IMG/VR virus record: IMGVR_UViG_3300002036_000006
From: a virus
Strand: one strand, 5' to 3'
DNA length: 64,000 bases
Shown: positions 1 to 64,000 of the stretch, piece after piece
How positions within the stretch are numbered: the stretch's first letter is position 1
Layout: every line of letters starts with the position of its first letter
Position numbers and translations under genes: made by a program
The notes under the pieces: model-generated
The model's database searches: none
What the model was told of the DNA's origin: nothing
Seen by the model: the letters and a program-made list of their open reading frames with translations, nothing else

Positions 1-221
1 CCATTACTGAATACTGCACAGGCTGCATGATACGTCATGCTATCTCTGTTACGAGATCTTGAAGACATAGTATGAGCCACACTCTGCATGAAAGCAAGTG
101 ACAATAATGTAATGTATATCAAATCCAAACCCCTATACAAAAACCAACAACGAATGCAGACGCAATAAGTCCAAGCACTGCAAGCAATGCCTGAACTCTT
201 ATATGTGCTATGTAGTTGCCA

Positions 222-440
222 TCAATCAAGATCTTCCTCTACACAGTTGAAGTAAGTAGCATCATAACCAACAACTTCAATTAGATGCTTGGATAGATCT
301 AGCGCATCTCTCTCGCAGTCTTCTTTCTTCACATACATTGGCTGAACATCAATCTGGAAGTTTGCCACGTCATTATTTAGAAGATCAACTGGAGTGCCAG
401 TGTTAAGCCACATCTGTGCCACTATATATAATTTAAACAT
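222..440 (-). CDS. hypothetical phage protein
   Basis: 72-aa ORF in a tightly packed leftward run; SD-like GAGG upstream. Confidence 0.7.
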   Translation of the reverse strand: MFKLYIVAQMWLNTGTPVDLLNNDVANFQIDVQPMYVKKEDCERDALDLSKHLIEVVGYDATYFNCVEEDLD

Positions 441-664
441 TACCCGTACCTCTTAATTACTTTACCATATGATTCCTTCATATCCGAGTTGGATAATGAA
501 AGCGCGATAGACTCAGCTACACCAACACTGCTATAAATATTTGTATCATTGTCAACCCACTCGCCTCGAACCAACTTCTGCACTTTATACCTAGTACCCT
601 CCTTAATGAAGAATTCTATAACTCTAGTCCTCATCTTCAATCTCCTCAGGCCTAGCCTGTTCAA
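440..664 (-). CDS. hypothetical phage protein
   Basis: 74-aa ORF; its stop overlaps the start of the next gene at 440. Confidence 0.65.
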   Translation of the reverse strand: MNRLGLRRLKMRTRVIEFFIKEGTRYKVQKLVRGEWVDNDTNIYSSVGVAESIALSLSNSDMKESYGKVIKRYG

Positions 665-845
665 ATTCTCTTAGTGCCTTTGCTAAGGCCTCTCTGTTTT
701 CCTGACTTGGATCTAAGTGGCAATTCGATATAGCCAACTCAAGCTCTGCCTTTGTTCTCTCTTTTTCAAACTCAATCATGACCACACCCACCAGATGCCA
801 GACACAAACGCAACGGCAAGAGATATGATGAACATGCAGCACCAC
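624..845 (-). CDS. hypothetical protein (true start probably the internal Met of MIEFE)
   Basis: ORF track; acidic helical C-terminal half. Confidence 0.45.
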   Translation of the reverse strand: MVLHVHHISCRCVCVWHLVGVVMIEFEKERTKAELELAISNCHLDPSQENREALAKALREFEQARPEEIEDED

Positions 846-941
846 GCGTTATGTGATCTTGTTTCACGAAAAAAAGAATGCGTCTCGCAGCAGCCTAGAA
901 AAGATGCTACTATGAAAAATAAGGATGTTAAAAATATACTA

Positions 942-1295
942 CTAGCCATTTGTTCTATTCCTCAATCTGAATGACTCATTAGACCTTATTTGTGCCGCCT
1001 TGTCAAGTGCAACTTGAGCTGCTCTCTCGTATTGCTCTGGCTTAGCCCATCCAGCAACAAGCCCTATTCCAACGTCAGGCTCTTCTGATAGATGATCTAT
1101 TACCTTTACAACATCTGACTCTGCAACGTCACTCCTGTCGAACCACGCCCTGCTAGCAGCCTTAATTATGCGCATCTCTGGGTGAGGCCTCTCTTTCTTG
1201 GATCGGTCCATGTATCCCTCACAGAACCCCTTACTTCCAACGGTGACAGTCCTCCACTCATCTTCTTGTTTAACCTGATATATAAAGCTATGCAT
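942..1295 (-). CDS. hypothetical phage protein
   Basis: 117-aa ORF with SD-like GGA upstream, co-oriented with neighbours. Confidence 0.7.
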   Translation of the reverse strand: MHSFIYQVKQEDEWRTVTVGSKGFCEGYMDRSKKERPHPEMRIIKAASRAWFDRSDVAESDVVKVIDHLSEEPDVGIGLVAGWAKPEQYERAAQVALDKAAQIRSNESFRLRNRTNG

Positions 1296-1445
1296 ATTCC
1301 ATCATCTCCTGAGCGTCATCGTACCCATCCCAATTGTCAACCCCTGCACCCTGAAGACAGCCTAAGAACTTTGAATCTTCTTCAAGATCATCGACGTAGT
1401 GCATCTTCGTTTACTATATCTGAAATCAAATCTCTTATATTCATA

Positions 1446-1676
1446 TTATCCACCGTTGTATCGTTTCTGTTTCTCTTCTTCAAAAATTTTGTGTAGGTTT
1501 ACATTGTACACCAAAATACTCATGTCCTCACTCCTAGGGGGGTAGTTCGTCAAAAGCTCAGTCGCCGCATCACATAATCCGCGAAGTATTTCAAGCTCTC
1601 GCCTGTCGCTAGTCCTCTCACTTTCCCTGCGCATCAACTCTTCGCGCACATGTTCTGACTGTAATCCCATTACCAT
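1446..1676 (-). CDS. hypothetical phage protein
   Basis: 76-aa ORF, GAGG upstream. Confidence 0.65.
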   Translation of the reverse strand: MVMGLQSEHVREELMRRESERTSDRRELEILRGLCDAATELLTNYPPRSEDMSILVYNVNLHKIFEEEKQKRYNGG

Positions 1677-1764
1677 ATATCTACCTCATTGAATTAGATT
1701 GACCAAAAGTCTTTATGACCTCAGTTTGTTTGTGCTTTCCATCAAGGTACAAATTCTCATCAAC

Positions 1765-1959
1765 TTATAATGCTTGCTCTTTGCTGTCAAATTGATTGCC
1801 CTCAATATCAACCCATTCCATATGAAGGGATCTGTTTATGTATCTCTCGACCTGTACAACATAAACCTCCTTCTTGTCTCTGCTTTCCTGAAACTTAACT
1901 ACTCTGTATCTGTGCATATCATCTGACCCTGTATGTTTCAAGAACACAATCCAGCTCAA
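1765..1959 (-). CDS. hypothetical phage protein
   Basis: ORF track; C-terminal part resembles ORF 440..664 (Y.VQ...G/EWVD...F.S...A). Confidence 0.55.
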   Translation of the reverse strand: MSWIVFLKHTGSDDMHRYRVVKFQESRDKKEVYVVQVERYINRSLHMEWVDIEGNQFDSKEQAL

Positions 1960-2146
1960 GAGCGGTCATCGGATCGGGTCTACTCCTGTCAAGATCATTT
2001 ATCCAGAAAGCTCCTTCCTTGACCCAAGTCTCAATCCTCTCAAAGCCCATTAGACTTTTAAAAAATCCCACCGATCTTGATACCGTTATTGATGGATCTC
2101 CATCTCTTGTGAACTGCATTGATATTCTCTTCATATTCATCTCCAT
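1919..2146 (-). CDS. hypothetical phage protein
   Basis: 75-aa ORF; GGAG within its first codons suggests a slightly downstream start. Confidence 0.6.
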   Translation of the reverse strand: MEMNMKRISMQFTRDGDPSITVSRSVGFFKSLMGFERIETWVKEGAFWINDLDRSRPDPMTALELDCVLETYRVR

Positions 2147-2186
2147 TCTGCCGAGAGCAGAAGTTTAGTGCCTCCCCGTTAATTTA

Positions 2187-2445
2187 CAGAAAGGTCTATG
2201 TGGGGGTGATTAAGTGTTTTCATATACAACTGAAGCCAAGTATATAATTGCACCAATAGGTGTCCATGATAATGCTATATAGTATAGCCAAGATGGTGAC
2301 CAGACACCAAGCAATAAGTCAGCAGACATCGGTGCACATGCTAAAAATAAAAACAACCAAGACAGCTTCATAATAATCTCCTCTGTGCCGCGCACAGAAT
2401 ATATTGTACTTGCCAGAAATATATCAGAAAGGTTTACATGGGGGT
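2187..2445. repeat. two copies of an imperfect 21-bp direct repeat
   Basis: CAGAAAGGTCTATGTGGGGGT (2187-2207) and CAGAAAGGTTTACATGGGGGT (2425-2445), 18/21 identical. Confidence 0.7.
2210..2395 (-). CDS. small membrane protein
   Basis: two hydrophobic segments; GGAG precedes the internal Met of MKLSWLF. Confidence 0.55.
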   Translation of the reverse strand: MRGTEEIIMKLSWLFLFLACAPMSADLLLGVWSPSWLYYIALSWTPIGAIIYLASVVYENT

Positions 2446-2676
2446 ATATATAATACCACTACCCCCGTACTATATCACAAAAGCCCTATAGGGGGGAGTA
2501 AATTAATTATATTTAATTATATTGTTTTATTTATTTATATGTGGTAGTTGATTGTATCTGTACCACTATCTATAGTTATTTATCGGTAATAAGATTAATT
2601 AATTGTAATGTTGCTTGCGTTTGATTGACAACTATATATAGTGTGAACCCATAACCAACAACATGAGACTATATAC

Positions 2677-2889
2677 ATGAATGCTGAACACCAATATGCA
2701 GAGCAGGCAATAAACAACTGGCTAATTCTTAATAGGAGGGCTGAGCTGTTATTAAAACGTGATGAGATTCACGAGGCAATGACTAACCCCAACCTAACGC
2801 CAAGCGAACGAGCCGCAAACATTACCGCATCTAATGTGATAACGTCTAGACTGATACTAATCAACCAATCAATTAAAGGTAACTCATAA
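2677..2889 (+). CDS. hypothetical early protein
   Basis: first ORF after the AT-rich divergent region; TAATG coupling to the next gene. Confidence 0.65.
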   Translation: MNAEHQYAEQAINNWLILNRRAELLLKRDEIHEAMTNPNLTPSERAANITASNVITSRLILINQSIKGNS

Positions 2890-3077
2890 TGAGCTGTAAG
2901 ATAACAACACTAGGCTATATGGTTGATATGAAACTATCCATAGAAAGAAACTTAAGGTATCTTAAGTCTGTAAACACTAGAGACCCGCGCATAAAGATGG
3001 AGAGAAAGAAAGCGGAGAGCGATATAAAATGTTTAGATGAAGCTATCCTTATAGTTAAGGAGTCAACCGAATGTTAG
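2889..3077 (+). CDS. hypothetical early protein
   Basis: 62-aa ORF, translationally coupled. Confidence 0.6.
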   Translation: MSCKITTLGYMVDMKLSIERNLRYLKSVNTRDPRIKMERKKAESDIKCLDEAILIVKESTEC

Positions 3078-3259
3078 TTGAACGAATAGAACTAATAGCA
3101 GATGGTATCATGTTGCACTATACAGACTTAGACGCAACGCTAGAGAATCCACCAGTAAGGGCAATCAGTACAGAGCTACACGGCGTTACTACCTTGCATA
3201 ATAGGTATAGTGATGCTGTTGCGGAGCTGGAGAGTAGCATCAATGAGGCGTTCCAATGA
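3071..3259 (+). CDS. hypothetical early protein
   Basis: AAGGAG SD; ATGA overlap with the next gene. Confidence 0.65.
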   Translation: MLVERIELIADGIMLHYTDLDATLENPPVRAISTELHGVTTLHNRYSDAVAELESSINEAFQ

Positions 3260-3492
3260 ACAAGGGCATACAAAACGAGATAGACAAAGTTGAGGATAGC
3301 TTAGCCTCCATACAATCAAGCATACCGCTCAAAGGGTATGTAGATATACCAGTTAGCGATATAATTATACTTGAGTCCCTATTAAAGGCATATAGAGAAC
3401 TGCTCTATCAAGTAAACGAAACGCCTGAAACAGAATTATATATTGATCATCTAAACAATTATCCAATAAATAAGTATATCACTATAGTCTAA
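3256..3492 (+). CDS. hypothetical early protein
   Basis: 78-aa ORF followed by a terminator-like hairpin. Confidence 0.65.
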   Translation: MNKGIQNEIDKVEDSLASIQSSIPLKGYVDIPVSDIIILESLLKAYRELLYQVNETPETELYIDHLNNYPINKYITIV

Positions 3493-3517
3493 ACCACACT
3501 AAGCTATTGATTTATAT

Positions 3518-3566
3518 AGGGCTGGACAAACCGCATATTATTCGGTGTACTCCAGTCCTTTTATTT
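3518..3566 (+). terminator. rho-independent terminator-like hairpin
   Basis: AGGGCTGGA...TCCAGTCCT stem followed by TTTATTT. Confidence 0.6.
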
Positions 3567-3906
3567 AACTATAACATTACCATTCGTTAATAATCCAACA
3601 CGCCGTTGTAATTATGTGGTAGTAGGTAGGTAAGACTTAACACAATTTGTCGCCGTATGTCAATAGCTACGCCGTTTTATTACCATATTGTAACAAAGCT
3701 TGACAATAAACAGCATTTGTGAGTGAGAAGCACGCGTTGTGGATATATCTATAGCTCATAGTTTGGTATATATGTAAAGGCCTATAAGGTAATAAGTAGT
3801 ATTGTTACTATAGTTTAATGTATTGTAGTTAGTTTGATTGATAGTGTTAGAGTGTCACCACTGAGTAAGGATGCCTTGCTCGATTCAACGATTAAGAGAC
3901 TACAAA

Positions 3907-4152
3907 ATGAGCGACCTAATAACTGTTACCATTCGAGATGGTAGAGTGACAAGCAATGAATTCATAGAGATGGACGTAGAATGCTATACCTCAATTGAGG
4001 ACTTACTATATATGGCTGAGGTGGAAATAAGAGAAGGTGATGTTTGGATATTCAATGCAGGAAGAGCTGACCGCATAACAGACCTGATCTGTACTAGCGG
4101 TGTGCTTTTCATTACATGCAGTGATAGTAAATACAAGATTACAGATAGTTAA
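3907..4152 (+). CDS. hypothetical protein
   Basis: ORF track 3871..4152; internal ATG (MSDLI) preferred as start. Confidence 0.55.
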   Translation: MSDLITVTIRDGRVTSNEFIEMDVECYTSIEDLLYMAEVEIREGDVWIFNAGRADRITDLICTSGVLFITCSDSKYKITDS

Positions 4153-4163
4153 TAAAATAGTTA

Positions 4164-4192
4164 TTGACTTACCATCAACCATTAGATACTAT
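4164..4192 (+). promoter_or_regulatory. sigma70 promoter
   Basis: TTGACT-17 bp-TACTAT, preceded by A/T-rich GTTAATAAAATA. Confidence 0.8.
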
Positions 4193-4261
4193 ATATTTAT
4201 TGAAACAAACGAGAGGTATTTAGTTAGCGGCAAACATTACAAAGAGTTAATAAAATAATTC

Positions 4262-4290
4262 TTGACTTTGACAACACCGACAACTAATAT
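4262..4290 (+). promoter_or_regulatory. sigma70 promoter
   Basis: TTGACT-17 bp-TAATAT, preceded by the same GTTAATAAAATA block. Confidence 0.75.
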
Positions 4291-4296
4291 ATATTC

Positions 4297-4740
4297 ATGG
4301 CAAAGAAAACTAAACGTAGGCTAGCGAGAGAGGCACAAGCGAGACTTAAAATTGCTTTATCGCTTGGCATTGAATCAGCACAAGGTCTAACATTGACCGA
4401 GGAGCAGATACAGAGAAACGCTAGGAAGTCTAGAAAGTTAAGAGACATAAGTCAATTAACAGACGCTAGAACGTGGGTTAACCATACCGACAATGGCAAG
4501 TGTGACAGAAGTGTCATAGGTGCTAAGCTAGGCTATCGACGTGCTACAGTTTTCGAGGGCAATCGACTAACGAGTGACAACAAGACTCGCTTAGACCATA
4601 TTGACCGTGAACGCCTCAAGGTAACACTAGGCGCACCAGTGCCAGAAAGTAAGATTACATTACAGCAATTTAATGTTATTAAGTCTTTACAAGCCAGTGG
4701 CGATGTTATAGACTATAATCAGTTGATAGCAATTAGCTAG
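4297..4740 (+). CDS. basic hypothetical early protein, probably leaderless
   Basis: 147-aa K/R-rich ORF; ATG 7 nt after the -10 box, no SD. Confidence 0.75.
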   Translation: MAKKTKRRLAREAQARLKIALSLGIESAQGLTLTEEQIQRNARKSRKLRDISQLTDARTWVNHTDNGKCDRSVIGAKLGYRRATVFEGNRLTSDNKTRLDHIDRERLKVTLGAPVPESKITLQQFNVIKSLQASGDVIDYNQLIAIS

Positions 4741-5075
4741 AGACGAAAAGTTTTAAGGCGTAACGCTGTAAAGTATCCGCTACAATTTAAGTAACACCCT
4801 CGATGGCTATTGGCGAGGTTAAACAATCCACGATAGCAAAGCAAAACCGAAAGTATTATGTTTTGTGGAGGCACTAGACTCACTGAGACCATAGGCTAAA
4901 GCATTGTGTTATATCGTAGGGCTAGTATTTGCAGGTCATTGACACTGCAAGCGGTTGAGTAAATCCCGCGCTAGATTGTTGTTTGATTAGTGTTAACTAG
5001 CGTTGATCGCGTAGGCCTTTCAGTGAAAGATAACCAAGTAGCTCCGGTTAGTTAACACTAATCAAGCAATAAAGC
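4741..5075 (+). ncRNA. candidate structured non-coding RNA
   Basis: ORF-free, several hairpins, including a 24-bp stem 4976-4999/5049-5072 (17 bp perfect). Confidence 0.4.
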
Positions 5076-5087
5076 TTGTAATTGTAG

Positions 5088-5161
5088 ACCTAGGTAGCTC
5101 AGTTGGTAGAGCGCTCGCCAGATTTAGCGAGAGGTTGGTGGTTCGAGTCCATCCCTAGGTA
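5088..5161 (+). tRNA. tRNA-like gene with 8-nt anticodon loop (CAGAUUUA), no CCA
   Basis: acceptor ACCTAGG/CCTAGGT; D arm GCTC-AGTTGGTA-GAGC; anticodon stem CTCGC/GCGAG; T loop TTCGAGT. Confidence 0.7.
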
Positions 5162-5173
5162 CAATTAATTTAT

Positions 5174-5254
5174 CCCGTTGTCGTCTAAAATGGTAGGATA
5201 GTTGCGCGTTTAGTCGCTTCAGATGTAAGGTTCGAATCCTTACCAACGGGACCA
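5174..5254 (+). tRNA. tRNA-like gene with degenerate anticodon arm and encoded CCA
   Basis: acceptor CCCGTTG/CAACGGG; 6-bp T stem GTAAGG/CCTTAC around TTCGAAT; ends ACCA. Confidence 0.65.
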
Positions 5255-5291
5255 ATTAACCAGACTGCAATAGCAGACAATGGAGATTATG

Positions 5292-5894
5292 ATGACTACT
5301 CAATATCAAACTAATGGCTTCACCTTAAACGTAGACCTCGACGCTATGCCAGACTTGCACAACGAGTTTCAAAAGCGCACATCAGTGTGGGCTACTATGG
5401 CTGATAAGTTTCGATCCACATACCTGCCAACCGCGCTGGCACATTACTTTGTGCAAGGCAACATCAAGCCAATCAATGACATGGTTGTGGCAATTGACAA
5501 TGCGAAAGGTCTAGGCCGTTTCAAGGCTACGCTTAAGATGATTTCTGCGCATGTCTGGGACAATGAAAAAGGGCGCTTTGTTCGTAACCCAGACCGCAAA
5601 AAGTACGATGCGAAAGTGGCACGTATGACAAAGCTCAACGATGATGGCGTACCACAATGGGCTGTTATACTAGGCAAGCATCTAGAGCGCGAGATTGTTG
5701 ACAGCAAAAAAGCCGAGTCTCTATCATTCGGTGACAAAGCTATGGCTAAATTGCAAGCCATTGTTAACATGGCGAATACTGCCGAATCAGATGCAGACAA
5801 AGCAATCTTTGCCCCATTCCTAGAAAGCGTGTCAAACCAGCTCGAAGAAATGAGAGCAGCAAAAGCAAACACGGCAACGTCTCAAGCATTCTAA
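5292..5894 (+). CDS. hypothetical protein, probably highly expressed
   Basis: ORF track 5280..5894; GGAG at 5282-5285 favours start 5292; own terminator follows. Confidence 0.85.
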   Translation: MTTQYQTNGFTLNVDLDAMPDLHNEFQKRTSVWATMADKFRSTYLPTALAHYFVQGNIKPINDMVVAIDNAKGLGRFKATLKMISAHVWDNEKGRFVRNPDRKKYDAKVARMTKLNDDGVPQWAVILGKHLEREIVDSKKAESLSFGDKAMAKLQAIVNMANTAESDADKAIFAPFLESVSNQLEEMRAAKANTATSQAF

Positions 5895-5933
5895 TCTAGC
5901 GAATCCCCCAAACCCTACCGCTAGATAGGATAG

Positions 5934-5969
5934 GCCCACGTTATACTTATTGTGTAGCGTGGGTTTTTT
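5934..5969 (+). terminator. rho-independent terminator
   Basis: GCCCACGTTATAC/GTGTAGCGTGGGT stem plus T-run. Confidence 0.8.
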
Positions 5970-6089
5970 AATTCACGCCTCTAAGGTAATATTAATTGGC
6001 GGCATCTACGCACGACAACAATCCAATCATAGTCTCTCTTTGTTAGTCTGCTAGGTGTCACCAATTAATATTAATCTGGAGGTTAAGAA

Positions 6090-6353
6090 ATGAACATCAA
6101 ACCGTACATTTTTGTAGGCTGCTTTATTGCTGGCGCTCTAGCATGTGTGACAGTGTCTTACTTTTGGGGTGAATATGGATACCTTTTTGTATCATCACTA
6201 TTCATATGCTTTTCTGTGCTTTCTATAGGTCTAAAAGAGTTTGCGAGGGATGCATCGCTAGCTATACCTTTTGCAATTATATATGCTCTTATATGGCCTC
6301 TATCTTTAGCTCTAGAGCTATGGTTTAAAAGTGGCTGGAGGCATAAAACATGA
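6090..6353 (+). CDS. membrane protein
   Basis: three hydrophobic segments; GGAGG SD. Confidence 0.75.
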   Translation: MNIKPYIFVGCFIAGALACVTVSYFWGEYGYLFVSSLFICFSVLSIGLKEFARDASLAIPFAIIYALIWPLSLALELWFKSGWRHKT

Positions 6354-6544
6354 TAGCAATTTACCTAGTCGTTGCACTAATAGTAGCAGCACACCACGCC
6401 AACGCCATAGCATCAGAGGCAAGTTACTCACAATCAGAGAGACACATCGTAGCATTCAAGTGTGTGTTAGCTGGATTAGTGTGGCCTTTGCTCGCAATAC
6501 TGGAGTTGGTTTACTTAATCCTTGACTATAGGAGTAGCCAGTAA
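6350..6544 (+). CDS. small membrane protein
   Basis: hydrophobic; WPL motif as in the upstream ORF; ATGA overlap. Confidence 0.65.
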   Translation: MIAIYLVVALIVAAHHANAIASEASYSQSERHIVAFKCVLAGLVWPLLAILELVYLILDYRSSQ

Positions 6545-6879
6545 TGCTAGACAGCAACCAAACAATACCAAGTCAGTCTCTTTCTGAGATCGCAATAGGC
6601 GAACAGCAGTCATGTGTCGGACTTATATGGCTTGAAAAAACAAAGGGAACCGAACGCAAGGTTACTCTTTACAATCTCAACTCACTTTCCGCAAGAAACA
6701 AAGACAGCCTTATCGCACTTCATATCAATGACGATGTGGATCCAAGCTATCCGATGATACGATCTCGAGGCAAGGGTTTCACACAAGTAACATACTATTC
6801 AAAATCAAAGGGTTGCGAGATGGCATGTCGTTGTGATACTAATCACGGAATACACTTCAAACCGAAGTCCGAACTGTAA
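6544..6879 (+). CDS. hypothetical protein
   Basis: 111-aa ORF, TAATG coupling. Confidence 0.7.
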   Translation: MLDSNQTIPSQSLSEIAIGEQQSCVGLIWLEKTKGTERKVTLYNLNSLSARNKDSLIALHINDDVDPSYPMIRSRGKGFTQVTYYSKSKGCEMACRCDTNHGIHFKPKSEL

Positions 6880-6923
6880 TAATTATTTATATATTACACT
6901 ATTGTTAAACATAGGAGAGACTA

Positions 6924-7097
6924 ATGGAAGCAATACAATTCATCAAAAACCAAATAGAAAGCGGAATAATGCCAGCCATGATTGGTGGCCCCGCCAAGTT
7001 TTGTCACAAGAGAGGACACACTAAGCCCTTGCATGACAAAGTAAAGAAGAAGCGCATCCGTAAGTTGCAGCGTGTAGCAAGGCGCAATAACCGATGA
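6924..7097 (+). CDS. small basic hypothetical protein (57 aa, below ORF-track cutoff)
   Basis: AGGAGAG SD; MEAIQFIK...KKKRIRKLQRVARRNNR. Confidence 0.6.
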   Translation: MEAIQFIKNQIESGIMPAMIGGPAKFCHKRGHTKPLHDKVKKKRIRKLQRVARRNNR

Positions 7098-7203
7098 GCA
7101 AGCTAGTCTTCACCAAGACCATAGACATTACTGAAGAAATGGTGATGTCACTGTTTGGTCTACTCGCTTGGCAGATCAATAGCCCACAACGTAAGCCACC
7201 ATC

Positions 7204-7389
7204 ATGTTGATGGACTGGGCATCGAACGTCATACGCAAACGACGATGGGAGATTACAGGAAACCGTGACTCCTATGTCTTAATAACGAATGGCTACGGTC
7301 ATATACTAACTATCGAGCAGCATGGCACACGCCTTGGACTACAGCGCAAGATGCTATCAGTGTTACTCAAAGAACTAAAAAGGCAATAA
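7204..7389 (+). CDS. hypothetical protein
   Basis: 61-aa ORF in the operon run; start uncertain. Confidence 0.45.
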   Translation: MLMDWASNVIRKRRWEITGNRDSYVLITNGYGHILTIEQHGTRLGLQRKMLSVLLKELKRQ

Positions 7390-7651
7390 CATGGAACTAC
7401 AATTCACATCAGCATCCAGCGCATTTGGAATACTATTTGCTTTCTTCCTCATCCTTCCATTTCTAATATGGATTCTTTGGCGTGTTCGTGGCTTACTCGG
7501 CTCGATGGAGTCGCAGGACTTTCAAGAAGCTCAAGGCTCACATGGTAGATCCAAATGCTCACCAATCTGACAGCAATTGATATTGCATTCTGGTCTGCTG
7601 GGTTCCTAACTTACATCTTAATGTGCTTGATGCACGACAGCGAGGAAACAC

Positions 7652-8065
7652 ATGAACAATAAACAAAATGCCCTTGTCAAGATAGAAGAGGGTACAATAA
7701 ACCAAGCCCACATGATTTGGATTTTGTCCTGCATGTTCCAGTCTAATGTATTGGGCAGGCGAATTCGAAACATCAATCAGGATGATGGTATACAAGAAGA
7801 CGCTACTGAGCACTTATTCAATGCAATGTGCATAGCTTGTGAGAGCGACGATGACGATGACATAATGGATTTCATTCGACTCGGTAGATCTGGATGGAAT
7901 ATGGATAGTCCATATGATCATATCAAGTCTTCGGTTCTTCCGAGGAGAACTGCAAAGTCTATTAAAAATATCTTCTATACTCTTTGCAACTGCTCCGCTG
8001 CAACACACACATCTAACTCACGTCGAGGAGTTCAAAGGCCGCAACACATAAGCGGTATGTCTTAA
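7652..8065 (+). CDS. hypothetical protein upstream of the Ubl operon
   Basis: 137-aa ORF with GAGGA SD. Confidence 0.65.
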   Translation: MNNKQNALVKIEEGTINQAHMIWILSCMFQSNVLGRRIRNINQDDGIQEDATEHLFNAMCIACESDDDDDIMDFIRLGRSGWNMDSPYDHIKSSVLPRRTAKSIKNIFYTLCNCSAATHTSNSRRGVQRPQHISGMS

Positions 8066-8152
8066 TTCACAGGCATGATGACTTTGTGCATCTGATTGCC
8101 TTACTAAATCTGCACTACAATTTAACTTAACTAATCTTAGAGGATTAAAATC

Positions 8153-8401
8153 ATGACTAACTCAATTAACCCAACTAACGAAACTGTAACTGTAACTGTA
8201 GCCGATCACGCAAATGGCGGTGTAAGTAACCTTGAGCTTACTGTTGACAAAGGCACTGCAATCAGCGCGATCTTAGAGCAAGCTGGCGTCACTCCGAAAG
8301 AGGGCCAAGTTGTGAACTTCAAAGGCGCTCAAGTTTCTGGCTCTGACACTGTTGGTGAGCGTGGCCTAGTTAGCGTATCAGCTAACACTAAAGCTGCCTA
8401 G
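8153..8401 (+). CDS. ubiquitin-like (beta-grasp) small protein
   Basis: 82 aa with beta-beta-alpha-beta pattern (VTVTV..LELTV..GTAISAILEQAG..VVNFKG..V..SDTV..LVSV), ending TKAA; strong SD; adjacent to E2/E1/JAB genes. Confidence 0.75.
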   Translation: MTNSINPTNETVTVTVADHANGGVSNLELTVDKGTAISAILEQAGVTPKEGQVVNFKGAQVSGSDTVGERGLVSVSANTKAA

Positions 8402-8456
8402 CAGTAAAGCAGTAACACGACCGAACTAAGCGACCAATGGAAGCTTAGACTTTGAA

Positions 8457-8487
8457 GGGGGCAGGTATTAATCTGCTCCCTTTTTTT
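8457..8487 (+). terminator. rho-independent terminator between the Ubl and E2 genes
   Basis: GGGGGCAG-gtattaat-CTGCTCCC followed by T7. Confidence 0.8.
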
Positions 8488-8500
8488 AATGGAGACAATC

Positions 8501-9802
8501 ATGGATCTTTCAAACGTCATACCAGATGGTAGCTGCATAAACCTAAGCCGCGAATCACTTGGCTGTCTATCAGAAGTCAGGTCAGCAACAAGCATCATGC
8601 GTGATGCAAACTCATATGCAGATATGGCTCGTTCAGAGGTAAGAAATATTAGATCTCAAAGATCTTCTTCTTCTCCGAAGCCAGAGTCACTTGCAAATTT
8701 AGATCAGGTAAGCAGCTACTGTAGGAGCATGCGTTACATTACCCTCTATAGAGCTAACTTGGCAAGGTGTAGTCGAGAGAGAGACAGGCTAGAAAGAAAG
8801 GCTAACGAAGCGATCTCAAGACTTTCCGATATTGATTTTGGAGAAAACCTGATAGACTTATCAGATTTAAATGAATCAATAAACTTATTCAGCTTTGATG
8901 TTGAGATAACATCATGCACAATCACAGAAAACGGTGCTGTCCGCCTAACGTACAGAGTTGGCGAGCACATCATGAGGCCTAACGCAGACACCTCTGATTT
9001 AATATTCGAATGGGCTGACCGATACGGTCATGGTGCAGAGTGGGCAAACCGATACATGCATTGTGGCATAAAGCGTCCAAGCATGGACGTATATGTTGAC
9101 TGCCACATAGATGGCGATCATCTTCACGATGTCATAATTCAGTTCCCACTAACCGAGCACAACCTATCTCAAGAGAATGGATTCATAGCTCACAACAGAA
9201 TAGGTGGGCCACGAGCCAGAGAGATCATTGAGGGCGTTGAAGACCCAGACTGGGACTATGATGAGGCTAGCGCTTGCTGGCATCCACATTCAAGACTTCG
9301 CAGGTATGCAGGTCAGTATTATTTCAGTACATGCACTGGAACTTATCAGCAATTCATGATCGAGAGAGCTAGAGATGGAGACTTTATAGGCCTGACCTCT
9401 CAGCTTATCGGATACCTAACGGGCTTCAACCCTAACGATCAGTGGGGCGGAGGCTATACGAGAGAGATCTCAATCGATTACATGGAAGACTACGGAGACA
9501 GCATACCTATCTGGAGTCCAGTGTTTAACTGTCCGAATGTTTCAGAAGGCAATCGTCAGATTGTATTTACGAACAGGCCTAACAACTTCCACTACAACTA
9601 TCACGTTCAGCTTGAGGATGTTGATGGAAACAAAACTCTCATAGATGTAATGCAGAACACGGAGTCTCCTTTCATATTTAATGATGAGGGCATCAGATTC
9701 ATCAAGGTTGTCACCGAGCAGGATCAGGTGCGCATGAATACCTTGATGGCTAGGAGATCAAGCCGCAGAACATCTTCACTTCTCAGGGATTTAGCAGCAT
9801 GA
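8501..9802 (+). CDS. prokaryotic E2-like (UBC fold) protein with N-terminal coiled coil
   Basis: WHPH-x12-CTG, then helices and FNPNDQWG, resembling the HPH/HPN...C.G signature of bacterial E2 families; GGAG SD at 8491-8494. Confidence 0.65.
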   Translation: MDLSNVIPDGSCINLSRESLGCLSEVRSATSIMRDANSYADMARSEVRNIRSQRSSSSPKPESLANLDQVSSYCRSMRYITLYRANLARCSRERDRLERKANEAISRLSDIDFGENLIDLSDLNESINLFSFDVEITSCTITENGAVRLTYRVGEHIMRPNADTSDLIFEWADRYGHGAEWANRYMHCGIKRPSMDVYVDCHIDGDHLHDVIIQFPLTEHNLSQENGFIAHNRIGGPRAREIIEGVEDPDWDYDEASACWHPHSRLRRYAGQYYFSTCTGTYQQFMIERARDGDFIGLTSQLIGYLTGFNPNDQWGGGYTREISIDYMEDYGDSIPIWSPVFNCPNVSEGNRQIVFTNRPNNFHYNYHVQLEDVDGNKTLIDVMQNTESPFIFNDEGIRFIKVVTEQDQVRMNTLMARRSSRRTSSLLRDLAA

Positions 9803-10467
9803 TTAACGTAAAGATACCAACAACTGAGGCATCTCAGTTTGCACTAGGCGCTGTGTCAAATCTAGAATCACAGATAACAGAGTACTCATCAACCATTGAT
9901 CGATTGAAGAGAAAGTTAAGAGAGAATAAGAAGACGGCAATCAGAAGATTCCGATCGATGCAGTCCAGCATGAGAGAGATGAGGGAAACAGAGAACTGGG
10001 AAAAGTTGCATCGAATGACATCATCCATGAGGTCTGACAAAGAGAACATTGGATACTGCTCTGATGGGCTTAAACAGTACATTGAGAGATACGACGAGGC
10101 TACTGCTGACATTGAGGTTACTGAACTATCTCTGACTGATACTCAATATGCAGTGACATGCATTGATGATTCAGTAATGATCAGCATATTCACACCATAC
10201 GGCGCAACTATTAACCTTGATTGCTTTGGTGAAATGGGGGCATCAGTGGAGGTAACGAGTAAGAACCTTCAGCCTTACTACAACTCATCTGAAATGCTAA
10301 CAACAATCAACCTAAACACTATGATTATTGGCAATGCAGATAGTGGAGCAACACTCCAACAGAGAGTAGATCAGTGCATCAAGATATGCAAAGACTGCTA
10401 CTCTCAATCAATTCAACAGGAAGATGATGAAGAAGTCATTTACCTAGATGACGACCCTGAATTCTAA
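9799..10467 (+). CDS. unknown protein: coiled coil plus alpha/beta domain, acidic tail
   Basis: ATGA overlap with the E2 gene; heptad-like N-terminal ~100 aa. Confidence 0.8.
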   Translation: MINVKIPTTEASQFALGAVSNLESQITEYSSTIDRLKRKLRENKKTAIRRFRSMQSSMREMRETENWEKLHRMTSSMRSDKENIGYCSDGLKQYIERYDEATADIEVTELSLTDTQYAVTCIDDSVMISIFTPYGATINLDCFGEMGASVEVTSKNLQPYYNSSEMLTTINLNTMIIGNADSGATLQQRVDQCIKICKDCYSQSIQQEDDEEVIYLDDDPEF

Positions 10468-10482
10468 AACCAAGAGAACATT

Positions 10483-11187
10483 ATGACTAACGATTCAATA
10501 AGAAGCCTAGAGCTTATCGACTTCGAGAACCATCCCGAGCTTTGCATTAACATCATCGGCCTTGGGGCTGTAGGCTCACGAGTATTCGAGCAGTTGATAT
10601 GCTTGGGCGCTCGAAACATTAAGTGCTTTGACTTCGATGAAGTTGAGGGACACAACCTTCACAACCAACTTTGGGTTCAAGCTGACATCGGAGCACCAAA
10701 GGTTGAGGCTGCATCAGAGTGGCTCAAAGAAAAGTACGCCATTGATGCCGACGAGTTTGACATTGAGTTCCATGATGTTCGTGTAACCAAAGAGATGGCA
10801 CAAGAAATGACTGGTATCGTTATGCTTTGTGTTGATTCATTCGATGCTCGACGTGACATCATGTCTGGCTCTGTCAAGAGTGGCAATGTGTCCCTAGTCA
10901 TTGAGGGGAGATGTGCTCCTAGCTTTCATAATGTCCGATGCGTTAACCCAGAAGATGGCGATCAAGTCGAGGCGTTCTACGAATCCCTTGGTAGTGACGA
11001 TGACCCTAACCTTCATGTCAGTGTTTGCGGACTTCCGATTAGCTTCGCTCCAGTGATGATTGCCTGTGGGACTATGATGGTTATGCAGTGTATTAACTAC
11101 GTTGCGAATGACTACATCGCTTCATACAATCGTATGACTAACTTCATCTCATCTCCAGTTCTTGAGCTGGGTGGTGGCGACCTTTAA
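10483..11187 (+). CDS. ThiF/MoeB/E1-family adenylating enzyme
   Basis: IIGLGAVGS nucleotide-binding loop, DFDEVEGHNLHNQ, KVEAA, CVDS.DARR, candidate catalytic Cys in VSVCG. Confidence 0.92.
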   Translation: MTNDSIRSLELIDFENHPELCINIIGLGAVGSRVFEQLICLGARNIKCFDFDEVEGHNLHNQLWVQADIGAPKVEAASEWLKEKYAIDADEFDIEFHDVRVTKEMAQEMTGIVMLCVDSFDARRDIMSGSVKSGNVSLVIEGRCAPSFHNVRCVNPEDGDQVEAFYESLGSDDDPNLHVSVCGLPISFAPVMIACGTMMVMQCINYVANDYIASYNRMTNFISSPVLELGGGDL

Positions 11188-11225
11188 TCAGAACCAATAA
11201 ACAACAAACACTGTCAGGATACAAT

Positions 11226-12362
11226 ATGACTACTGAACCAAAGAAAGTAATAAGCGAAGCTCGCAAGATCAACTCCGTTGCCAGAAAGAATAAGGCTGGC
11301 GTTGTGCCGATGTTCTCCGCTAACATGCCTCAGTCTCCACGAATTATCTTCACAACAAAAGCATGGGAGCAGATGTACACCCTGATTCCACTTGCCAAGA
11401 AGATGAACACAGAGGTTACTTGGTATGCCCCATTGATTCACCAAGAAGATACCAGTGATCGAGCATGCATCACTGTACCAGAGATATTTGTTCCTGATCA
11501 AGTTGTAGCCAGCGCAACATGCGAGGATTGCGAGTGGGGCAAGGTTCTTGACGAAGCCTACGAGAAGGGATATGACCTAGATACTATGCGAGGATGGTTC
11601 CACCTACATCCAATGGTATCTGTTGAGCCTAGCGCAACCGATGAGGAGCAGACTCAAGATATGATTGAGGAGTGGGACACGTTAATGCGTGGCATCTTCA
11701 ATGACGCTGGAGGCTACAAGCTGGACTACTTCGATGCGAATGCTGGACCTGACGGAACAATCTACCATGATCTCCCTATCGAGATACATGCGCCAGAAGA
11801 GTTCGAGCTTGATAGAATCACACAGAACTTCAAAGACCGAGTCAAGAAGAAAGTGTATGCGCCTGTCAATAACTTTCAGAACAGCCAAGGCAATCAAAAA
11901 AAAAGCACACAAACCAGCGGGGCAACAGGCGGGGGAAACGTAAGTAGTCTATACAATCAGCTAGACTTTGGTGACGTTGATGATCAAGATGACGACAGCA
12001 CCATTGATTGGTTTAACAATGGCAATGGGTTTGATGACACCCCTAGCTCATCCATACAGGATAAGCATTACTTCTGTGATGTCGGCGGCGTGTCAGTATA
12101 TGCTTCTCATGAGGAAGTTCTTCTTCTTGGAGAGGACGCAGACTTATTGTACTATGACGCAACCAATCTCGGAATCACCATAGCTGGTGCTCTCAAGTCT
12201 GAGTCTGTTACCATTGAAGACATCGTTGGATTCATACAAACAATCCCAGAGATTAAGGAAGACGACCTTCCTGAAAATTGGTCTGGCCTCATGAGGGCTA
12301 TCGATGCTCAAGAGCAGTACCTTGCCGACCTAGAGGAGAACAATTCACAGGCAGCAAACTAA
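11226..12362 (+). CDS. JAB/JAMM (MPN+) metallopeptidase with C-terminal extension
   Basis: exact HxH-x7-S-x2-D motif (WFHLHPMVSVEPSATD, nt 11601-11642), upstream EV and IFVPDQ motifs. Confidence 0.88.
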   Translation: MTTEPKKVISEARKINSVARKNKAGVVPMFSANMPQSPRIIFTTKAWEQMYTLIPLAKKMNTEVTWYAPLIHQEDTSDRACITVPEIFVPDQVVASATCEDCEWGKVLDEAYEKGYDLDTMRGWFHLHPMVSVEPSATDEEQTQDMIEEWDTLMRGIFNDAGGYKLDYFDANAGPDGTIYHDLPIEIHAPEEFELDRITQNFKDRVKKKVYAPVNNFQNSQGNQKKSTQTSGATGGGNVSSLYNQLDFGDVDDQDDDSTIDWFNNGNGFDDTPSSSIQDKHYFCDVGGVSVYASHEEVLLLGEDADLLYYDATNLGITIAGALKSESVTIEDIVGFIQTIPEIKEDDLPENWSGLMRAIDAQEQYLADLEENNSQAAN

Positions 12363-12664
12363 TGCAGTACAAGCAAACAACCATCGAGGGTATTGATCCC
12401 GCGCCAGAGGAGCCAGATGTTCGGACTCCTGAGCAGAATCATTTCACTAACCTATGCAATGAGATTCATCATAGCTGCAATCACAATGAGGCTGGCGGTA
12501 AGCATGTAACCAAGGGGTATTTATTATACCTTCGTGGTGCTCTTGTTTACTTAAAGCATTACCATGAAATGCACACAGAGTTTTTCGATGATGAACTAGA
12601 ATGCTCCTATCACTCAGCAATGAAACACTTGGACGAGCTGGGAATATCAACCAACCTAATATGA
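12362..12664 (+). CDS. hypothetical protein
   Basis: TAATG coupling to the JAB gene gives start MQYKQ. Confidence 0.65.
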   Translation: MQYKQTTIEGIDPAPEEPDVRTPEQNHFTNLCNEIHHSCNHNEAGGKHVTKGYLLYLRGALVYLKHYHEMHTEFFDDELECSYHSAMKHLDELGISTNLI

Positions 12665-12671
12665 GAACGAC

Positions 12672-12968
12672 ATGAAACCAGAAAAAGTATTTAAAAAGAA
12701 AACTATATTCAAGTGTGACTATGGAGACCTTGAGCGTCTCATAAAAGCAGAGTACGGTCACGAATACGATATACCATGCTGTGAAGAAACCAGCAATGAT
12801 GTTTCACTTGAGTTTAATGTGAACGGTCAGTTTGGTTACGACAAGGAGGATGTTCAGAAGTTCAAAGAGACTGGCGATGGAATGTTCTTACTGTCAGATC
12901 TTCTCGATGACATGATGCACAGAGGAGTTATTGAGAAAGGCGAATACATCGTCAGGATTAGCTGGTAG
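12672..12968 (+). CDS. hypothetical phage protein
   Basis: 98-aa ORF ending ISW, in operon. Confidence 0.75.
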   Translation: MKPEKVFKKKTIFKCDYGDLERLIKAEYGHEYDIPCCEETSNDVSLEFNVNGQFGYDKEDVQKFKETGDGMFLLSDLLDDMMHRGVIEKGEYIVRISW

Positions 12969-12969
12969 A

Positions 12970-13167
12970 ATGCACATATCTATATCAGAAGTAATTCAGA
13001 TCATCGATGAGTCTATCAAGTCTCTACCAGTTGATCCATTCTCTGACCACATAAGGGGGCAGCGTGTTGCGTTGACCGCACTTAGGTCTCAGATGCAATG
13101 CGTTGAGTCAACTATGTCTGGCGCTGAAAGTTCTGGTATAGATTTGTCTGCTGTTATTGATGGCTAA
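12970..13167 (+). CDS. hypothetical protein
   Basis: start MHISI immediately after the upstream stop. Confidence 0.6.
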   Translation: MHISISEVIQIIDESIKSLPVDPFSDHIRGQRVALTALRSQMQCVESTMSGAESSGIDLSAVIDG

Positions 13168-13223
13168 ATCAAAGGCGCATGTGTTGCGACAGAAATAATA
13201 GAAAACAAACGTGGAGAATAAAG

Positions 13224-13790
13224 GTGAAATTATATACTCGTGTAGCTCAAACGGTTAGAGCGTTCGCTAGATTAGCGATAGGTTGGGCGGTTCGAATCCC
13301 CCCACGAGTACCATTCTTTGAGACTCGGTACTGCCCTCACGATGTTGCTAAGTCTATGGTTGAGGAGTGTTGCTTCCCCTTTAGGCAAGGCGTGAGATTT
13401 CTAGAACCTAGCGCTGGCACTGGAGGTATATCAGATCTAATATATCTTTACCACGAAGACGTCACTGCGATAGAGTTGCATGGGCCTCACTTCGATAAGC
13501 TAAAAAACAAACCATACAAAACAATACGAAGGGACTTCCTTACCATTGAAGAGAGCGAGGTGGGCAGTTTCGATTACATAATCTCCTGCCCACCTTTCGA
13601 TACAGTGTCCCACCTAGATCACATGAAGACACTGCTTCGCAATAACGGTCAGATCATAGCTCTAGTTATGGATAAGTGTATCGATTCATATTGGAGGCAG
13701 TTCTATACCGAGTTAAACCTAGACTTTAAAGCGCCAAGCGGGGAGTTATTGAGATGTGGTATCGTAAGGTATTCGTATGGAGACAGCTAG
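13224..13790 (+). CDS. class I SAM-dependent methyltransferase-like protein (amino-MTase motifs)
   Basis: FLEPSAGTG motif I, AIEL, RRDFL, FDYIISCPPF motif IV variant; GGAG-7nt-GTG start at 13224. Confidence 0.75.
   Translation: MKLYTRVAQTVRAFARLAIGWAVRIPPRVPFFETRYCPHDVAKSMVEECCFPFRQGVRFLEPSAGTGGISDLIYLYHEDVTAIELHGPHFDKLKNKPYKTIRRDFLTIEESEVGSFDYIISCPPFDTVSHLDHMKTLLRNNGQIIALVMDKCIDSYWRQFYTELNLDFKAPSGELLRCGIVRYSYGDS
13236..13313 (+). tRNA. tRNA-like element, nominal anticodon GAU, with CCA, inside the MTase ORF
   Basis: acceptor ACTCGTG/CACGAGT + ACCA; D arm GCTC/GAGC; loop TAGATTA (A33, U37 non-canonical); TTCGAAT. Confidence 0.75.
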
Positions 13791-14203
13791 GCGGGTTGCC
13801 TGAGTGTCCATACTTTAGAAGAACAGTTTTAAACTTCGGTCTATTCACCATACGTTTCCATAAATGGTTTGGTGACGACGACCAGAGGGCGCTCCACTGC
13901 CACCCCTTCAACTTCTTCACTATAGTTTTGAATGGTGGCTACACTGATGTTAGTGAGTCTGGTGATGACATTCTTCGGGCTGGATCATTTAGATTCAGGA
14001 AGGCCGAGTACAAACACTCGGTAAGAGATGTTATACCAAACACAAGAACAATACTGATCACGAGCAAGACACTAAGAAGGTGGGGATTCTACATATCAGG
14101 CAAGCTTATAAAGAGAGATAAGTACTTCGCCAAGTACGGACACCACCCTTGCGACCCAACTGACAAACCAATCAGGATGCGTCCCGATAAATCTAGAATA
14201 TAA
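13754..14203 (+). CDS. cupin-like hypothetical phage protein
   Basis: RFH..LHCHPFNF..IVL.GGY.D...FRKAE..H.V pattern. Confidence 0.65.
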   Translation: MWYRKVFVWRQLGGLPECPYFRRTVLNFGLFTIRFHKWFGDDDQRALHCHPFNFFTIVLNGGYTDVSESGDDILRAGSFRFRKAEYKHSVRDVIPNTRTILITSKTLRRWGFYISGKLIKRDKYFAKYGHHPCDPTDKPIRMRPDKSRI

Positions 14204-14217
14204 AACAGGAGAATAGC

Positions 14218-14772
14218 ATGTCAGGCTACATTGAAATATCTAGGGCTGCTGTTTATGCAGCTATGGCTCATGGAGCTATAGGTCATCAAAGAAAATACAC
14301 TGGCGTACCATACATCGAGCACCCAGCTAGGGTTGCTAGACTTGTAGCTGAATACTGTGGCGACGACTATAAGATGATAGCTGCTGCTTGGCTTCATGAC
14401 GTGGTTGAAGATACAGACATCAAGCTAGATGAAATAGTAATGTGCTTTGGCGAGAATATTGCTGGTCTTGTTAATGATCTAACAGATGTTAGCAAGCCGG
14501 AAGATGGTAATCGTTCTGAGAGGAAAGCAATAGATCGTGCTCACACTGCTGCTGCATCAGATAGGGCAAAGACTATCAAGCTGTGCGACTTAATCGACAA
14601 CACTTCCGACATACTCAGCAACGATAGAAAGTTTGCTGCCACTTATGTCAAAGAAAAAATTCTATTACTTGATGTGCTGCGAGGGCCGACTGTTCCAGTT
14701 GACCTTCTTAAAAGAGCCAATGATCAGGTGCAAGAAGCTAAACAAATATTAACTCAAGAGGGGTTCATGTAA
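14218..14772 (+). CDS. HD-domain (p)ppGpp/alarmone hydrolase-like protein (RelA/SpoT hydrolase, Mesh1-like)
   Basis: AH..QRKY.G.PYIEHP..VA, AAWLHDVVEDT, LTD, IKLCD.IDN. Confidence 0.85.
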   Translation: MSGYIEISRAAVYAAMAHGAIGHQRKYTGVPYIEHPARVARLVAEYCGDDYKMIAAAWLHDVVEDTDIKLDEIVMCFGENIAGLVNDLTDVSKPEDGNRSERKAIDRAHTAAASDRAKTIKLCDLIDNTSDILSNDRKFAATYVKEKILLLDVLRGPTVPVDLLKRANDQVQEAKQILTQEGFM

Positions 14773-15053
14773 TGAGTACATCACAAACATCAAGAGACGC
14801 AATCAATTCTATAAGAGAAGATGGCACTACAGCAACACAGAGGTCTAAAATATTCTCATGTCTAGCCAACCTACGACAGGGGTCTGCGGTTACTCGCAGA
14901 CAGATAGCTGCAATGACTGGCCTTGAACTTGGTGCTGTTGCTGGTCGTGTGAATGGCCTTATCAAAGATGAGGTGGTTGTTGAGGTTGGTACTGTCAAAT
15001 GTGATACTACCAACAAGACTGTAAAGACTCTTCAACTGGCAGAACTATTATGA
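14772..15053 (+). CDS. winged helix-turn-helix DNA-binding protein
   Basis: TRRQIAAMTGLELGAVAGRVNGLIK..VV. Confidence 0.7.
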   Translation: MSTSQTSRDAINSIREDGTTATQRSKIFSCLANLRQGSAVTRRQIAAMTGLELGAVAGRVNGLIKDEVVVEVGTVKCDTTNKTVKTLQLAELL

Positions 15054-15138
15054 TTATTCCAATTGAATACCTTGAAAACATTAGGCAGTCTCTGTTAGAA
15101 TTAAAAAAAATACTGAAAGAACTTAGGGAGTCTCTGTA

Positions 15139-15519
15139 ATGGAATCAATAGTATACAGTGCAATGCGAACACCCGATGGCACGATCATCGAGAGCAAGCA
15201 TCGTCACGATTATGTTACACACTTAGACGCAAACGGAAAGGAATACATGATTGATGGAGGTCTTGACTATGTTAGGCGATCAGCAAATGGTGACGAGGAG
15301 TTACTGACTGTTACACTTTCAGACACACATGACATGGTAAGATCTCACATGACTTGGGGTACATATGGCAAGAATGGCGACCAACCCTTGACATATGTAA
15401 AGCTCATGGATATGACTGACGGACACTTACTTGCATGTATTGAGACTCAGCACAGCATGCACCCTAACATTAGGCAGGCAATGATTAACGAAACAAAATT
15501 TAGATGCGAGGAACTATGA
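15139..15519 (+). CDS. conserved hypothetical phage protein
   Basis: TPDGTIIES.HRHDY...MIDGG.DY.RR...TWGTYGKNG. Confidence 0.8.
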   Translation: MESIVYSAMRTPDGTIIESKHRHDYVTHLDANGKEYMIDGGLDYVRRSANGDEELLTVTLSDTHDMVRSHMTWGTYGKNGDQPLTYVKLMDMTDGHLLACIETQHSMHPNIRQAMINETKFRCEEL

Positions 15520-15935
15520 TAAACACAGAAGGCCTTACACTACAGCAAGTAAGTGATAGTGTGGCGAAGGCATTAATAGATCAGGGATGTCAATCAGTTA
15601 GCAGTCTCGATGATTCCTGCATGTACGGTGATGGAAATGGTAATCACTGCGCTGTTGGTATGATGATCAGCCCTTCAAATGAAATGGCTATGGAGCTAGG
15701 CGGTGGAGTAACAACTCTACTTAGTAGCGGCTTCATAGATGACGAAGAAAATTTTGAATTCATTAGAGACAACGTACCATTCTTGGATCAACTGCAAGAG
15801 CTGCATGATGCAGGTACAACAACATGCTTCAACATAGCAGAAAAGAAACTCAACAGTGATGACTTTAAAATCAATACTTATGCATGGTCTGGTTGGAAAG
15901 ACATACTCATCAGCAATCTAACTAAACAGGAATAA
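15516..15935 (+). CDS. hypothetical phage protein
   Basis: CMY...CAVG..LQELHD pattern; ATGA overlap. Confidence 0.75.
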   Translation: MINTEGLTLQQVSDSVAKALIDQGCQSVSSLDDSCMYGDGNGNHCAVGMMISPSNEMAMELGGGVTTLLSSGFIDDEENFEFIRDNVPFLDQLQELHDAGTTTCFNIAEKKLNSDDFKINTYAWSGWKDILISNLTKQE

Positions 15936-15938
15936 TAT

Positions 15939-16958
15939 ATGGCAGGCGAAAGCAACGTAAGGTTCTACGATAGCAGAACTAATGAAAGAGTATCTCATAC
16001 TCCAAAGGCAGCTCACAAAGACGACGACATACCGAATTTTGTATGGGATGTTGAAGATGAGAGATACAAAAAGATTACAAGCGGAGATGTATTTGATGGT
16101 GACACTCAACAAGTGATACCGTCACATGCTACTCCTGTTAGAATCCTAAGTGCAGAAAGATACTGGGAAGCATTGCAGGTTGATGGTGAGCAGATAGCTT
16201 ATCCATCCGTCACACAGCTATCCAATGTTCTAGCTAACGATGGAGTTGTTAAGTGGCAAGTCAATAATGTAATTAACTTCTACACAGACATTATATTAGA
16301 AATGATGTCGGGCGACGAGGAAGCCACAGAAGAGCAGAAGAAGTTTGCTATGGAGTATAAATCATCAGCACTAGCCGCCTCATCACCATCAGATGCAGCG
16401 GAACGTGGCACTAGATTCCACTCAGCTATGGAGCTTAATGTTCAGGGTGAAGACTGGACTCGTGTCATGCTAGACCATGAGGTTGAGCCATGTGGAAAGA
16501 TAATTCAAACCATCGAAGAAGAGCTTGGCAAGAGACATCCCAAGGGATCTATCAGTCAGATAGAAACTTCAGGAGTTAACAAAGAACTCGGTGTGGCTGG
16601 ATCACTTGATCGAAGAATAGACAATACCGTTTACGATTATAAGTTCTCGGATAAAACTGTGTTCGGAAAACGCGGTGGATTACTCAAAGCTAAGTGGTGT
16701 TTTCCTGAACGTGCTTTACAGTTAGCCAACTATGCAGACATAGCTAAGATAGAAGACCCAGTACTATGCAGCATCTTCTGCAATGTACACACTGGCGATG
16801 TAGCATTCTATGACTGGCCTGATGTTAATCGATGGATATACTCTGCCAGACTATTGAACATGTTCTATTACATGTACAAGCTAGGAAGATTCCCTGCATT
16901 GGGCGACAACACCGCAATGATTATGCATGCACTAGAGGAGTGGCAACATGGAGATTAG
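15939..16958 (+). CDS. PD-(D/E)XK (Cas4/lambda-exo-like) nuclease
   Basis: YPSVT, AAERGTRFH, AGSLD, YDYK, LQLANY motifs. Confidence 0.8.
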   Translation: MAGESNVRFYDSRTNERVSHTPKAAHKDDDIPNFVWDVEDERYKKITSGDVFDGDTQQVIPSHATPVRILSAERYWEALQVDGEQIAYPSVTQLSNVLANDGVVKWQVNNVINFYTDIILEMMSGDEEATEEQKKFAMEYKSSALAASSPSDAAERGTRFHSAMELNVQGEDWTRVMLDHEVEPCGKIIQTIEEELGKRHPKGSISQIETSGVNKELGVAGSLDRRIDNTVYDYKFSDKTVFGKRGGLLKAKWCFPERALQLANYADIAKIEDPVLCSIFCNVHTGDVAFYDWPDVNRWIYSARLLNMFYYMYKLGRFPALGDNTAMIMHALEEWQHGD

Positions 16959-17211
16959 TAGAGAAAGACTTGATGAAGTATACAAAAGCATGAAGTCTCA
17001 AAGCAATGGCGTTGTATCCAATATCATATCCAGCGACAAGCAGTTATGTGATACTGTTGTATCCGCAGCATATATGGTCGAGGCTGACCCAACAAAGGCA
17101 AGAGCTCAAGTTTACATGACACTGGGAATGAACCTAGTATCTGCTGTTAACACCAAGATGAAAGATCAGTGCATAGGAACAACGATGGAGGCCGAAGATG
17201 AAGTCAGTTAG
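16948..17211 (+). CDS. hypothetical protein
   Basis: 87-aa ORF in an overlapping chain. Confidence 0.65.
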   Translation: MEISRERLDEVYKSMKSQSNGVVSNIISSDKQLCDTVVSAAYMVEADPTKARAQVYMTLGMNLVSAVNTKMKDQCIGTTMEAEDEVS

Positions 17212-17416
17212 AAAGGATGGCATAGAAAGCAACATACCATTTCCCAAGCTTATGCTGCACACAGTCACTGGATGCATTATCATGATGCAAGACTCATACA
17301 GAGGAATGGTTGTTCATGGCAATGGAAAGCCGAATATGATTGGTCACATAGGATCTTATTCTGCTGAGCTTGTGACGGATTTTAAAGGAAAGGTGACTCT
17401 ATCAAATGAAGATTAA
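17198..17416 (+). CDS. hypothetical phage protein
   Basis: 72-aa ORF in an overlapping chain. Confidence 0.7.
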   Translation: MKSVRKDGIESNIPFPKLMLHTVTGCIIMMQDSYRGMVVHGNGKPNMIGHIGSYSAELVTDFKGKVTLSNED

Positions 17417-17702
17417 AACAAACAAAGAGAATGGAATTATAACTGGTGAAGTTCTATGGGGGAATCAACACTGTGTTTCATTGGCGGTAGAGACTGAGTT
17501 TGATAGGCCTATAGTTGAACTGACATCTGATAGCGGAAACCTGTCTCTTCTATTCTATGATGATGAAAATAACTTTGACAGCATAACCCTATTCCCATCC
17601 AATCCACTTGAGTCTGAGATACTTAAGAGGAAGAGCTTCACTAGAAGATCAACAGATCAAACTTGGATTGTATTCATAAGCCAACCAATGCTAGGAGTGT
17701 AA
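17406..17702 (+). CDS. hypothetical protein
   Basis: 98-aa ORF in an overlapping chain. Confidence 0.65.
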   Translation: MKIKTNKENGIITGEVLWGNQHCVSLAVETEFDRPIVELTSDSGNLSLLFYDDENNFDSITLFPSNPLESEILKRKSFTRRSTDQTWIVFISQPMLGV

Positions 17703-17703
17703 A

Positions 17704-17883
17704 ATGAAACAGACCCTTGAAGAGATAGACCTAGTCAACAAGGCCAAGTACTACGAGGGTCTTTGTACTGCACACATTCAACTAATAGACAGACTTCTAT
17801 CTGAATGCCATGAAGAAGATGTCACTAGAATAATGTTTCTATATGAAATCAGAGAAAGACTAACAGACCTAGGGGACTTATGA
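17704..17883 (+). CDS. small hypothetical protein (59 aa)
   Basis: AGGAG SD; fills the gap; ATGA overlap with the next gene. Confidence 0.6.
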   Translation: MKQTLEEIDLVNKAKYYEGLCTAHIQLIDRLLSECHEEDVTRIMFLYEIRERLTDLGDL

Positions 17884-18101
17884 GAAAAGAACATGAAAAT
17901 TTTATTACAGAGCTAGAGTCTCTTCTTGATAAGCATGAGGTGAGAATACAGTTCGATGCTTATGGTAAGTATGGGGTGAGTACCAGCGTGGGCTTGGAAT
18001 TTCAATTCTACGGATCTCGACTATCACTTAGCGACACAAAGTTGGGCGAGAATAATCAAGTCACAATCACAAAAAACAATATTGAAAAACTAATGAGGTA
18101 A
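17880..18101 (+). CDS. hypothetical protein
   Basis: 73-aa ORF. Confidence 0.65.
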   Translation: MRKEHENFITELESLLDKHEVRIQFDAYGKYGVSTSVGLEFQFYGSRLSLSDTKLGENNQVTITKNNIEKLMR

Positions 18102-18102
18102 C

Positions 18103-19677
18103 ATGCCACTTAGGGACTATCAACATGAGTCCTGCATAGAAGCTTTCAATTACCTACAGGGTGGTGGCAATAAGGTCATCATCCAAGGGCCAACTGGCTC
18201 GGGTAAAAACTATATGATGGGTTACATATGTAACCAGACTGACAAGCGTGGCGGCTCAGCAACTTTCACAGTTGCGGGTCGTAACGTAGTATCTCAGTTC
18301 ACTACGTCATTAGATACGTTCAATATACCTTGGACGTATGTCATGAGTGGTGAACGATTCGAGTCACAAAAGAAGTTTCATGTATCAAGCATAGACACAC
18401 TTCACTCTTGGTTCTTTAAATCAAATGCCAAGTATGAGAAGGAGACCTTAGCTATACCTGACTACTTCCTAGTAGATGAGATGCGTTTATGCTGCACAGA
18501 ATCTCGCGGCAACATCATTGACTTCTATGCAGAGCGTGGCTCTAAAGTAATTGGGTTCGATGCAACCCCTATCCACGCTAGAATGCACCAAGTATGGGAT
18601 CACATGATTCATGGTAAGCCAACACCTTGGCATATTGAGCAGGGGAATCTATCTCCTGTTGTGCATTACTCTCCATCACAGAATGACGAACAGTTCATGA
18701 ATCAGTTGTCGGAACTAAAGGCATCTGGTGATTATAAAGAAAGCGACCTTGCCGAACTGATGGATAAAAAGGTTTTGGTTGGCGAAATAGTTTCCAACTA
18801 TGAAAACATTTCTATGAATGAATACGATGACTACAAGCCATTTGTTGTTTCTTGCGTAAACAAGAAGCATGCTCGAAGTGTAGAGGATGCATTCCTTAAT
18901 GCTGGTCACAACGTAGAGTATATAGATGCAGACACTCCAACGAGTGAGCGTGTCGATATGTTCCAGAGAGTTCGTGATGAAAAGACATTGGGTATTATAT
19001 CTGTACTCACCATGAGCTATGGTGTTGACATACCAAATCTATGCATAGGAATTAACGCAAGGCCATCCAAGAGTCTAGCTTTATTCCTACAGTTTGGTGG
19101 TCGCATACTTCGAACACATGACAGCAAGGAATACTCAGTATTCATTGATCATGCTGGTGCTCTACGTGAGCATGGATACCTTGACGATGAGTATAAGTTC
19201 TCACTTGACCCTGATGTTCCTGTGGTCAATGAAACAAAAGAGGAGAGGAAGAACAATGATACTCCTGAGGTGGACATTACATGCTCAAATTGTATGCACA
19301 CCTATCAGAACTCACCAGTCTGCCCTAAGTGTGGACATGAAAATGTTATTGACTTTGACCAGCATAATGTGGTATACGTTAATACAGATCTTGTCCGTGA
19401 ACATAAAGAAATGCTTGACAGAAACGCACAGTCCGCCGAACAGTGGCAGTGGCTTAGCAATATGAAGGCTGCTGTGTGGGCAAACACTAACCTAAAGAAT
19501 GATGGAGCTAGGATCAACACACTGAACGAAATATGCAGGATCAAATTCAAGACTCAATACAATCCAACCGACATCATGAACTTGCAGATAGGACAAGTCA
19601 GTGACGAGGCAAAAAGATACTATAAACACTATAACATGCGCAAGGTATTTGGCGCTAGAAAAGCGAGGCAGAAATGA
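18103..19677 (+). CDS. SF2 DEAD/DEAH-like helicase (RadD/YejH-type) with C-terminal Zn ribbon
   Basis: LRDYQ, GPTGSGK, VDE, DATP, GVDIP, Q..GRILR, CSNC..CPKC. Confidence 0.92.
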   Translation: MPLRDYQHESCIEAFNYLQGGGNKVIIQGPTGSGKNYMMGYICNQTDKRGGSATFTVAGRNVVSQFTTSLDTFNIPWTYVMSGERFESQKKFHVSSIDTLHSWFFKSNAKYEKETLAIPDYFLVDEMRLCCTESRGNIIDFYAERGSKVIGFDATPIHARMHQVWDHMIHGKPTPWHIEQGNLSPVVHYSPSQNDEQFMNQLSELKASGDYKESDLAELMDKKVLVGEIVSNYENISMNEYDDYKPFVVSCVNKKHARSVEDAFLNAGHNVEYIDADTPTSERVDMFQRVRDEKTLGIISVLTMSYGVDIPNLCIGINARPSKSLALFLQFGGRILRTHDSKEYSVFIDHAGALREHGYLDDEYKFSLDPDVPVVNETKEERKNNDTPEVDITCSNCMHTYQNSPVCPKCGHENVIDFDQHNVVYVNTDLVREHKEMLDRNAQSAEQWQWLSNMKAAVWANTNLKNDGARINTLNEICRIKFKTQYNPTDIMNLQIGQVSDEAKRYYKHYNMRKVFGARKARQK

Positions 19678-19877
19678 GGAAAGCTAAAACTGTTGAGTCT
19701 ATTCAGATAGGCCACTACCTCATTGAGGTTTCATATGATGGTGAGCTAATGATTCATGACACAAAGAATGATGAGCAGATTTGCCCAAACATACATGAGA
19801 CAATTCAAATATCACAATTCATAAACGCATCTCTTGCAAAGGTTCAGAGAAAAAATAGAGAGGAATTAGAATCATGA
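19674..19877 (+). CDS. hypothetical protein
   Basis: ATGA-coupled 67-aa ORF. Confidence 0.6.
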   Translation: MRKAKTVESIQIGHYLIEVSYDGELMIHDTKNDEQICPNIHETIQISQFINASLAKVQRKNREELES

Positions 19878-20236
19878 GTTTATTCTACGATGAGGATGAC
19901 AGGCACTATATGTATGTCATTACTCGAAGAGATATGCCAGAAAACATTGCGTCTGTTCAGGGCGCTCATGCAATAATGGAGCATTACCTTTCTGGTCGTG
20001 GCGGCGATAAGCACCCAGCAGTATGCTATCTAACTGTCGATGATCAAGAAGCCTTGCTAACATTGAGGGTGTCTTGTGAGTGGAGAGATATGAATATCAC
20101 TGGGTTCGTGGAAAACTTTGGCGAACTTGATGGTCAACTAACTGGACTTTGTTGTGGCCCTCTTGCTAAACATAACAAGTTGCGCAGGCTCTTTAGCCAG
20201 TGCAAACTACTAGGAGATAACGATGAAAGTATTTGA
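19874..20236 (+). CDS. peptidyl-tRNA hydrolase PTH2-like protein
   Basis: YMYVITRRD...VQGAHA...L...F.E...T.L..GP...KLL. Confidence 0.7.
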   Translation: MSLFYDEDDRHYMYVITRRDMPENIASVQGAHAIMEHYLSGRGGDKHPAVCYLTVDDQEALLTLRVSCEWRDMNITGFVENFGELDGQLTGLCCGPLAKHNKLRRLFSQCKLLGDNDESI

Positions 20237-20609
20237 CACATCACAGGGCTGGTCAGATAAAGTAAACTTTGTGGACGAAAAGAATGTTTTTGTTGGATAT
20301 GATATGTCACAGGATTGCTGTGAACAGGCTGATTGGTTTGTGTCTTATGAGATCACATCATACAAATACGACACTCACATCTCTGGATGTCCAGATGATA
20401 TTAGTCTTGATGGATATTTGTTTGATAAGACATTCAAGTATGTTGACAGCTCAGATCTTGATGCTGGATCTATGATTGCATTCAAACTTGAGAGAGAAGG
20501 CAGTTCAGATATATACCTTCATTTATATAATTGCCACAATGGTTACTACAGTCATGGATTTGAATTCAAAGACACTGATGAATCAGTAATCGAGTCGGGG
20601 TATCTTTAA
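20223..20609 (+). CDS. conserved hypothetical phage protein
   Basis: QDCCE...HNGYYSHG motif. Confidence 0.75.
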   Translation: MKVFDTSQGWSDKVNFVDEKNVFVGYDMSQDCCEQADWFVSYEITSYKYDTHISGCPDDISLDGYLFDKTFKYVDSSDLDAGSMIAFKLEREGSSDIYLHLYNCHNGYYSHGFEFKDTDESVIESGYL

Positions 20610-20897
20610 ATGAAAATACAAGCTATTAGAACGTATGATTTGGACGGAGACTTGGTTCGCAAGTACAAAGATTCACATTGCCTGTGGTGCGGTGTCACTA
20701 TACCAAAGAAGCAAGTTTGTAGAAGAAGGAAGTTTTGGTTCCGAAAGAGATTGTACGGTCACACTCACCTCACCTGCTTCGACCTTATGGAGGAATTCAG
20801 GGATAATCATCGTGATATTCACTACACTCCTATGGGCATGTTTCCCTCATTGCCCCTACTGGGTAAATGGAACTCAGAAATTCGTTCATACAGATGA
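20610..20897 (+). CDS. small Cys/His-containing protein
   Basis: HCLWCG...HLTC possible Zn site. Confidence 0.55.
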   Translation: MKIQAIRTYDLDGDLVRKYKDSHCLWCGVTIPKKQVCRRRKFWFRKRLYGHTHLTCFDLMEEFRDNHRDIHYTPMGMFPSLPLLGKWNSEIRSYR

Positions 20898-21085
20898 GGC
20901 AAACAGTATTGAATGTTGTGAATAATGGTGGTACATTTATAGTACACAAGTATTCATATAGAGATGAGTCAAAGAGAAAGCTTCTCAGGAGGATGGCGAA
21001 GTCTGGCTTGGTGAAGCTGGATAGGGCATTCCCTGACAAAAAATGGTTCGCTTACATAAAGTCAGAGGAGATCAATGAGCAATGA
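20894..21085 (+). CDS. small basic protein
   Basis: ATGA overlap; wHTH-like LLRRMAKSGLV. Confidence 0.55.
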   Translation: MRQTVLNVVNNGGTFIVHKYSYRDESKRKLLRRMAKSGLVKLDRAFPDKKWFAYIKSEEINEQ

Positions 21086-22106
21086 CATTAACTGGACACC
21101 TACACTTACCTCTCTGGGTTTTCCTGCCGAGTTCCTTACCCACAAGAATTGCCCCTGTCCGTTCTGCGGAGGAAAAGATAGGTTTCGATATACAGATTTC
21201 GAAGGCAAGGGGAAGTGGATATGCTCACATTGTCAACCAGAAGGCGGTAATGGATTTGAGCTTGTTAAGAGGTACTGGGGACTAACATTTGAGGAGGCCT
21301 TGAACAAAGTGAACGGCAACAGGATTGTAGCGCCCACAAGTCACGGCATATCTCAGCAAAGAAAGTATGATCAAGCAAGAACAAAGATGATCTCTCAGTA
21401 CAGATCACTAGTTGGTGGCAGGAACACTCCAGCACACTACTATCTCAACAAAAGAGGAATACCATTCCCAGATCCATTCTATCAATCTTTGGACCCAGAG
21501 GTTTGGGGCGCTAGGGATGAGGTCTTCGGTTGTTTCTGGCTCCCAGAGTTTGAAGATGGTTATGGCGCTATGGTTTGGAAGGCGTTAGATCCCTCTGAGA
21601 AAAAGGTTAGCCAACTACACTTCACAATACTTGACCAGAATGGAGACAAGGCCCCTGTTAATCAGCAAAAGAAATACTCAAGGGCAATATACAAGATAGA
21701 TAAGGACGCATTCAGGGTCGCACCACTAATAAAGGGGGACCCCAGCGTATGTATGATAGCTGAAGGAATAGAGACAGCACTATCTTGTGGTGAAATATAT
21801 CGCAAGCTTGCACCAGATGAGCCGTGTCCAACGATCTATGCTAGCATGGACGCTGGTATGCTTAAGAAGTTTAAGCCTTATATGCCTCACTCAGGAGGTC
21901 AGACTTGGTTTGTGTGTGGGGATAATGATGAGAGTCAGACAGGACAGCAGGCTGCTGCTTCATGCGCAATGAGCATAGGAGCCATGACTGGCAACTACGC
22001 TTCTGCTAAGGTTGTCCTCCCTAGGAATGTGGGTCAAGACTGGAATGATGTTCTCATGTCTGGAGATGAGGATCTAATGATGGATATAGTTAGGCCACTA
22101 CTCTAG
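21075..22106 (+). CDS. primase (P4-alpha-type Zn-binding domain plus TOPRIM)
   Basis: CPCPFCGGKDRFR...WICSHC...GNG; IAEGIETALS; CGDND..GQ.AA; DWND. Confidence 0.9.
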   Translation: MSNDINWTPTLTSLGFPAEFLTHKNCPCPFCGGKDRFRYTDFEGKGKWICSHCQPEGGNGFELVKRYWGLTFEEALNKVNGNRIVAPTSHGISQQRKYDQARTKMISQYRSLVGGRNTPAHYYLNKRGIPFPDPFYQSLDPEVWGARDEVFGCFWLPEFEDGYGAMVWKALDPSEKKVSQLHFTILDQNGDKAPVNQQKKYSRAIYKIDKDAFRVAPLIKGDPSVCMIAEGIETALSCGEIYRKLAPDEPCPTIYASMDAGMLKKFKPYMPHSGGQTWFVCGDNDESQTGQQAAASCAMSIGAMTGNYASAKVVLPRNVGQDWNDVLMSGDEDLMMDIVRPLL

Positions 22107-22168
22107 CGCTTCTTTCTTTTCCTATTCTTTGCTGTCCTTGATCCTCGAACGGGAAGCTTGCGCTTCAT
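22103..22168 (-). CDS. putative 21-aa highly basic peptide
   Basis: MKRKLPVRGSRTAKNRKRKKR, read manually on the minus strand. Confidence 0.35.
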   Translation of the reverse strand: MKRKLPVRGSRTAKNRKRKKR

Positions 22169-22182
22169 TACTTTTTTCTTCT

Positions 22183-22329
22183 TCACTTGAAGAACTTCTT
22201 GTTGTTAGAGATTACATTGCTGCTAAGCTTGCTAGATCTTTGAAAAGGCTTGGCTGCTCTGGCCTGCTTCCTTCTAAGCATAGCTTGATTCTGCTTGCAT
22301 TTCTGACAACTTTTCTTATTATTTATCAT
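22183..22329 (-). CDS. putative 48-aa basic peptide
   Basis: MINNKKSCQKCKQNQAMLRRKQARAAKPFQRSSK...; AAAGGA SD and promoter upstream. Confidence 0.5.
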   Translation of the reverse strand: MINNKKSCQKCKQNQAMLRRKQARAAKPFQRSSKLSSNVISNNKKFFK

Positions 22330-22355
22330 AATGATATTCCTTTAATATAAATGCC

Positions 22356-22389
22356 GTGCTATTATAGCACATCAAATAAAAATTCACAA
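22356..22389 (-). promoter_or_regulatory. sigma70 promoter within a 15-bp palindrome
   Basis: minus strand TTGTGA-17-TATAAT with extended TG; GTGCTATtATAGCAC palindrome at 22356-22370. Confidence 0.6.
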
Positions 22390-22400
22390 GAGAAAATACA

Positions 22401-22643
22401 ATGCTAGAACAAGACGAATACGACGACATCGAATTTGAGGATATAGAAATAGACAACAGCATACTATGCCTTGGATCTATTGTATTATTATTTATATGGA
22501 TGTCATGCATAACAAGTATGTGCGTTGCATTATTGACTGGTCATCAGGTTCTATTCAATGCTGCTGCATTAGTAGGCATAGCAACCACTGGATGGGATAG
22601 AGTTATGTCTTGGTTGACATGGAGAGATATTGATGAGGACTGA
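22401..22643 (+). CDS. small membrane protein
   Basis: two hydrophobic segments. Confidence 0.6.
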   Translation: MLEQDEYDDIEFEDIEIDNSILCLGSIVLLFIWMSCITSMCVALLTGHQVLFNAAALVGIATTGWDRVMSWLTWRDIDED

Positions 22644-22875
22644 CTTTGATATTGGACAAGAAGTATACTGCTTCAGTCTTTCAGCTCCACTCAAGGTTCG
22701 TGTGGTTGGAATAAATATAGAGCCTATAAGTCCACTATCTCGTGAGCAAACTGTAAGTTACTCTCTTATGGCTTCGGGCGGGGGGAAGTTCACCCTAAAA
22801 GAACGAGATGTTTTTGCTTGCGCAGAACACTTGATGGATTCTTTTCAGGAAAAAATAAGGAGGCTTAATGGCTAA
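22630..22875 (+). CDS. hypothetical phage protein
   Basis: FDIGQEVY SH3-like start. Confidence 0.65.
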   Translation: MMRTDFDIGQEVYCFSLSAPLKVRVVGINIEPISPLSREQTVSYSLMASGGGKFTLKERDVFACAEHLMDSFQEKIRRLNG

Positions 22876-23491
22876 CAAGATAGCAGAGATTGATGTTCTA
22901 GAAGAACTCATATCAAAACGATACCATCAATCTGATGGAGAGAAGGTAGAGATAGGGCACTTCTGGTCTGTGTTGCAGATATATTTCTGCATGAAGAATG
23001 TTGGCGTGTCCCTAAATACCTTGTGCAAAGTTGCATCAATGTTTAGTGGCAGGCTCGATTCAAAGTACAGGCCCGACAGATCTCCAATTGGTGTGGCGAT
23101 GATGAGGAAGTATCTTCATCTAGAAAGCTCTCCTGCCCAGTGCTCTCACACAGTAATAACAAAGACACAATCAAGAGGAATAGATAGATCTGAAACTATA
23201 AAAGATCTAAAGGATGTATTAACTAAACACAACTCCTTTGGCCCAGAGATATTAAAGGACATATGTAGCGTGGTTGATGGAAAGAAAGGAATCCTAACGG
23301 ACACAAGGTTCTCCGTCATGGGAAATTCTGGATTTTCTCAGGTATTAAAGTTGTCTTTGGTATTGACTGAACTCCAAAAGTCTGGGATAATAACTGACAT
23401 GTCTGACATAAAACCGTCAGATCATCTGGAATATATAATAAAAACAATTCAGGAGAACCAGAGTAATGTCAGATCAATCGAAGAGCTTTGA
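22868..23491 (+). CDS. hypothetical protein
   Basis: 207-aa ORF, GGAGG SD. Confidence 0.75.
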   Translation: MANKIAEIDVLEELISKRYHQSDGEKVEIGHFWSVLQIYFCMKNVGVSLNTLCKVASMFSGRLDSKYRPDRSPIGVAMMRKYLHLESSPAQCSHTVITKTQSRGIDRSETIKDLKDVLTKHNSFGPEILKDICSVVDGKKGILTDTRFSVMGNSGFSQVLKLSLVLTELQKSGIITDMSDIKPSDHLEYIIKTIQENQSNVRSIEEL

Positions 23492-24101
23492 GTCAGCTTC
23501 AGCGCCATGTGATTTATGCCCGATGTCAAGTGAGTGTGCAGTTCTAATGAAGTGCTGCTCATCAATGTCAACCTTCATAGAGTCTGGAGTCTCCAGAGAT
23601 CCAACCAAACCAACCACCGAGCTGTTTGATAAAGTTTATGGGGCTGGATACAAGTACTCTGGATACCACGTCCTTAATAGATCGCAGTTTCTAGAAACGA
23701 TAGATGCAGATCCAAAGCTAAAGACACCAATGTGTGACAGAATCTTCAGCTCGCTTTATACTTCTGCATCTGGTCATGATATGCCCAATATGGAGGGACT
23801 TTACGCAGACTGGGATTGGCTTATCGCGGTAAGCAAAAACAAGATAGCCCCGATAGTTATGGGAGCGTTGGGATATGAGAGGCACGGTGACAGCATATAT
23901 GTTTCATACCTGTACACTCGTGATTACTATAAAGGCATGGGCGTAGGAAGCAAACTGCTAGGTATAATTGAGATGCATGCAAAAGATAGAGTAATACTTC
24001 TTCCAGAGGACGACACTTCACACCAATGGTATACCAACAGAGGATACTCATCTTGTGAGGAGATGGATATGGCTTGGGAGAAAATAACAAATGAAACTTA
24101 A
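23466..24101 (+). CDS. GNAT acetyltransferase with Cys-rich N-terminus
   Basis: YVSYLYT..YYKGMGVGSKLL...WY.NRGY; N-terminal CDLC..C..CC. Confidence 0.7.
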   Translation: MSDQSKSFESASAPCDLCPMSSECAVLMKCCSSMSTFIESGVSRDPTKPTTELFDKVYGAGYKYSGYHVLNRSQFLETIDADPKLKTPMCDRIFSSLYTSASGHDMPNMEGLYADWDWLIAVSKNKIAPIVMGALGYERHGDSIYVSYLYTRDYYKGMGVGSKLLGIIEMHAKDRVILLPEDDTSHQWYTNRGYSSCEEMDMAWEKITNET

Positions 24102-24273
24102 AATTGGAACAGAGCTGACCATGAAATCAGACGGATCAAAGTTGAAAGTTATAATGGTTGTGACCGATGGAAATTATCATGAGCTTAGAACAGATAAGGG
24201 ATCTACTCAAATGTGGAGTAGAGCTAGAATAAAAAAACATTTGACTGGGTGGGAAGATGCAGGAGCTAAGTAA
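24091..24273 (+). CDS. hypothetical protein
   Basis: 60-aa ORF in chain. Confidence 0.6.
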   Translation: MKLKIGTELTMKSDGSKLKVIMVVTDGNYHELRTDKGSTQMWSRARIKKHLTGWEDAGAK

Positions 24274-24796
24274 TATAACTGGGGCAACACCAGAGGAGAG
24301 GCTTGAGGCGGTTGGCGTAGACAATATAATCAACATGATTGGGAATGGGGTTAGGCTCAGGACTCACGGCAATAGGAAAGACCTAGGGCTATTAAATCAC
24401 ATTGATGTAACAGAGCAGCAGTTTGTAAGATGGATGAGTGGTCAAGAGATGCAGGTTCAATTTGCATATAGCCAAGCAATGAATATCGCTGGAGCAAACT
24501 TGACGACTGACATCATACACCAAGAACTTGACATACTTTCCGAGATTGACGAGATACTTGATAGAGACACTCAAAGACCTGCAACAAAAAGGGATCTGTT
24601 CCTTCTTGCCGTGCTTGAGAAAAAACACAAGATAGCAAACGACTTGCTGAAGAATCTATCCGTTCTACAGAAGATGAAGTTTGAGTCGGAAAAGAATCAG
24701 CCAAATGAAATACCAACAACTCCACAACAATCAGCACCAACTGCAACAGTAACAGTGACAGAGGAGCAAAAAGCAATGATCGAGAAACTAAAATGA
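24257..24796 (+). CDS. putative terminase small subunit (HTH-containing)
   Basis: I..MI.NG...F.RWM...F.YSQA...D..L.I pattern recalls Sf6-like TerS; low-complexity C-tail. Confidence 0.4.
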   Translation: MQELSNITGATPEERLEAVGVDNIINMIGNGVRLRTHGNRKDLGLLNHIDVTEQQFVRWMSGQEMQVQFAYSQAMNIAGANLTTDIIHQELDILSEIDEILDRDTQRPATKRDLFLLAVLEKKHKIANDLLKNLSVLQKMKFESEKNQPNEIPTTPQQSAPTATVTVTEEQKAMIEKLK

Positions 24797-25755
24797 CAGA
24801 CAAAGAATACTCTCTAAGCGATGATGCTGAATGCATATATAATGGAGAGGCAACTGTAAAGAACTACGGAGCATCATCAAGCAAGCAACCCTACATAGGA
24901 TTCACTGGATTAGATATAAATCAATTTGATTACATCCTGAACAACGTAGATCCAAACACAGAAGTACAGTGTGTTATGGCTGACGGAGACACCGTCCTTA
25001 GGTCAGAGTCCATGCAATTCAAGTCTGCTTATGATAACTCATCTGATAAGTGGATAAAGCTTTGCTTCGATCAGGATCAATCTAAGATAGAGGCAACCAG
25101 AAATTCAATAGGCAACAAGGTTAGCCTGTATTTATTTCTTGGTCAGATACACGAGAGGCCTACCAAAGAGAAAGGCGATCATGGGAAGTACGCATCTCAA
25201 TTGATACAATCTCAGATAATGATACACCCAACCTTCTGGTCAGTTGTAGGTACAGAGGAAAAGTATCTCGACTGGCTTAGAGGAAATCCATGTATGCTCA
25301 CTGGAGGGTGGGTTGAGTCAGAGTCTGGCGATAAGAGGGTGGAGGCCGCCCATGTCAGAGACATAAAGTATGGCGCTGGAATAGCTAAGAAGCCAGAATA
25401 TTTTGCCATACCACTTCATCCAAAGATACATGCAGAACAACATGAGAAGGGCATATACAATATGTGGAAGAAGGCTGGAAGGCCAACTCCATCTCAGGTT
25501 CAATACCCAATAACAAATCAGGCTGATCATATAAGGCAGTGGCTAGTAATATCTACTCTTGAATATATTAAGAAGTGGATTCAGTTTGAACTAAAAGAAT
25601 ATTTTGGCGTGTCCTCCATGTCATTTATATCGCCAGACAATTTTGAACAGTACGTCACAGACAAGTGCGCACCTGAAGTTGTCCAGCAAATACTAAAACT
25701 TTCTAAAACAAAAAGAGATTTAAGCTTCCTTGCTGGTCTCGATAACGGAGAATAA
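24793..25755 (+). CDS. DUF968-like/HNH-like protein
   Basis: PCMLTG...EAAHVR...GAG...KP..FAIPL...H.EQH. Confidence 0.6.
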   Translation: MTDKEYSLSDDAECIYNGEATVKNYGASSSKQPYIGFTGLDINQFDYILNNVDPNTEVQCVMADGDTVLRSESMQFKSAYDNSSDKWIKLCFDQDQSKIEATRNSIGNKVSLYLFLGQIHERPTKEKGDHGKYASQLIQSQIMIHPTFWSVVGTEEKYLDWLRGNPCMLTGGWVESESGDKRVEAAHVRDIKYGAGIAKKPEYFAIPLHPKIHAEQHEKGIYNMWKKAGRPTPSQVQYPITNQADHIRQWLVISTLEYIKKWIQFELKEYFGVSSMSFISPDNFEQYVTDKCAPEVVQQILKLSKTKRDLSFLAGLDNGE

Positions 25756-25756
25756 A

Positions 25757-26299
25757 ATGAGAAGAAACGCATTCAAAGTGCAAATCAACGGCGAAGCAGT
25801 AGTAGAAGTTGATGGTCAAGATCTTTCAAGTATGCAAGGCGAACTAGATGTAAAAAGAGTTGACGGACTAGAGCTGACAGATGAGGATGCTGACTACATA
25901 CTTTCAAGACTAGGTGAAACTATTGCTGAGATTGGCAAAGAAGAACCACTTCAAGATGAAAGCCAGCATATTCCTGATGAAGTTGATGGTGCAGAGTTTG
26001 ACTTTGATGATATGCTAGAGGAGATGTTCTCTGGCCTAGAGATTGAGGAAGGAGCAGAACAAAAGATAGCTGACATTGTCGATTCAGAAGATACTCAGAG
26101 GAAGCTCAATGCGTCCGACTCAATCAAATATCTTGAAGGACCAATGTCTGGTCATGCTAATGAGATTATGACTAAGCTTGAGGTTATTGATGAGTACCTT
26201 TCTAATCTTGATAGATCTATGCATGTATCTGTTCCCGAGGAAGTTCCTGTTGCGATAGCTGACATTGTTATTGCTTGCTTTGAAATCGAGGGTCAGTAA
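25757..26299 (+). CDS. acidic hypothetical protein
   Basis: GGAG SD gives start MRRNAF. Confidence 0.75.
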   Translation: MRRNAFKVQINGEAVVEVDGQDLSSMQGELDVKRVDGLELTDEDADYILSRLGETIAEIGKEEPLQDESQHIPDEVDGAEFDFDDMLEEMFSGLEIEEGAEQKIADIVDSEDTQRKLNASDSIKYLEGPMSGHANEIMTKLEVIDEYLSNLDRSMHVSVPEEVPVAIADIVIACFEIEGQ

Positions 26300-26499
26300 T
26301 GGCAGACAGAGAGCTAATAATTGAGGAGCTAAAAAAGATCAGTGGGCTGGATGATTGGTTAGTGGATATGGCTATGGACCCTGAGAGGGAGCTTGACACT
26401 GAGTCTGTTGTGTATCAGTATACAAAGGACGTTGAGTCTTTCCGTCATGGTGTTATATTTACACTGCTAAGCCTTAGGAAAATGGTGACGCAGTCATGA
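26299..26499 (+). CDS. hypothetical protein
   Basis: TAATG coupling. Confidence 0.6.
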   Translation: MADRELIIEELKKISGLDDWLVDMAMDPERELDTESVVYQYTKDVESFRHGVIFTLLSLRKMVTQS

Positions 26500-26804
26500 T
26501 AAACGGTCATCCTTATTACACTGTTAAGTCCCTTGCATCTAGGAGGGGATATGCCGTAAGGTATAACAATGGTCAAGGCGAATCATTCACATCAAAGAAG
26601 TTTGATTCAGAGATAAAAGCAAGCAGCTATTGCAGAGGACTTAATGAACAATTAAAAAAGACAGGAAGATCCATAGAGCTGGCTGATATAGCAGTGCCAT
26701 CGTCAATAGAAACCACCGACGATTATAGTAGGCACGGTAAACTCTTTGGATCTACGTGTGGATTTACATTAGTTAGAGACGAGCATTATTTTTACTGTCA
26801 CTAA
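26496..26804 (+). CDS. hypothetical protein (possible AP2-like DNA-binding)
   Basis: YAVRY..G..FTSKKF.SE..A pattern; last rightward gene. Confidence 0.55.
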   Translation: MINGHPYYTVKSLASRRGYAVRYNNGQGESFTSKKFDSEIKASSYCRGLNEQLKKTGRSIELADIAVPSSIETTDDYSRHGKLFGSTCGFTLVRDEHYFYCH

Positions 26805-29800
26805 CTAACCCCCATTAACAATCCTTCTTGCGGCATCTATGTTTGTCTGCAAGTTCCTTCTTGCTTCGGCTGGTATATTCCTCTCAGAGAATTTCTTCAG
26901 AACGTTTTCTGCACTTTTCTCTGGGAAGGTATATGCTGGCTTCCTACCCCTAAGTATCAACTGTATATTCCCGCCTATCTGAGATGGCTTTCCGTCCTTA
27001 GCTTTCTTATATCCAGAAACACCAGCAGTGCTAAGAGACTTGGCTATCTCGTCATCCGATAAACCGAAGTATCTTGCAGCTTCAACCTTACTTATAAGAG
27101 TTTCAAAGTACCTATCACTTGCTTTCTGAACATCAGTTAGCTTGTTGCTCAGTGAGCTTTCACCAAGCTGATTGAATGTGAACACAGAAGATGTGAATTT
27201 TTTCTTTGCAGACCTAAGTATCCTGTCTTGCTCCCAAGCCCTTTGCTGCAAACCCTTGACTACATCAAACTTAATTGGCTTGAATCCTGCAAGTCTCTGA
27301 ACGAAATCACCTAGCTCAACCTCCTGACCGTTGAACTTATTAAAGTCCTCGTCGGAAACAAGTGACCTTGCAACTGCAACTCCATCCCTGTAGAATCCAT
27401 TTCCAAAAGTACTTGCCCCAACATGAGCAGAGGCCTTCAATGTTTTCTCTAGGTATGTGTCATCTTCCTTGTATATCTCATTTCCAAAATCATCTCTACC
27501 AGTTATCGCTTCAGATATAGTAGTCAATCCAAAAGTAGGAGAGAGGAATGGGGATGTCAATGCTCCCATTGCTTTGAATACAACTTCAGATGGAGTCTCT
27601 TCTGGGTCAGCATTGAATACTTGATTCAAAACCTCACCAAATATTCCATAGTTTCCTAACCTTGAAACGTTGAAGTACTCAACACTCTTTCCATCAGACG
27701 CAATGTTTGTGAACTGCCTGTCTATGTTGGCATAGTACTCTGGAGAAAGTCTTCCTATCATCTCCTCCATCTGAGGATCAAAAACCTTTATCTCTTCATC
27801 GTCATCACCAAGAAGAGATCCCAGTCCGCCAACCACAGATGCAACTCCTAAACCCACAACTGATGGCATGAATACAGCGCCAGCAACTCCAAAAAGACCA
27901 GCACCAACTGGGCTACTAAGCATGTCTTTTGAGAACCTGAACTCCTGCCTAGCCTGCCTTACCATTTCAATATTAGACCTATCATAATTAGGTATATTCA
28001 ATCTGCCATACCTGTCAGAAGACATAATGAATTCTCTATTGAGAGATGACACCTGTTCTTTCGCAGATATAAGCATTCCAGTATACCACCCAACAAACCC
28101 ACCACCAACGAATGGAAACTTCTGTAGCTGCTTAACAGCAGAGGGGCTATATGGAGCATATATGCCAGTCTTCCTTGCATAGTCAGTCGCGTATTTGTTG
28201 GCATTAAATACATTCATCCCATAGTAGTTTTGCGCAGTCCTAAACCTTGCATTATATATTACCTTCTGAGGAACCTCATCTCCAAGCTTATGTAGCGACA
28301 TCATCATGCCAGTCCATCCAGTATAAGCTCTGGTGAATGGTTTATTAGCAACACCATCCTCACTATTTAACCCTTCTGGTAAAGCTTGATCTAGAACTTG
28401 AAACATTCTTTTAATTATGTCTCCAGATATTTGTGTTTGAGCTGTAATATCCTGCACTCTTGCACTACCGCCAGCAATGCCAAGCTCTGCTTTAAGATCA
28501 ATTGTATTAGACTTTCCTAACGCTTTATCAAGTGCTTGCTGGTACGCATCAACGACAAGATCAAAGTTATCCCTGAGCAATGGAAGATTCTGAGCCACTA
28601 TTCCTGCTCCAGATATTGCATTTGCAGCGCCAACGGCTGGATCTAGAACAGTCAAAGAAAGCTTGGTTGCTCCAGAAAGTGTGTGCAAGAATCCACCTAT
28701 GCCAGTGTCGTAAACTCCAGCGCTATCTATGGTGTCTAGTATATATGACATCTCTTCAGTGGCATACATGCCTTGAAGCTTGTTGAAGTTTGCTGGATCT
28801 GCAATCTTAATCTCGACTGGAGCCGAAACTCCAGCGGCAACAGCATCTTCTCTACTGGCAAACACGCCGCTTCCTAGAGAAGATTGTATAATTGAGTTCG
28901 CGTACTGATTATTAAGCCTGAATCTTGCAAGCCTATTAACACTGTGCGCAATCCTTTTTACTGGGTCTGTTATCTCACCTAAGAATGCTCGCTCTTCGGC
29001 AGAAACATTTCCTCTCTTCTGGAATATTCCTGCGTACTGAGTTCCTGCATCTGGACCTAGCCTGTAATTGCTGGCTGAGTTATTGGGAACAGTGTCTATT
29101 TCAGCAAGCTTCCTATTGATAACCCTCTGGGCTTCAGCAACGACTGACGAATCATTAGACTCAAGTCCGTATGCAGTTCCTATTCTTTCCTGAAGAAAGT
29201 TTCTATAGTTGTCAACTATCTGCTTCTCTGAATCGGTTTTAGGATTTCTTCTTGATCTCAAGAAATCAGAAACATCTCCATCGTATGCTTCGTAACTTCT
29301 GGATACGTGGAATGGATTGCTTTCAAATTGATCTATGAAATCCAAGTGCTTCTCAAGCATCCTTCCTGTAGTTCTTTCATCAAGAAGATTCTTATATAGC
29401 GCCCTTAAACCCTGCTTGTTCTCAAAGCCACCAAGTGCTGCCGCAACTGATGATGGGGTTGAGCCGGACTCTGACAAAAAGAATCCTTCAGTTGCTTCAT
29501 GGAATTCAGATATGCTTTTAGATGACTCTATTGATGAGGTAAACGATTGTATCCTTTCACTATATGCATCTGCATCATCACCCACCTTTCTACTTATAAA
29601 CTCAGTAAGCCCATCCAGTAAAACAGATGAAGTTAGTGGGCTATCTCCACCTATGGCATCCTCACCAACCAAGCTTTTTATCCAATCCTTGCCGCTCGAT
29701 TCTGAATCGAAAGCTGCGTACTGCAATCCGTCAGTACCACCCGATGAATCTATGGCTGCGTTTAACGCCTCTTCAGATGCCACAACAGATTCGATAGCAG

Positions 29801-32114
29801 CCTCATAGTCTGACTCTAGAACTCTCCTTTGCCTAGGGAAGTATGTCTTCTCCAAGAAGCTTCTTTCTTGCTGATTAAGTCTAATGAATTCAAGTAGAGG
29901 CTCTCTTAAAGCTGTTGGCGCATTATGCTCGACACCGTCTATGGTGTACACCAAGTCTCCAGCCTCGTTTGTAACTATGTTGTCTGGGTGTAGACCCTGA
30001 TCTCCATCAACAAGCTTGAACCTGACGCTGGCACTACTGTCAACTATAACTTTATCCAGAAGTTCATTGTAACTCTGCCTCAATGATTCAGGATTATCCG
30101 AGCCTTTTATTGATTCAGATACTGCCTCATTGTATATTAGAACAGAGTTGGTTATTTGGCCTTCAACGGTTGCCCTGCCAGAAACCCTATTTAGCTGAGC
30201 ATCCTTGACTTTATCTGGGAACCTAGCTCCTATATCTATGCTGGCTATTCTTCTAGCTTTCTTGAAGAACTCAGAACTTCCTGCATCCCTAAGGTTTCTT
30301 ATTCCTACCTCAAGAGACTGTATGGCAGCGCCAACCGCTGGGTCAGACTGATCTTGCTCCCTGAGTTCAGATATTCTTTGTAGCTTCTCATTGATGGACG
30401 GAGTTAACTGGTTTTTTGTTATGCCAATCTGCTGTAACACAGACTCCGTAACGTTTACAATAGACTCAAGCCTATCTCCAACCCTCGTTCTGTTTTCAAG
30501 AAGGCTTGAATATAAATCAAAAGCCTCATTGCCAAGAGCATCAGACTGCTCCCTAGCATCAACAGTTTTAGATGCAAATGCTGGTATGCTATTTGAACCA
30601 AGAGCTTGCGGTGTCTCTACTACCTCAACAGACTCGACAAAGAACCTGCCACCTCTCTCGACCACATCTGTTGGAGTCTCTCCTGCTCTAGGAACTCCAT
30701 TCTTTGTTGCGCTTTCAAAACTCACATATCCAGTTTTCTTTCCAAAAACTTCTGGCACAAAACTAGATTCTACTTTTTCTTTTTGATCAGACAGAGGCTG
30801 AGAAGTATCAACCTCGCCCTTTGACTCCTCACTTAGAAGGCGCTCTTGCCCATCATTCGAGTTGTTGTCACCGTCGAGGCTTTGTTCATCGACATCCCCG
30901 CTTTGGCTGACGCTCCCACTGGCATTGACTTCATCCCCATCCCTGCTCCCTTCTGGACCATTGTCTTGGGTGATGTCATCTTGACCTTCATTCCTTGAGG
31001 ACTCGATCCCATCGCTTTCCCCGCTCCTTTCTGTACCATTGTCATTGGCATTTCCATTCTCCGTATTACTTGTTGCGTTTCTAACAGACTGACCGCCAGC
31101 CTGAATTGTTGATGCACCTAATCCTAAGGCTCCGCCAACAACGCCAGCATCAATAGCCCTATTAAGTACTTCTGGTATTGTGTACTCAGCTCCATTTAAA
31201 GCAGCAGTACCTACAATTGCCAGTTCTTGTGCGGCTTCTGTGCCGAATTCTGCGGCTGCGCTTTTTCCAAGCTGCTTAACTGCACCTGTCTCAAAGATTC
31301 CTTTGATAGCACCGCCCTTATTTATTACCTTGCCAGCCCCAACTCTATCAAGAAGTCCAATTGCTACGCCAGCTCCAACAGCAGAGATCGCATCGTCCTT
31401 GTCATAAACTCCCTTCTGCTCAAGCTCTTCCCTTACCTCGCCAACACCAAGAACTACTCCTCCAGCTAGGGTTGTTGCCCCTATCACAGAGCCAATCGCG
31501 GCTCCTGTTGTTGCTGTTGCACCAGCGGCTACTGCTACTGGCGCTGCAAGCACCGCTGCTCCTGTTCCAATTATTACTGCCCCACCACTTGCAAGATTTT
31601 CTTGTGCCTTCTCCCATATCCACCCAAGTCCAGCTACTATTCCGTCTCCGCCAAGAGTGTCGGCAAATGAGCCTGTGTACTTAGACACATACCCACCTCT
31701 AGCAATATCCCTCTCCTGCTCTTCCACGTACTCCTTGCCAAACTCGACAAGTGTATCACTGCCAAACAAATCACCAAAAGTTTGCACTCCAGATCCAAAT
31801 AGCTTTTGCGCCTGATCTATACTGAAGTCTAAAGCAGAATCAGTTTCTGGCTCAACGACCTCGAACTCTGGCTCTTGGTTCTCAACGGGAGCGCTAACTG
31901 ATGATTCTACTATTGATTGCTCATTGTCCCCTATGAATGGGTCATCAAGAACCTGAGTGTTGCCGAGTGATTGAAAATCTTCTATGGTCGCTGTCTCTGG
32001 TTTCACTCCAGACGCACGTAAATCATCCTCAATGACAGACTCATTGAATGTTAGTTGATCATTTATAGATTGCAACTCCAGCAAGGAGTTTCTTAGTCTT
32101 TCAGATAATGGCAT
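26805..32114 (-). CDS. large internal virion/DNA-ejection protein
   Basis: 1769 aa, Gly/Ala-rich hydrophobic stretches, last gene of the virion operon as in podoviruses. Confidence 0.7.
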   Translation of the reverse strand: MPLSERLRNSLLELQSINDQLTFNESVIEDDLRASGVKPETATIEDFQSLGNTQVLDDPFIGDNEQSIVESSVSAPVENQEPEFEVVEPETDSALDFSIDQAQKLFGSGVQTFGDLFGSDTLVEFGKEYVEEQERDIARGGYVSKYTGSFADTLGGDGIVAGLGWIWEKAQENLASGGAVIIGTGAAVLAAPVAVAAGATATTGAAIGSVIGATTLAGGVVLGVGEVREELEQKGVYDKDDAISAVGAGVAIGLLDRVGAGKVINKGGAIKGIFETGAVKQLGKSAAAEFGTEAAQELAIVGTAALNGAEYTIPEVLNRAIDAGVVGGALGLGASTIQAGGQSVRNATSNTENGNANDNGTERSGESDGIESSRNEGQDDITQDNGPEGSRDGDEVNASGSVSQSGDVDEQSLDGDNNSNDGQERLLSEESKGEVDTSQPLSDQKEKVESSFVPEVFGKKTGYVSFESATKNGVPRAGETPTDVVERGGRFFVESVEVVETPQALGSNSIPAFASKTVDAREQSDALGNEAFDLYSSLLENRTRVGDRLESIVNVTESVLQQIGITKNQLTPSINEKLQRISELREQDQSDPAVGAAIQSLEVGIRNLRDAGSSEFFKKARRIASIDIGARFPDKVKDAQLNRVSGRATVEGQITNSVLIYNEAVSESIKGSDNPESLRQSYNELLDKVIVDSSASVRFKLVDGDQGLHPDNIVTNEAGDLVYTIDGVEHNAPTALREPLLEFIRLNQQERSFLEKTYFPRQRRVLESDYEAAIESVVASEEALNAAIDSSGGTDGLQYAAFDSESSGKDWIKSLVGEDAIGGDSPLTSSVLLDGLTEFISRKVGDDADAYSERIQSFTSSIESSKSISEFHEATEGFFLSESGSTPSSVAAALGGFENKQGLRALYKNLLDERTTGRMLEKHLDFIDQFESNPFHVSRSYEAYDGDVSDFLRSRRNPKTDSEKQIVDNYRNFLQERIGTAYGLESNDSSVVAEAQRVINRKLAEIDTVPNNSASNYRLGPDAGTQYAGIFQKRGNVSAEERAFLGEITDPVKRIAHSVNRLARFRLNNQYANSIIQSSLGSGVFASREDAVAAGVSAPVEIKIADPANFNKLQGMYATEEMSYILDTIDSAGVYDTGIGGFLHTLSGATKLSLTVLDPAVGAANAISGAGIVAQNLPLLRDNFDLVVDAYQQALDKALGKSNTIDLKAELGIAGGSARVQDITAQTQISGDIIKRMFQVLDQALPEGLNSEDGVANKPFTRAYTGWTGMMMSLHKLGDEVPQKVIYNARFRTAQNYYGMNVFNANKYATDYARKTGIYAPYSPSAVKQLQKFPFVGGGFVGWYTGMLISAKEQVSSLNREFIMSSDRYGRLNIPNYDRSNIEMVRQARQEFRFSKDMLSSPVGAGLFGVAGAVFMPSVVGLGVASVVGGLGSLLGDDDEEIKVFDPQMEEMIGRLSPEYYANIDRQFTNIASDGKSVEYFNVSRLGNYGIFGEVLNQVFNADPEETPSEVVFKAMGALTSPFLSPTFGLTTISEAITGRDDFGNEIYKEDDTYLEKTLKASAHVGASTFGNGFYRDGVAVARSLVSDEDFNKFNGQEVELGDFVQRLAGFKPIKFDVVKGLQQRAWEQDRILRSAKKKFTSSVFTFNQLGESSLSNKLTDVQKASDRYFETLISKVEAARYFGLSDDEIAKSLSTAGVSGYKKAKDGKPSQIGGNIQLILRGRKPAYTFPEKSAENVLKKFSERNIPAEARRNLQTNIDAARRIVNGG

Positions 32115-32129
32115 GTGTTCACGCTCTTG

Positions 32130-32723
32130 TTATACTGCTTTGTTTATGTACTCTTTGAGTAATGCAACCGCATTCTCTACGTCTCTATCTAGAGATGAAT
32201 TCTCTACAGAGGATTGTACCACACTTTTCTGCATTTGTGCAGACTGTCTCTTTGTTTCTTCACTTATTTCCTCTGAAGTATCAGCCCCTTCCAGCAAGTC
32301 CGTCTGAACTTCTGGGTCAGAATCATTTATACCTACTGGAACTCCAGCTTCGTATGAGATTTTAGAGGATATTAAACCGAAAGCCTCATCAAGCTCCATA
32401 GTAAAACTGTCCTTCTTCTTCTGGCCTCCAGTTATACCAGCAGTTGATATATACATTTCTGCCAGATCGCCAGCATCAAAAGAATTCGTATCAAGATCCA
32501 TAGCGGCCCTGAAGTTTTGCTCTGGATTCTTAAGATCTTCCCATCCAGCCTCTTTCGCCCTCTTCTCCGATATTGAGAATAATCCTATCCTACCACCCTT
32601 GCTGTGCTCAGAGTTTCTATCAGAAAGCTGCGCTCTACCGAACACTGCCTTGTCTGGCTCTGGGTGATTGTACTCACTGACTGCCCTGTTGTAATAATCT
32701 ATCAGTTTAGAATTACTTATCAT
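32130..32723 (-). CDS. virion protein with SLT/lytic-transglycosylase-like motif
   Basis: GRIGLFSI...DLKNPEQNFRAA resembles the GLMQ...DP..NI motif. Confidence 0.5.
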   Translation of the reverse strand: MISNSKLIDYYNRAVSEYNHPEPDKAVFGRAQLSDRNSEHSKGGRIGLFSISEKRAKEAGWEDLKNPEQNFRAAMDLDTNSFDAGDLAEMYISTAGITGGQKKKDSFTMELDEAFGLISSKISYEAGVPVGINDSDPEVQTDLLEGADTSEEISEETKRQSAQMQKSVVQSSVENSSLDRDVENAVALLKEYINKAV

Positions 32724-33907
32724 TAGTTAATCTCTTGAATATCTTGAACTGTATTGGCAAGCTTCAACTCAAGTATCTCAACCTGTTGGTTGGCTTTATT
32801 TATGGTCTCTTGCTTTGTAGTGCCAGCAGCAGTAGCGTCCTCTATCTTAGCCTTAAGAAGGGCTATGTCACCAAACTGTTGGAAGTATAGCTCTCTGGCT
32901 TGCTTAGCTCTCTCTGGATCATTGACAGCAATATCACTAATCTTTGATTCTATCTGAATCTCAAACTCCCTGAGGCCATCATTTACAACAGATGAAAGTC
33001 TTTCCACTGATGCAGAGTCCTGAAACCCCTGTATTGCCGCAACTATTTCATTTCCTCTTGCCAATATGACATCTGCCCTGTTTCTGACTTTTGCATCTTC
33101 GTTTGCAGACTCTCTAAATATAGAGTCCAAGAATCCAAGTCCGCCAACATCAGATATTTCTGAAACAAAAGCTGTAACAGTTGACCTCTCTTGCTCGTCT
33201 TGCACCGCCGAGCCATCCTCAAGCTTTGAGATCGCCTCCCTAGTAGTTGCAAGAGTTACCCTTTGGTTAAGCTCCTGATCTCTAAGCTCTCTCCTTTCCT
33301 GCCTATCAAGCCTATCGGCATTTCTATCTGCCCTGTTTGAAGATGCTATATTATTTCTGGCTGTCTCTTCAGAATTTCTTCTGCTAATATCAATCCTTCT
33401 TTCGTTCTGATCATTAGTTATATTTCTTTGATCACGCTCTTCAAGCCTAGTAAGTTCAGCCTCAAGAGAAGATGTATCTAGAGCCGCTGCCGAATTATTT
33501 GCATCATTGATTGTCCTAGTCTGATTGAACGCAATCTGATTGTCCTGAACAGCATCCCTATCTGACTGCCTAAGTTCACCAAGTCGCTTCTCAGCATCAG
33601 ATATTCTGCCCTCAACAAGAGAAGCAAAGTCACTCTGAGCCGCTGTTATTCCAGCGCCAATTGCCGCGCCAAATCCACCATCTCTCGCCAGCAAGTTAGA
33701 AAATAAATTCGCTGCTGCCTCTGGGTTAACAACTCGTGTCTCCCTAATGGACTCAAGTCTTTCCTCTGCCGCCCTTCTTTCTTCAGACTTAACTGTGTCC
33801 AGCTTTAGAGCCTCAAGCCTGTCAGCTCCATCCTTTAAGATTTTTGCTTGATCTGAATTGCTTTGAGACAGTCTTTGCTGAAGGCTTGAAAATATATTGC
33901 TTCTCAT
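32723..33907 (-). CDS. internal virion protein
   Basis: helical, Q/R/A-rich, GFGAAIGAG segment. Confidence 0.6.
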   Translation of the reverse strand: MRSNIFSSLQQRLSQSNSDQAKILKDGADRLEALKLDTVKSEERRAAEERLESIRETRVVNPEAAANLFSNLLARDGGFGAAIGAGITAAQSDFASLVEGRISDAEKRLGELRQSDRDAVQDNQIAFNQTRTINDANNSAAALDTSSLEAELTRLEERDQRNITNDQNERRIDISRRNSEETARNNIASSNRADRNADRLDRQERRELRDQELNQRVTLATTREAISKLEDGSAVQDEQERSTVTAFVSEISDVGGLGFLDSIFRESANEDAKVRNRADVILARGNEIVAAIQGFQDSASVERLSSVVNDGLREFEIQIESKISDIAVNDPERAKQARELYFQQFGDIALLKAKIEDATAAGTTKQETINKANQQVEILELKLANTVQDIQEIN

Positions 33908-33914
33908 GTATTAC

Positions 33915-34589
33915 CTATGCTATTCCGCTGAAGTTCTCTCCAGTATTAATTGTTGCCGCTGGTGTGACAAACTCTGTTTTATTTTTGTTTCTGTCGTTTG
34001 CCTTTAGGAATGCAGAAGATGCAAGCTCAACGGTTGATGCGAGACTTGCCTCAGCAGCAGATCCAAGAGATTCCGCCTGCCTAATTAGAGATCCAGCAGT
34101 ATCACTGAACGCCCTTCCAACTCCAGATGCAGAGAACCTAGCGCTGTTTGCTAACGAGATCCACCTCAACTGCAAGTATGCAGCCTCAAGTGTGTCTTCC
34201 AAGTTTCCAGCGTTTGCCGCCCCCTCCATTCCAGTTACTATACCAGATGTCAACGATCCGTTTATAGCCGCCTCTCTATCGCCGCAGTTATACCTGCTTA
34301 TCCCAAAAGCGTTTATTTTAACTTGACCAACAGACTGCATTGAGCCTGTTCTCTGCCCTCTGTATATGTTTTGAGTTGACCTCCTGTATGTTGGAAGCCC
34401 TCTAATATAAGCGTATACAGAACCATCAAAATTCCTCAAGCCCATTTGAGCATTGAACTGCTCTTGGCTTTTTGCAAGCGCCCTCTCAGCAAAAGGAACA
34501 AGCCTCTGCCTAGCTTCCTTCTGAGCATCAAGAAGCCTATCTGTTACAGCAAGATTAATCGCTGCGCCAACTAACTCTGGTACTGACAC
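33915..34589 (-). CDS. putative internal virion protein
   Basis: 224-aa Ala-rich, in operon. Confidence 0.55.
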   Translation of the reverse strand: MSVPELVGAAINLAVTDRLLDAQKEARQRLVPFAERALAKSQEQFNAQMGLRNFDGSVYAYIRGLPTYRRSTQNIYRGQRTGSMQSVGQVKINAFGISRYNCGDREAAINGSLTSGIVTGMEGAANAGNLEDTLEAAYLQLRWISLANSARFSASGVGRAFSDTAGSLIRQAESLGSAAEASLASTVELASSAFLKANDRNKNKTEFVTPAATINTGENFSGIA

Positions 34590-35284
34590 TAAGCGCCTCC
34601 TATGCTCTGTGCTAACTGTGTTCCGCCATATGATACAAGAGATGCTGCGCCAGCGAATGAGCCAGCAGACTGACCTTGTATGTAGCCATATATACCAGCA
34701 GCATTTTCTATTAATCCAAATACACCTGTTGGCGTGTTGAACGTTCCAGCATGAGTTCCCTGAACCGCGCTTACCTTCGCTTCTCTGAGAAGTTCAGTTC
34801 TCCTCTCTTGATTCCTTGCTCTTGCATAGCTTGAGTCCGCTATTGATAAGCCAGTGAAATAATCGAACTCTCGTCTTGCTGCACTTGGGACAACATTAAA
34901 CATCTCAGAGTATTGACCAGATGCCTCCTTCCCTGCCACAAGCTGCCTTATACCTAAATTGTGGAAGAATGAACACAGGCCATTGTAGTCCGTAGTTGGA
35001 ACCCTTATCCCCAAAGCTGTCTGCATTGCAGATCTCTGAAATGGTATGGTTACAGATAGATTTCTGTTGTGTATTTCACATGCCATCTGCTCCCTGATTG
35101 TATTTAAATCAACCAGATTGTCCGTTGCCTCTTCGAATTCTTCCTTAGCTTTTTCAGCAAGGTCAAGCCCAACTGCTATTAATGCAATTGATGCGCCAAA
35201 CCTTAGTGCAAACTCTGCCACAAGAACCGCTGTCTGCGCAAGCACAGCCGCAGCAGTAGCCGCTGCTCCTCCTCCATCTGCCAT
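34589..35284 (-). CDS. putative internal virion (pilot) protein
   Basis: hydrophobic Ala/Gly N- and C-terminal segments. Confidence 0.55.
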   Translation of the reverse strand: MADGGGAAATAAAVLAQTAVLVAEFALRFGASIALIAVGLDLAEKAKEEFEEATDNLVDLNTIREQMACEIHNRNLSVTIPFQRSAMQTALGIRVPTTDYNGLCSFFHNLGIRQLVAGKEASGQYSEMFNVVPSAARREFDYFTGLSIADSSYARARNQERRTELLREAKVSAVQGTHAGTFNTPTGVFGLIENAAGIYGYIQGQSAGSFAGAASLVSYGGTQLAQSIGGA

Positions 35285-35916
35285 TACCTATACTCCATAG
35301 CTGCGCCTTCTATAAGATACCTTAAGGAAGATACGATGTTGTTTGCGTATTCCTCAACCTTGAGGTTCATAGAGAAATACTTCTCCTGATCCGCATTACA
35401 TAAAAATGCTATCATTGCTATCACATGATATGATGACTGCATGTTAGAGTAAACAATTAAAACATTGTTATGCTCTTGAGACTTACAGAATATATGAGCA
35501 TTGCAAGTCCTCATTACGCTCTCTATAAGAAGAGTTGTCAATAGGATGTTGCATGTCTTATGATTGAAGAACTTGTTGTCCACTATGTCAGTGAATGATC
35601 CGAGCGTCACAGAGTGAACGTTCAGGCCAATATCCATATCCTTTGATTTAATTAATTCTATCTGAGACTTTATTAAATCAGAGTTTGCGTCCATAGAATC
35701 TCTTCCGAAGTTCTCAGCAGAAAGAGAAAGGTAGTAGTCACAAACTATTTTCCCTATAGTGGTATCTTCATGCCTAGTGGCAAGCTCTATTGATTCGTGC
35801 AGGTCTGTAAGGAACTGAAGTATAGTCATGCCCAAGTCAACGGCCTCAGATATGGTATTCCCATCTGAGTCAACATAGTGCGATTCCATTTCATTGTATA
35901 GTGATGTAGATGGCAT
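35284..35916 (-). CDS. hypothetical protein
   Basis: 210-aa ORF with AAAGGA SD and its own promoter. Confidence 0.75.
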   Translation of the reverse strand: MPSTSLYNEMESHYVDSDGNTISEAVDLGMTILQFLTDLHESIELATRHEDTTIGKIVCDYYLSLSAENFGRDSMDANSDLIKSQIELIKSKDMDIGLNVHSVTLGSFTDIVDNKFFNHKTCNILLTTLLIESVMRTCNAHIFCKSQEHNNVLIVYSNMQSSYHVIAMIAFLCNADQEKYFSMNLKVEEYANNIVSSLRYLIEGAAMEYR

Positions 35917-35940
35917 TTTGTTTCCTTTTATTATTATGGC

Positions 35941-35969
35941 ATTATAGCACTTTTACACTATCTATTCAA
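35941..35969 (-). promoter_or_regulatory. sigma70 promoter
   Basis: TTGAAT-17-TATAAT with extended TG (GTGCTATAAT, same as at 22361). Confidence 0.7.
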
Positions 35970-37652
35970 TCCCATATCCTTTGATGACGTGCTTAATCTA
36001 AGTTCAAAAACTCTAGCGCAACCCTCTAGCTGTATAACATGCTCCTCAGAAAGGCATCCAGATGGCAACCTGAACTCATGCTCTGAGCATCCAGAAAAGG
36101 TTTGCTCGTGAACCAGTGCCTCACCACAAGCCCTGTCCCATAGCCTGAATGTTACATCCCCGTAGAATGGGTCTATCCTTATGTACCCAGTGGAGTAATC
36201 CGTTATTTTTACGTCATGCACTGGCATTATCCTGTAATCATATGGGCAGAACTCCTCACATATCGGAGTTGATTGCTGATCAAAACATTCGTCTGCGCAG
36301 AAGTTCGACTCCACAAATCTAAACACTTCCTGTTCAGAAGAAAAGTACAGCTCTCCGTCATCGCCTTGCGCCATTGACGATATAGAATATGGATATATTG
36401 TGTGATTGCTAAATTCGTTATCTCCAAACACTCCATCTTCGAACTCGAATACATGGGTGAAATTCCAGTCACTTGAAAATATAAACAAAAACTGATTGTA
36501 TACGTGAGTTCTAACATTGACGCGCTGATATGCTTTCCATTGAGAGCTGTTAAGTATTCCAGTACTTACTCCTCCCATGCTACTTCCAGACAGAACGTTG
36601 ATGCCAGAAGATGCCTGATAAAAAACTCCAGTAGCACCAACAGAAACTGAGAACTCGTTTACTATGGGCGCAACCTTCTCAAACCTGAATGGTGGATTGC
36701 TGTATGAAACTCCACCTGTTTCTGCCTGCTCATCTATTCTATAGTTATATCTTTTTGTGAAGACATATATTGAAGAGTTCCAATATCTTGCGGTAACTAT
36801 GTCATCATCAAATTCAAACCTGCCATTCTTTCTCCTCATCTCTGGCATGCCATCTACAGATATGAAAAGCTCCTTTCCTCTCCAGCTAAATATTGAGAAT
36901 GCAGTTGCGCCAAGCCCGTTTGGATTACTTGGCATGCTCTCAAGATCATACGTTATCAAACCAAACATTGTATTGTCTGACTGGTCAAAGTTATCGGTGA
37001 TGGTAGTTGTTCCAAACGGGAACTCCCCTATCAAAAGACATCCAGAATTATTCTGCACGTTGGATTCTGAACCAGACTTCCATCCAGCGTCCACCCTATA
37101 AACCCTAATGTGAGTCAGAGAAAATATAATGGAAGGAACCTCCATGTTAGATATTGTGGTTCCAACTCCGCAGTTTGCCTGCCTTGATAGCGGCGATGGA
37201 GCGGACTCAAATACATGACCGCTAACCCTTTTTGATACATAAGTGTACATGTATGCAGATGGCTGATACTGGTCTCCGCTTTCTACTATGAAGTTAACTG
37301 TTGGCGGGACATTTGGCGTTGGCATTCCGAGGGCAACTCTATCCAGACCGCCTCCAGAGCAATCTGCCGCATTGTCGCTGTAAGCCTCTATGTCATTTGC
37401 GACATAGGTTCTTCCCAAGTACGTCTCTATGTAGGACTCTGATCTATATAATGTGCATTCGCAATCACAGTCATGAGTGAATTCCTTAATGTCAAATGTC
37501 GCGTCACAAACGAACTCTGGACATGGATAGGCAGACAGAGACCCATCTTGCAGGTTTGTGTTTATAGCACATTCAGCAAAAGTATTTGCTTTTAATAACT
37601 TTTGTTGCCTAGAAGCTAACCCTCTGAACGGCAATATGTTTATTGAAGACAC
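35958..37652 (-). CDS. tail nozzle/stabilisation (tail tubular B-like) protein
   Basis: 564 aa, beta-rich, positioned before the internal virion genes. Confidence 0.6.
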   Translation of the reverse strand: MSSINILPFRGLASRQQKLLKANTFAECAINTNLQDGSLSAYPCPEFVCDATFDIKEFTHDCDCECTLYRSESYIETYLGRTYVANDIEAYSDNAADCSGGGLDRVALGMPTPNVPPTVNFIVESGDQYQPSAYMYTYVSKRVSGHVFESAPSPLSRQANCGVGTTISNMEVPSIIFSLTHIRVYRVDAGWKSGSESNVQNNSGCLLIGEFPFGTTTITDNFDQSDNTMFGLITYDLESMPSNPNGLGATAFSIFSWRGKELFISVDGMPEMRRKNGRFEFDDDIVTARYWNSSIYVFTKRYNYRIDEQAETGGVSYSNPPFRFEKVAPIVNEFSVSVGATGVFYQASSGINVLSGSSMGGVSTGILNSSQWKAYQRVNVRTHVYNQFLFIFSSDWNFTHVFEFEDGVFGDNEFSNHTIYPYSISSMAQGDDGELYFSSEQEVFRFVESNFCADECFDQQSTPICEEFCPYDYRIMPVHDVKITDYSTGYIRIDPFYGDVTFRLWDRACGEALVHEQTFSGCSEHEFRLPSGCLSEEHVIQLEGCARVFELRLSTSSKDMGLNR

Positions 37653-38356
37653 TATATAGTTCTCCTCGGCCTTTTTGGAGACGAGTCTATTGAATTTTTT
37701 GCTGGGTACTCGTCCACTATGCTGTTGATTATAATCTTATTCTTCCTCCAGAACCTGAGAGCATTCCTGCCATCAAGCTCAAGAAGCTTCTTTGTATCTA
37801 TGTCTTTTATCTTTCCTATTGACAAGTTCTCACATCCAAACTGAACTCTGCTGTATGTATAACTTACTGGGTACGTATCTATCTGTATGTTTTTTATGTA
37901 ATCACAAACTCCGTGAGTTCCATATATGTCACATTCATCCAATCTAGATCCAGAAAAATCAGTCTTGTGAATGTTGCAATACTTCAATGATAATCCTGAA
38001 GTGCTGCAAGATTCCAACCTTGTGAACTGCAAGTTTGCCCCCACGAAAGTCGCCCCATCTAAATTGCACTTTGAGAAATATCCATTGGTTGCTATCGCTC
38101 TGTCGAACTTGCATCCAGATAAGTTGCAATTAATAAATGAGCAGCCACTTAGGTTGCAACAAGAAAAGTTTCTTCCAGATAGATCTTGATCCTCTATGAC
38201 AATTCCTGTCATGTCGGAACCACAGATTCTTTTTGAATTATCAATCGCCCAAATCAAAGCGCACCCTATAGATGCGCCTTGGTCCATACCCTGATCACAG
38301 GGCGCTGAATATAATTGCTCCCCAGTAAGAGAGCTATAAATCTTTACACTTGACAT
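37652..38356 (-). CDS. pentapeptide-repeat protein
   Basis: DLSGR NFSCC NLSGC SFINC NLSGC KFDRA...; start MSSVKI coupled to the upstream stop. Confidence 0.85.
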   Translation of the reverse strand: MSSVKIYSSLTGEQLYSAPCDQGMDQGASIGCALIWAIDNSKRICGSDMTGIVIEDQDLSGRNFSCCNLSGCSFINCNLSGCKFDRAIATNGYFSKCNLDGATFVGANLQFTRLESCSTSGLSLKYCNIHKTDFSGSRLDECDIYGTHGVCDYIKNIQIDTYPVSYTYSRVQFGCENLSIGKIKDIDTKKLLELDGRNALRFWRKNKIIINSIVDEYPAKNSIDSSPKRPRRTI

Positions 38357-39453
38357 TACGCATGTACATATATGTTTGCTATACCTGATGCCAGTGTAAC
38401 ACAAAAAGATGTATTTGTCTTGTCTGTTATCGCAGTTGTAACTGGAGCGCCATTATCATCTACGATAGAAACATAGTAGAAAGAGTTTGGCATTGGCGTC
38501 CCAAATAAAAAGCAAAGCTTGTTGTTGGGTGTGTCCACTGCCGCCGTTATGTTTGATTCATAGTTGGTTGCACCAGTTAAGTTTCCACTCCATCTGGCCT
38601 CATTACATGCTGGGTCTTGCCCTATCGCGTGTCCTGCCGCATCGAACTGAACGCCGCAATATGTATTTGATGCAGCTTGATTCGGGTTAGGAAGGTTGTG
38701 TGAAACTACACCTAACCCATCAACTGTAATAAACTGACCGCTCTGAGCTGACACCCCGTCAGCACCGTCCAATCCGTTCACACCATCTGTTCCGTTCAGT
38801 CCGTTAACTCCGTCCTGACCATCCTGACCGTCCTGACCATCCTGACCATTCAATCCGTTGATTCCGTCAACACCATCAACTCCATCAACTCCATCCTGAC
38901 CCGCTGGACCTTGAGTTCCAGAACCTATCTGGCATCCAGATAATGCAGCACACAATTGTGAAATTGTCAGGTATTCGCAACCATCAACAAGTATCCTAGT
39001 TGACATGGGTATACTGGAAAGCTGTGTAACTTGACTACATATCCTGTCGTCTGGGAAGTTATCCCTCAAGCTAATATTAAGTCCAGACTCACAATCCCCC
39101 GTAATGCTTATTGCGTCTGGAGTTCCCGACTCTATCCTGCATGTTGCTATAACTTCATCTGGTATGGTATCGTTTTCTCCGTCAGACTGTGTGACGCAGT
39201 CGCCTTCAAGAAAAGACCTAGGCTCTGTTCCCTCAGCTCCTCTCTCAACAACCAGCATTCCCCCAGATTCTGTAAGCCTAATCCTTTCTGCATATATTCC
39301 ACCAGTAATTAGTAGAACTGTACTATTGCCTGTCGCAAGAGCATTAACAATATCTTGTAAATCTGATGCGTCAAGAGGTATCGTTGTTGAGCTTGCTGGC
39401 AAATCAGCAATAAGCTTCTTGACTCCCAAGCTTGGAACTATGGTTATGTCCAT
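38356..39453 (-). CDS. tail fibre/virion protein with collagen-like G-X-D/N repeats
   Basis: GPAGQDGVDGVDGVDGINGLNGQDGQDGQDGQDG... Confidence 0.7.
   Translation of the reverse strand: MDITIVPSLGVKKLIADLPASSTTIPLDASDLQDIVNALATGNSTVLLITGGIYAERIRLTESGGMLVVERGAEGTEPRSFLEGDCVTQSDGENDTIPDEVIATCRIESGTPDAISITGDCESGLNISLRDNFPDDRICSQVTQLSSIPMSTRILVDGCEYLTISQLCAALSGCQIGSGTQGPAGQDGVDGVDGVDGINGLNGQDGQDGQDGQDGVNGLNGTDGVNGLDGADGVSAQSGQFITVDGLGVVSHNLPNPNQAASNTYCGVQFDAAGHAIGQDPACNEARWSGNLTGATNYESNITAAVDTPNNKLCFLFGTPMPNSFYYVSIVDDNGAPVTTAITDKTNTSFCVTLASGIANIYVHA
38810..38845. repeat. 9-bp tandem repeat CCRTCCTGA x4 within the collagen-like region
   Basis: direct reading. Confidence 0.85.
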
Positions 39454-40094
39454 TATATTTCTCCTCCAGACAGCAGTATGTTGTTGAAGTAATCTGCAAT
39501 ACTTTCTGTTTCTTCCTCTGAATAAAAAACAACAGCATTACTTGTTCTTAGTTTTGCCTCAAGAGATCTCTGGAATCTTATGGCTTCGTTTTGAGTCTGT
39601 CTGTCAACTGTAATTGGTGAAGGTGTTGATCTCACAAACCTAACATCGTTTCTATCCAACTGGACTATGTCTGGCTCACAGTGGAATGGAGGATTGACTG
39701 ATGGGCATATGCTATTGCAATCTTTTTTGCACTCAACAACCGCCTCAGTGTTAGGCTCAAAATCTCTCTGATTATCACAATCAGTATCTATCAATCTAGT
39801 CACGCCAGAAAGTCCAGACGTGTGAAGGTTGAACCTTACAGTTCTCTTAAGCAACTGACCATCATATATATCCAAGTCATAGTAACCAACTGGAAATGAG
39901 AATAGTGATGAAGGGAAAGCGAAAGAATGATTTAATCCATCCGACAACAATGGTGTCATCGGTATTGTATAGTTCTCATTGTCAGAGCCAGCCCTATGAA
40001 GCACCGCCCTGATTGCAGGGGATGCCTTTACGCTTGTAACAAAACCTCCAGTTGTTGCACAAACATCATAACATTCTCTTATCGACGATGCCAT
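39453..40094 (-). CDS. virion structural protein
   Basis: 213 aa, beta-rich N-domain, in virion operon. Confidence 0.55.
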   Translation of the reverse strand: MASSIRECYDVCATTGGFVTSVKASPAIRAVLHRAGSDNENYTIPMTPLLSDGLNHSFAFPSSLFSFPVGYYDLDIYDGQLLKRTVRFNLHTSGLSGVTRLIDTDCDNQRDFEPNTEAVVECKKDCNSICPSVNPPFHCEPDIVQLDRNDVRFVRSTPSPITVDRQTQNEAIRFQRSLEAKLRTSNAVVFYSEEETESIADYFNNILLSGGEI

Positions 40095-40753
40095 CCTTGC
40101 CTCCTAGAATTTGAAGTTCTTCTTGCCCACTGAGCTGAAGCGTCAGACTCTGCTTCATCCTTTCCTATGGTAAAATATTCCCTAAATGCTCTTGCTTGCT
40201 GCTGTGGCAACATTCTAGCAACGGCCCCGTGAACCAAATACTCCCTGTAAAGCTCATAAACTCTTTCATCCATAAGGCAAGAAGAAGCCTCTGGGAAAAC
40301 GCTCACACAAGCCTCCAAGCTTAATCCATCACAAGACGGTGCTGGACATATATTTATAAAGCCATCGTTGTATGTGTATGTGTTATCCCTATAATCACTA
40401 CCGCCGTAATGCGATCTGTTTGTCGGAGATCCAGAATTTAAGGTATCCCTGTGTGGACTGCATATCTTCTCTAGATCATAGGTCTGCCACCTATCGCACT
40501 CTTGCTCACAGCAGATGCTGTATATCTTGCTTATTACATGACCATCATATTTAAATAAGTGATATTCACTAACGCAACTCTGCAATGGAATACATATCAC
40601 TCTCCTAAGAACGTGAGTGTCTTTCACAAACTCCCTATATGCTTGCTGTATTGCATATATTGCTCTGTTCTTATTGAAGCTCTGCTCTTCCACTCCCTCG
40701 TTAATTAGGACCTGAACAACGTCTGGCAATAGCTTTTCATATTCAACGTACAT
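40079..40753 (-). CDS. head-tail adaptor/tail tubular A-like protein
   Basis: LLPDV...AI..AYREF..T..LR...Y.EYLVHGAVARM pattern. Confidence 0.55.
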   Translation of the reverse strand: MYVEYEKLLPDVVQVLINEGVEEQSFNKNRAIYAIQQAYREFVKDTHVLRRVICIPLQSCVSEYHLFKYDGHVISKIYSICCEQECDRWQTYDLEKICSPHRDTLNSGSPTNRSHYGGSDYRDNTYTYNDGFINICPAPSCDGLSLEACVSVFPEASSCLMDERVYELYREYLVHGAVARMLPQQQARAFREYFTIGKDEAESDASAQWARRTSNSRRQGWHRR

Positions 40754-41478
40754 TACTGGAAGTTCCTAGCGTTCTGAGCAAACAGAACTCTCTTATCACG
40801 AAGAGATAGATCTCTTATGAATGAGTTCTGAATTACTTGTTCGTATTTATTGTGGTATGCCTCCCATTGACTTCCATCTACATTAACCATTCCATCCATT
40901 CCATAAGCATAAGATAGAACAAGTAGTGTGAAGACGTGGAGGTTGTCGCATATAGATTGTGGAAGTACGCCACTCTCTATGGACTCGGAAAGATCCTCAG
41001 TGCATCGAGCAATAACATAATAAGCATTCCCATCGTTTGGAACTTCTGGGTTAACCTTGATCTTGCATGGATCTTCTGGATCTATCTCTATTGATTCTAT
41101 GGTGTAATTTTCAGAAGACATAGATGAGTTGGGGAAGCAAGCAAGCCCTTCAAAGAACTCATCTCCCCACGTATCTGATTCTGATTTTACTGAGATTTTT
41201 TCGCACTCTTGACCTTCTAGGTATATAGGTCCGCGAATATCTGAACAGCCTTGTGAACACACTGCTGTATAGCAACCAGTCTCTAACCTGATCCTTTTAT
41301 CCTTAAGAAACAGGTCTCCCCTGTCTTTCTTGATCTGGTTGGCTGCAATGCACATAATCCATGTAAGGTGTTCCTTAGTCCACCTTACATGTTTTGTAAC
41401 ACCGTTTTGAGTTCGGGTGCAATCCTTTAGTTGCGATGCAAGCCCATCCAAATATTTATCTAGTGAGCATGTCGCCAC
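40753..41478 (-). CDS. virion adaptor-like structural protein
   Basis: RWT...L...AANQI...R.DLF pattern; position after the capsid genes. Confidence 0.5.
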   Translation of the reverse strand: MATCSLDKYLDGLASQLKDCTRTQNGVTKHVRWTKEHLTWIMCIAANQIKKDRGDLFLKDKRIRLETGCYTAVCSQGCSDIRGPIYLEGQECEKISVKSESDTWGDEFFEGLACFPNSSMSSENYTIESIEIDPEDPCKIKVNPEVPNDGNAYYVIARCTEDLSESIESGVLPQSICDNLHVFTLLVLSYAYGMDGMVNVDGSQWEAYHNKYEQVIQNSFIRDLSLRDKRVLFAQNARNFQ

Positions 41479-41481
41479 TTG

Positions 41482-41934
41482 TTACTCCTCGGTAGGTTGT
41501 ACCATCGCTTCGTCAACAGCTAACTGCTTTGCTTCAGCATGCTTCTCTGATGCAATCTGAGCTTCCCCTTTAGCCGCCTCAGCTTCGAGCTGTTCAAGCC
41601 TTTGCTGCATCTCTAGGAACTTGCTAAGGATGGTTGCTTCTGTCTCTTCAGACAGATCGTCAACTGTTTTCTTAGATTGATCTAAAGCTTCGTATCTGCT
41701 GCGCGTTAAATTTTTAAGTTTCTCATCCCTGAGAACCCCGTTTTTCTCACAGTCCTTGTAACCGTAACGAGGGTAGTCCTTTTTGTCGGTCACGATATAC
41801 GCTCCTGCATACCATGAGTTCTTGTCCATCTGTCCATGCTCAACAATAGCTTGAGCTTCTCGGATGTCAACTGCCGTAATGCGCTCCACTGGAACTCCAT
41901 TACCCGCAGGAATATATACTAATACTCTTTTCAT
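41482..41934 (-). CDS. hypothetical virion-associated protein
   Basis: 150 aa with coiled-coil C-terminus. Confidence 0.6.
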   Translation of the reverse strand: MKRVLVYIPAGNGVPVERITAVDIREAQAIVEHGQMDKNSWYAGAYIVTDKKDYPRYGYKDCEKNGVLRDEKLKNLTRSRYEALDQSKKTVDDLSEETEATILSKFLEMQQRLEQLEAEAAKGEAQIASEKHAEAKQLAVDEAMVQPTEE

Positions 41935-41962
41935 TTCAGTTCTCTTGTTTTTATTATTATAA

Positions 41963-41988
41963 CTCCCCCAACTCTAAGGAAGGGGGAG
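41963..41988 (-). terminator. GC-rich hairpin after the capsid genes (possible attenuator)
   Basis: CTCCCCC/GGGGGAG stem; weak U-tract. Confidence 0.4.
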
Positions 41989-42015
41989 CGAGTCCTACTT
42001 TACTTCTTTCCCTAA

Positions 42016-42801
42016 TTAGGGAGCTGGTGGCGCTACCGGAGCAGGAGCTGGAGGAAGAGTTCTTCCGAAGCCGCCTGAACCTTTGCTTACCTCAATGTCT
42101 CTCCAGATGATAACATCTGTTGAAAGAGCATCTACAGCCGCAGCCCACGATTGGTAAACATCAACTGGAGCAGCAGTACTTTCCAGAGGATTCAAGCATG
42201 AGTCATTGTAGTGAACTCGAACTTGGAAGTCTGGTAGGTCGCTGTTGTCGCAATCGGTAAACCACTCGTCTGCCGCTGGAAGTGAAACCACTTCTGCAAC
42301 CAGCCAAAACAATTCATTCTCACCCGCTAATGCGTTAGTGCCTGAGTTGTCATAGCGGAACTTCTGTACTGGCTGAACATCCCAACGTTCGTTGGTGCAT
42401 CCGTTCGAGAAGTCAATAGAAATACCTTCGTCTTCTACTTCTGCATAGTTTCCATCAATAACAGTAATCTTAAGCTCTAGGCCTTCGATAGTGTTGCGCT
42501 GTCGAACAAAGATAGAATCCAACTCGGTTAGCTCTGGAGCGCCGATGCCTAGCACGAACTGGTCGCCAACTTCAAGCTCGCCAGATTGGAAGATCTGCTC
42601 GAACCTTAGGTAGTCATCCGACTCATACGTGTGAAGCACGTTTGGATTACTTGTTCTTGTTTTCTCAAACCCATTGTAGCGGAAAGCTTTCTCAGATCCG
42701 TGACCTTCTACATTCCTGTAAGAATATTGGTCAACGTTTGGGAAGACTGATTCGCCATCCCAATCGCATACTTGTGCTTGAGGCATTACATAAATAGTCA
42801 T
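42016..42801 (-). CDS. capsid decoration/minor capsid protein
   Basis: directly after the MCP gene; Pro/Ala tail. Confidence 0.55.
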   Translation of the reverse strand: MTIYVMPQAQVCDWDGESVFPNVDQYSYRNVEGHGSEKAFRYNGFEKTRTSNPNVLHTYESDDYLRFEQIFQSGELEVGDQFVLGIGAPELTELDSIFVRQRNTIEGLELKITVIDGNYAEVEDEGISIDFSNGCTNERWDVQPVQKFRYDNSGTNALAGENELFWLVAEVVSLPAADEWFTDCDNSDLPDFQVRVHYNDSCLNPLESTAAPVDVYQSWAAAVDALSTDVIIWRDIEVSKGSGGFGRTLPPAPAPVAPPAP

Positions 42802-42820
42802 GTGTATTATCCTCTATTAA

Positions 42821-43861
42821 TTAAGGTGCTACTGGAGCAGGTGCTGTTGAGCTATACTTGCGTAGACCTTGACGCTCGAAAACAATCCAGTCGTTAGCAA
42901 CCATATTCTCTTGTACTACTTGCATGAAGTAGAAGAATACCCTACGGAAGTGATTACCGTCTTCTTCTTTATCAGCACCAATCATAGTGTCATCTAGAAG
43001 AGCAGGATGGTATGCAAGAGCGTCTGCGTGGAACACAGGGATCTTGTATGCGAATACGCCAGTCTCTACCTCAATGCGCTGGAAGAACTCGTCTTTCAAG
43101 AAGACTGGAGTAACACCATTTACATTTTGGATGAAGTCAGGCATCACACCGCTAAGAGCAGGCGGAACATTCTGACAACACTCTGACCATAGCTCATTGA
43201 TTGCTGTATCCTTAAGCATGATTGACTTGGCGCAAAGTGGGAACAATGCCATCCAACCCATAGCTGGGAAACAGTTAACTTGGAATGCATCTCCACGCTC
43301 AAACAAGTAACTTGTGATGTCAGACTCACCTTCCCTAATAAGAAGAGGGTCTGCTTCTGAACCGAAGCTTACGCCACAGTCAGTACAAAAGTTAGTTTCG
43401 TATGTACCAAGAAGACGAACAGCTTGAGCAAGCAACGTGTCGGACAAGTCCTTCATGTTGATGTCGTCTAGCATAGACTTGTATTCTTGGGTGTTTGCGC
43501 ATGAGAATTCATATGCGTCGATTTTGTATTGATTCCACAACTTGCTCCATAGAGGGAAAGTTTTGGTTTCAATTAGCGGTGTCTCACCATCTTTGTAACG
43601 CTGGTTAAACGAGCCGTGATTCCAATCAGTGCCTTTAGTAGGCGGAATCTTAAAGGTAATGCTTTTCTTGCAAGGATCGAACTCTGTCATAAGGTTCGCG
43701 CCTGAAGCAAGCATCTCTAGTGGGAAGGTGCAACGGTGTTGTTGCAGCCATTGATTCTCCAGCACTTCGTAATAACGCTCATCCGTAATCTTGCGGTGTT
43801 CGTAATCGTGCGCAGACTGTACTGGCTTAGGAGTGTTATCACCCCAGTAACTATTAGACAT
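42821..43861 (-). CDS. major capsid protein (putative)
   Basis: 346 aa, follows the scaffold gene, strong SD and codon bias. Confidence 0.65.
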   Translation of the reverse strand: MSNSYWGDNTPKPVQSAHDYEHRKITDERYYEVLENQWLQQHRCTFPLEMLASGANLMTEFDPCKKSITFKIPPTKGTDWNHGSFNQRYKDGETPLIETKTFPLWSKLWNQYKIDAYEFSCANTQEYKSMLDDINMKDLSDTLLAQAVRLLGTYETNFCTDCGVSFGSEADPLLIREGESDITSYLFERGDAFQVNCFPAMGWMALFPLCAKSIMLKDTAINELWSECCQNVPPALSGVMPDFIQNVNGVTPVFLKDEFFQRIEVETGVFAYKIPVFHADALAYHPALLDDTMIGADKEEDGNHFRRVFFYFMQVVQENMVANDWIVFERQGLRKYSSTAPAPVAP

Positions 43862-43880
43862 TTCTTAACTATCTCCGTGT

Positions 43881-44699
43881 TTAATTAATGAGTTCATCGG
43901 CTTTTTCCTTGACCTTTTCCTGTAGCTCTATAACCTTATGAAAGTCCTTGTTAGGTCCAGTCATATGTTTTTCGATTTCTATGTTCAGTTTTTCGATCTC
44001 AGCTTCCACTGATGCGCTCTTCTTCATGTCGGTTCTGGTGGCAGTGCCATTATTGCCAGACACGCTTTGATGATTTTTATACTTGTGCTGTGTAAAATCT
44101 TCAAACTTTTCCTTGAATGCTAGCAGTGATTTTAGGTCTCCCTTCTCTGCTGCTTCATCAAACGCTTTCCTTGCATTATACAATCCACCATTCCTCTCGG
44201 TAATGATGTCAAGCATTTCTCCAATATCTTCTGCGTTCTCCTCTGTGAACACCTTGTCTAGACCGTGCGCTCTGCTAATGTCTTCGACTTGCTGGCTTCC
44301 TAGATTCTTGAGCTGCTTATTGCTCTCTTTAATCTGCTCTCCAAGCGTGTTCGTCATCTTGTCCATCTGCTGTAAAAGCAATGATGAGTCATTGGTTGAT
44401 TGCTTTTGGATTCCACCAAGAACCCCTAACAGGATCCTAGCTCCGTCCTCTCCCATACTCTTAGTAAGGGCCTGAAGTGCATCATCACCAATTCCTAATT
44501 GGGTGTGAATAGGGCTATCATTAGCATTAGGCTGAGATTGTGGCTGTTCGGTTGATGTGTCCTTTGACACTGCCGCTTGTATCAACTGTGCTAGCTGATC
44601 TGCCGACAATACAGTTTGTCCTTGGTTGCCTGAGTTGCCCTTATCACTTTTGTCCTGACCGCCTTCATTGCGATCAGTATCAAACTTTACATTAAACAT
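43881..44699 (-). CDS. capsid scaffolding protein (putative)
   Basis: Q/D/K-rich helical protein before the MCP gene; AAGGTG SD gives start MFNVKF. Confidence 0.6.
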   Translation of the reverse strand: MFNVKFDTDRNEGGQDKSDKGNSGNQGQTVLSADQLAQLIQAAVSKDTSTEQPQSQPNANDSPIHTQLGIGDDALQALTKSMGEDGARILLGVLGGIQKQSTNDSSLLLQQMDKMTNTLGEQIKESNKQLKNLGSQQVEDISRAHGLDKVFTEENAEDIGEMLDIITERNGGLYNARKAFDEAAEKGDLKSLLAFKEKFEDFTQHKYKNHQSVSGNNGTATRTDMKKSASVEAEIEKLNIEIEKHMTGPNKDFHKVIELQEKVKEKADELIN

Positions 44700-44739
44700 T
44701 AATTCACCTTTTTTATTATTGTTAGTGGTGATACGATGA

Positions 44740-45105
44740 CTATGGTTGTCTATCGTATTTGGCAAATACATTTACCTCAAGTGCGTCTCTTTCACGAACG
44801 AGTAAGTACTGACCATGTACATCAATTATATCATGTGTGTTTGCCTTTGTCAACCTAACCCTAGGAACTTCAACAGTTTCTAGAGGGCTACATTCAACGT
44901 CTTTAGTCCATACAGACATTACGGCCTCATCACAATGATTCTCTGGGTAATGAAGGATGTTGTATACCGTTATATCTCCATCGAGATCGCAGTCCCATCC
45001 ATTAGAAACAAGCTTGACTCTTTCCCCTTTTCTAACAAACAATACTTGAGATGAAACCCTTCTTCCATCGTTTGCTTCGAATAACCTTATTAGTTTATTT
45101 CTCAT
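44740..45105 (-). CDS. hypothetical protein
   Basis: 121-aa ORF. Confidence 0.6.
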   Translation of the reverse strand: MRNKLIRLFEANDGRRVSSQVLFVRKGERVKLVSNGWDCDLDGDITVYNILHYPENHCDEAVMSVWTKDVECSPLETVEVPRVRLTKANTHDIIDVHGQYLLVRERDALEVNVFAKYDRQP

Positions 45106-45505
45106 CTTTGATTCCTTTCAAATCTTCTGGTAAGCAAGTAGGGTCAAGTATTACACTTTGCTTGTCGTTCGTTGCCCTTCTCATAAATATGTCAAACTTA
45201 TTTGAGATAATACATCCCCAAGCTGCAAGCTTTTGCTCACACTCAAGAATGTCTCCGACAGTTTCATTAGCGCAGACTGGCTTACTCGGCAACTCCCTGT
45301 CTTCTATCTGAGCCTTCGGGTATATGTTGTTCACTATGAAACGCTCCTGAACTGATGCGCACCCTCCCAACATCATCAGGAATGGGAAGACCGTAAAAAT
45401 CCAAAGCTTCTTGACTTTTAGCTGCAATCCTTTTATACCTGTTAATCTCTTCGTACTCCTTTGCTCTGAACTCATCTCGTATTTTCTTGTCTCTAATTCT
45501 GTCAT
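45095..45505 (-). CDS. o-spanin (Rz1-like lipoprotein); start uncertain
   Basis: hydrophobic stretch plus lipobox LGGC; overlaps the i-spanin gene in another frame. Confidence 0.7.
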   Translation of the reverse strand: MTELETRKYEMSSEQRSTKRLTGIKGLQLKVKKLWIFTVFPFLMMLGGCASVQERFIVNNIYPKAQIEDRELPSKPVCANETVGDILECEQKLAAWGCIISNKFDIFMRRATNDKQSVILDPTCLPEDLKGIKDEK

Positions 45506-45713
45506 CTTCGTTTCTCTTTTCTAGCCTAGCATTCTCAGCCTTTAGATTTTTATTTATCTCTACTTGCTGCTCATAGCTTTGAGAATCTCTGACAATCTGA
45601 GCGCCCTTCTTGAATGCAGATATAACTGCACTCACTACTAGCCATGCCAATATTGGGATAATGAGCCACTTGACCAACTTAGGGCCAAGTGCTCTTAAGA
45701 ATACCATGAACAC
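45282..45713 (-). CDS. i-spanin (Rz-like)
   Basis: N-terminal TM segment followed by coiled coil. Confidence 0.7.
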   Translation of the reverse strand: MFMVFLRALGPKLVKWLIIPILAWLVVSAVISAFKKGAQIVRDSQSYEQQVEINKNLKAENARLEKRNEDDRIRDKKIRDEFRAKEYEEINRYKRIAAKSQEALDFYGLPIPDDVGRVRISSGAFHSEQHIPEGSDRRQGVAE

Positions 45714-45716
45714 GTA

Positions 45717-46433
45717 CTATCCTTCTGAATCTAATTCTTCAACTTCCACTTCATCATCTTCATCTTCTGGCTGGAATACAGTCTCAGTTGAAGAATCTGT
45801 TTGCGTGTCAGTAGATGAATCTGTGCTAACATAAGATTCGCCCTGTGCGCTTTGATTTGTTGAACCGTTATCAACTGAAGTAGTGTCGCCAACAGTAGAT
45901 CCATTATCAGCAGAGTTTGTTGTTGTACTGTTATTGGTAGTTGTAGTATTTCCCCCTGCATTAGACGCGGTAGCAGTGAATGCTCCAGCAATCTTATCAA
46001 CAGCAGTAACATTAACTACACCACCCGTTACAACCTTTGCGGTTCCAACTAACGCTCCGCTCCAGTACTTGTGCTTTTCTGCACTTGCTTGGTACTTGGC
46101 AACTTCTGAATCATTAAAGTTAGTAGGGTTCTTCTGACCAGCAAGACCTTCTATAGCTAGAACTAGAGCCATATCTTCACTGTCAACTTGTGAGTACTTC
46201 TTCTTTTGCGCATCAAAGAACTTTTCGTTTGATTTTTCAGCAGCCTTAACCTTCTCAAGCTCAACATATTCCTTACCAGTAAGGACAACAGTTACTACCT
46301 CACCGCCCTCGGTGTTTACTTGGTTCTGTGTTTGGGGCTTCTTCTTGCTGAAAGGCCAAACGGCATATGCGCTTGTTGATGCCAGTGACAATGCAAGAGC
46401 AAGCACTAATGATTTAATTATTTTTGTTTTCAT
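45717..46433 (-). CDS. secreted/periplasmic protein with Sec signal peptide
   Basis: MKTKIIKSLVLALALSLASTSAYA; T/S/N/D-rich tail. Confidence 0.7.
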   Translation of the reverse strand: MKTKIIKSLVLALALSLASTSAYAVWPFSKKKPQTQNQVNTEGGEVVTVVLTGKEYVELEKVKAAEKSNEKFFDAQKKKYSQVDSEDMALVLAIEGLAGQKNPTNFNDSEVAKYQASAEKHKYWSGALVGTAKVVTGGVVNVTAVDKIAGAFTATASNAGGNTTTTNNSTTTNSADNGSTVGDTTSVDNGSTNQSAQGESYVSTDSSTDTQTDSSTETVFQPEDEDDEVEVEELDSEG

Positions 46434-46452
46434 ATTTCTTATCTCTTTATAT

Positions 46453-47226
46453 TTATGATTTCAAACAAAGCTCTGTCTCATCTGATCTTCTATTAACCAG
46501 ACCTCTCACAACTCTTCCGCCAGCTTTGTTCCACCAACCTATAGCCTGACAACCACCCACTATATTTCCATTGTTAAGTCTTCTTGTTGCTGTGCTTTTT
46601 CCAGCAGCACGGATACCTACATTGTAAGCCAAGGATGTGTATGCGGCTTCTCGGTTGTTGTTGATCCAGTTATTATATGCATGACTCTCAACATAACCTA
46701 GCCATCCATCCCTGTATTCTAACACTTCTTCCCTTAAAAGTCCATCGCATTGACTCTTGGTCATAGACATTCCAATCTCTATGCCTCTGGTTGATCCGTA
46801 ACAGATAGTCGGAACACCAACAATATCTAGATACGCATCTGTTCTCAGTCCCTCCCACCTAGCAATTAAAGGAACGGATATATCGAGGGAGGATTCCTGT
46901 GGTTTCGATCCCCTGCTGGTATCTTTATCGCATTCACTTGCAATTGATGAGGTTAGCATTGAAAAGCAAAGCAAAATTATTACTAAAAATATTCCTGCAA
47001 TTCTTGATAGTTCAATCCAAGGCCTGTTTTCTTGAACCAAGAACCTACCTATAATTCCAAACAAAAGCAACAGAACTCCAGTCCACCATAGAGGGGCAGG
47101 GTTGATGTCAACCTCGTATATGGAGTAAACTATTTCAGGAGTGACAAGAACCAGCAATCCCAGAACTTGCGCCCAAAATGATATTGAAACTAAGGTAACT
47201 CTATACCAATCGTCCACTATCTTCAT
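46453..47226 (-). CDS. GH24 lysozyme endolysin fused to an N-terminal multi-TM domain
   Basis: WEG-x7-D-x5-T triad (EGLRTDAYLDIVGVPT); WNKAGGRVVRGLVNRR..E..LC; three hydrophobic segments in the first ~95 aa. Confidence 0.88.
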   Translation of the reverse strand: MKIVDDWYRVTLVSISFWAQVLGLLVLVTPEIVYSIYEVDINPAPLWWTGVLLLLFGIIGRFLVQENRPWIELSRIAGIFLVIILLCFSMLTSSIASECDKDTSRGSKPQESSLDISVPLIARWEGLRTDAYLDIVGVPTICYGSTRGIEIGMSMTKSQCDGLLREEVLEYRDGWLGYVESHAYNNWINNNREAAYTSLAYNVGIRAAGKSTATRRLNNGNIVGGCQAIGWWNKAGGRVVRGLVNRRSDETELCLKS

Positions 47227-48452
47227 TATATTACCTCTTTCCTTTTAAACCCAGTAAGATACCCCGATAATGTAACAATTCCCGCGTGACCAACGGGTAG
47301 ATCAACAGTCATATTCATTGTGTTAAATGGAGCACCTACTGAAACATTGTCGTCTATTGGTATGTCCACATAGAGTGCATATCTAGTATCTTGAGGCGTT
47401 AGCCTAGTAGGTTCATCTATGAGAAACAATGATCTGAATGGAGAAGTATTGCCATTTATAGATATTCTGGCACTTGAATTTCCCGCATTGGTTGAGACCG
47501 ATGAAACCCTAAGTGTTAAATCCAAATAAACCTCAAAGTGAGTTGCATCAGGAGGAGCCAGAGATAAATCTATTGGGACATCAACTGTGTTAGAGGTTCC
47601 TCCAGAATCAAATGGTATATCCCTTATTCCTATCAATGATGGTGAGTTAAGTTGCCATAAAAACGGGGGATGACTTGGTATTATTGCGTTGACGACATAC
47701 GGACTAGTTGGAGTTCCAGATCCAGTCACAGATGTATTCGACCCTGCAACAACTACAGTATTGTCTGGAGAGCTTACAACATAAGGATCTAGTGGAACAC
47801 CAGATCCAGTAACTGTCGCATTGGCTCCAGCTATTACTGATGTGTTAAATCTCGGCAGAGAAACAAAATCACTAAACCTTACCTTTCCGTTCTGGCCTCC
47901 AATGCACATCGCTATAAATGATTCTGTCTCAGCTTCAACAGATAGAGCATCAACAGTAGGTATCTCACACAAATCCAACGTGAATAAGAACGGATCTAAA
48001 GATGTTCCAGAACCAGAAATATCTATTCCCTGATCCCCTGATAGAGAGGTCTGCGCGGTTATAATGAAAGGATCTGTGTCTACTCCCGTTCCAGAGAACT
48101 GGATGTTCTGACCAGATATAAATACATCTCTTGAAACTCCATCCTCTATAACGCTGAATGTTGCGGTTGTTGAGCTAGTTGCTATAGCAGTAAACTCACT
48201 AACATCAGTGTCAATCTCGGATACTCCCAAGCAAACACCGATTGCATTCGCCAATTGATCAAGAGCTACCGCTCCCTCCTCGCACTGACCATTCTGCTCA
48301 GTCCTGATTCCAACAGAAATATTACCGCAAGGATCTGGCAAAAGAGTAATGTCTATAGGATCTAGAGAGCACAGCGCACCATCAGAGCAACTCGACGTTG
48401 TCAAGTTATGCACTGATAATGTTAGCCTCTTTTCATCTGAATTGTTGGACAT
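47226..48452 (-). CDS. tail fibre/receptor-binding protein A
   Basis: repeated (I/V)xGSGTxxDP(F/Y) motifs; N-domain paralogous to 48470..49867. Confidence 0.65.
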   Translation of the reverse strand: MSNNSDEKRLTLSVHNLTTSSCSDGALCSLDPIDITLLPDPCGNISVGIRTEQNGQCEEGAVALDQLANAIGVCLGVSEIDTDVSEFTAIATSSTTATFSVIEDGVSRDVFISGQNIQFSGTGVDTDPFIITAQTSLSGDQGIDISGSGTSLDPFLFTLDLCEIPTVDALSVEAETESFIAMCIGGQNGKVRFSDFVSLPRFNTSVIAGANATVTGSGVPLDPYVVSSPDNTVVVAGSNTSVTGSGTPTSPYVVNAIIPSHPPFLWQLNSPSLIGIRDIPFDSGGTSNTVDVPIDLSLAPPDATHFEVYLDLTLRVSSVSTNAGNSSARISINGNTSPFRSLFLIDEPTRLTPQDTRYALYVDIPIDDNVSVGAPFNTMNMTVDLPVGHAGIVTLSGYLTGFKRKEVI

Positions 48453-48469
48453 TAATAATTACCTAATAA

Positions 48470-49867
48470 TTATACAGTGTATATTGTTGATCCTAAGTTA
48501 CCTATGGTGTTAGCTGGAGGGCTATAAGGCGTTGTTGAGTTCACTGTTGTGAATGAATTACTGACAATAACATTTGACCCTTGAACAGACAAGACTGTAG
48601 CAACTGATGCCAGTGACTGCGAGTCGTGAGATATGCTTCCACCAATAATATCTACGCTAGATATGTTAGATGCAGATAATGCTGTCTCGTCTGCGTTCTT
48701 CATAGAAATATCAACTCCAGATAGTCTAACGATTGAATTAGAAATTATAATTCCATTGAATAGATCTATGTTGCAATTCTGAATAACAGCATTAGTTGTG
48801 TCTCGAATCTGAATTGGGTCCAAGATGAATAATCCTCCACCAGAAACCTCATCAATGTCCACGCTCTGAATTCTAAGTTTCGTGGCATTAATGATATTGA
48901 ATAAAACATCGTTTGCGGTTAAATTAAATATCTCGAAAACACCGCCATCAACCGATATTGATGTTTCTTCTAAAATGGATGTGGCGTTATTTTCTCCAGA
49001 TATTGAAACGCTCATCCTGTTTCCAGAGATATTTACTGGAGGCCCTGATATTGTAGTGTTTTCTGGTATAATTAAGTTGAGCTGTCCTGATGATTGTAGA
49101 TTTTCATCTGCATAATCGTAAGCTTGCTGTAAATTGTTGTAGCTAACACCCTCAACCACTGGATCATTGTTTAATTCCAAGCTTATAGAAATAGGTTGAG
49201 TTTGAACTGTCGTTGTCTGTGTTGGTATAAGAACCGTTTCATCATCAACGCATGCGGTCAGCATAACGCTTGTCGCTGCATCAACTTCAGTCTGAGTTCT
49301 GGTAGGCAATGTGCAAACATTTAGCCTGAAGACTAACGGGTCATCTTCCGTTCCAGATCCAGTAATGTCAATACCGTTTATTCCATTTCCGCCGTTAGTT
49401 CCGTTGATCCCATCGATTCCATTTACACCGTCAACGCCATTAGCGGCTCCTGTAACAGTGAGAAGAAGAGGGTCGGTCACAGTTCCCGCGCCAGAGAACT
49501 CTAAGTTTTCACCAGCAATAAACACATCCCTATCAACTCCAGCCTCAGTGACTGTAAGAAGTGCTGTGGTTGCGCTTGTTGGCATCCCAGTGAATGAACT
49601 AACATCAGTATCTAATCCCCCACCGCCATTGTTAATACCCAAGCAGATGGCAATCTGATCTGCTATCTCATGAAGAGGAACAGCCCCTTCCACAACCTCA
49701 GATGTTAGATCAACTTGTGCAGCAATCCTGACTGTGTTACATGGATCTGGTTGGTTGACCAGTGTGATCTCGTTTAGTTCACGAACCGCCCCATCAGCAC
49801 AAGTCTGTTGCTGTATGTTGTGAATTTGTAAGGTAAGCTTATCAGCTCCGCTATTGCTTCCAGACAT
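48470..49867 (-). CDS. tail fibre/receptor-binding protein B (beta-helix-like C-terminus)
   Basis: shared N-domain, GxNG repeats, I/N/S-rich parallel beta-helix pattern. Confidence 0.65.
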   Translation of the reverse strand: MSGSNSGADKLTLQIHNIQQQTCADGAVRELNEITLVNQPDPCNTVRIAAQVDLTSEVVEGAVPLHEIADQIAICLGINNGGGGLDTDVSSFTGMPTSATTALLTVTEAGVDRDVFIAGENLEFSGAGTVTDPLLLTVTGAANGVDGVNGIDGINGTNGGNGINGIDITGSGTEDDPLVFRLNVCTLPTRTQTEVDAATSVMLTACVDDETVLIPTQTTTVQTQPISISLELNNDPVVEGVSYNNLQQAYDYADENLQSSGQLNLIIPENTTISGPPVNISGNRMSVSISGENNATSILEETSISVDGGVFEIFNLTANDVLFNIINATKLRIQSVDIDEVSGGGLFILDPIQIRDTTNAVIQNCNIDLFNGIIISNSIVRLSGVDISMKNADETALSASNISSVDIIGGSISHDSQSLASVATVLSVQGSNVIVSNSFTTVNSTTPYSPPANTIGNLGSTIYTV

Positions 49868-49900
49868 GTACGTCTCCTTGTATTTGTTTTTTAAAACGGA

Positions 49901-50209
49901 CTAAACAACGCCGCCTTTAAAGTAAGCAACTAGAGCTGCGAATATAACACTCACAACTCCGCCTGTTATTACTTTCATTTTGTGTTCTTCAAACTTCTCA
50001 GACCTTAGCCTTCTCTGCCTCAGAAAGAGATAATCCTTCTGCGCATCCTGCTGGTTTGATACATCCTGACCTAGGTTTGACATTGTTTCCTTTACAACGT
50101 CAGGTATGATTTTATCCTTAAGCTCATGCCTGAACTTATCTACAGTCTTGTCAGCAGTCTCCTGTGCAATTTCCTTCATTGCCGCTCTTCCCTCTGTGCT
50201 TAATGTCAT
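49901..50209 (-). CDS. small protein with C-terminal TM segment (holin-like candidate)
   Basis: soluble N-terminus plus VITGGVVSVIFAALVAYF. Confidence 0.5.
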   Translation of the reverse strand: MTLSTEGRAAMKEIAQETADKTVDKFRHELKDKIIPDVVKETMSNLGQDVSNQQDAQKDYLFLRQRRLRSEKFEEHKMKVITGGVVSVIFAALVAYFKGGVV

Positions 50210-50210
50210 A

Positions 50211-50657
50211 TTAATTTCCCCCGCCTAGAGCTGAATGCTTTATCGCTGAATTAATCCTAACCAGCCTATAAAGCAACTTGGAGAAGAACCCTGATATTCC
50301 TATAGCTTCCAGAACTTCTTTCATCGTTCTATCAGCTTCCTCCCTGCTAACCTCCTCAAGCAATTTGTCATGCAAGAATGTCGCCAAAGTATAGGCTCCG
50401 AAAGGAGGGACTATGTAGGCAACAGACAAGACGAATACTCCAAACAGCAATGCCAAGCTAGCAAAAAAACCACTAGACATTCCACCAATCAAGCACAAGA
50501 ACAGAGCTGTAAAAACAGTCCACCTTGGCTGAGATGCTCCATCTGTTCTAAGTCCTTTCGGTATCTTATGACCAGCAATCTCTATGTCGTTCAGAGTCTC
50601 AAACCAAGCCTGACTGGACATCGTTGCGTAATCAGTTAATCTGAGATCAATGTTCAT
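50211..50657 (-). CDS. DUF1353-family protein
   Basis: IPKGLRTDGAS.PR...ATFLHD.L...SREEAD. Confidence 0.75.
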   Translation of the reverse strand: MNIDLRLTDYATMSSQAWFETLNDIEIAGHKIPKGLRTDGASQPRWTVFTALFLCLIGGMSSGFFASLALLFGVFVLSVAYIVPPFGAYTLATFLHDKLLEEVSREEADRTMKEVLEAIGISGFFSKLLYRLVRINSAIKHSALGGGN

Positions 50658-51316
50658 TATGTAACAACTCCTAGGCTTAACTGAGCCTTGATTGCATCTC
50701 TCACTGTAAGTGCGATAGTTATATCTTGCTCTGGAACGTATATCTCAGTCTCAGCCTCTAACCAAGGAACTCCATCTGGATCAACATAATCTTGAACATC
50801 TTGAACAAGCTGTGGGTTTCCAGTATCGATATAAGGCCCGAAGCTGTGATCTAGTGCAAGCCTCATCTTCTGGTTCGGAATCTCCGCGCCGAACTCTGAA
50901 GCTCTAGCGGTAAGCTCTTCAACGATATTCTCTCGCCTTCTTATGTCTGCGATCCTAGACTTCTTCTTGTTGTAGTGCTTCCTATCAACCCTCACATGAG
51001 GCCCGTAAACTGGGTTCTCATCAGTGCTTGTTCTGGTAGTCCACTTCCTAGTAGCAATCCTTCTCTTAAGCCTATTCCTACTATCCCTCTCCCACTCGAA
51101 TTCAACACAAAGAATAAGATTGCTGTACTCTTCAGTATCCTCATCAAAGTCCTTGAAGTACTTTACTTGAACAAGCTCACCCCTAAACACGTCCTCAACT
51201 GGGTGAAGTCTAGGCACTCCTGTCTTGTAGTTTATGTACTCAGGAGTTTGAGTGTGATCAATCGGAGCAATGGAAGGATCTAATATGCTCCATATATTAT
51301 AACTTAACTGTAGCAT
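50657..51316 (-). CDS. putative virion/tail-associated protein
   Basis: 219 aa among the fibre genes. Confidence 0.5.
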   Translation of the reverse strand: MLQLSYNIWSILDPSIAPIDHTQTPEYINYKTGVPRLHPVEDVFRGELVQVKYFKDFDEDTEEYSNLILCVEFEWERDSRNRLKRRIATRKWTTRTSTDENPVYGPHVRVDRKHYNKKKSRIADIRRRENIVEELTARASEFGAEIPNQKMRLALDHSFGPYIDTGNPQLVQDVQDYVDPDGVPWLEAETEIYVPEQDITIALTVRDAIKAQLSLGVVT

Positions 51317-52290
51317 AGTTCAATGTTCTCAAAGTTGCTGTTCCTGAAAGATGTAACTGCTATGTAGCAATCACCACTATACGTGTTTGTGTTGTCTGTT
51401 CCGATCACAACTCCATTTCTACTGACCGTCATAGGGCTTCCAGATGCAGGTATAGACATCTCAAACTCATCACCAACAGAATACAGCCCGTTTGCGCCTA
51501 ATGAGATTGACGTGTTTGTGTTGTATAAAATCTGTGCAACCTGAGTCGATGGGAAGTACATGCTGAATATTTCAGAAGCAACGGTCTCTGCAAGAGCAAA
51601 TCCGAAAGCATCTGTATCAACAGACACAAGACCGATATGACCAAACGCATTGTTCTGAGGTGCTCCGATTGTAAACTTCAAAACTCTATCAGTTCCATCT
51701 GGTGCAGCAACACTAACCCTAGCCCCCCTATTCCATCCATTACCCTGTCCAGCAACCATAGCTATGGCTCCTTCTGTGGCGTTTGCGTCCTGAACACTAA
51801 CCCACGGAACATCTAACGACCCAGGAATTATCACTGCTGTATCGACTGCATTGAAGGAGAATTCGTAGTTACTACAAGTTCCCTCAACAATAACATCGTG
51901 ATTGCCAGCGAATGTTGGGGTGATCTCAAGAACAAGCTCATCGAAAGCCTGACTGATGATTGTGATAGTAGCTGGCGCTCCTCCAGATGTATTACTGGTT
52001 CCAGTGAATTGATCAAGAGCAAATCCAGTGACAGTGATCGTAGTTGCCTCATTCAGAAACAAAGATCCGCCAGCGATTCCACCGTTTATAATGAACGGGT
52101 CTGGACAATAATCTGATCCACCACCCGCTCCAGAGATCTGAACAAAAAGCCCAGTCTCTGCATCAACTACATAAGCCCCATCCCCATCAACAACGTAAAC
52201 AGTGTTATCTACCGCATCATCTATTGGTGGCAGTGCAGCCACCTCTATCGCATTTAATGAAGAGTCATACGATGCATTTATTAAAGCCAT
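51304..52290 (-). CDS. putative virion protein (Ig-like plus beta-sandwich)
   Basis: T/V/G-rich beta composition. Confidence 0.5.
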   Translation of the reverse strand: MALINASYDSSLNAIEVAALPPIDDAVDNTVYVVDGDGAYVVDAETGLFVQISGAGGGSDYCPDPFIINGGIAGGSLFLNEATTITVTGFALDQFTGTSNTSGGAPATITIISQAFDELVLEITPTFAGNHDVIVEGTCSNYEFSFNAVDTAVIIPGSLDVPWVSVQDANATEGAIAMVAGQGNGWNRGARVSVAAPDGTDRVLKFTIGAPQNNAFGHIGLVSVDTDAFGFALAETVASEIFSMYFPSTQVAQILYNTNTSISLGANGLYSVGDEFEMSIPASGSPMTVSRNGVVIGTDNTNTYSGDCYIAVTSFRNSNFENIELCYS

Positions 52291-52291
52291 A

Positions 52292-53929
52292 TTAAACCTC
52301 CGCTACAGGCAAAAGTCCAGCCCACTGCCAAGTTCCGCCGACAACCGCCATAGCGGGAAGCAGTCCACGAGACCTGTCTAGCTCTGTCGCAGCAAAGCTA
52401 ACGCCGTTAGGTCTTCGACCAGTTCCAAGCTCAAAGTTGCCATCAATAACATTGATGCCACTCAAACTGGTTATGACTACACTCTTTAGTCCAGCAGGTA
52501 TGTCAGTATTGACACCTTGAACCTTTCCGTGAGTCTGGTCTGGGTTAGGAGAAACATCTACAACATTAGAGTCAAGTCCAATCGCAGTTCCTACATCAGC
52601 AATCTCTTGCTGTATATCTGCTAAAAGTCCATCAATGTTTTCTGTGTTTTCTGATACCTGCCTTGAAGACTGAAGTATCGCAGCAGTATTGCAATCCTCA
52701 GTTCTAACTGAATCCTCAGGCAAAAGGTCTAGAACCTCATATTCAACTACCCTCTGAACATCTATAAGATTGAACCTATGATTCCTCTCAAGAGATATTC
52801 CAACCCTAGTATCAAGAGCATCCACAATTGAAAGTGCTGATGGGTCATCAACAGATACAACAATAACTGTTTCTCTGTCTATTGAGTTGGCTGCAAGATG
52901 AAGAGACCCAGCATCGAACAGTGCCGCATTTGGGGTAGTAGTCGCCGCAAAGCTTTCAATTCCATCATCGCCAAGGCCAATGGTGAACAGGAAATCTCCT
53001 AGATCATTACTTGTTGGGTTTAGATCGTTGAACTGCTCATATGTCATTATGAAGCTAACGCCTGTGACATTGATCTGCTCGTTAGCAGAAACCACTGGAG
53101 CTGCCTGAGCGTCTGGCTGGAAGAACATTGCTACATTTGCATCAGGAGTACCTTCAGCTAGCCAAGGGAATGCTGTAAATGGAACCCCACCACTTCCACC
53201 AAACTGAACTCCATCAACCCTTCCTGTGCTGGAGAATGGAAGAGCGAGTGGCAATATATTTGATGCCTGCGCTTGTATTGTATTCTCAACAGAAGGCGAC
53301 AAGCAATCTACAATTGGCAGAACCTGATCTGGTGTACAGTCTCTTCCTGTTGGAGTATCAACTCCCACCTGAACTGGTGTTCCACCGTTAACCGATTGCA
53401 ATATTCTAGAGAACTCAACATCATTAACACACACTAGAGTTGATGTCAACTCGTAGTCATTTATATTTGGGGATTGCTCTGTGATTGGTATTCCAGAATC
53501 TATTAACTGTGGAGTCTGTGCAACCCCATCAATGTACTGGATAATTTCTCTTGTCCAAGTTCCAGTTGCGGTATTCCTTTCCCAATCAGTTGAGTCAACC
53601 TCGAAGTCCTGTTGAGCTTCAATCGCATCCCTGATCTGACCAAGAAGTGCAACTATCTGTGGGTCTGCTGTTGTTTGAGCGGAAACGCCCAGAGCGGTCT
53701 CAATGATGAATCCCCTCGGACAAACCTCTGGAAGTCGGAAGGTATACGTTCCTGTCATATCCGCAAGATAAGTTTGTCCGTTCACTGTCAGCTCAGCAAC
53801 CCTGACTCCATCCCTAAGGATTGTTAGTCCGTCACCCCTGACCAGATTGATTTCCGTAGGTTCTCCTACGATAACTGGTGGGACATTTCTGTCTTCTGGG
53901 TTTAACCTGTTGTCAAATAATATTGGCAT
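52292..53929 (-). CDS. putative virion/tail protein
   Basis: 545-aa acidic beta-rich ORF directly after the portal gene. Confidence 0.55.
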   Translation of the reverse strand: MPILFDNRLNPEDRNVPPVIVGEPTEINLVRGDGLTILRDGVRVAELTVNGQTYLADMTGTYTFRLPEVCPRGFIIETALGVSAQTTADPQIVALLGQIRDAIEAQQDFEVDSTDWERNTATGTWTREIIQYIDGVAQTPQLIDSGIPITEQSPNINDYELTSTLVCVNDVEFSRILQSVNGGTPVQVGVDTPTGRDCTPDQVLPIVDCLSPSVENTIQAQASNILPLALPFSSTGRVDGVQFGGSGGVPFTAFPWLAEGTPDANVAMFFQPDAQAAPVVSANEQINVTGVSFIMTYEQFNDLNPTSNDLGDFLFTIGLGDDGIESFAATTTPNAALFDAGSLHLAANSIDRETVIVVSVDDPSALSIVDALDTRVGISLERNHRFNLIDVQRVVEYEVLDLLPEDSVRTEDCNTAAILQSSRQVSENTENIDGLLADIQQEIADVGTAIGLDSNVVDVSPNPDQTHGKVQGVNTDIPAGLKSVVITSLSGINVIDGNFELGTGRRPNGVSFAATELDRSRGLLPAMAVVGGTWQWAGLLPVAEV

Positions 53930-53937
53930 ATCCTTTC

Positions 53938-56046
53938 CTAAATTTGATTAATGCCCTCAGGCACGTTGTTTCTACCGTCTAACTCAGTTCCTATGTTGCT
54001 AGTAACATCATTCACTGTTGCTGTAGCAGACTCTCCCAGTCCGCCAACATCTGGTCCGAATGGCAAACTACCTGAGTCGAATCCATTGGCCTCGGTATAC
54101 TGAGTTATAAGTCCGTCAAACCAGCCAGTATCCTGACCAGATTGAAGAAGCACATTCCTCTGACCCATTAGAGCAGCAATGTTCTGAGCAAACAATCCTA
54201 TGTTTTCTGCCTCTGTATCCTTCTGAAGGAATCCAGTGTAAGACTGTATAACTATGTCGCCATCCACAATTATAGATGGGTCTTTTCTTTCTATGGCCTC
54301 AGCAACCCATATGTATTTCGCAAGAGGAGTCTCAATTAAATCTTCTTGAGCCTGAAGGAATCTGCTGAAATCCTTGTTCGCATTCTGTTGTAGTATCGCA
54401 CCCAATCCAGTTGACCTAACATTTGATAGGTTCTGTTGACCAAGAGCAAAGGGGCTAAATCCAAGTTGCTGCATCAGAGAGATTCCCTCTCTCATAGCGG
54501 TGAGATAAACATCAATGTTATTGGGAACGCCTATAATGTTTACAGCCCTATCATTGCCGCCGAACTCAGCCCTGTATCCAGAGCTGCTTGTGTATATTAT
54601 CGGCCTATCTGACTCAAGCTCTTCCTCTACCTCATCTGGCTCCTTCAGCTTTGATCTATTGATCTCGGTGATATAGTTTGGCAGCTTCTGCAAGTTATCA
54701 AAAACATTTACAGCGGCATTGTCTATAAGCTCTTGAGCAGATCTAAGTAATGAATATATGCCTCTAGAAGATGACATCTCACTTAAGTCTTTGATTTTGT
54801 ATCCGTTTTTCCTATAAGGATTATAGTCAAGATACCTAGGCTCTAACTTCATATATATGCATTGATCTTGAACTACCCAGAATTCAGCAATTGAAGATCC
54901 AGCATCTACTGATCCAGATCCAAATATAGAATTGAGAGTATCAGAGTCAAGCCTCATGATAGTCCTTATTACTGGTATGTTGTCTCCATACTCCCAGTCA
55001 TCCATGTGATCATCTTCGTGCTCTGAGTCTTCTGTGTATCCGTATGTGTAGGTCTTGAAGTTCTCAAGTACATGGGAAATTGCATCAGACTGCCCTCCGT
55101 CGATAGACTCTAGCTGGGAAATAGCGCCCCTGCTTAGCCATGCAACATCCCCCTCACCTGAACCCATGTCATAAAATGATGTGTCCTCGGCGTAGAAGTG
55201 GTTCATTGGGTGTACGTTCTCCATGCACCAAACGTCCTTCTTCGCTTCTCTCAGCAATCCCTTGGATGTTATCTCTGTTACTTTCTTCTGACTCTTGAAT
55301 GGCGCTCTTATTACTCCATAGTCGTACCAGAATGCTTGATGACCATACACCATCATAACGTCATCGTAGTTTGATTCCGTAAGAAGATCATCTACTAGAG
55401 ACTTGGCGTTCCTAGCTTTAACGTTTGCTTCAGCAAAAGTCCTAGATGTTTCAACCTGTCTCTGCCTAGATATGAATTCATCGATCTGAGAAAGGCCATC
55501 ATCAGTACCCATAAGGTTATGAAGAACCTCAAGAGCTATGATATTCTGCTCCTCTGGAGTCCCAGAAACGTTAACTGCCTGACCGAGAACCTCTCTTACT
55601 ATTGAATTGAATGCTGAATTTCTTATCCTGTCCTTGGATTCGTCAGACACGTCCGCAATTGGCGTAGGCTCTATTGTTACGTAGTCTGTTCCTCTAAACT
55701 TTAGAGCATCTTGATATACAGATAGAGCTATATTGAATTGACTTCCTATGAAATCCAAGTTAACTGTGATGTCATCATCGCAGTACTCTTCCTCATAGTG
55801 ATCCCTATTCTTATCTTCGTGGTCAGATGATCCTGTGGACATTCTGATGTGAGTTGGTCTGTCGCTTGTTAAGTACCTATAGGCCCATCGCATCCTCTGA
55901 CTCACACCAGTTTTATGTCTATACTCCATGCACCTTTGGTAGAAGCTATAAACAATAGCGGCAACATCGTCCTTTGAATCAGCGGACGAAGATTCTAATT
56001 GATCCCCGCCTAGTTGCGGATTGTGGTACGTTATCCCGTATGGCAT
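53938..56046 (-). CDS. portal (head-tail connector) protein
   Basis: 702 aa, first gene of the virion operon; LLRSAQELID.A..N..DN, RSTGLG.ILQQNANK podovirus-portal-like motifs. Confidence 0.75.
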   Translation of the reverse strand: MPYGITYHNPQLGGDQLESSSADSKDDVAAIVYSFYQRCMEYRHKTGVSQRMRWAYRYLTSDRPTHIRMSTGSSDHEDKNRDHYEEEYCDDDITVNLDFIGSQFNIALSVYQDALKFRGTDYVTIEPTPIADVSDESKDRIRNSAFNSIVREVLGQAVNVSGTPEEQNIIALEVLHNLMGTDDGLSQIDEFISRQRQVETSRTFAEANVKARNAKSLVDDLLTESNYDDVMMVYGHQAFWYDYGVIRAPFKSQKKVTEITSKGLLREAKKDVWCMENVHPMNHFYAEDTSFYDMGSGEGDVAWLSRGAISQLESIDGGQSDAISHVLENFKTYTYGYTEDSEHEDDHMDDWEYGDNIPVIRTIMRLDSDTLNSIFGSGSVDAGSSIAEFWVVQDQCIYMKLEPRYLDYNPYRKNGYKIKDLSEMSSSRGIYSLLRSAQELIDNAAVNVFDNLQKLPNYITEINRSKLKEPDEVEEELESDRPIIYTSSSGYRAEFGGNDRAVNIIGVPNNIDVYLTAMREGISLMQQLGFSPFALGQQNLSNVRSTGLGAILQQNANKDFSRFLQAQEDLIETPLAKYIWVAEAIERKDPSIIVDGDIVIQSYTGFLQKDTEAENIGLFAQNIAALMGQRNVLLQSGQDTGWFDGLITQYTEANGFDSGSLPFGPDVGGLGESATATVNDVTSNIGTELDGRNNVPEGINQI

Positions 56047-56079
56047 ATAGTTATTCTTGTAGAGTATTTTCGATCCATG

Positions 56080-56108
56080 ATTATATCACAGATCAAGACC
56101 TATTGCAA
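56080..56108 (-). promoter_or_regulatory. sigma70 promoter for the portal/virion operon
   Basis: TTGCAA-17-TATAAT with extended TG. Confidence 0.75.
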
Positions 56109-56113
56109 AAACA

Positions 56114-56473
56114 CTACCACACCCTATCTGAGAATGACTTACCCTTTCTCTTAACCTCATGGAAGAAGCAAGAGTCTCCGTATTTCCACAGGAATAACTT
56201 GCGCCTCATTAGGTATTCACCCCTAGAATACCCCTTCACCTCAACAACATGGACATCGTCCCCAATCATGTAGAAGAAATCTGGAGTGTAGTGCATACCC
56301 CTCACCTTCCTCTTCCTTAACTGGAATGATGGTAGTATTTCAAATTGCGGCTGCATGCTGAGAGAATGTATTTCACCCCTATCTTCTCTCTCAAGAAGAA
56401 TGGAATAGTAATCTGCCTCTGTCTTTGAATCAAATAATATTCCATTAACTTCAGTCTTCTTTGCCTTAGCCAT
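56114..56473 (-). CDS. DUF1064-family PD-(D/E)XK endonuclease
   Basis: GILFDSK.EA.YY..L...QP.FEI...Y.PDF.Y...VVEVKG. Confidence 0.8.
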   Translation of the reverse strand: MAKAKKTEVNGILFDSKTEADYYSILLEREDRGEIHSLSMQPQFEILPSFQLRKRKVRGMHYTPDFFYMIGDDVHVVEVKGYSRGEYLMRRKLFLWKYGDSCFFHEVKRKGKSFSDRVW

Positions 56474-56849
56474 GAACGTCTGCCCTCAGAACTGCCTGTT
56501 CCTGAGTAAACTCAAAGTCCATATATCGCTTCTCAAGCTTTTTGTAATTATTATAAAGAACCTCACTTCTATCAATATTAAGGCACTGCCTCAGACCTTC
56601 AAGATAGAATTCAAGATCCCCCATCTCCTTTATAACATTATCTAAATCAAGCTCTGTGCCGTATGCAACCCACTTCTTTATTACATCAACAAGCTCTCCT
56701 GACTCTCCACCAATGCCAAGAGCCATGTGTATTGCATCCATCTTTGAATCAGTAATCTCACTGGCAATTAGTGATGGGCTCCTTTTAAGTTGTGAAACCA
56801 TATTAGAATATTTAAAACCTGTCTCGCTAGGCATTTCTTTTTTCCTCAA
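56466..56849 (-). CDS. MazG-like nucleotide pyrophosphohydrolase
   Basis: LGIGGESGELVD.IKK...KEMGDL.FY...N.KKL.KRY. Confidence 0.85.
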   Translation of the reverse strand: MRKKEMPSETGFKYSNMVSQLKRSPSLIASEITDSKMDAIHMALGIGGESGELVDVIKKWVAYGTELDLDNVIKEMGDLEFYLEGLRQCLNIDRSEVLYNNYKKLEKRYMDFEFTQEQAVLRADVHG

Positions 56850-57066
56850 TCTTCCTGTTTATGTAAACATAATAATCTTCACCGAACATATCTAGGAACC
56901 AATCCTTCCATAAAACCTTCTTCTTTTTTGAAGATGTTCTCTGACTTCTTGGAGTAAGTGATTCCGCTATTCCAGATCTATATATCTCTTTTGCACAACA
57001 ATACTTCATGTGCTCTTTTATTTCTTTAGGGCTTTGGGTATCCGTCATTCTCATAGTATATATCAA
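56827..57066 (-). CDS. hypothetical protein
   Basis: 79-aa ORF in chain; start uncertain. Confidence 0.45.
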   Translation of the reverse strand: MIYTMRMTDTQSPKEIKEHMKYCCAKEIYRSGIAESLTPRSQRTSSKKKKVLWKDWFLDMFGEDYYVYINRKIEEKRNA

Positions 57067-57376
57067 TACCTATGATCTCTGCAAATGTTTTTTCCATATT
57101 TGCTCCCTTAGATTCCTCCCACCCTATCAGCATAAATATTGCCTCACACTGTGATATTGCAAGTATATCTCTTGATAACATCAAACCCATATCAATGTTG
57201 CTGAACTTGTGATTATCATCCACCATGTCAGGCCAGAAACCATGCGCTCTATCTATCTCCGCTGGGTTTATTGGGTTCCAGTTTAAGTCCGACAATCCCT
57301 CTTCTGCAAAATCAAAACAAGTAAAGTTAAAATCTTCGTAGCCTGTCATGGGTCCCGCTATATATATCTTCTTCAT
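57026..57376 (-). CDS. DUF4406/nucleoside 2-deoxyribosyltransferase-like protein
   Basis: IYIAGPMTG..NF..F...NPAE...C.AIFML.GWEESKGA..E. Confidence 0.8.
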   Translation of the reverse strand: MKKIYIAGPMTGYEDFNFTCFDFAEEGLSDLNWNPINPAEIDRAHGFWPDMVDDNHKFSNIDMGLMLSRDILAISQCEAIFMLIGWEESKGANMEKTFAEIIGIDIYYENDGYPKP

Positions 57377-57862
57377 TTAAACCACCTGAACTGGTAGATC
57401 ATTGCCTTTCTTGTAATGATCAGAGTAATGCAATAACATTTGAAGGTTGCACTCAATGTGGGCCCAGTGAGGCAATCCAGTCTCAGAGTCTTTTGCGTAA
57501 GGGTCATCCAGCATCAAAGTGTAATGCCTTCCTATGCAGCCAATCGGAACAGACCAAGCCATTCCTTTTGTCCAGTTAAATGCAGCATACTTTTCCTTAC
57601 CAAACTCCCAAACCCTAACAACCTCATCAAGGTAATTAGATCCATAAAGTGAAATGCAAAAATTCATCCACTCTGTTCTCGCGTGATTTAAGTGTGCTGA
57701 ATTTCCAGACAACTGGTACTCATGCATAAATGCAAAGAACTTCTCTGGAGACCAATCTTTTAGTGGAAGAAACTTGAATAGAACAAGAGAGTAATCAAGC
57801 TTTCCATCGTTAAACCTAGCGCCACTTCCAACCTCGGTTGAATTTACATCACCTACTGTCAC
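57377..57862 (-). CDS. DUF5664 dATP/dGTP diphosphohydrolase-like protein
   Basis: G.RFNDGKL.YSL...FG.EKYA..NW.KG...RH...D.ETGLPH.AH..CN; GGAG SD plus GTG at 57862. Confidence 0.8.
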   Translation of the reverse strand: MTVGDVNSTEVGSGARFNDGKLDYSLVLFKFLPLKDWSPEKFFAFMHEYQLSGNSAHLNHARTEWMNFCISLYGSNYLDEVVRVWEFGKEKYAAFNWTKGMAWSVPIGCIGRHYTLMLDDPYAKDSETGLPHWAHIECNLQMLLHYSDHYKKGNDLPVQVV

Positions 57863-57863
57863 T

Positions 57864-58847
57864 TTATTCTCCTGTAATTTGCGAGACCAGTTCTTTGAAA
57901 TCTTCTTCGTTCTCAAGAAAGTGCTTTCTAAGATTCTTTGTTCCATTAAACTTCTGTTCACCATATGTGTACCAAGCACCACCCTGCTTTATTATGCCTG
58001 ACTTCACGCCAATTGTTATTGCCTCTTTAACTTTGCAGAATCCAGAGTCAAACATAAGCTCAAGATCTGCTACCTTGAATGGAGCAGCTAGCTTATTCTT
58101 GCCCATCTTAACTTTCACTGTATTGCCAAGAGGCTCATCGAACTCATTCTTTTCTTTTACAGATCCAGTCCTGCTTACGGTGCATCTGACAGACGCAAAG
58201 AATGGCAGGCTCTTTCCTCCAGTAGTAACAGTCTTGGGTCCATAACCATGAACGCCGATGTTATCTCTCATCTGATTAATAAATATCAAAGCAGTGTTTG
58301 TGTTACTGGTTACTGATGCTAATTTTCTACATGACTGAGCCATGAGCCTAGCCACAAGTCCAATGTGAGAGTCCCCCATATCTCCCTCAATCTCTGCCTT
58401 GCAAGCAAGAGCACCTACTGAATCAAGAACAACCATTCCGAACTGACCGCTCTCTACAACAGTTAACACTATGTCCATTGCCTCTTCTGCGGAGTTCGGC
58501 TGTGCGAACAAAAGCTTATCAGTATCTAGTCCAAGCCTCTCAGCCCACTCTGGATCGAACGCATGCTCGACATCAATAAAGGCCACATTCAGTCCCATCT
58601 TCTGAGCCTCAACCATTCCGTGAATTGTTAGTGTTGTTTTACCAGAGCTTGGGTTTCCTGCTATCTCTGTGATTCTACCCCTAGGCCAACCACCAATTCC
58701 AAGCTTCTGATCAAGCGTGAGAGAGCCTGTTGATATTACATCTATATCTACAGATTCAGCCTCACCCAACATAACTCCAGAACCCTTGCCGTGCTTCTTG
58801 TTTATCTCATCTAGAACTGACTGAACAGTTGCTGCCTTACTCGCCAT
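57864..58847 (-). CDS. recA: RecA recombinase
   Basis: ISTGSLTLD..LGIGG.PRGRITEI.G..SSGKTT, AFID.EHA.D, DSVGAL, ARLMAQ, FINQMR, TTGG..L.F. Confidence 0.97.
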   Translation of the reverse strand: MASKAATVQSVLDEINKKHGKGSGVMLGEAESVDIDVISTGSLTLDQKLGIGGWPRGRITEIAGNPSSGKTTLTIHGMVEAQKMGLNVAFIDVEHAFDPEWAERLGLDTDKLLFAQPNSAEEAMDIVLTVVESGQFGMVVLDSVGALACKAEIEGDMGDSHIGLVARLMAQSCRKLASVTSNTNTALIFINQMRDNIGVHGYGPKTVTTGGKSLPFFASVRCTVSRTGSVKEKNEFDEPLGNTVKVKMGKNKLAAPFKVADLELMFDSGFCKVKEAITIGVKSGIIKQGGAWYTYGEQKFNGTKNLRKHFLENEEDFKELVSQITGE

Positions 58848-59002
58848 CTAACTTTGCCTCTTCGTTAACATAACAATCTTTCACGATAATAGAGTTGGTC
58901 ACGGAACACAGCGCTTGGTGTTGTGCGTCAATTTCACTATCAGCATTCAAAATGTATGAGACCTCTCTTCCGTTTACTTCAACTACTACTATGTATTCCA
59001 TA

Positions 59003-59434
59003 TTAATTCATGTTTGTTGGTAGTGCTAATTTAGTTGCTGCTGATGTAGCAATAACATTGTCATTCAATTGCTTAAACACATTGCTCACAACAGCCTCGG
59101 CAGAAGCCATGTACTCCGATATGTGAGCCATCATTACCATCTCTGACTCTTCACTATTTTTTCCAAGGTTTGATGATGCGATGTAATCTATAAAAGCATT
59201 TGCAACGCACTGAGTTGGGTTCTGACCTTCAGCCCACTCTATCTTGAATAGTTGGTCATCTCCATCATCAATTGTAAGCTCTTTTTCTCCAAGTGCACTT
59301 TGGTAGTAATCCTCTATCGATGCAAAGAAAAATGAATTGTCTTTGTATACTGGAACCCTACAGGCCATCTTGCCGTACAGCTCACCCATTAAAGCCATAT
59401 ACTTGGGCTGAACATCTTTAAATGTTTTTGACAT
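59003..59434 (-). CDS. hypothetical protein
   Basis: start MSKTFK preferred; the upstream part of the track ORF overlaps SSB. Confidence 0.6.
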   Translation of the reverse strand: MSKTFKDVQPKYMALMGELYGKMACRVPVYKDNSFFFASIEDYYQSALGEKELTIDDGDDQLFKIEWAEGQNPTQCVANAFIDYIASSNLGKNSEESEMVMMAHISEYMASAEAVVSNVFKQLNDNVIATSAATKLALPTNMN

Positions 59435-59507
59435 ATCTATCTCGTTTTGGTTTTGTAAAACCGCAATACCACCTAGGTGGCGTAAACGGTCATGGCCTGA
59501 TTCTTTA

Positions 59508-59948
59508 TTAGAATGGGATGTTATCGTTGAACCCGTTGTTTTGCTGAACGCCTTGATTTTGCTGAGGCTGTACATTAGGATTCTGTGGCATGCTACCATA
59601 CTGCTGCCCTTGATTCTGAGGAGGCTGATGGTTATTTTGTTGTGGATGAGACTGCATGTTATTTGGATTTGATTGTCCAGCAGGCTGGACATCAACAAGT
59701 TTTAATTGAGGGTATCCCTGTTGATTAACATCGACAACCCCAATCATGTTGTAAGTTCCGCCAGATTGAATTTGCTGAGCTTTCTGAGCATCGAAGATAA
59801 CTAGCTGTGTTGTCTTAGAAAACATCTGACCGTTCTTACCCGCTACCTCACAATTGAAATGAATCTTGTAATATGGATTACCATTCTTACTTGTCATTGT
59901 CTGGACTTGATTTACGATTGCGTTCTCTATAATAAATTTTGATGACAT
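59508..59948 (-). CDS. single-stranded DNA-binding protein-like
   Basis: OB-fold-sized N-domain, Q/N/G-rich linker, C-terminal NDNIPF. Confidence 0.8.
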   Translation of the reverse strand: MSSKFIIENAIVNQVQTMTSKNGNPYYKIHFNCEVAGKNGQMFSKTTQLVIFDAQKAQQIQSGGTYNMIGVVDVNQQGYPQLKLVDVQPAGQSNPNNMQSHPQQNNHQPPQNQGQQYGSMPQNPNVQPQQNQGVQQNNGFNDNIPF

Positions 59949-59983
59949 TGTTTTGCCTTTGATTTGTTGTGTTGATGAAATGC

Positions 59984-60012
59984 ATAGTACACACATAAAG
60001 ACTCAATGTCAA
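59984..60012 (-). promoter_or_regulatory. sigma70 promoter for the SSB/RecA operon
   Basis: TTGACA-17-TACTAT. Confidence 0.8.
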
Positions 60013-60450
60013 CTAGAAGTGCCAAAATAATTGCGAGGCATAATACTCAGCCATCATTGACCTGAAATGTGGACACCCAAACATAGAACAAAACTGGTAG
60101 CCCTCTCTGTGATCATCATACTTCATTTCTTTTTTTTTCATAAATTTTATCCATAGGGTGACATTTAGGTAGAGCGTTGTGAATCTACCTATGCTAGCTT
60201 TATATTCTTTTAGACAATCATCACATTATCAAGCATTCCTTTCAGGGGAACGAATCCTATCTATTCGAGTTTTATACCATCATGAGGTCACACGTAAGTT
60301 TAAGGAGCTACGGTTGTTAATCCACCTGACTCCCGCAAACAAATAATTAGCTTGCGATTGTTTCACTATACGCTTGTTTTTACTGCTCGCTGAATTTGCT
60401 AGCCACAGTTACTTCCTCTACCACAAAGCGTGATGATTGTCGGTAGCTCG

Positions 60451-60479
60451 TTGACATTGCAGGGTTTTGGCTGTATAAT
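60451..60479 (+). promoter_or_regulatory. perfect-consensus sigma70 promoter for terL
   Basis: TTGACA-17-TATAAT. Confidence 0.88.
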
Positions 60480-60506
60480 CCTCTTGAGGATTTGGCGTAA
60501 TATGCT

Positions 60507-62276
60507 ATGTCAAATTTTAGGGAGATGGATCGCTACCAACTTTTCATCTCCCGACCCCAACAACTGGGGAAGGATTTGTTGTCAGAACGACAACGGGCGG
60601 CAGTATGTCACACAGAAATTCAAAAGTCAAATAACAATAACAAGGAAAGACAATTGGAACTTAAGCAGCCATTAATGATTGCACCTTGGCTAGTAGATAT
60701 TGTACTAGACATGGAGCAGAGAGATCCCTACGAAAGACAGATCATCTTGACTGGTGGTGTTAGGAACTTGGGTAAAACCACTGGACTAATTCAATTCATC
60801 AGACATCTTGGATCAAAGCAAACTCCAGATAAGAATGGAGTAAGGACATTAAAATTCTTCCTTCTCAGAGAATCATACAGGCAGATCGACCAAGTTATTG
60901 AATCATTCGATGAATGGTTTGATGAGGTTGGCGAGTACTCTAAAGTCAGGAAGTGTCAAGAATTTGGCTATGCATACAAGGACTTGCAGAAGGCTCCAAA
61001 GATTTGTCTATACGAAAGAACTCCAGATCTTCTCGGCCTCATAATGGGCAAACCATACATCTGGGATGGAACAACTACCAAGATAGAAATAACCTGCTAC
61101 TCGTACAACAAGCCAACCTCTGATGCCAACATGCGTGGTGGAAACATGGGTTCTGGGATGCTCAACGAGGCACAGACACTTCCAGTCAAAGCGTTCCAGA
61201 CTGCTCGCGGATCATACGGAAGACCAGAGGGTAAGGTTCAATACCCAACGATACTGCTAGATCACAACATGCCAAAGTCTGAAGACATAGGCTATGATTG
61301 GCTCAAGTCATTATACAGGCAGGATGATGAAGCACTTGAAGGAGAGAGCATCAAGCTTGTTAAACTTCCAGCCCCATACATATTTGTTCCTGATGAAGAT
61401 TCTGATTTCTTGTTGCAAGGAAGGAGAGGCAGGCTTGATGAGAACCCAGACTTCCTGAGGCAAGTTCCACACCTCAAGAGCCTAGACACATACAAGGGGT
61501 TCAGGCTAGAGGGAGATGATGCTGTGCTACGTGACATGCTTGGAAGGTTCGGCCTGAAGCACACAGGGAATCTACTGTACCATGAGTTTGACTCAGAGGT
61601 TCATGCAGCTCACAGGATTGATCCTCCAGACCCACTAGAATTTCCAGACAACTACATAATAATTGGAATGGACTTTGGATACCAACCATCAGTTACATTT
61701 TGCTTTGTAGATCAAGGTGTTGCATACTTCTTCCACGAAATAGTTATTGATGATATAAACTTCTTCCAGCTTATGGAGACTTACTTCATACCCTATATCG
61801 AAGAGCACCTCCCATACTACTACGCCAACAATCAGATAGTTATCGTTGGAGACCCCACATCTGGAAACAGGAGGAGCGCAATCAAATCAGCAACTCCCCT
61901 TGGCGTTCTTTCTGGAGAGACCGATGTCAATGGCGATGAGGATGGAGATGATGTTCGATACAACTTTGAGCACATATATCCAAGCCCATGCGGTAACTCT
62001 TGGGAGCACAGGATGCATGTGACGAAAGCAATACTTGGTAAACCAAATGGCTGTCACTTCGATCCAAGGATGCACTATACCATGCAGATGTTTGAAGAGT
62101 ACATTTCCGCTGCTGGTGGAGGAAAGCCAAAGAAGAAGGCTGGCGATCTCTTACACGGCACAGCGGACTCGTTCCAATATGTCTCCGCATACATAGCTGC
62201 TGGATTTGAAACTCATACTCCAGAACCTATTAAGCGAAAGAAAAGAAGAAAGTCAAAAAAGAAACGATATAGGTAG
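60507..62276 (+). CDS. terL: terminase large subunit
   Basis: IILTGG.RNLGKT Walker A, MLNEA Walker B variant, LDHNMP coupling motif, IGMDFG nuclease, H.ADSFQY. Confidence 0.88.
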   Translation: MSNFREMDRYQLFISRPQQLGKDLLSERQRAAVCHTEIQKSNNNNKERQLELKQPLMIAPWLVDIVLDMEQRDPYERQIILTGGVRNLGKTTGLIQFIRHLGSKQTPDKNGVRTLKFFLLRESYRQIDQVIESFDEWFDEVGEYSKVRKCQEFGYAYKDLQKAPKICLYERTPDLLGLIMGKPYIWDGTTTKIEITCYSYNKPTSDANMRGGNMGSGMLNEAQTLPVKAFQTARGSYGRPEGKVQYPTILLDHNMPKSEDIGYDWLKSLYRQDDEALEGESIKLVKLPAPYIFVPDEDSDFLLQGRRGRLDENPDFLRQVPHLKSLDTYKGFRLEGDDAVLRDMLGRFGLKHTGNLLYHEFDSEVHAAHRIDPPDPLEFPDNYIIIGMDFGYQPSVTFCFVDQGVAYFFHEIVIDDINFFQLMETYFIPYIEEHLPYYYANNQIVIVGDPTSGNRRSAIKSATPLGVLSGETDVNGDEDGDDVRYNFEHIYPSPCGNSWEHRMHVTKAILGKPNGCHFDPRMHYTMQMFEEYISAAGGGKPKKKAGDLLHGTADSFQYVSAYIAAGFETHTPEPIKRKKRRKSKKKRYR

Positions 62277-62305
62277 TTGACATTAGTAGATCACGATGGT
62301 ATTAT
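62277..62305 (+). promoter_or_regulatory. sigma70 promoter
   Basis: TTGACA-17-TATTAT. Confidence 0.8.
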
Positions 62306-62325
62306 TATCATAATCGGAGGATACA

Positions 62326-62550
62326 ATGCAAGCAAAAAATTTGTTCAGCAAACCTAAAACTGTAGATTCAGTTCTATCAACATTCAATAAAGCAATCGCA
62401 GATCTAGACAAAGTTGCAAAAGACAACGATGCTGAGGCAGACAGACAGCATGGCATCATCGCTCAAGCAGAGAAGACTATGGAAGAATGTAATAAAGAGT
62501 GCATTCGAGCAGAGAAGGTTGCAAAGAAATTAAAAGATCTTTTTGAATAG
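62326..62550 (+). CDS. conserved small coiled-coil phage protein
   Basis: GGAGG SD; KTVDSVLS.F.K.I.DL...AEK..KKL. Confidence 0.8.
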   Translation: MQAKNLFSKPKTVDSVLSTFNKAIADLDKVAKDNDAEADRQHGIIAQAEKTMEECNKECIRAEKVAKKLKDLFE

Positions 62551-62553
62551 GAC

Positions 62554-62582
62554 TTGCATTAATTATTTATTTATGTAATAAT
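62554..62582 (+). promoter_or_regulatory. probable promoter for the tRNA cluster
   Basis: TTGCAT followed 16-17 bp later by TAATAAT. Confidence 0.5.
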
Positions 62583-62591
62583 GCGCTGGAA

Positions 62592-62660
62592 GATAGAGAT
62601 GAGAGTTCGAATCCCTCACTAACGATCCAAAGTTAGTTAGCTCAACGGCAGAGTTATATC
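62592..62660 (+). ncRNA. circularly permuted tRNA-like element
   Basis: T arm and acceptor 3' strand (62601-62625) precede the acceptor 5' strand and D arm (62631-62654); ACTAAC/GTTAGT pair in register. Confidence 0.5.
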
Positions 62661-62674
62661 GTAAATATTAAAAT

Positions 62675-62749
62675 CTGTGTGTAGCTCAGTCAGGTTAGAG
62701 TCCTTGGTTTGGAACCAAGATGCCGCTGGTTCGAATCCAGCCATGAAGA
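62675..62749 (+). tRNA. tRNA-Pro(UGG), weak acceptor stem, no encoded CCA
   Basis: CTTGG-TTTGGAA-CCAAG arm; GCTGG-TTCGAAT-CCAGC. Confidence 0.75.
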
Positions 62750-62768
62750 TGTATTTAATTAGACACCA

Positions 62769-63147
62769 ATGGTAGTCATGAATAAAAAGAAAGAGCAGCT
62801 GGGAATGAATCCCAGTACGGCAAGCGGAAGGCTTGTCAAGGATATACTATGGAATTATATTGTTAGTTCTGGTCACGATGAGTGTTATCGTTGTGGATCT
62901 TGCATGACAAGAGAAGACTTTAGTATTGAACATAAGGTTCCTTGGCTTGACAGCGAAGATCCTGTCGGCCTATACTTTGTCATGTAACAGTGCTGCTGCA
63001 AGAAAGATAAATAAGAAGTATGATTCTGATGAGTCTAGAAGAAAAGCAAATGCCTTAAGAACTCGGCTGTATGATCAGAGTGAAGATAGAAAGATTAAGC
63101 GAAAGGCTAATCGGACTAAACGTTTCAAAGAAACTGGATCATGGTAG
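62769..63147 (+). pseudogene. frameshifted HNH homing endonuclease
   Basis: CYRCG..FSIEH.VPWL...LYF in one frame; LSCNSAAA continues in another frame. Confidence 0.65.
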
Positions 63148-63306
63148 CCACGCAGACCAATTATAGAATTATGAAACATAGTAACGAAACAATATTAACG
63201 AAAGGGCTGACTGGATCTGAAGGATTCATTCGCCTTGTATCGTATAATGATTTCATAGGGAGAGAGGAGTGGACTTAGTTTAATTAAACTAAATATCATT
63301 CTTCTA

Positions 63307-63337
63307 AGCCTAACCCATAAATGAGTTGGGCTTTTTT
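63307..63337 (+). terminator. rho-independent terminator-like hairpin
   Basis: AGCCTAAC/GTTGGGCT stem plus T-run. Confidence 0.55.
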
Positions 63338-63345
63338 ATTTTTGA

Positions 63346-63419
63346 CGCGAGGAGAATCTGGAATTCAAGTTGGCCTCATAAGCCAGCCTCCGTGGGTTCG
63401 AGTCCCACCCTCGCAACCA
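63346..63419 (+). tRNA. tRNA-Met(CAU), initiator-like C1:A72
   Basis: CGCGAGG/CCTCGCA + ACCA; loop CTCATAA. Confidence 0.85.
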
Positions 63420-63420
63420 C

Positions 63421-63498
63421 ATACCTGTAGTTTAACTGGAATAGAACACCAGACTTTCAATCTGGGAAATGCGAGTTCGAATCTCGTCAGGTATACCA
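63421..63498 (+). tRNA. tRNA-Glu(UUC)
   Basis: ATACCTG/CAGGTAT; loop CTTTCAA; CCA. Confidence 0.92.
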
Positions 63499-63503
63499 AT
63501 TTA

Positions 63504-63577
63504 GGCCCCTTGATGTAGCGGGATCATGACTGATTGTCTATCAGTTCTCAGGAGTTCAAATCTCCTAGGGGTCGCCA
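63504..63577 (+). tRNA. tRNA-Asp(GUC)
   Basis: GGCCCCT/AGGGGTC; G73; loop TTGTCTA; CCA. Confidence 0.9.
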
Positions 63578-63586
63578 AATATAGAT

Positions 63587-63661
63587 GCGCTTGTAGCTGA
63601 GGTGGATTAGCGGCGGGTTGAAGTTCCGCAGACGCAGGATCGTTACCTGCCGAGCGCACCA
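63587..63661 (+). tRNA. tRNA-Phe(GAA)
   Basis: GCGCTTG/CGAGCGC; loop TTGAAGT; atypical T loop ATCGTTA; CCA. Confidence 0.88.
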
Positions 63662-63669
63662 ATATTTAT

Positions 63670-63747
63670 GGTGTAGTTATCATAACTGGCTAATGCTCTC
63701 GATTGTGAGTCGGGAAGATGTGTGTTCGAATCCCATACTACACCCCA
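63670..63747 (+). tRNA. tRNA-His(GUG)
   Basis: G-1:C73; GTGTAGT/ACTACAC; loop TTGTGAG; CCA. Confidence 0.9.
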
Positions 63748-63854
63748 AGAGTTCGTGTAAGAGGAAAGTGTGTATGCATGCACATGAATAACTGCCCATT
63801 GCAATTGGGGCGGAAAGTGAATATACAAATAACTTTCACACCTACTTTTTATTT

Positions 63855-63928
63855 GCTCGGTTAGTTTAATGGTAGAACACCTCTCTTACAAAGAGGAGAC
63901 AAAGGCTCGATTCCTTTACCGAGTACCA
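63855..63928 (+). tRNA. tRNA-Val(UAC)
   Basis: GCTCGGT/ACCGAGT; loop CTTACAA; CCA. Confidence 0.9.
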
Positions 63929-63929
63929 T

Positions 63930-64000
63930 GCAGGAGTGGTGTAACTGGTAGTCACGCTGGTCTTAGAAATCAGTGCTGAAATATGCGTGAGGGTTCGACT
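63930..64000 (+). tRNA. tRNA-Leu(UAG), truncated by the window end
   Basis: CTGGT-CTTAGAA-ATCAG arm; long variable arm; GGTTCGACT. Confidence 0.85.

What the first reader, a model, noticed from the sequence alone, without database searches (positions are those of the whole stretch)
8153..12362. Phage-encoded ubiquitin-like conjugation operon: Ubl, E2, unknown partner, E1 (ThiF), JAB peptidase
Seen: five co-oriented, closely spaced genes. They encode an 82-aa beta-grasp-like protein, a protein with an HPH...CTG E2-type motif, a coiled-coil protein, a ThiF/E1 with an intact GxGxxG and D-x2-N-L-x2-Q, and a JAB with an exact HxH-x7-S-x2-D motif. Established: Ubl+E1+E2+JAB is the core of bacterial ubiquitination-like pathways. 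Examples are the Bil anti-phage systems, which conjugate Ubl to phage proteins, the CBASS Cap2/Cap3 pair and PRTRC-type operons; those are host or mobile-element systems. Inference: here the virus carries the complete writer/eraser set in its early-middle region. It may tag host proteins (defence, transcription, proteolysis) or its own proteins, or counter host Ubl-based immunity. I cannot check whether homologous phage operons have already been characterised.
Basis: partly seen in the sequence, partly recalled or inferred. Interest (0 to 1): 0.95.

Follow-up and report, generated by a model that had tools for sequence, protein, structure and literature searches.

The report
Phage-encoded ubiquitin-like tagging cassette
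An uncultured marine phage carries its own small ubiquitin-like tag, an activating enzyme, a trimming protease and a probable transfer enzyme; such kits have so far been studied only as bacterial anti-phage defences, and distant versions also occur in crAss-like gut phages and jumbo phages.

Summary

The 437-aa "E2" is only a candidate. H265, H267, C282, G284 and D317 are invariant in 9 homologs. ESM-Atlas look-alikes of two homologs name only E2 families, below the tool's trust marks. No whole-model fold search and no profile search found an E2.

The tag ends in K-A-A, not G-G.

The cassette sits in the replication arm of a roughly 70-kb phage from an algae/marine metagenome. It recurs in at least 7 marine viral contigs. 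It was not found in 185,579 prokaryote species genomes. Same-composition cassettes occur in cultured crAss001 (Gp76-79) and in Xanthomonas jumbo phages.

I found no paper describing this. Earlier notes of this scan report similar phage cassettes on other DNA (e1-5320390, e1-3443917, e1-2147654).

Verdict: a new, virus-borne variant of bacterial Ubl conjugation systems. Targets and purpose are unknown.

The parts
8153..8401 (+). Ubl: 82-aa beta-grasp protein ending ...S-A-N-T-K-A-A. K80 and A82 are invariant in the four closest family members.
8454..8490 (+). Terminator-like hairpin (13 pairs, 6 G-C) followed by a T run, between the Ubl gene and the next gene. Possibly an attenuator that gives excess Ubl transcript.
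   Evidence: Pattern scan and sequence. This is a consensus match only and is not tested.
8489..9802 (+). 437-aa His/Cys protein, the candidate E2-like transfer enzyme. Probable true start is 8501, after GGAG. Layout: N-terminal coiled-coil hairpin (about aa 21-112); central alpha/beta domain (about aa 121-335) with H265-P-H267 (nt 9281-9289), C282 (nt 9332-9334), G284 and D317 (nt 9437-9439); C-terminal FN3/Ig-like sandwich (about aa 340-421).
   Evidence: AF2 model pLDDT 74.6, pTM 0.70. Invariant residues in 9 homologs. FN3 and coiled-coil matches. E2-family leads from the ESM Atlas for homologs P0011 and P0010. No direct E2 hit.
9799..10467 (+). 222-aa protein: N-terminal coiled coil, then an alpha/beta part and an acidic tail. 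Accessory. Found only here and in L001 (22% identity).
   Evidence: ORF overlaps the upstream stop. Only coiled-coil-type weak Pfam hits. Absent from L005 and L007.
10483..11187 (+). Minimal E1 (ThiF/MoeB/UBA5-like single adenylation domain, 234 aa). G26-x-G-x-x-G31 at nt 10558-10575. D50-x-D52...N58-L-x-N-Q62. D118. Crossover-loop C182-G (nt 11026-11028).
   Evidence: Pfam ThiF E 1.5e-23. Best solved relatives by profile: UBA5 at E 2.6e-13, then UBA1/UBA6, MoeB, NAE, BubCD and ThiF. 60 invariant columns in 7 homologs, including C182.
11226..12362 (+). JAB/JAMM metallopeptidase: domain at about aa 40-200 with E63, H126, H128, S136 and D139 (motif at nt 11601-11642). Then a low-complexity linker and a conserved C-terminal domain.
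   Evidence: Invariant motif in 5 homologs. Nearly all PDB hits of the profile are JAMM deubiquitinases (Rpn11, AMSH, BRCC36, CSN5), aligned on the motif, at E 0.08-1. Weak JAB hits in NCBIfam, PADLOC and Pfam.

Best explanation
This is a virus-owned ubiquitin-like protein-conjugation cascade, expressed with the phage's replication genes.

Shown:
- A beta-grasp tag.
- A minimal E1 with intact ATP-binding motifs and a conserved crossover-loop cysteine.
- A JAMM peptidase with a complete active site.
- A fast-evolving multidomain protein with an invariant His-x-His...Cys-x-Gly...Asp constellation.
- All of these kept together in one cassette across phage lineages.

Inferred mechanism:
1. The E1, probably a homodimer like MoeB and UBA5, adenylates the C-terminal carboxylate of the tag. 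That terminus is ...K-A-A as encoded, or is exposed by JAB trimming (L001 carries one extra Ser).
2. The E1 takes the tag as a thioester on Cys182.
3. The tag passes to Cys282 of the 437-aa protein, which acts as an E2-like carrier.
4. The coiled-coil and FN3-like domains of that protein, and here the 222-aa coiled-coil partner, select targets without a separate E3. Bil E2s are thought to work this way.
5. The tag ends up on lysines of phage or host proteins.
6. The JAB peptidase matures the tag and/or removes it again.

The targets and the biological purpose are unknown.
For: - Ubl fold.
- E1 family and motifs. Protein-modifier E1s (UBA5, UBA1/6) outrank ThiF and MoeB.
- JAMM site.
- Invariant H265/H267/C282/G284/D317, including the distant L009 homolog.
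- Model topology in the order helix, beta-meander, HPH, hairpin, Cys, helices.
- Only E2 families (Prok-E2_D, UQ_con) are named among the Atlas look-alikes of two homologs.
- Conserved synteny in L001, L002, L004, L005 and L007.
- Same-composition cassettes in crAss001 and in Xanthomonas jumbo phages.
- The target-side proteins evolve fastest (28% and 22% identity, against 64% for the E1).
- From the literature: Ubl + E1 + E2 + JAB operons do conjugate proteins (Bil, Bub; PMC11601596, PMC10557695, 10.1101/2023.09.04.556158). A conserved His upstream of the Cys marks bacterial E2s (PMC1779556).
Against: - No fold search of the whole 437-aa model returned an E2. PDB, AFDB clusters, Swiss-Prot, BFVD, VIA wide and atlas gave only coiled-coil and FN3 matches.
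- No Pfam or PDB profile hit to E2.
- The Atlas leads lie below the tool's own trust marks: feature scores 0.79-0.83, TM 0.46.
- The tag lacks the C-terminal Gly-Gly of all characterised conjugated Ubls.
- The complex prediction gave no verdict.
- There is no expression or biochemical evidence. No RNA run holds the stretch.
Confidence: 0.55

Rival explanations
1. E2-independent tagging. The E1 alone conjugates the tag, as in archaeal SAMP/UbaA or Thermus TtuB/TtuC. The 437-aa His/Cys protein is not a UBC-fold carrier. It would be something else that is functionally linked: a Cys/His peptidase, a transglutaminase-like ligase, an E3-like adaptor or a substrate.
For: No E2 match in any direct fold or profile search. 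The best atlas row for the whole model was a Transglut_core cluster at TM 0.30. The protein has large non-E2 domains. E2-less Ubl systems with a JAMM peptidase exist (PMC4443979, PMC4895103, seen by title and abstract).
Against: The order His...Cys...Asp, with the Cys directly before a helix, fits an E2 rather than a papain or transglutaminase fold, where the order is Cys...His...Asp. This comparison is from my own knowledge. The only named Atlas look-alike families are E2 families. The protein is present in every full-length cassette found.
Confidence: 0.2
2. Sulfur-carrier or cofactor-type pathway. The beta-grasp protein is a ThiS/MoaD/TtuB-like carrier. The E1 adenylates it and it is converted to a thiocarboxylate, for thiolation of a nucleoside, tRNA, DNA or small molecule. 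The JAB trims its tail, as with CysO/Mec+ or QbsE/QbsD.
Against: No rhodanese, cysteine desulfurase, or TtuA/ThiG/MoaE-type partner is in the cassette or its conserved flanks. There is no Gly-Gly terminus. Protein-modifier E1s score above MoeB and ThiF. A conserved 400-aa His/Cys protein has no place in such pathways.
Confidence: 0.1
3. Primarily counter-defence. The cassette exists to blunt host Ubl-based immunity (Bil, type II CBASS). The JAB would strip host Ubl or CD-NTase conjugates, and/or the phage tag would act as a decoy. It would not run a tagging programme of its own.
For: Host Bil tags phage tail proteins, and DUB domains in phage proteins have been proposed as anti-Bil measures (10.1101/2023.09.04.556158). 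The big and coiled-coil proteins evolve fast.
Against: A deconjugase alone would suffice, yet the E1 and the tag are the best-conserved parts. The cassette sits with replication genes, not in variable anti-defence islets, in very different phages. Nothing links it to Bil or CBASS hosts.
Confidence: 0.1

Closest known systems
Bil (BilABCD, types I/II; operon class 6d of Iyer et al. 2006), a bacterial anti-phage Ubl conjugation system
   Same: Separate genes for Ubl, E2(-like), JAB peptidase and E1. Cysteine-based. No E3 gene. In class 6d there is an extra helical protein of unknown role (PMC1779556, PMC11601596).
   Different: Carried by the virus, not the host. The E1 is a single 234-aa adenylation domain, not BilD's tandem IAD-AAD-CYS; the PADLOC BilD hit is only E 4.5e-4 over aa 24-127. 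The tag ends K-A-A, not Gly. The E2 candidate is 437 aa with coiled-coil and FN3-like domains, and no Bil, Pfam or PADLOC model recognises it.
UBA5 / MoeB / ThiF minimal E1s
   Same: One Rossmann-type adenylation domain. UBA5 is the best PDB profile hit at E 2.6e-13. A conserved Cys sits before the G-x-P segment. From my own knowledge of MoeB, ThiF and UBA5, this is the crossover-loop position of ThiF C184 and UBA5 C250.
   Different: No Zn-binding CxxC pairs and no UFD/UIS extensions. It is partnered with a JAB and a His/Cys protein in a phage.
Archaeal SAMP/UbaA/HvJAMM1 and Thermus TtuB/TtuC
   Different: Those systems have no E2 and use Gly-Gly tails that also serve in sulfur transfer. Here a conserved His/Cys protein is always present and the tail is Ala.
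Type II CBASS Cap2/Cap3 and Bub (6E) systems
   Same: Bacterial E1/E2/JAB chemistry. PADLOC Cap2 'E1-E2' models hit the E1 at E 4.7e-10. BubA and BubCD appear among the structural and profile hits.
   Different: There is no CD-NTase, no E2-E1 fusion and no DUF6527 protease. Bub uses Tyr/Ser oxyesters (PMC11601596), whereas this cassette keeps a Cys in both enzymes.
Uncharacterised cassette of Bacteroides phage crAss001 (Gp79-Gp76) and of Xanthomonas/Erwinia jumbo phages
   Same: The E1 is full-length similar, 26% identity over 81-91% of the query. crAss001 has a JAB with HSH-x7-S-x2-D (hhalign E 3.5e-4), a His-x-His...C-x-G protein (crAss001 MHSH-x17-CTG; Xanthomonas IHPH-x13-CLGSF, hhalign probability 70%) and a small-residue tail on an upstream Ubl-like protein (KSGA in crAss001, KASGG in Xanthomonas). 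Both lie among replication genes.
   Different: The proteins are much diverged. The crAss001 tag-like domain is fused to a C-terminal extension, and its E1 carries a 150-aa N-terminal extension. crAss001 Gp78 is not significant by hhalign. I read the Ubl-like nature of Gp79 by eye only.
Lambda/T1 tail-assembly TAPI (Ubl) + TAPK (JAB)
   Same: A phage-encoded Ubl next to a JAB peptidase (PMC1779556).
   Different: That is a tail-assembly module with no E1 or E2, and the Ubl ends in Gly. The cassette here is in the replication arm and includes an E1.

Membership tests
ThiF/E1 superfamily (PF00899) | Rossmann-type adenylation domain above the Pfam gathering score, with the Gly-rich loop and the D-x-D...N-L-x-x-Q...D motifs | tested here: met
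   83.6 bits against a cut-off of 28.1, E 1.5e-23. The motifs are invariant in 7 homologs.
ThiF/E1 superfamily (protein-modifier E1) | Catalytic cysteine able to take the Ubl as a thioester | tested here: inconclusive
   C182-G183 is invariant. It lies where I recall the crossover-loop Cys of ThiF, MoeB and UBA5 to be. There was no structural or biochemical test.
Ubiquitin-like beta-grasp modifiers | Beta-grasp fold | tested here: met
Ubiquitin-like beta-grasp modifiers | C-terminal Gly (Gly-Gly), free or exposed by processing | tested here: not met
   The tails are ...TKAA...TKAAS...AKGA and ...AKAA. Only a small-residue tail with a basic residue at position -3 is conserved.
JAMM/MPN+ metallopeptidases | E...H-x-H-x7-S-x2-D zinc site | tested here: met
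   E63, H126, H128, S136 and D139 are invariant in 5 homologs. The profile aligns to Rpn11, AMSH, BRCC36 and CSN5 on this motif at E 0.08-1. No Pfam model reaches its cut-off.
E2/UBC superfamily | Conserved His (of HPN) a few residues upstream of the catalytic Cys | tested here: met
   H265-P-H267 ... C282 is invariant. The spacing is 14 residues here and 5 in L009. A His/Cys pair is the criterion used for bacterial E2s in PMC1779556.
E2/UBC superfamily | UBC fold (N-terminal helix, four-strand meander, Cys loop, C-terminal helices) | tested here: inconclusive
   The DSSP order is compatible. Atlas leads: Prok-E2_D at TM 0.46 over 150 aa, feature scores 0.81-0.83, and UQ_con 0.79. No E2 appears in the PDB, AFDB, Swiss-Prot, BFVD, VIA or atlas searches of the whole model. 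No HMM hit. The domain could not be folded alone.
Bil (BilABCD) | BilD-type E1 with tandem inactive/active adenylation domains plus a CYS domain; BilA, BilB and BilC recognised by PADLOC models | tested here: not met
   The E1 is 234 aa. The BilD model hits at E 4.5e-4 over about 100 aa only. There is no BilA or BilB hit, and only generic JAB hits at E 0.015.
PRTRC system | PRTRC_ThiF and PRTRC proteins A-F above the NCBIfam cut-offs, next to ParB | tested here: not met
   PRTRC_ThiF scores 33.5 bits against a cut-off of 144.75. No other PRTRC model hits. No ParB was seen.
Type II CBASS (Cap2/Cap3) | E2-E1 fusion Cap2, Cap3 JAB, and a CD-NTase whose C-terminus is the substrate | tested here: not met
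   There are separate genes, a beta-grasp tag and no CD-NTase among the flanking ORFs. Cap2 models hit only the adenylation domain.
Bub (6E / DUF6527) | E1 and E2 without a catalytic Cys (Tyr/Ser oxyesters), plus the DUF6527 serine protease | tested here: not met
   Both enzymes keep an invariant Cys. No DUF6527 hit.

The most novel reading that the evidence does not exclude
Tailed phages of very different lineages (marine ~50-70-kb phages, crAss-like gut phages, Xanthomonas/Erwinia jumbo phages) run their own ubiquitin-like conjugation cascade. It uses an Ala-terminated tag (K-A-A in place of R-G-G), a minimal E1 and a giant E2/E3-hybrid carrier. With it they modify host or phage proteins during genome replication. 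Bacterial ubiquitination-like chemistry would then be a weapon or regulator on the viral side too, not only a host defence.
Probability: 0.45. Interest if true: 0.85.

Novelty: new variant of a known kind. Interest (0 to 1): 0.72.

Why it matters
Bacterial Ubl conjugation (Bil, CBASS Cap2/Cap3, Bub) has been characterised only as host-encoded machinery, mostly anti-phage. A conserved, virus-owned tag/E1/carrier/peptidase set would show that phages use the same chemistry for their own ends.

It would also extend the chemistry to an Ala-terminated tag. And it would give a function to genes now labelled 'thiamine biosynthesis protein' and 'metalloprotease' in crAss-like phages, among the most abundant viruses of the human gut. 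Because crAss001 and the Xanthomonas phages are cultured, the idea can be tested directly.

Tried and rejected
- Megablast of the cassette and of the structural arm against 50,697 phage records: no match.
- No whole genome is held for the window.
- A single-protein scan of IMG/VR found nothing. The profile scan found L007-L009.
- The 185,579-species genome collection has no relative of the E1 family.
- The 437-aa protein has no homolog in the word-indexed 5.8-billion-protein set and only four in the exhaustive 1.84-billion search. A profile of the central domain added nothing.
- Profiles of the central domain (A7) and of the motif region (A9) against the PDB gave only DARPin/ankyrin repeat noise. 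The Ubl profile gave armadillo-repeat noise.
- Pfam Prok-E2_B and Prok-E2_D searched directly in five related phage records: no match.
- Plasmid ThiF hits (Pantoea, Roseomonas) had unrelated contexts and gave no E2 sequences for a profile-profile test.
- Complex prediction (E1 x2 + Ubl + central domain): no verdict, score 0.00. This is no evidence either way.
- Considered and rejected as memberships: PRTRC, Bil, Cap2/Cap3, Bub (see the membership test). Also the lambda TAPI/TAPK tail-assembly module, because this cassette has an E1 and lies in the replication arm.
- An Ala-terminal precedent in CBASS could not be confirmed from the paper I read, so I do not claim it.

Full report
**1. What is there**

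The region holds five closely spaced ORFs on the + strand:
- 8153-8401 (82 aa)
- 8489-9802 (437 aa). The ATG at 8501 is the one preceded by GGAG.
- 9799-10467 (222 aa). Its start overlaps the previous stop.
- 10483-11187 (234 aa)
- 11226-12362 (378 aa)

A terminator-like hairpin (13 pairs, then a T run) lies at 8454-8490, between the first two genes.

The window is a phage. It has a large terminase subunit, a helicase, a primase, an exonuclease and an internal virion protein. It has a seven-tRNA cluster. A long minus-strand structural block faces a plus-strand replication block, and the cassette sits in the replication block. The source contig is 70,463 bp. It has no near relative among 50,697 phage records. 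Its DNA is held almost entirely by one 'algae metagenome' run, probably its source. Small parts are held by marine metagenomes. No RNA run holds it.

**2. Conservation**

The E1 has relatives of 45-68% identity on marine and other metagenome contigs and on IMG/VR viral genomes. Wherever enough DNA is held, the neighbours are the same:
- L001 (69.8-kb contig): 82 / 419 / 211 / 242 / 364 aa.
- L005 (a TARA Oceans marine metagenome contig): 75 / 395 / 244 / 305 aa.
- L007 (a complete 50.5-kb genome with terminal repeats): 73 / 427 / 239 / 305 aa.
- L004 and L002 are partial.

The 222-aa gene is present only here and in L001.

No relative of this E1 family was found in one genome for each of 185,579 prokaryote species.

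Against L001, identity is 64% (E1), 57% (tag), 42% (JAB), 28% (437-aa protein) and 22% (222-aa protein). dN/dS is about 0.2 where it could be computed, with dS saturated.

**3. The tag**

With a six-sequence alignment, AlphaFold2 gives a confident strand-strand-helix-strand-strand-strand model (pLDDT 81.6).
- Foldseek finds SUMO, archaeal ubiquitin, TtuB and MoaD at E 7e-5 to 5e-4.

The tail is not Gly-Gly. It reads ...TKAA here...TKAAS in L001...AKGA in L004, and ...AKAA in L005 and L007. What is conserved is a basic residue at position -3 followed by two small residues. This is formally like R-G-G of ubiquitin (my comparison).

**4. The E1**

- Pfam ThiF: E 1.5e-23.
- No NCBIfam equivalog reaches its cut-off. 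PRTRC_ThiF scores 33.5 bits against 144.75.
- PADLOC Cap2 'E1-E2' models and BilD hit only the adenylation core.
- A family profile finds UBA5 first among solved structures (E 2.6e-13), then UBA1/UBA6, MoeB, NAE1/UBA3, BubCD, ThiF and MccB.
- The Gly loop, D50/D52, N58, Q62, D118 and C182-G183 are invariant.

C182 precedes a G-x-P-x-x-F...hydrophobic segment. From my knowledge of MoeB, ThiF and UBA5, that places it on the crossover loop, where those enzymes carry their reactive cysteine. This is inference, not a test.

**5. The JAB**

E63, H126-x-H128, S136 and D139 are invariant in five homologs. The family profile's PDB hits are almost all JAMM deubiquitinases (Rpn11, AMSH, BRCC36, CSN5). 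They align on the motif, at E 0.08-1. NCBIfam, PADLOC and Pfam give only weak JAB-family hits. I accept the assignment from the exact, conserved active site plus consistent weak profile hits. A linker and a conserved C-terminal domain of unknown role follow the JAB domain.

**6. The 437-aa protein**

It is nearly an orphan. It has no homolog in the word-indexed 5.8-billion set and four in an exhaustive search of 1.84 billion representatives.

The nine-sequence model (pLDDT 74.6, pTM 0.70) shows three parts:
- a coiled-coil hairpin (aa 21-112);
- a central alpha/beta domain (about aa 121-335);
- an FN3/Ig-like sandwich (aa 340-421).

All whole-model fold searches are filled by the two flanking domains and list no E2. 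The searches themselves warn that the central part was barely tested.

Profiles of the central domain find nothing in Pfam or the PDB. The Prok-E2_B and Prok-E2_D models find nothing in five related phage records.

Evidence in favour of an E2:
- H265, H267, C282, G284 and D317 are invariant in nine homologs, including the distant L009 protein. hhalign gives probability 69% on exactly this stretch. The His-to-Cys gap is 5 residues in L009 and 14 here.
- The same stretch aligns to an 892-aa protein of Xanthomonas jumbo phages at probability 70%.
- The order of elements in the model is helix, beta-meander, HPH, hairpin, Cys, helices, Asp loop. That is what I recall for UBC folds (HPN, Cys, then the Asp-containing loop after helix 2). 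This is a lead, not a test.
- For two homologs, the ESM Atlas look-alikes of the central domain name only E2 families: Prok-E2_D (structure TM 0.46 over 150 aa; feature scores 0.81 and 0.83) and UQ_con (0.79). All are below the tool's trust marks.
- Iyer et al. used a matching His/Cys pair to recognise bacterial E2s (PMC1779556).

I put the E2-like reading at roughly 65-70% and record the fold test as inconclusive. A complex prediction of E1 dimer + tag + central domain gave no verdict.

**7. Wider distribution**

tblastn with the E1 finds 45 phage records at 25-28% identity, 44 of them over at least 80% of its length. They include cultured Bacteroides phage crAss001, other Crassvirales, and Xanthomonas/Erwinia jumbo phages.

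In crAss001 the neighbours, between primase and UDG, are:
- Gp79: an N-terminal Ubl-like part by eye, then ...KKIKSGA and an extension.
- Gp78: MHSH-x17-CTG.
- Gp77: annotated 'metalloprotease', with HSH-x7-S-x2-D (hhalign to the JAB profile E 3.5e-4).
- Gp76: ThiF.

In the Xanthomonas phage, a 140-aa protein ending ...AKASGG and the 892-aa His/Cys protein precede the E1.

L009 has a variant order (tag, big protein, JAB, E1). A reverse transcriptase follows it directly and a RadC-like JAB precedes it.

These links are distant. crAss001 Gp78 is not significant by hhalign, and the tags are not alignable. I therefore call them same-composition cassettes, not proven orthologs.

**8. Mechanism**

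The most likely mechanism (confidence 0.55) runs as follows:
1. The E1 adenylates the tag's C-terminal carboxylate and takes it on C182.
2. The tag moves to C282 of the E2-like protein.
3. The coiled-coil and FN3-like domains of that protein, and here the 222-aa coiled-coil partner, choose targets without an E3.
4. The JAB matures and/or removes the tag.

The hairpin after the tag gene could give excess tag transcript. This is untested.

The folds and motifs of the tag, E1 and JAB are shown. Every chemical step, the targets and the purpose are inferred.

Rivals:
- E2-independent tagging, with the big protein doing something else (0.2).
- A sulfur-carrier pathway (0.1). Against it: no sulfur-transfer partner and no Gly-Gly tail.
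- A mainly anti-defence role (0.1). This is compatible with the chemistry above.

**9. Comparison and novelty**

In composition the cassette is closest to Bil (class 6d). It fails the Bil membership tests (E1 architecture, Gly tail, model hits). It likewise fails those of PRTRC, Cap2/Cap3 and Bub.

I found no paper describing a phage-borne E1/E2/JAB/Ubl cassette or assigning this role to the crAss genes. The library lacks most subscription journals, so this is not proof of absence.

Earlier notes of this scan report similar phage cassettes on other DNA, including an Ala-Ala-terminated tag and a reverse-transcriptase-linked variant. I treat them as leads. What I tested here agrees with them.

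I rate it a new, virus-borne variant of a known kind of system, of high interest mainly because cultured relatives make it testable.

Noticed in passing
L010 (NC_049977.1, Bacteroides phage crAss001) 241-4651: Cultured crAss001 Gp79-Gp76 form a same-composition cassette: a Ubl-like fusion, a His/Cys protein, a JAB annotated 'metalloprotease', and a ThiF annotated 'thiamine biosynthesis protein'. It lies between primase and UDG. The public annotation does not recognise it as a ubiquitin-like system.
   Followed up: partly
L012 (PV764601.1, Xanthomonas phage PhiXhv-12) 814-4690: This jumbo phage has a 140-aa protein ending ...AKASGG, an 892-aa protein with Cys-rich ends and the same IHPH-x13-CLGSF motif, and a 227-aa E1. 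I saw no obvious JAB in the 8.6 kb I examined.
   Followed up: partly
L009 (IMG/VR UViG 3300045988_161125) 1258-6673: A distant variant cassette (tag, big protein, JAB, E1) is followed directly by an RVT_1 reverse transcriptase (E 4e-20) and preceded by a RadC-like JAB. This matches an earlier scan note on a retron-coupled phage Ubl cassette.
   Followed up: partly
window 5088-5162 and 13236-13313: ARAGORN calls a tRNA-like element with a four-base anticodon at 5088-5162. It also calls a tRNA-Ile(GAT) that lies inside the 5' part of ORF 13179-13790. A normal seven-tRNA cluster is at 62674-63928.
   Followed up: no
window 14218-14772; L001 12202-12729: An HD_4 (RelA/SpoT-type HD hydrolase-like) protein lies a few genes downstream of the cassette, both here and in L001. 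L001 also has RtcB, Band_7 and a PRPP-synthetase-like gene in between.
   Followed up: no
window 26805-32114 (- strand): A 1769-aa ORF and several other large ORFs of the structural arm (702, 545, 465, 408 and 346 aa) have no PHROG family at E 1e-5. The virion module is very poorly covered by known phage families.
   Followed up: no
window 8489-10467 vs L001 4088-5984: The His/Cys protein and the coiled-coil protein diverge much faster (28% and 22% identity) than the E1 (64%) and the tag (57%) between the two closest phages. This would be expected of target-recognition parts.
   Followed up: partly

Follow-up and report, generated by a model that had tools for sequence, protein, structure and literature searches.

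A small phage methyltransferase very probably starts upstream of a genuine tRNA-like structure

We analysed a stretch of 64,000 nt (the window) from the virus record IMGVR_UViG_3300002036_000006, and it seems to belong to a large uncultured marine phage. The stretch carries many small early-type genes on the plus strand, a structural block on the minus strand, and a tRNA cluster at 62.6-63.9 kb. On the plus strand, a methyltransferase ORF holds a tRNA-like cloverleaf near its 5' end and is followed by a cupin gene (Table 1). A blastn search of GenBank phages with the region gave no match, and no promoter-like site was found upstream of the element in the window. Related loci and proteins are given below by L and P numbers, respectively.

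Table 1. Position of the features of the methyltransferase gene and its tRNA-like element (window coordinates unless a locus is named)
Feature	Position	Strand	Basis or remark
Shine-Dalgarno-like GGAG	13213..13216	+	7 nt before GTG 13224
GTG, likeliest start codon, 12 nt upstream of the element	13224..13226	+	start upstream in 4/4 fused lineages
Methyltransferase ORF, 188 aa: 4 leader codons, 26 tRNA-encoded codons, 158-aa Rossmann core	13224..13790	+	
tRNA-like cloverleaf, 78 nt, with encoded CCA; ORF codons 5-30	13236..13313	+	ARAGORN, Rfam, covariation
Acceptor stem, 7 bp	13236-13242 with 13303-13309	+	
D stem	13245-13248 with 13258-13261	+	
Anticodon stem	13263-13267 with 13275-13279	+	
Anticodon loop TAGATTA, non-canonical (A33, U37)	13268..13274	+	alignments; core YAGA kept in all relatives
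T stem	13285-13290 with 13298-13302	+	
Bulged C, 5' strand of the T stem	13288..13288	+	alignments
Codons PFFETRYCP; the first, CCA, is the 3' end of the element	13311..13337	+	alignment A1
ATG, Met60 of the 203-aa ORF; rejected start, without Shine-Dalgarno sequence	13356..13358	+	column comparison
SAM-binding motif I, LEPSAGTG	13401..13424	+	invariant columns, A1 and A5 (LEPSAGxG)
Catalytic motif IV variant SCPPF	13584..13598	+	S136-F140 invariant in A1
Cupin gene, cysteine-dioxygenase-like phage family	13754..14203	+	PHROG 4786, E 3.8e-29
Split tRNA-like elements of distant relatives	L019:291-530; L020:303-524; L021:623-828		

The methyltransferase and cupin genes adjoin in every relative examined. 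In the window the cupin gene overlaps the 3' end of the methyltransferase gene by 37 nt (13754-13790), the same overlap is present in L001, L004, L010, L012, and L015, and the pair recurs in L020 and L021 with overlaps of 8 and 14 nt, respectively. The 37-nt overlap kept in the close family suggests, at the level of gene arrangement, translational coupling of a two-enzyme unit. Downstream of this module the window carries a gene for an HD_4 (RelA/SpoT-type) phosphohydrolase (14218-14772), and in L003 an RtcB RNA ligase is encoded two genes further down (L003:1300-2481). Together with the tRNA-like RNA, these two genes hint at an RNA repair or anti-defence neighbourhood.

ARAGORN called a tRNA-Ile(GAT) at the site of the element, CCA included, and the Rfam tRNA model RF00005 matched it with 51.6 bits (E 1.7e-9; gathering score 29). 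The nucleotides of the tertiary fold (U8, A14, G18-G19, T54-T55-C56, A58, and C61) are all present and invariant in alignments A2-A4. These results agree with the preliminary description of this DNA, where a cloverleaf with acceptor and D arms, a 3' CCA, and an A33/U37 loop had been recognised. The anticodon loop and the T stem depart from the tRNA pattern: instead of U33 and a purine at position 37, all relatives have A33 and either U or C at 37, and the T stem is not a regular one of 5 bp, having a bulged C at 13288. Since the element has the structure of a tRNA except in the form of its anticodon loop and T stem, we call it, on sequence criteria, tRNA-like and not tRNA-Ile. With A33 and a pyrimidine at 37, it is unlikely to be an ordinary decoder. 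The anticodon loops of some relatives are 8 nt long and those of others hold an insert of 140-170 nt. ARAGORN found no tmRNA in the window.

Two other tRNA-like sequences lie in the window. The one at 5088-5162 is a paralogue of the 13236 element with an 8-nt loop, CAGATTTA, and without an encoded CCA; ARAGORN assigns it the four-base anticodon gatt, and the split elements of L019 and L021 have exactly its T arm, GGTGGTTCGAGTCCATC. The one at 5173-5254 ends with a CCA and was not called by ARAGORN. Neither is fused to an ORF, the next gene running from 5280.

No Pfam or NCBIfam model reaches its cut-off for the methyltransferase; PHROG 6263, 'DNA methyltransferase', matches it with E 4.3e-15. 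A profile search retrieved 4551 superfamily relatives, only three of them at E ≤ 1e-30. In the AF2 model, residues 31-188 form a Rossmann methyltransferase with pLDDT >90 and the tRNA-encoded residues 1-30 score 52-73; the tRNA-encoded peptide is probably a variable, unstructured N-terminal tail. Among solved folds, the RNA m6A enzymes METTL5 and PH1948 come nearest (TM ~0.6), together with M.TaqI and M.BseCI, which are matched over their catalytic domain only (TM by target 0.22-0.31). According to the AF2 model and the fold comparison, a DNA target-recognition domain is absent and the 158-aa Rossmann core stands alone. Similarity to Erm/KsgA is weak, covering ~60-90 N-terminal residues at E 1e-3 to 1e-5, far under cut-offs. 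Membership of these rRNA adenine dimethylases was rejected, there being no full-length match that includes their C-terminal RNA-binding domain.

PFFETRYCP matches motif X (FxTP-like) of gamma-class enzymes. FFETRYCP lies at the same distance from motif I as the F(F/Y)PTP of the broader superfamily. Motif IV, compared with (D/N/S)PP(Y/F), keeps PPF with a Cys directly before it, and distant members have MCPP. Together, motifs and model identify the protein as a predicted amino-methyltransferase core with motifs X and I and a variant of motif IV, whose substrate may be DNA or RNA. Two groups of matches stand apart. P0015, of 2667 aa, contains 31 separate matches to the C-terminal part of the profile (positions 137-158) and appears to be a repeat protein built from a short methyltransferase segment. 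The tblastn matches that start in the tRNA-encoded residues, from Vibrio 1.211.A, Thalassomonas BA3, and Aeromonas phiARM81mr, were discarded as irrelevant, being methyltransferase domains within giant virion proteins without a tRNA.

The methyltransferase frame is open from GTG 13224 through the element to the TAG at 13788-13790, as had been noted in the preliminary description together with the GGAG before the GTG. It is the only phase open through the window element, the other two being closed; by comparison, 12 of the 39 frames across 13 other tRNAs are open (~31% by chance). The product of one gene caller, P0001 (188 aa), begins at GTG 13224, and ATG 13179 is an in-frame alternative further upstream. 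Neither in the window nor in its fused relatives is there an in-frame ATG, GTG, or TTG inside the element or between it and ATG 13356, and the fused lineages have no near-cognate start codon in common from the element to Met60. Because no in-frame start lies inside the element or before Met60, translation must begin upstream of the element. The alternative offered earlier was a start at ATG 13356, admittedly without a clear Shine-Dalgarno sequence. We likewise found none before 13356, and this start was rejected: it would remove a conserved, selected motif, and the Met of the close family is replaced at that column by F, I, A, L, or V in distant members.

The close set comprised thirteen homologues and their contigs, which fall into two layouts. 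In the fused layout (window, L001/L002, L003, and L007/L009), the CCA of the element is the Pro codon of PFFETRxCP and there is no spacer. These are four diverged lineages with 57-64% protein identity; six assemblies, made from different samples, have the layout, which excludes an artefact of assembly. The start codon lies 12 (window), 13 (L001), 15 (L003), or 13 nt (L007) before the element, which, owing to a D-loop indel, comes in two lengths: 78 nt (window and L003) and 77 nt (L001 and L007). Leader plus element make 90, 90, 90, or 93 nt, always a multiple of three, so that the indel is matched by the position of the start codon. In all four lineages only the methyltransferase phase is open through the element, a count to be read knowing that they share ancestry and are not four independent trials. 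The Shine-Dalgarno sequence is good only in the window and L007 (AAGGA-N8-ATG, with a stop directly before), and weak or absent in L001 and L003.

In the separate layout, that of a sister clade (L004/5/6/8, L010/11, L012, L014, and L015), the same tRNA, with the loop TAGATTA or the 8-nt loop TAGATTAA, is preceded in several lineages by a promoter-like TTGACA-N17-TAAATA and is followed by a 22-30-nt spacer with a Shine-Dalgarno sequence and then by ATG; the proteins start MSRPFFET. The frame in the phase of the CCA is open in two of the five separate forms and closed in L010, L012, and L014, in the first two by the TAG of the loop itself. This TAG is out of the methyltransferase frame in the window, and in fused forms it is the bulged nucleotide of the T stem that shifts it out of frame. 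The bulge is found in 4/4 fused and 0/5 separate-form lineages. It was rejected as a universal mark of fusion: L013, an outgroup with the separate layout, appears bulged nearby, and L019-L021 have no bulge. A frame broken in relatives, with a start downstream of the tRNA, had been named in the preliminary description as evidence against read-through; it occurs only in the sister clade (frame closed in 3/5) and not in the window's own kind. The proposed check on conservation of frame and pairing came out in favour of an ORF read through a genuine tRNA-like structure, the frame being open in 4/4 fused lineages and the pairing kept with compensatory changes.

Some observations concern individual loci. 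A promoter-like TTGACA-N17-TAAATA lies directly upstream of the tRNA at L001:3962-4000 (there with TAAAGA), L004:3853-3900, and L010:2301-2345, and in the three it is accompanied by a conserved AATTATATT. The L001 start codon would be only a few bases from the predicted transcript start, and its mRNA may thus be nearly leaderless. At L015:2303-2387, a tRNA of 85 nt that was called as Met(CAT) and has a long extra arm directly precedes the gatt-loop tRNA. The 'TAG=Q' flag of L014 was traced to the gene caller reading past a normal stop and not to recoding.

Both the codons and the fold bear marks of selection. At the nine codons of PFFETRxCP, pairs of fused lineages differ by 4-7 synonymous and 0-2 non-synonymous changes, and among the four lineages pN is 0-0.09 and pS 0.71-1.24. 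Such purifying selection on the codons right after the CCA implies that PFFETRxCP is translated. In the fused-lineage cloverleaf, 98.8% of the pair cells are standard pairs, and 7 of the 21 pairs have changed on both sides, none on one side only. As a control, sliding the partners by 1-3 columns brought pairing down to 33-57%. Pairing was kept although synonymous sites are saturated, and it behaves alike in the separate forms. The peptide encoded by the tRNA is not conserved as protein. Judging from the alignments, the same bases are under the constraint of an RNA structure and of a reading frame.

The coupling extends beyond the close set. Among distant fused or split lineages, the check at the DNA level covers L019, L020, and L021. 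Their tRNA-like elements have D and T arms and acceptor strands that pair without a mismatch, and each is split in the anticodon loop by an insert of 140-170 nt that holds the Shine-Dalgarno sequence and ATG of the methyltransferase. From there the ORF crosses the T arm and 3' acceptor strand and, past the CCA, enters the enzyme, with 5 (L019), 4 (L020), or 2 nt (L021) from CCA to motif X and no start codon between; in L021 there is no canonical start from the CCA to motif I. No Rfam intron or other family was found in the split elements, whose inserts are unlike one another in sequence, and minimum free energy folds of 200-nt stretches were no better than those of shuffles.

The T arm GGTTCGANTCC leaves a signature in the proteins, always 34-36 residues before motif I. 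It is translated VRIP in the window's group, GSSP or GSNP in P0018, P0020, P0023, P0025, and P0027, and WFES in P0016, P0017, and P0024, distant members thus reading the tRNA-like 3' half in the other two frames. From these signatures we infer read-through in P0016, P0020, P0023, P0024, and P0027; a search of viral contigs for the DNA of P0020 and P0027 did not find it. P0053, P0134, and P0163 have degenerate versions of the T arm, and in several distant proteins no Met occurs from the tRNA-encoded part to motif I. In the outgroup L013, a different tRNA, Phe-like, precedes a spacer and ATG. In the broader superfamily, 160 loci were examined for a tRNA-like 3' end beside the gene, and only L042, a further member of the small subfamily, has a complete one (T arm, 3' acceptor strand, and CCA); at L027 and L164, T-loop-like pattern matches fall inside coding sequence. 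As far as these loci tell, the tRNA-like coupling is specific to the small methyltransferase family and recurs within it.

In the best protein tree, the separate clade (99/99) is nested within the fused forms, L001, L007, and the separate forms grouping with 98/98. This topology suggests that the fusion is ancestral and that the spacer and own start are derived; a monophyletic fused group was not rejected by the AU test (p 0.077). The opposite route, a fused form arising by deletion between CCA repeats in a separate-form ancestor, is not favoured by the tree, to be read with that same AU result. Whichever the polarity, fusion has lasted through deep divergence.

Since the codons after the CCA are selected, no other start is available, the frame arithmetic tracks the tRNA length, and paired bases change in compensation, we consider it highly likely that the ORF is read through the tRNA-like element in translation. 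The ORF very probably starts upstream of a genuine tRNA-like structure, as frame and fold together indicate. Translation would run from GTG 13224, or possibly ATG 13179, straight through the 78-nt cloverleaf, whose bases would have two uses, as a selected RNA structure and as codons 5-30, the CCA becoming the Pro that opens the conserved N-terminal motif.

For the fate of the transcript, we lean slightly towards a model in which read-through is combined with a choice, each transcript giving either the RNA or the enzyme. The determinants of RNase P are kept (7-bp acceptor stem, elbow nucleotides of the T and D loops, U at -1, discriminator A, and encoded CCA), and an AU-rich stretch follows the CCA. 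From general knowledge of bacterial tRNA processing, a folded transcript would be cleaved at either end of the element, losing its start codon by the 5' cut or having it parted from the catalytic domain by the 3' cut. A translated transcript would instead be held unfolded by ribosomes that load no more than 12 nt upstream. Any one RNA molecule would thus become tRNA-like RNA or enzyme message, never both, and the balance would be set by ribosome loading against cloverleaf folding; such a choice might act as the regulatory switch suggested in the preliminary description. Against this explanation, ribosomes would have to unwind a stable cloverleaf that begins 12 nt past the start codon. Nor can the either-or logic be the whole story of the family, because in L019-L021 the start codon lies inside the element and a 5' cut would not remove it.

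The split relatives fit better with another reading. The ORF would again be translated through the element, but the cloverleaf would act solely in cis, as part of the mRNA, and no functional RNA would be released from it. Its role might be to stabilise the 5' end, to slow translation, or to serve as an operator for the enzyme itself, which would then perhaps be a methyltransferase that binds tRNA or other RNA. We regard this reading as possible but rather unlikely. In its favour, every relative has an irregular anticodon loop (A33, pyrimidine 37, 7-8 nt), the loop insert of L019-L021 with its Shine-Dalgarno sequence and ATG is hard to square with a released tRNA, and the element is always at the 5' end of this one gene family; moreover, the weak Erm/KsgA similarity and the METTL5-like fold make an RNA substrate possible. 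However, the sister-clade tRNA resembles an ordinary tRNA gene, standing alone behind the promoter-like TTGACA-N17-TAAATA and parted from the methyltransferase gene by a spacer, and the elbow nucleotides and encoded CCA, which are kept, would not be needed by a pure mRNA structure. A more specific proposal is that the element is a dedicated RNA partner of a methyltransferase without recognition domain, either a substrate-mimic operator or an RNA cofactor or specificity element, which seems to us quite doubtful. If true, the family would be an RNA-dependent methyltransferase module with its RNA part and protein N-terminus in the same nucleotides. Its functional RNA surface would then be the variable region of the anticodon loop, which always opens with YAGA and comprises 7 nt, 8 nt, or a 140-170-nt insert.

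Explanations that dispense with read-through, or with a living RNA, fare worse. That tRNA and methyltransferase are independent neighbours, with the protein starting at ATG 13356 and the frame open by chance, is very improbable: Met60 is invariant in the close family, three gene callers began there (the 142-aa products P0005, P0011, and P0012), and the chance rate of open frames through tRNAs given above is not small, but the 15 codons from the tRNA to Met60 are under purifying selection in the fused lineages and match the FxTP-type motif X kept superfamily-wide upstream of motif I, the sister-clade proteins with their MSRPFFET start just upstream of that motif, and the downstream ATG lacks both a Shine-Dalgarno sequence and, in P0016, P0024, and P0025, a Met at its column. 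It is scarcely credible that the message loses the tRNA by excision and religation, or that ribosomes bypass it from the 5' to the 3' Arg codon of the acceptor stem, which would leave the protein without the tRNA-encoded residues. The RtcB ligase gene two genes downstream in L003 and the Arg-Val-like codons of both acceptor strands would suit such a mechanism; yet without the 77 nt of the tRNA the 13-nt leader of L001 or L007 would be out of frame, a bypass does not need the open frame found in 4/4 lineages, and the Arg pair of L003, CGT and CGG, is not read by a single tRNA under the usual wobble rules. Equally hard to believe is a dead relic, a tRNA gene swallowed by the ORF and now no more than a linker peptide. 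The non-canonical loop, the bulged T stem, and the low AF2 confidence for the encoded peptide –not obviously a functional domain– would be expected of it, against which stand seven compensatory pair changes without unpaired drift at saturated synonymous sites, the lack of protein-level conservation of the encoded peptide, and the use of other frames by other lineages.

Several known systems resemble parts of this arrangement. In tmRNA (SsrA), one RNA also joins a tRNA-like domain (acceptor stem, T arm, and CCA) with a translated frame, and L019-L021 follow its order of 5' acceptor strand, insert with start region, T arm, and 3' acceptor strand. The tmRNA frame lies between the tRNA-like halves, has no start codon, and ends before the T arm, and the CCA is a free, charged 3' end. 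Here, in contrast, the frame has its own Shine-Dalgarno sequence and start and crosses the T arm, acceptor strand, and CCA into a 158-aa enzyme. We rejected tmRNA membership for these reasons –a CCA internal to an ORF with its own start signals– and on the ARAGORN result.

In tRNA-mRNA co-transcripts (E. coli thrU-tufB and mitochondrial tRNA punctuation), RNase P and 3' processing split one transcript, and the sister clade (L004, L010, L012, L014, and L015) looks exactly like this layout. The tRNAs of those systems share at most a few bases with the coding region, whereas here the frame contains the complete cloverleaf and the message would not survive processing. SSV1-type integrase genes with a tRNA-derived attP likewise have tRNA gene sequence read in frame in a viral gene. 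That attP is a 3' fragment identical to a host tRNA gene, placed in the integrase gene and used for DNA recombination. Here the gene is a methyltransferase, no integrase is nearby, and the cloverleaf is whole, with compensatory changes that imply selection on RNA structure.

The thrS leader, bound by ThrRS, and the binding of ErmC to its own mRNA are similar in having a tRNA- or substrate-like 5' mRNA structure for a nucleic-acid-binding enzyme; these mimics are partial structures in untranslated leaders. Rickettsia palindromic elements share the principle of a sequence selected or spread for its nucleic-acid structure and tolerated as extra codons. They are multicopy mobile repeats in loops of many genes, unlike the single-copy tRNA homologue fixed here at the 5' end of one gene family. 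A limited search of full-text literature found no description of a complete tRNA fold translated in a phage or bacterial ORF.

Phage annotation holds tRNA genes and protein genes to be mutually exclusive. The gene callers either cut this enzyme at Met60, with loss of a motif of the catalytic domain, or silently translated the tRNA, which is a warning to pipelines that annotate tRNAs and ORFs. The locus also offers a tractable system for the competition of ribosome loading with RNA folding and RNase P cleavage, and a lead to an unexplored phage early-gene module –a tRNA-like RNA, a minimal amino-methyltransferase, and a cupin– among genes of anti-defence type. If the read-through is true, this would be a natural case of a complete, structurally selected tRNA fold that is also translated and has been maintained over deep divergence, and a translated tRNA fold would have been reached in all three reading frames within one gene family.
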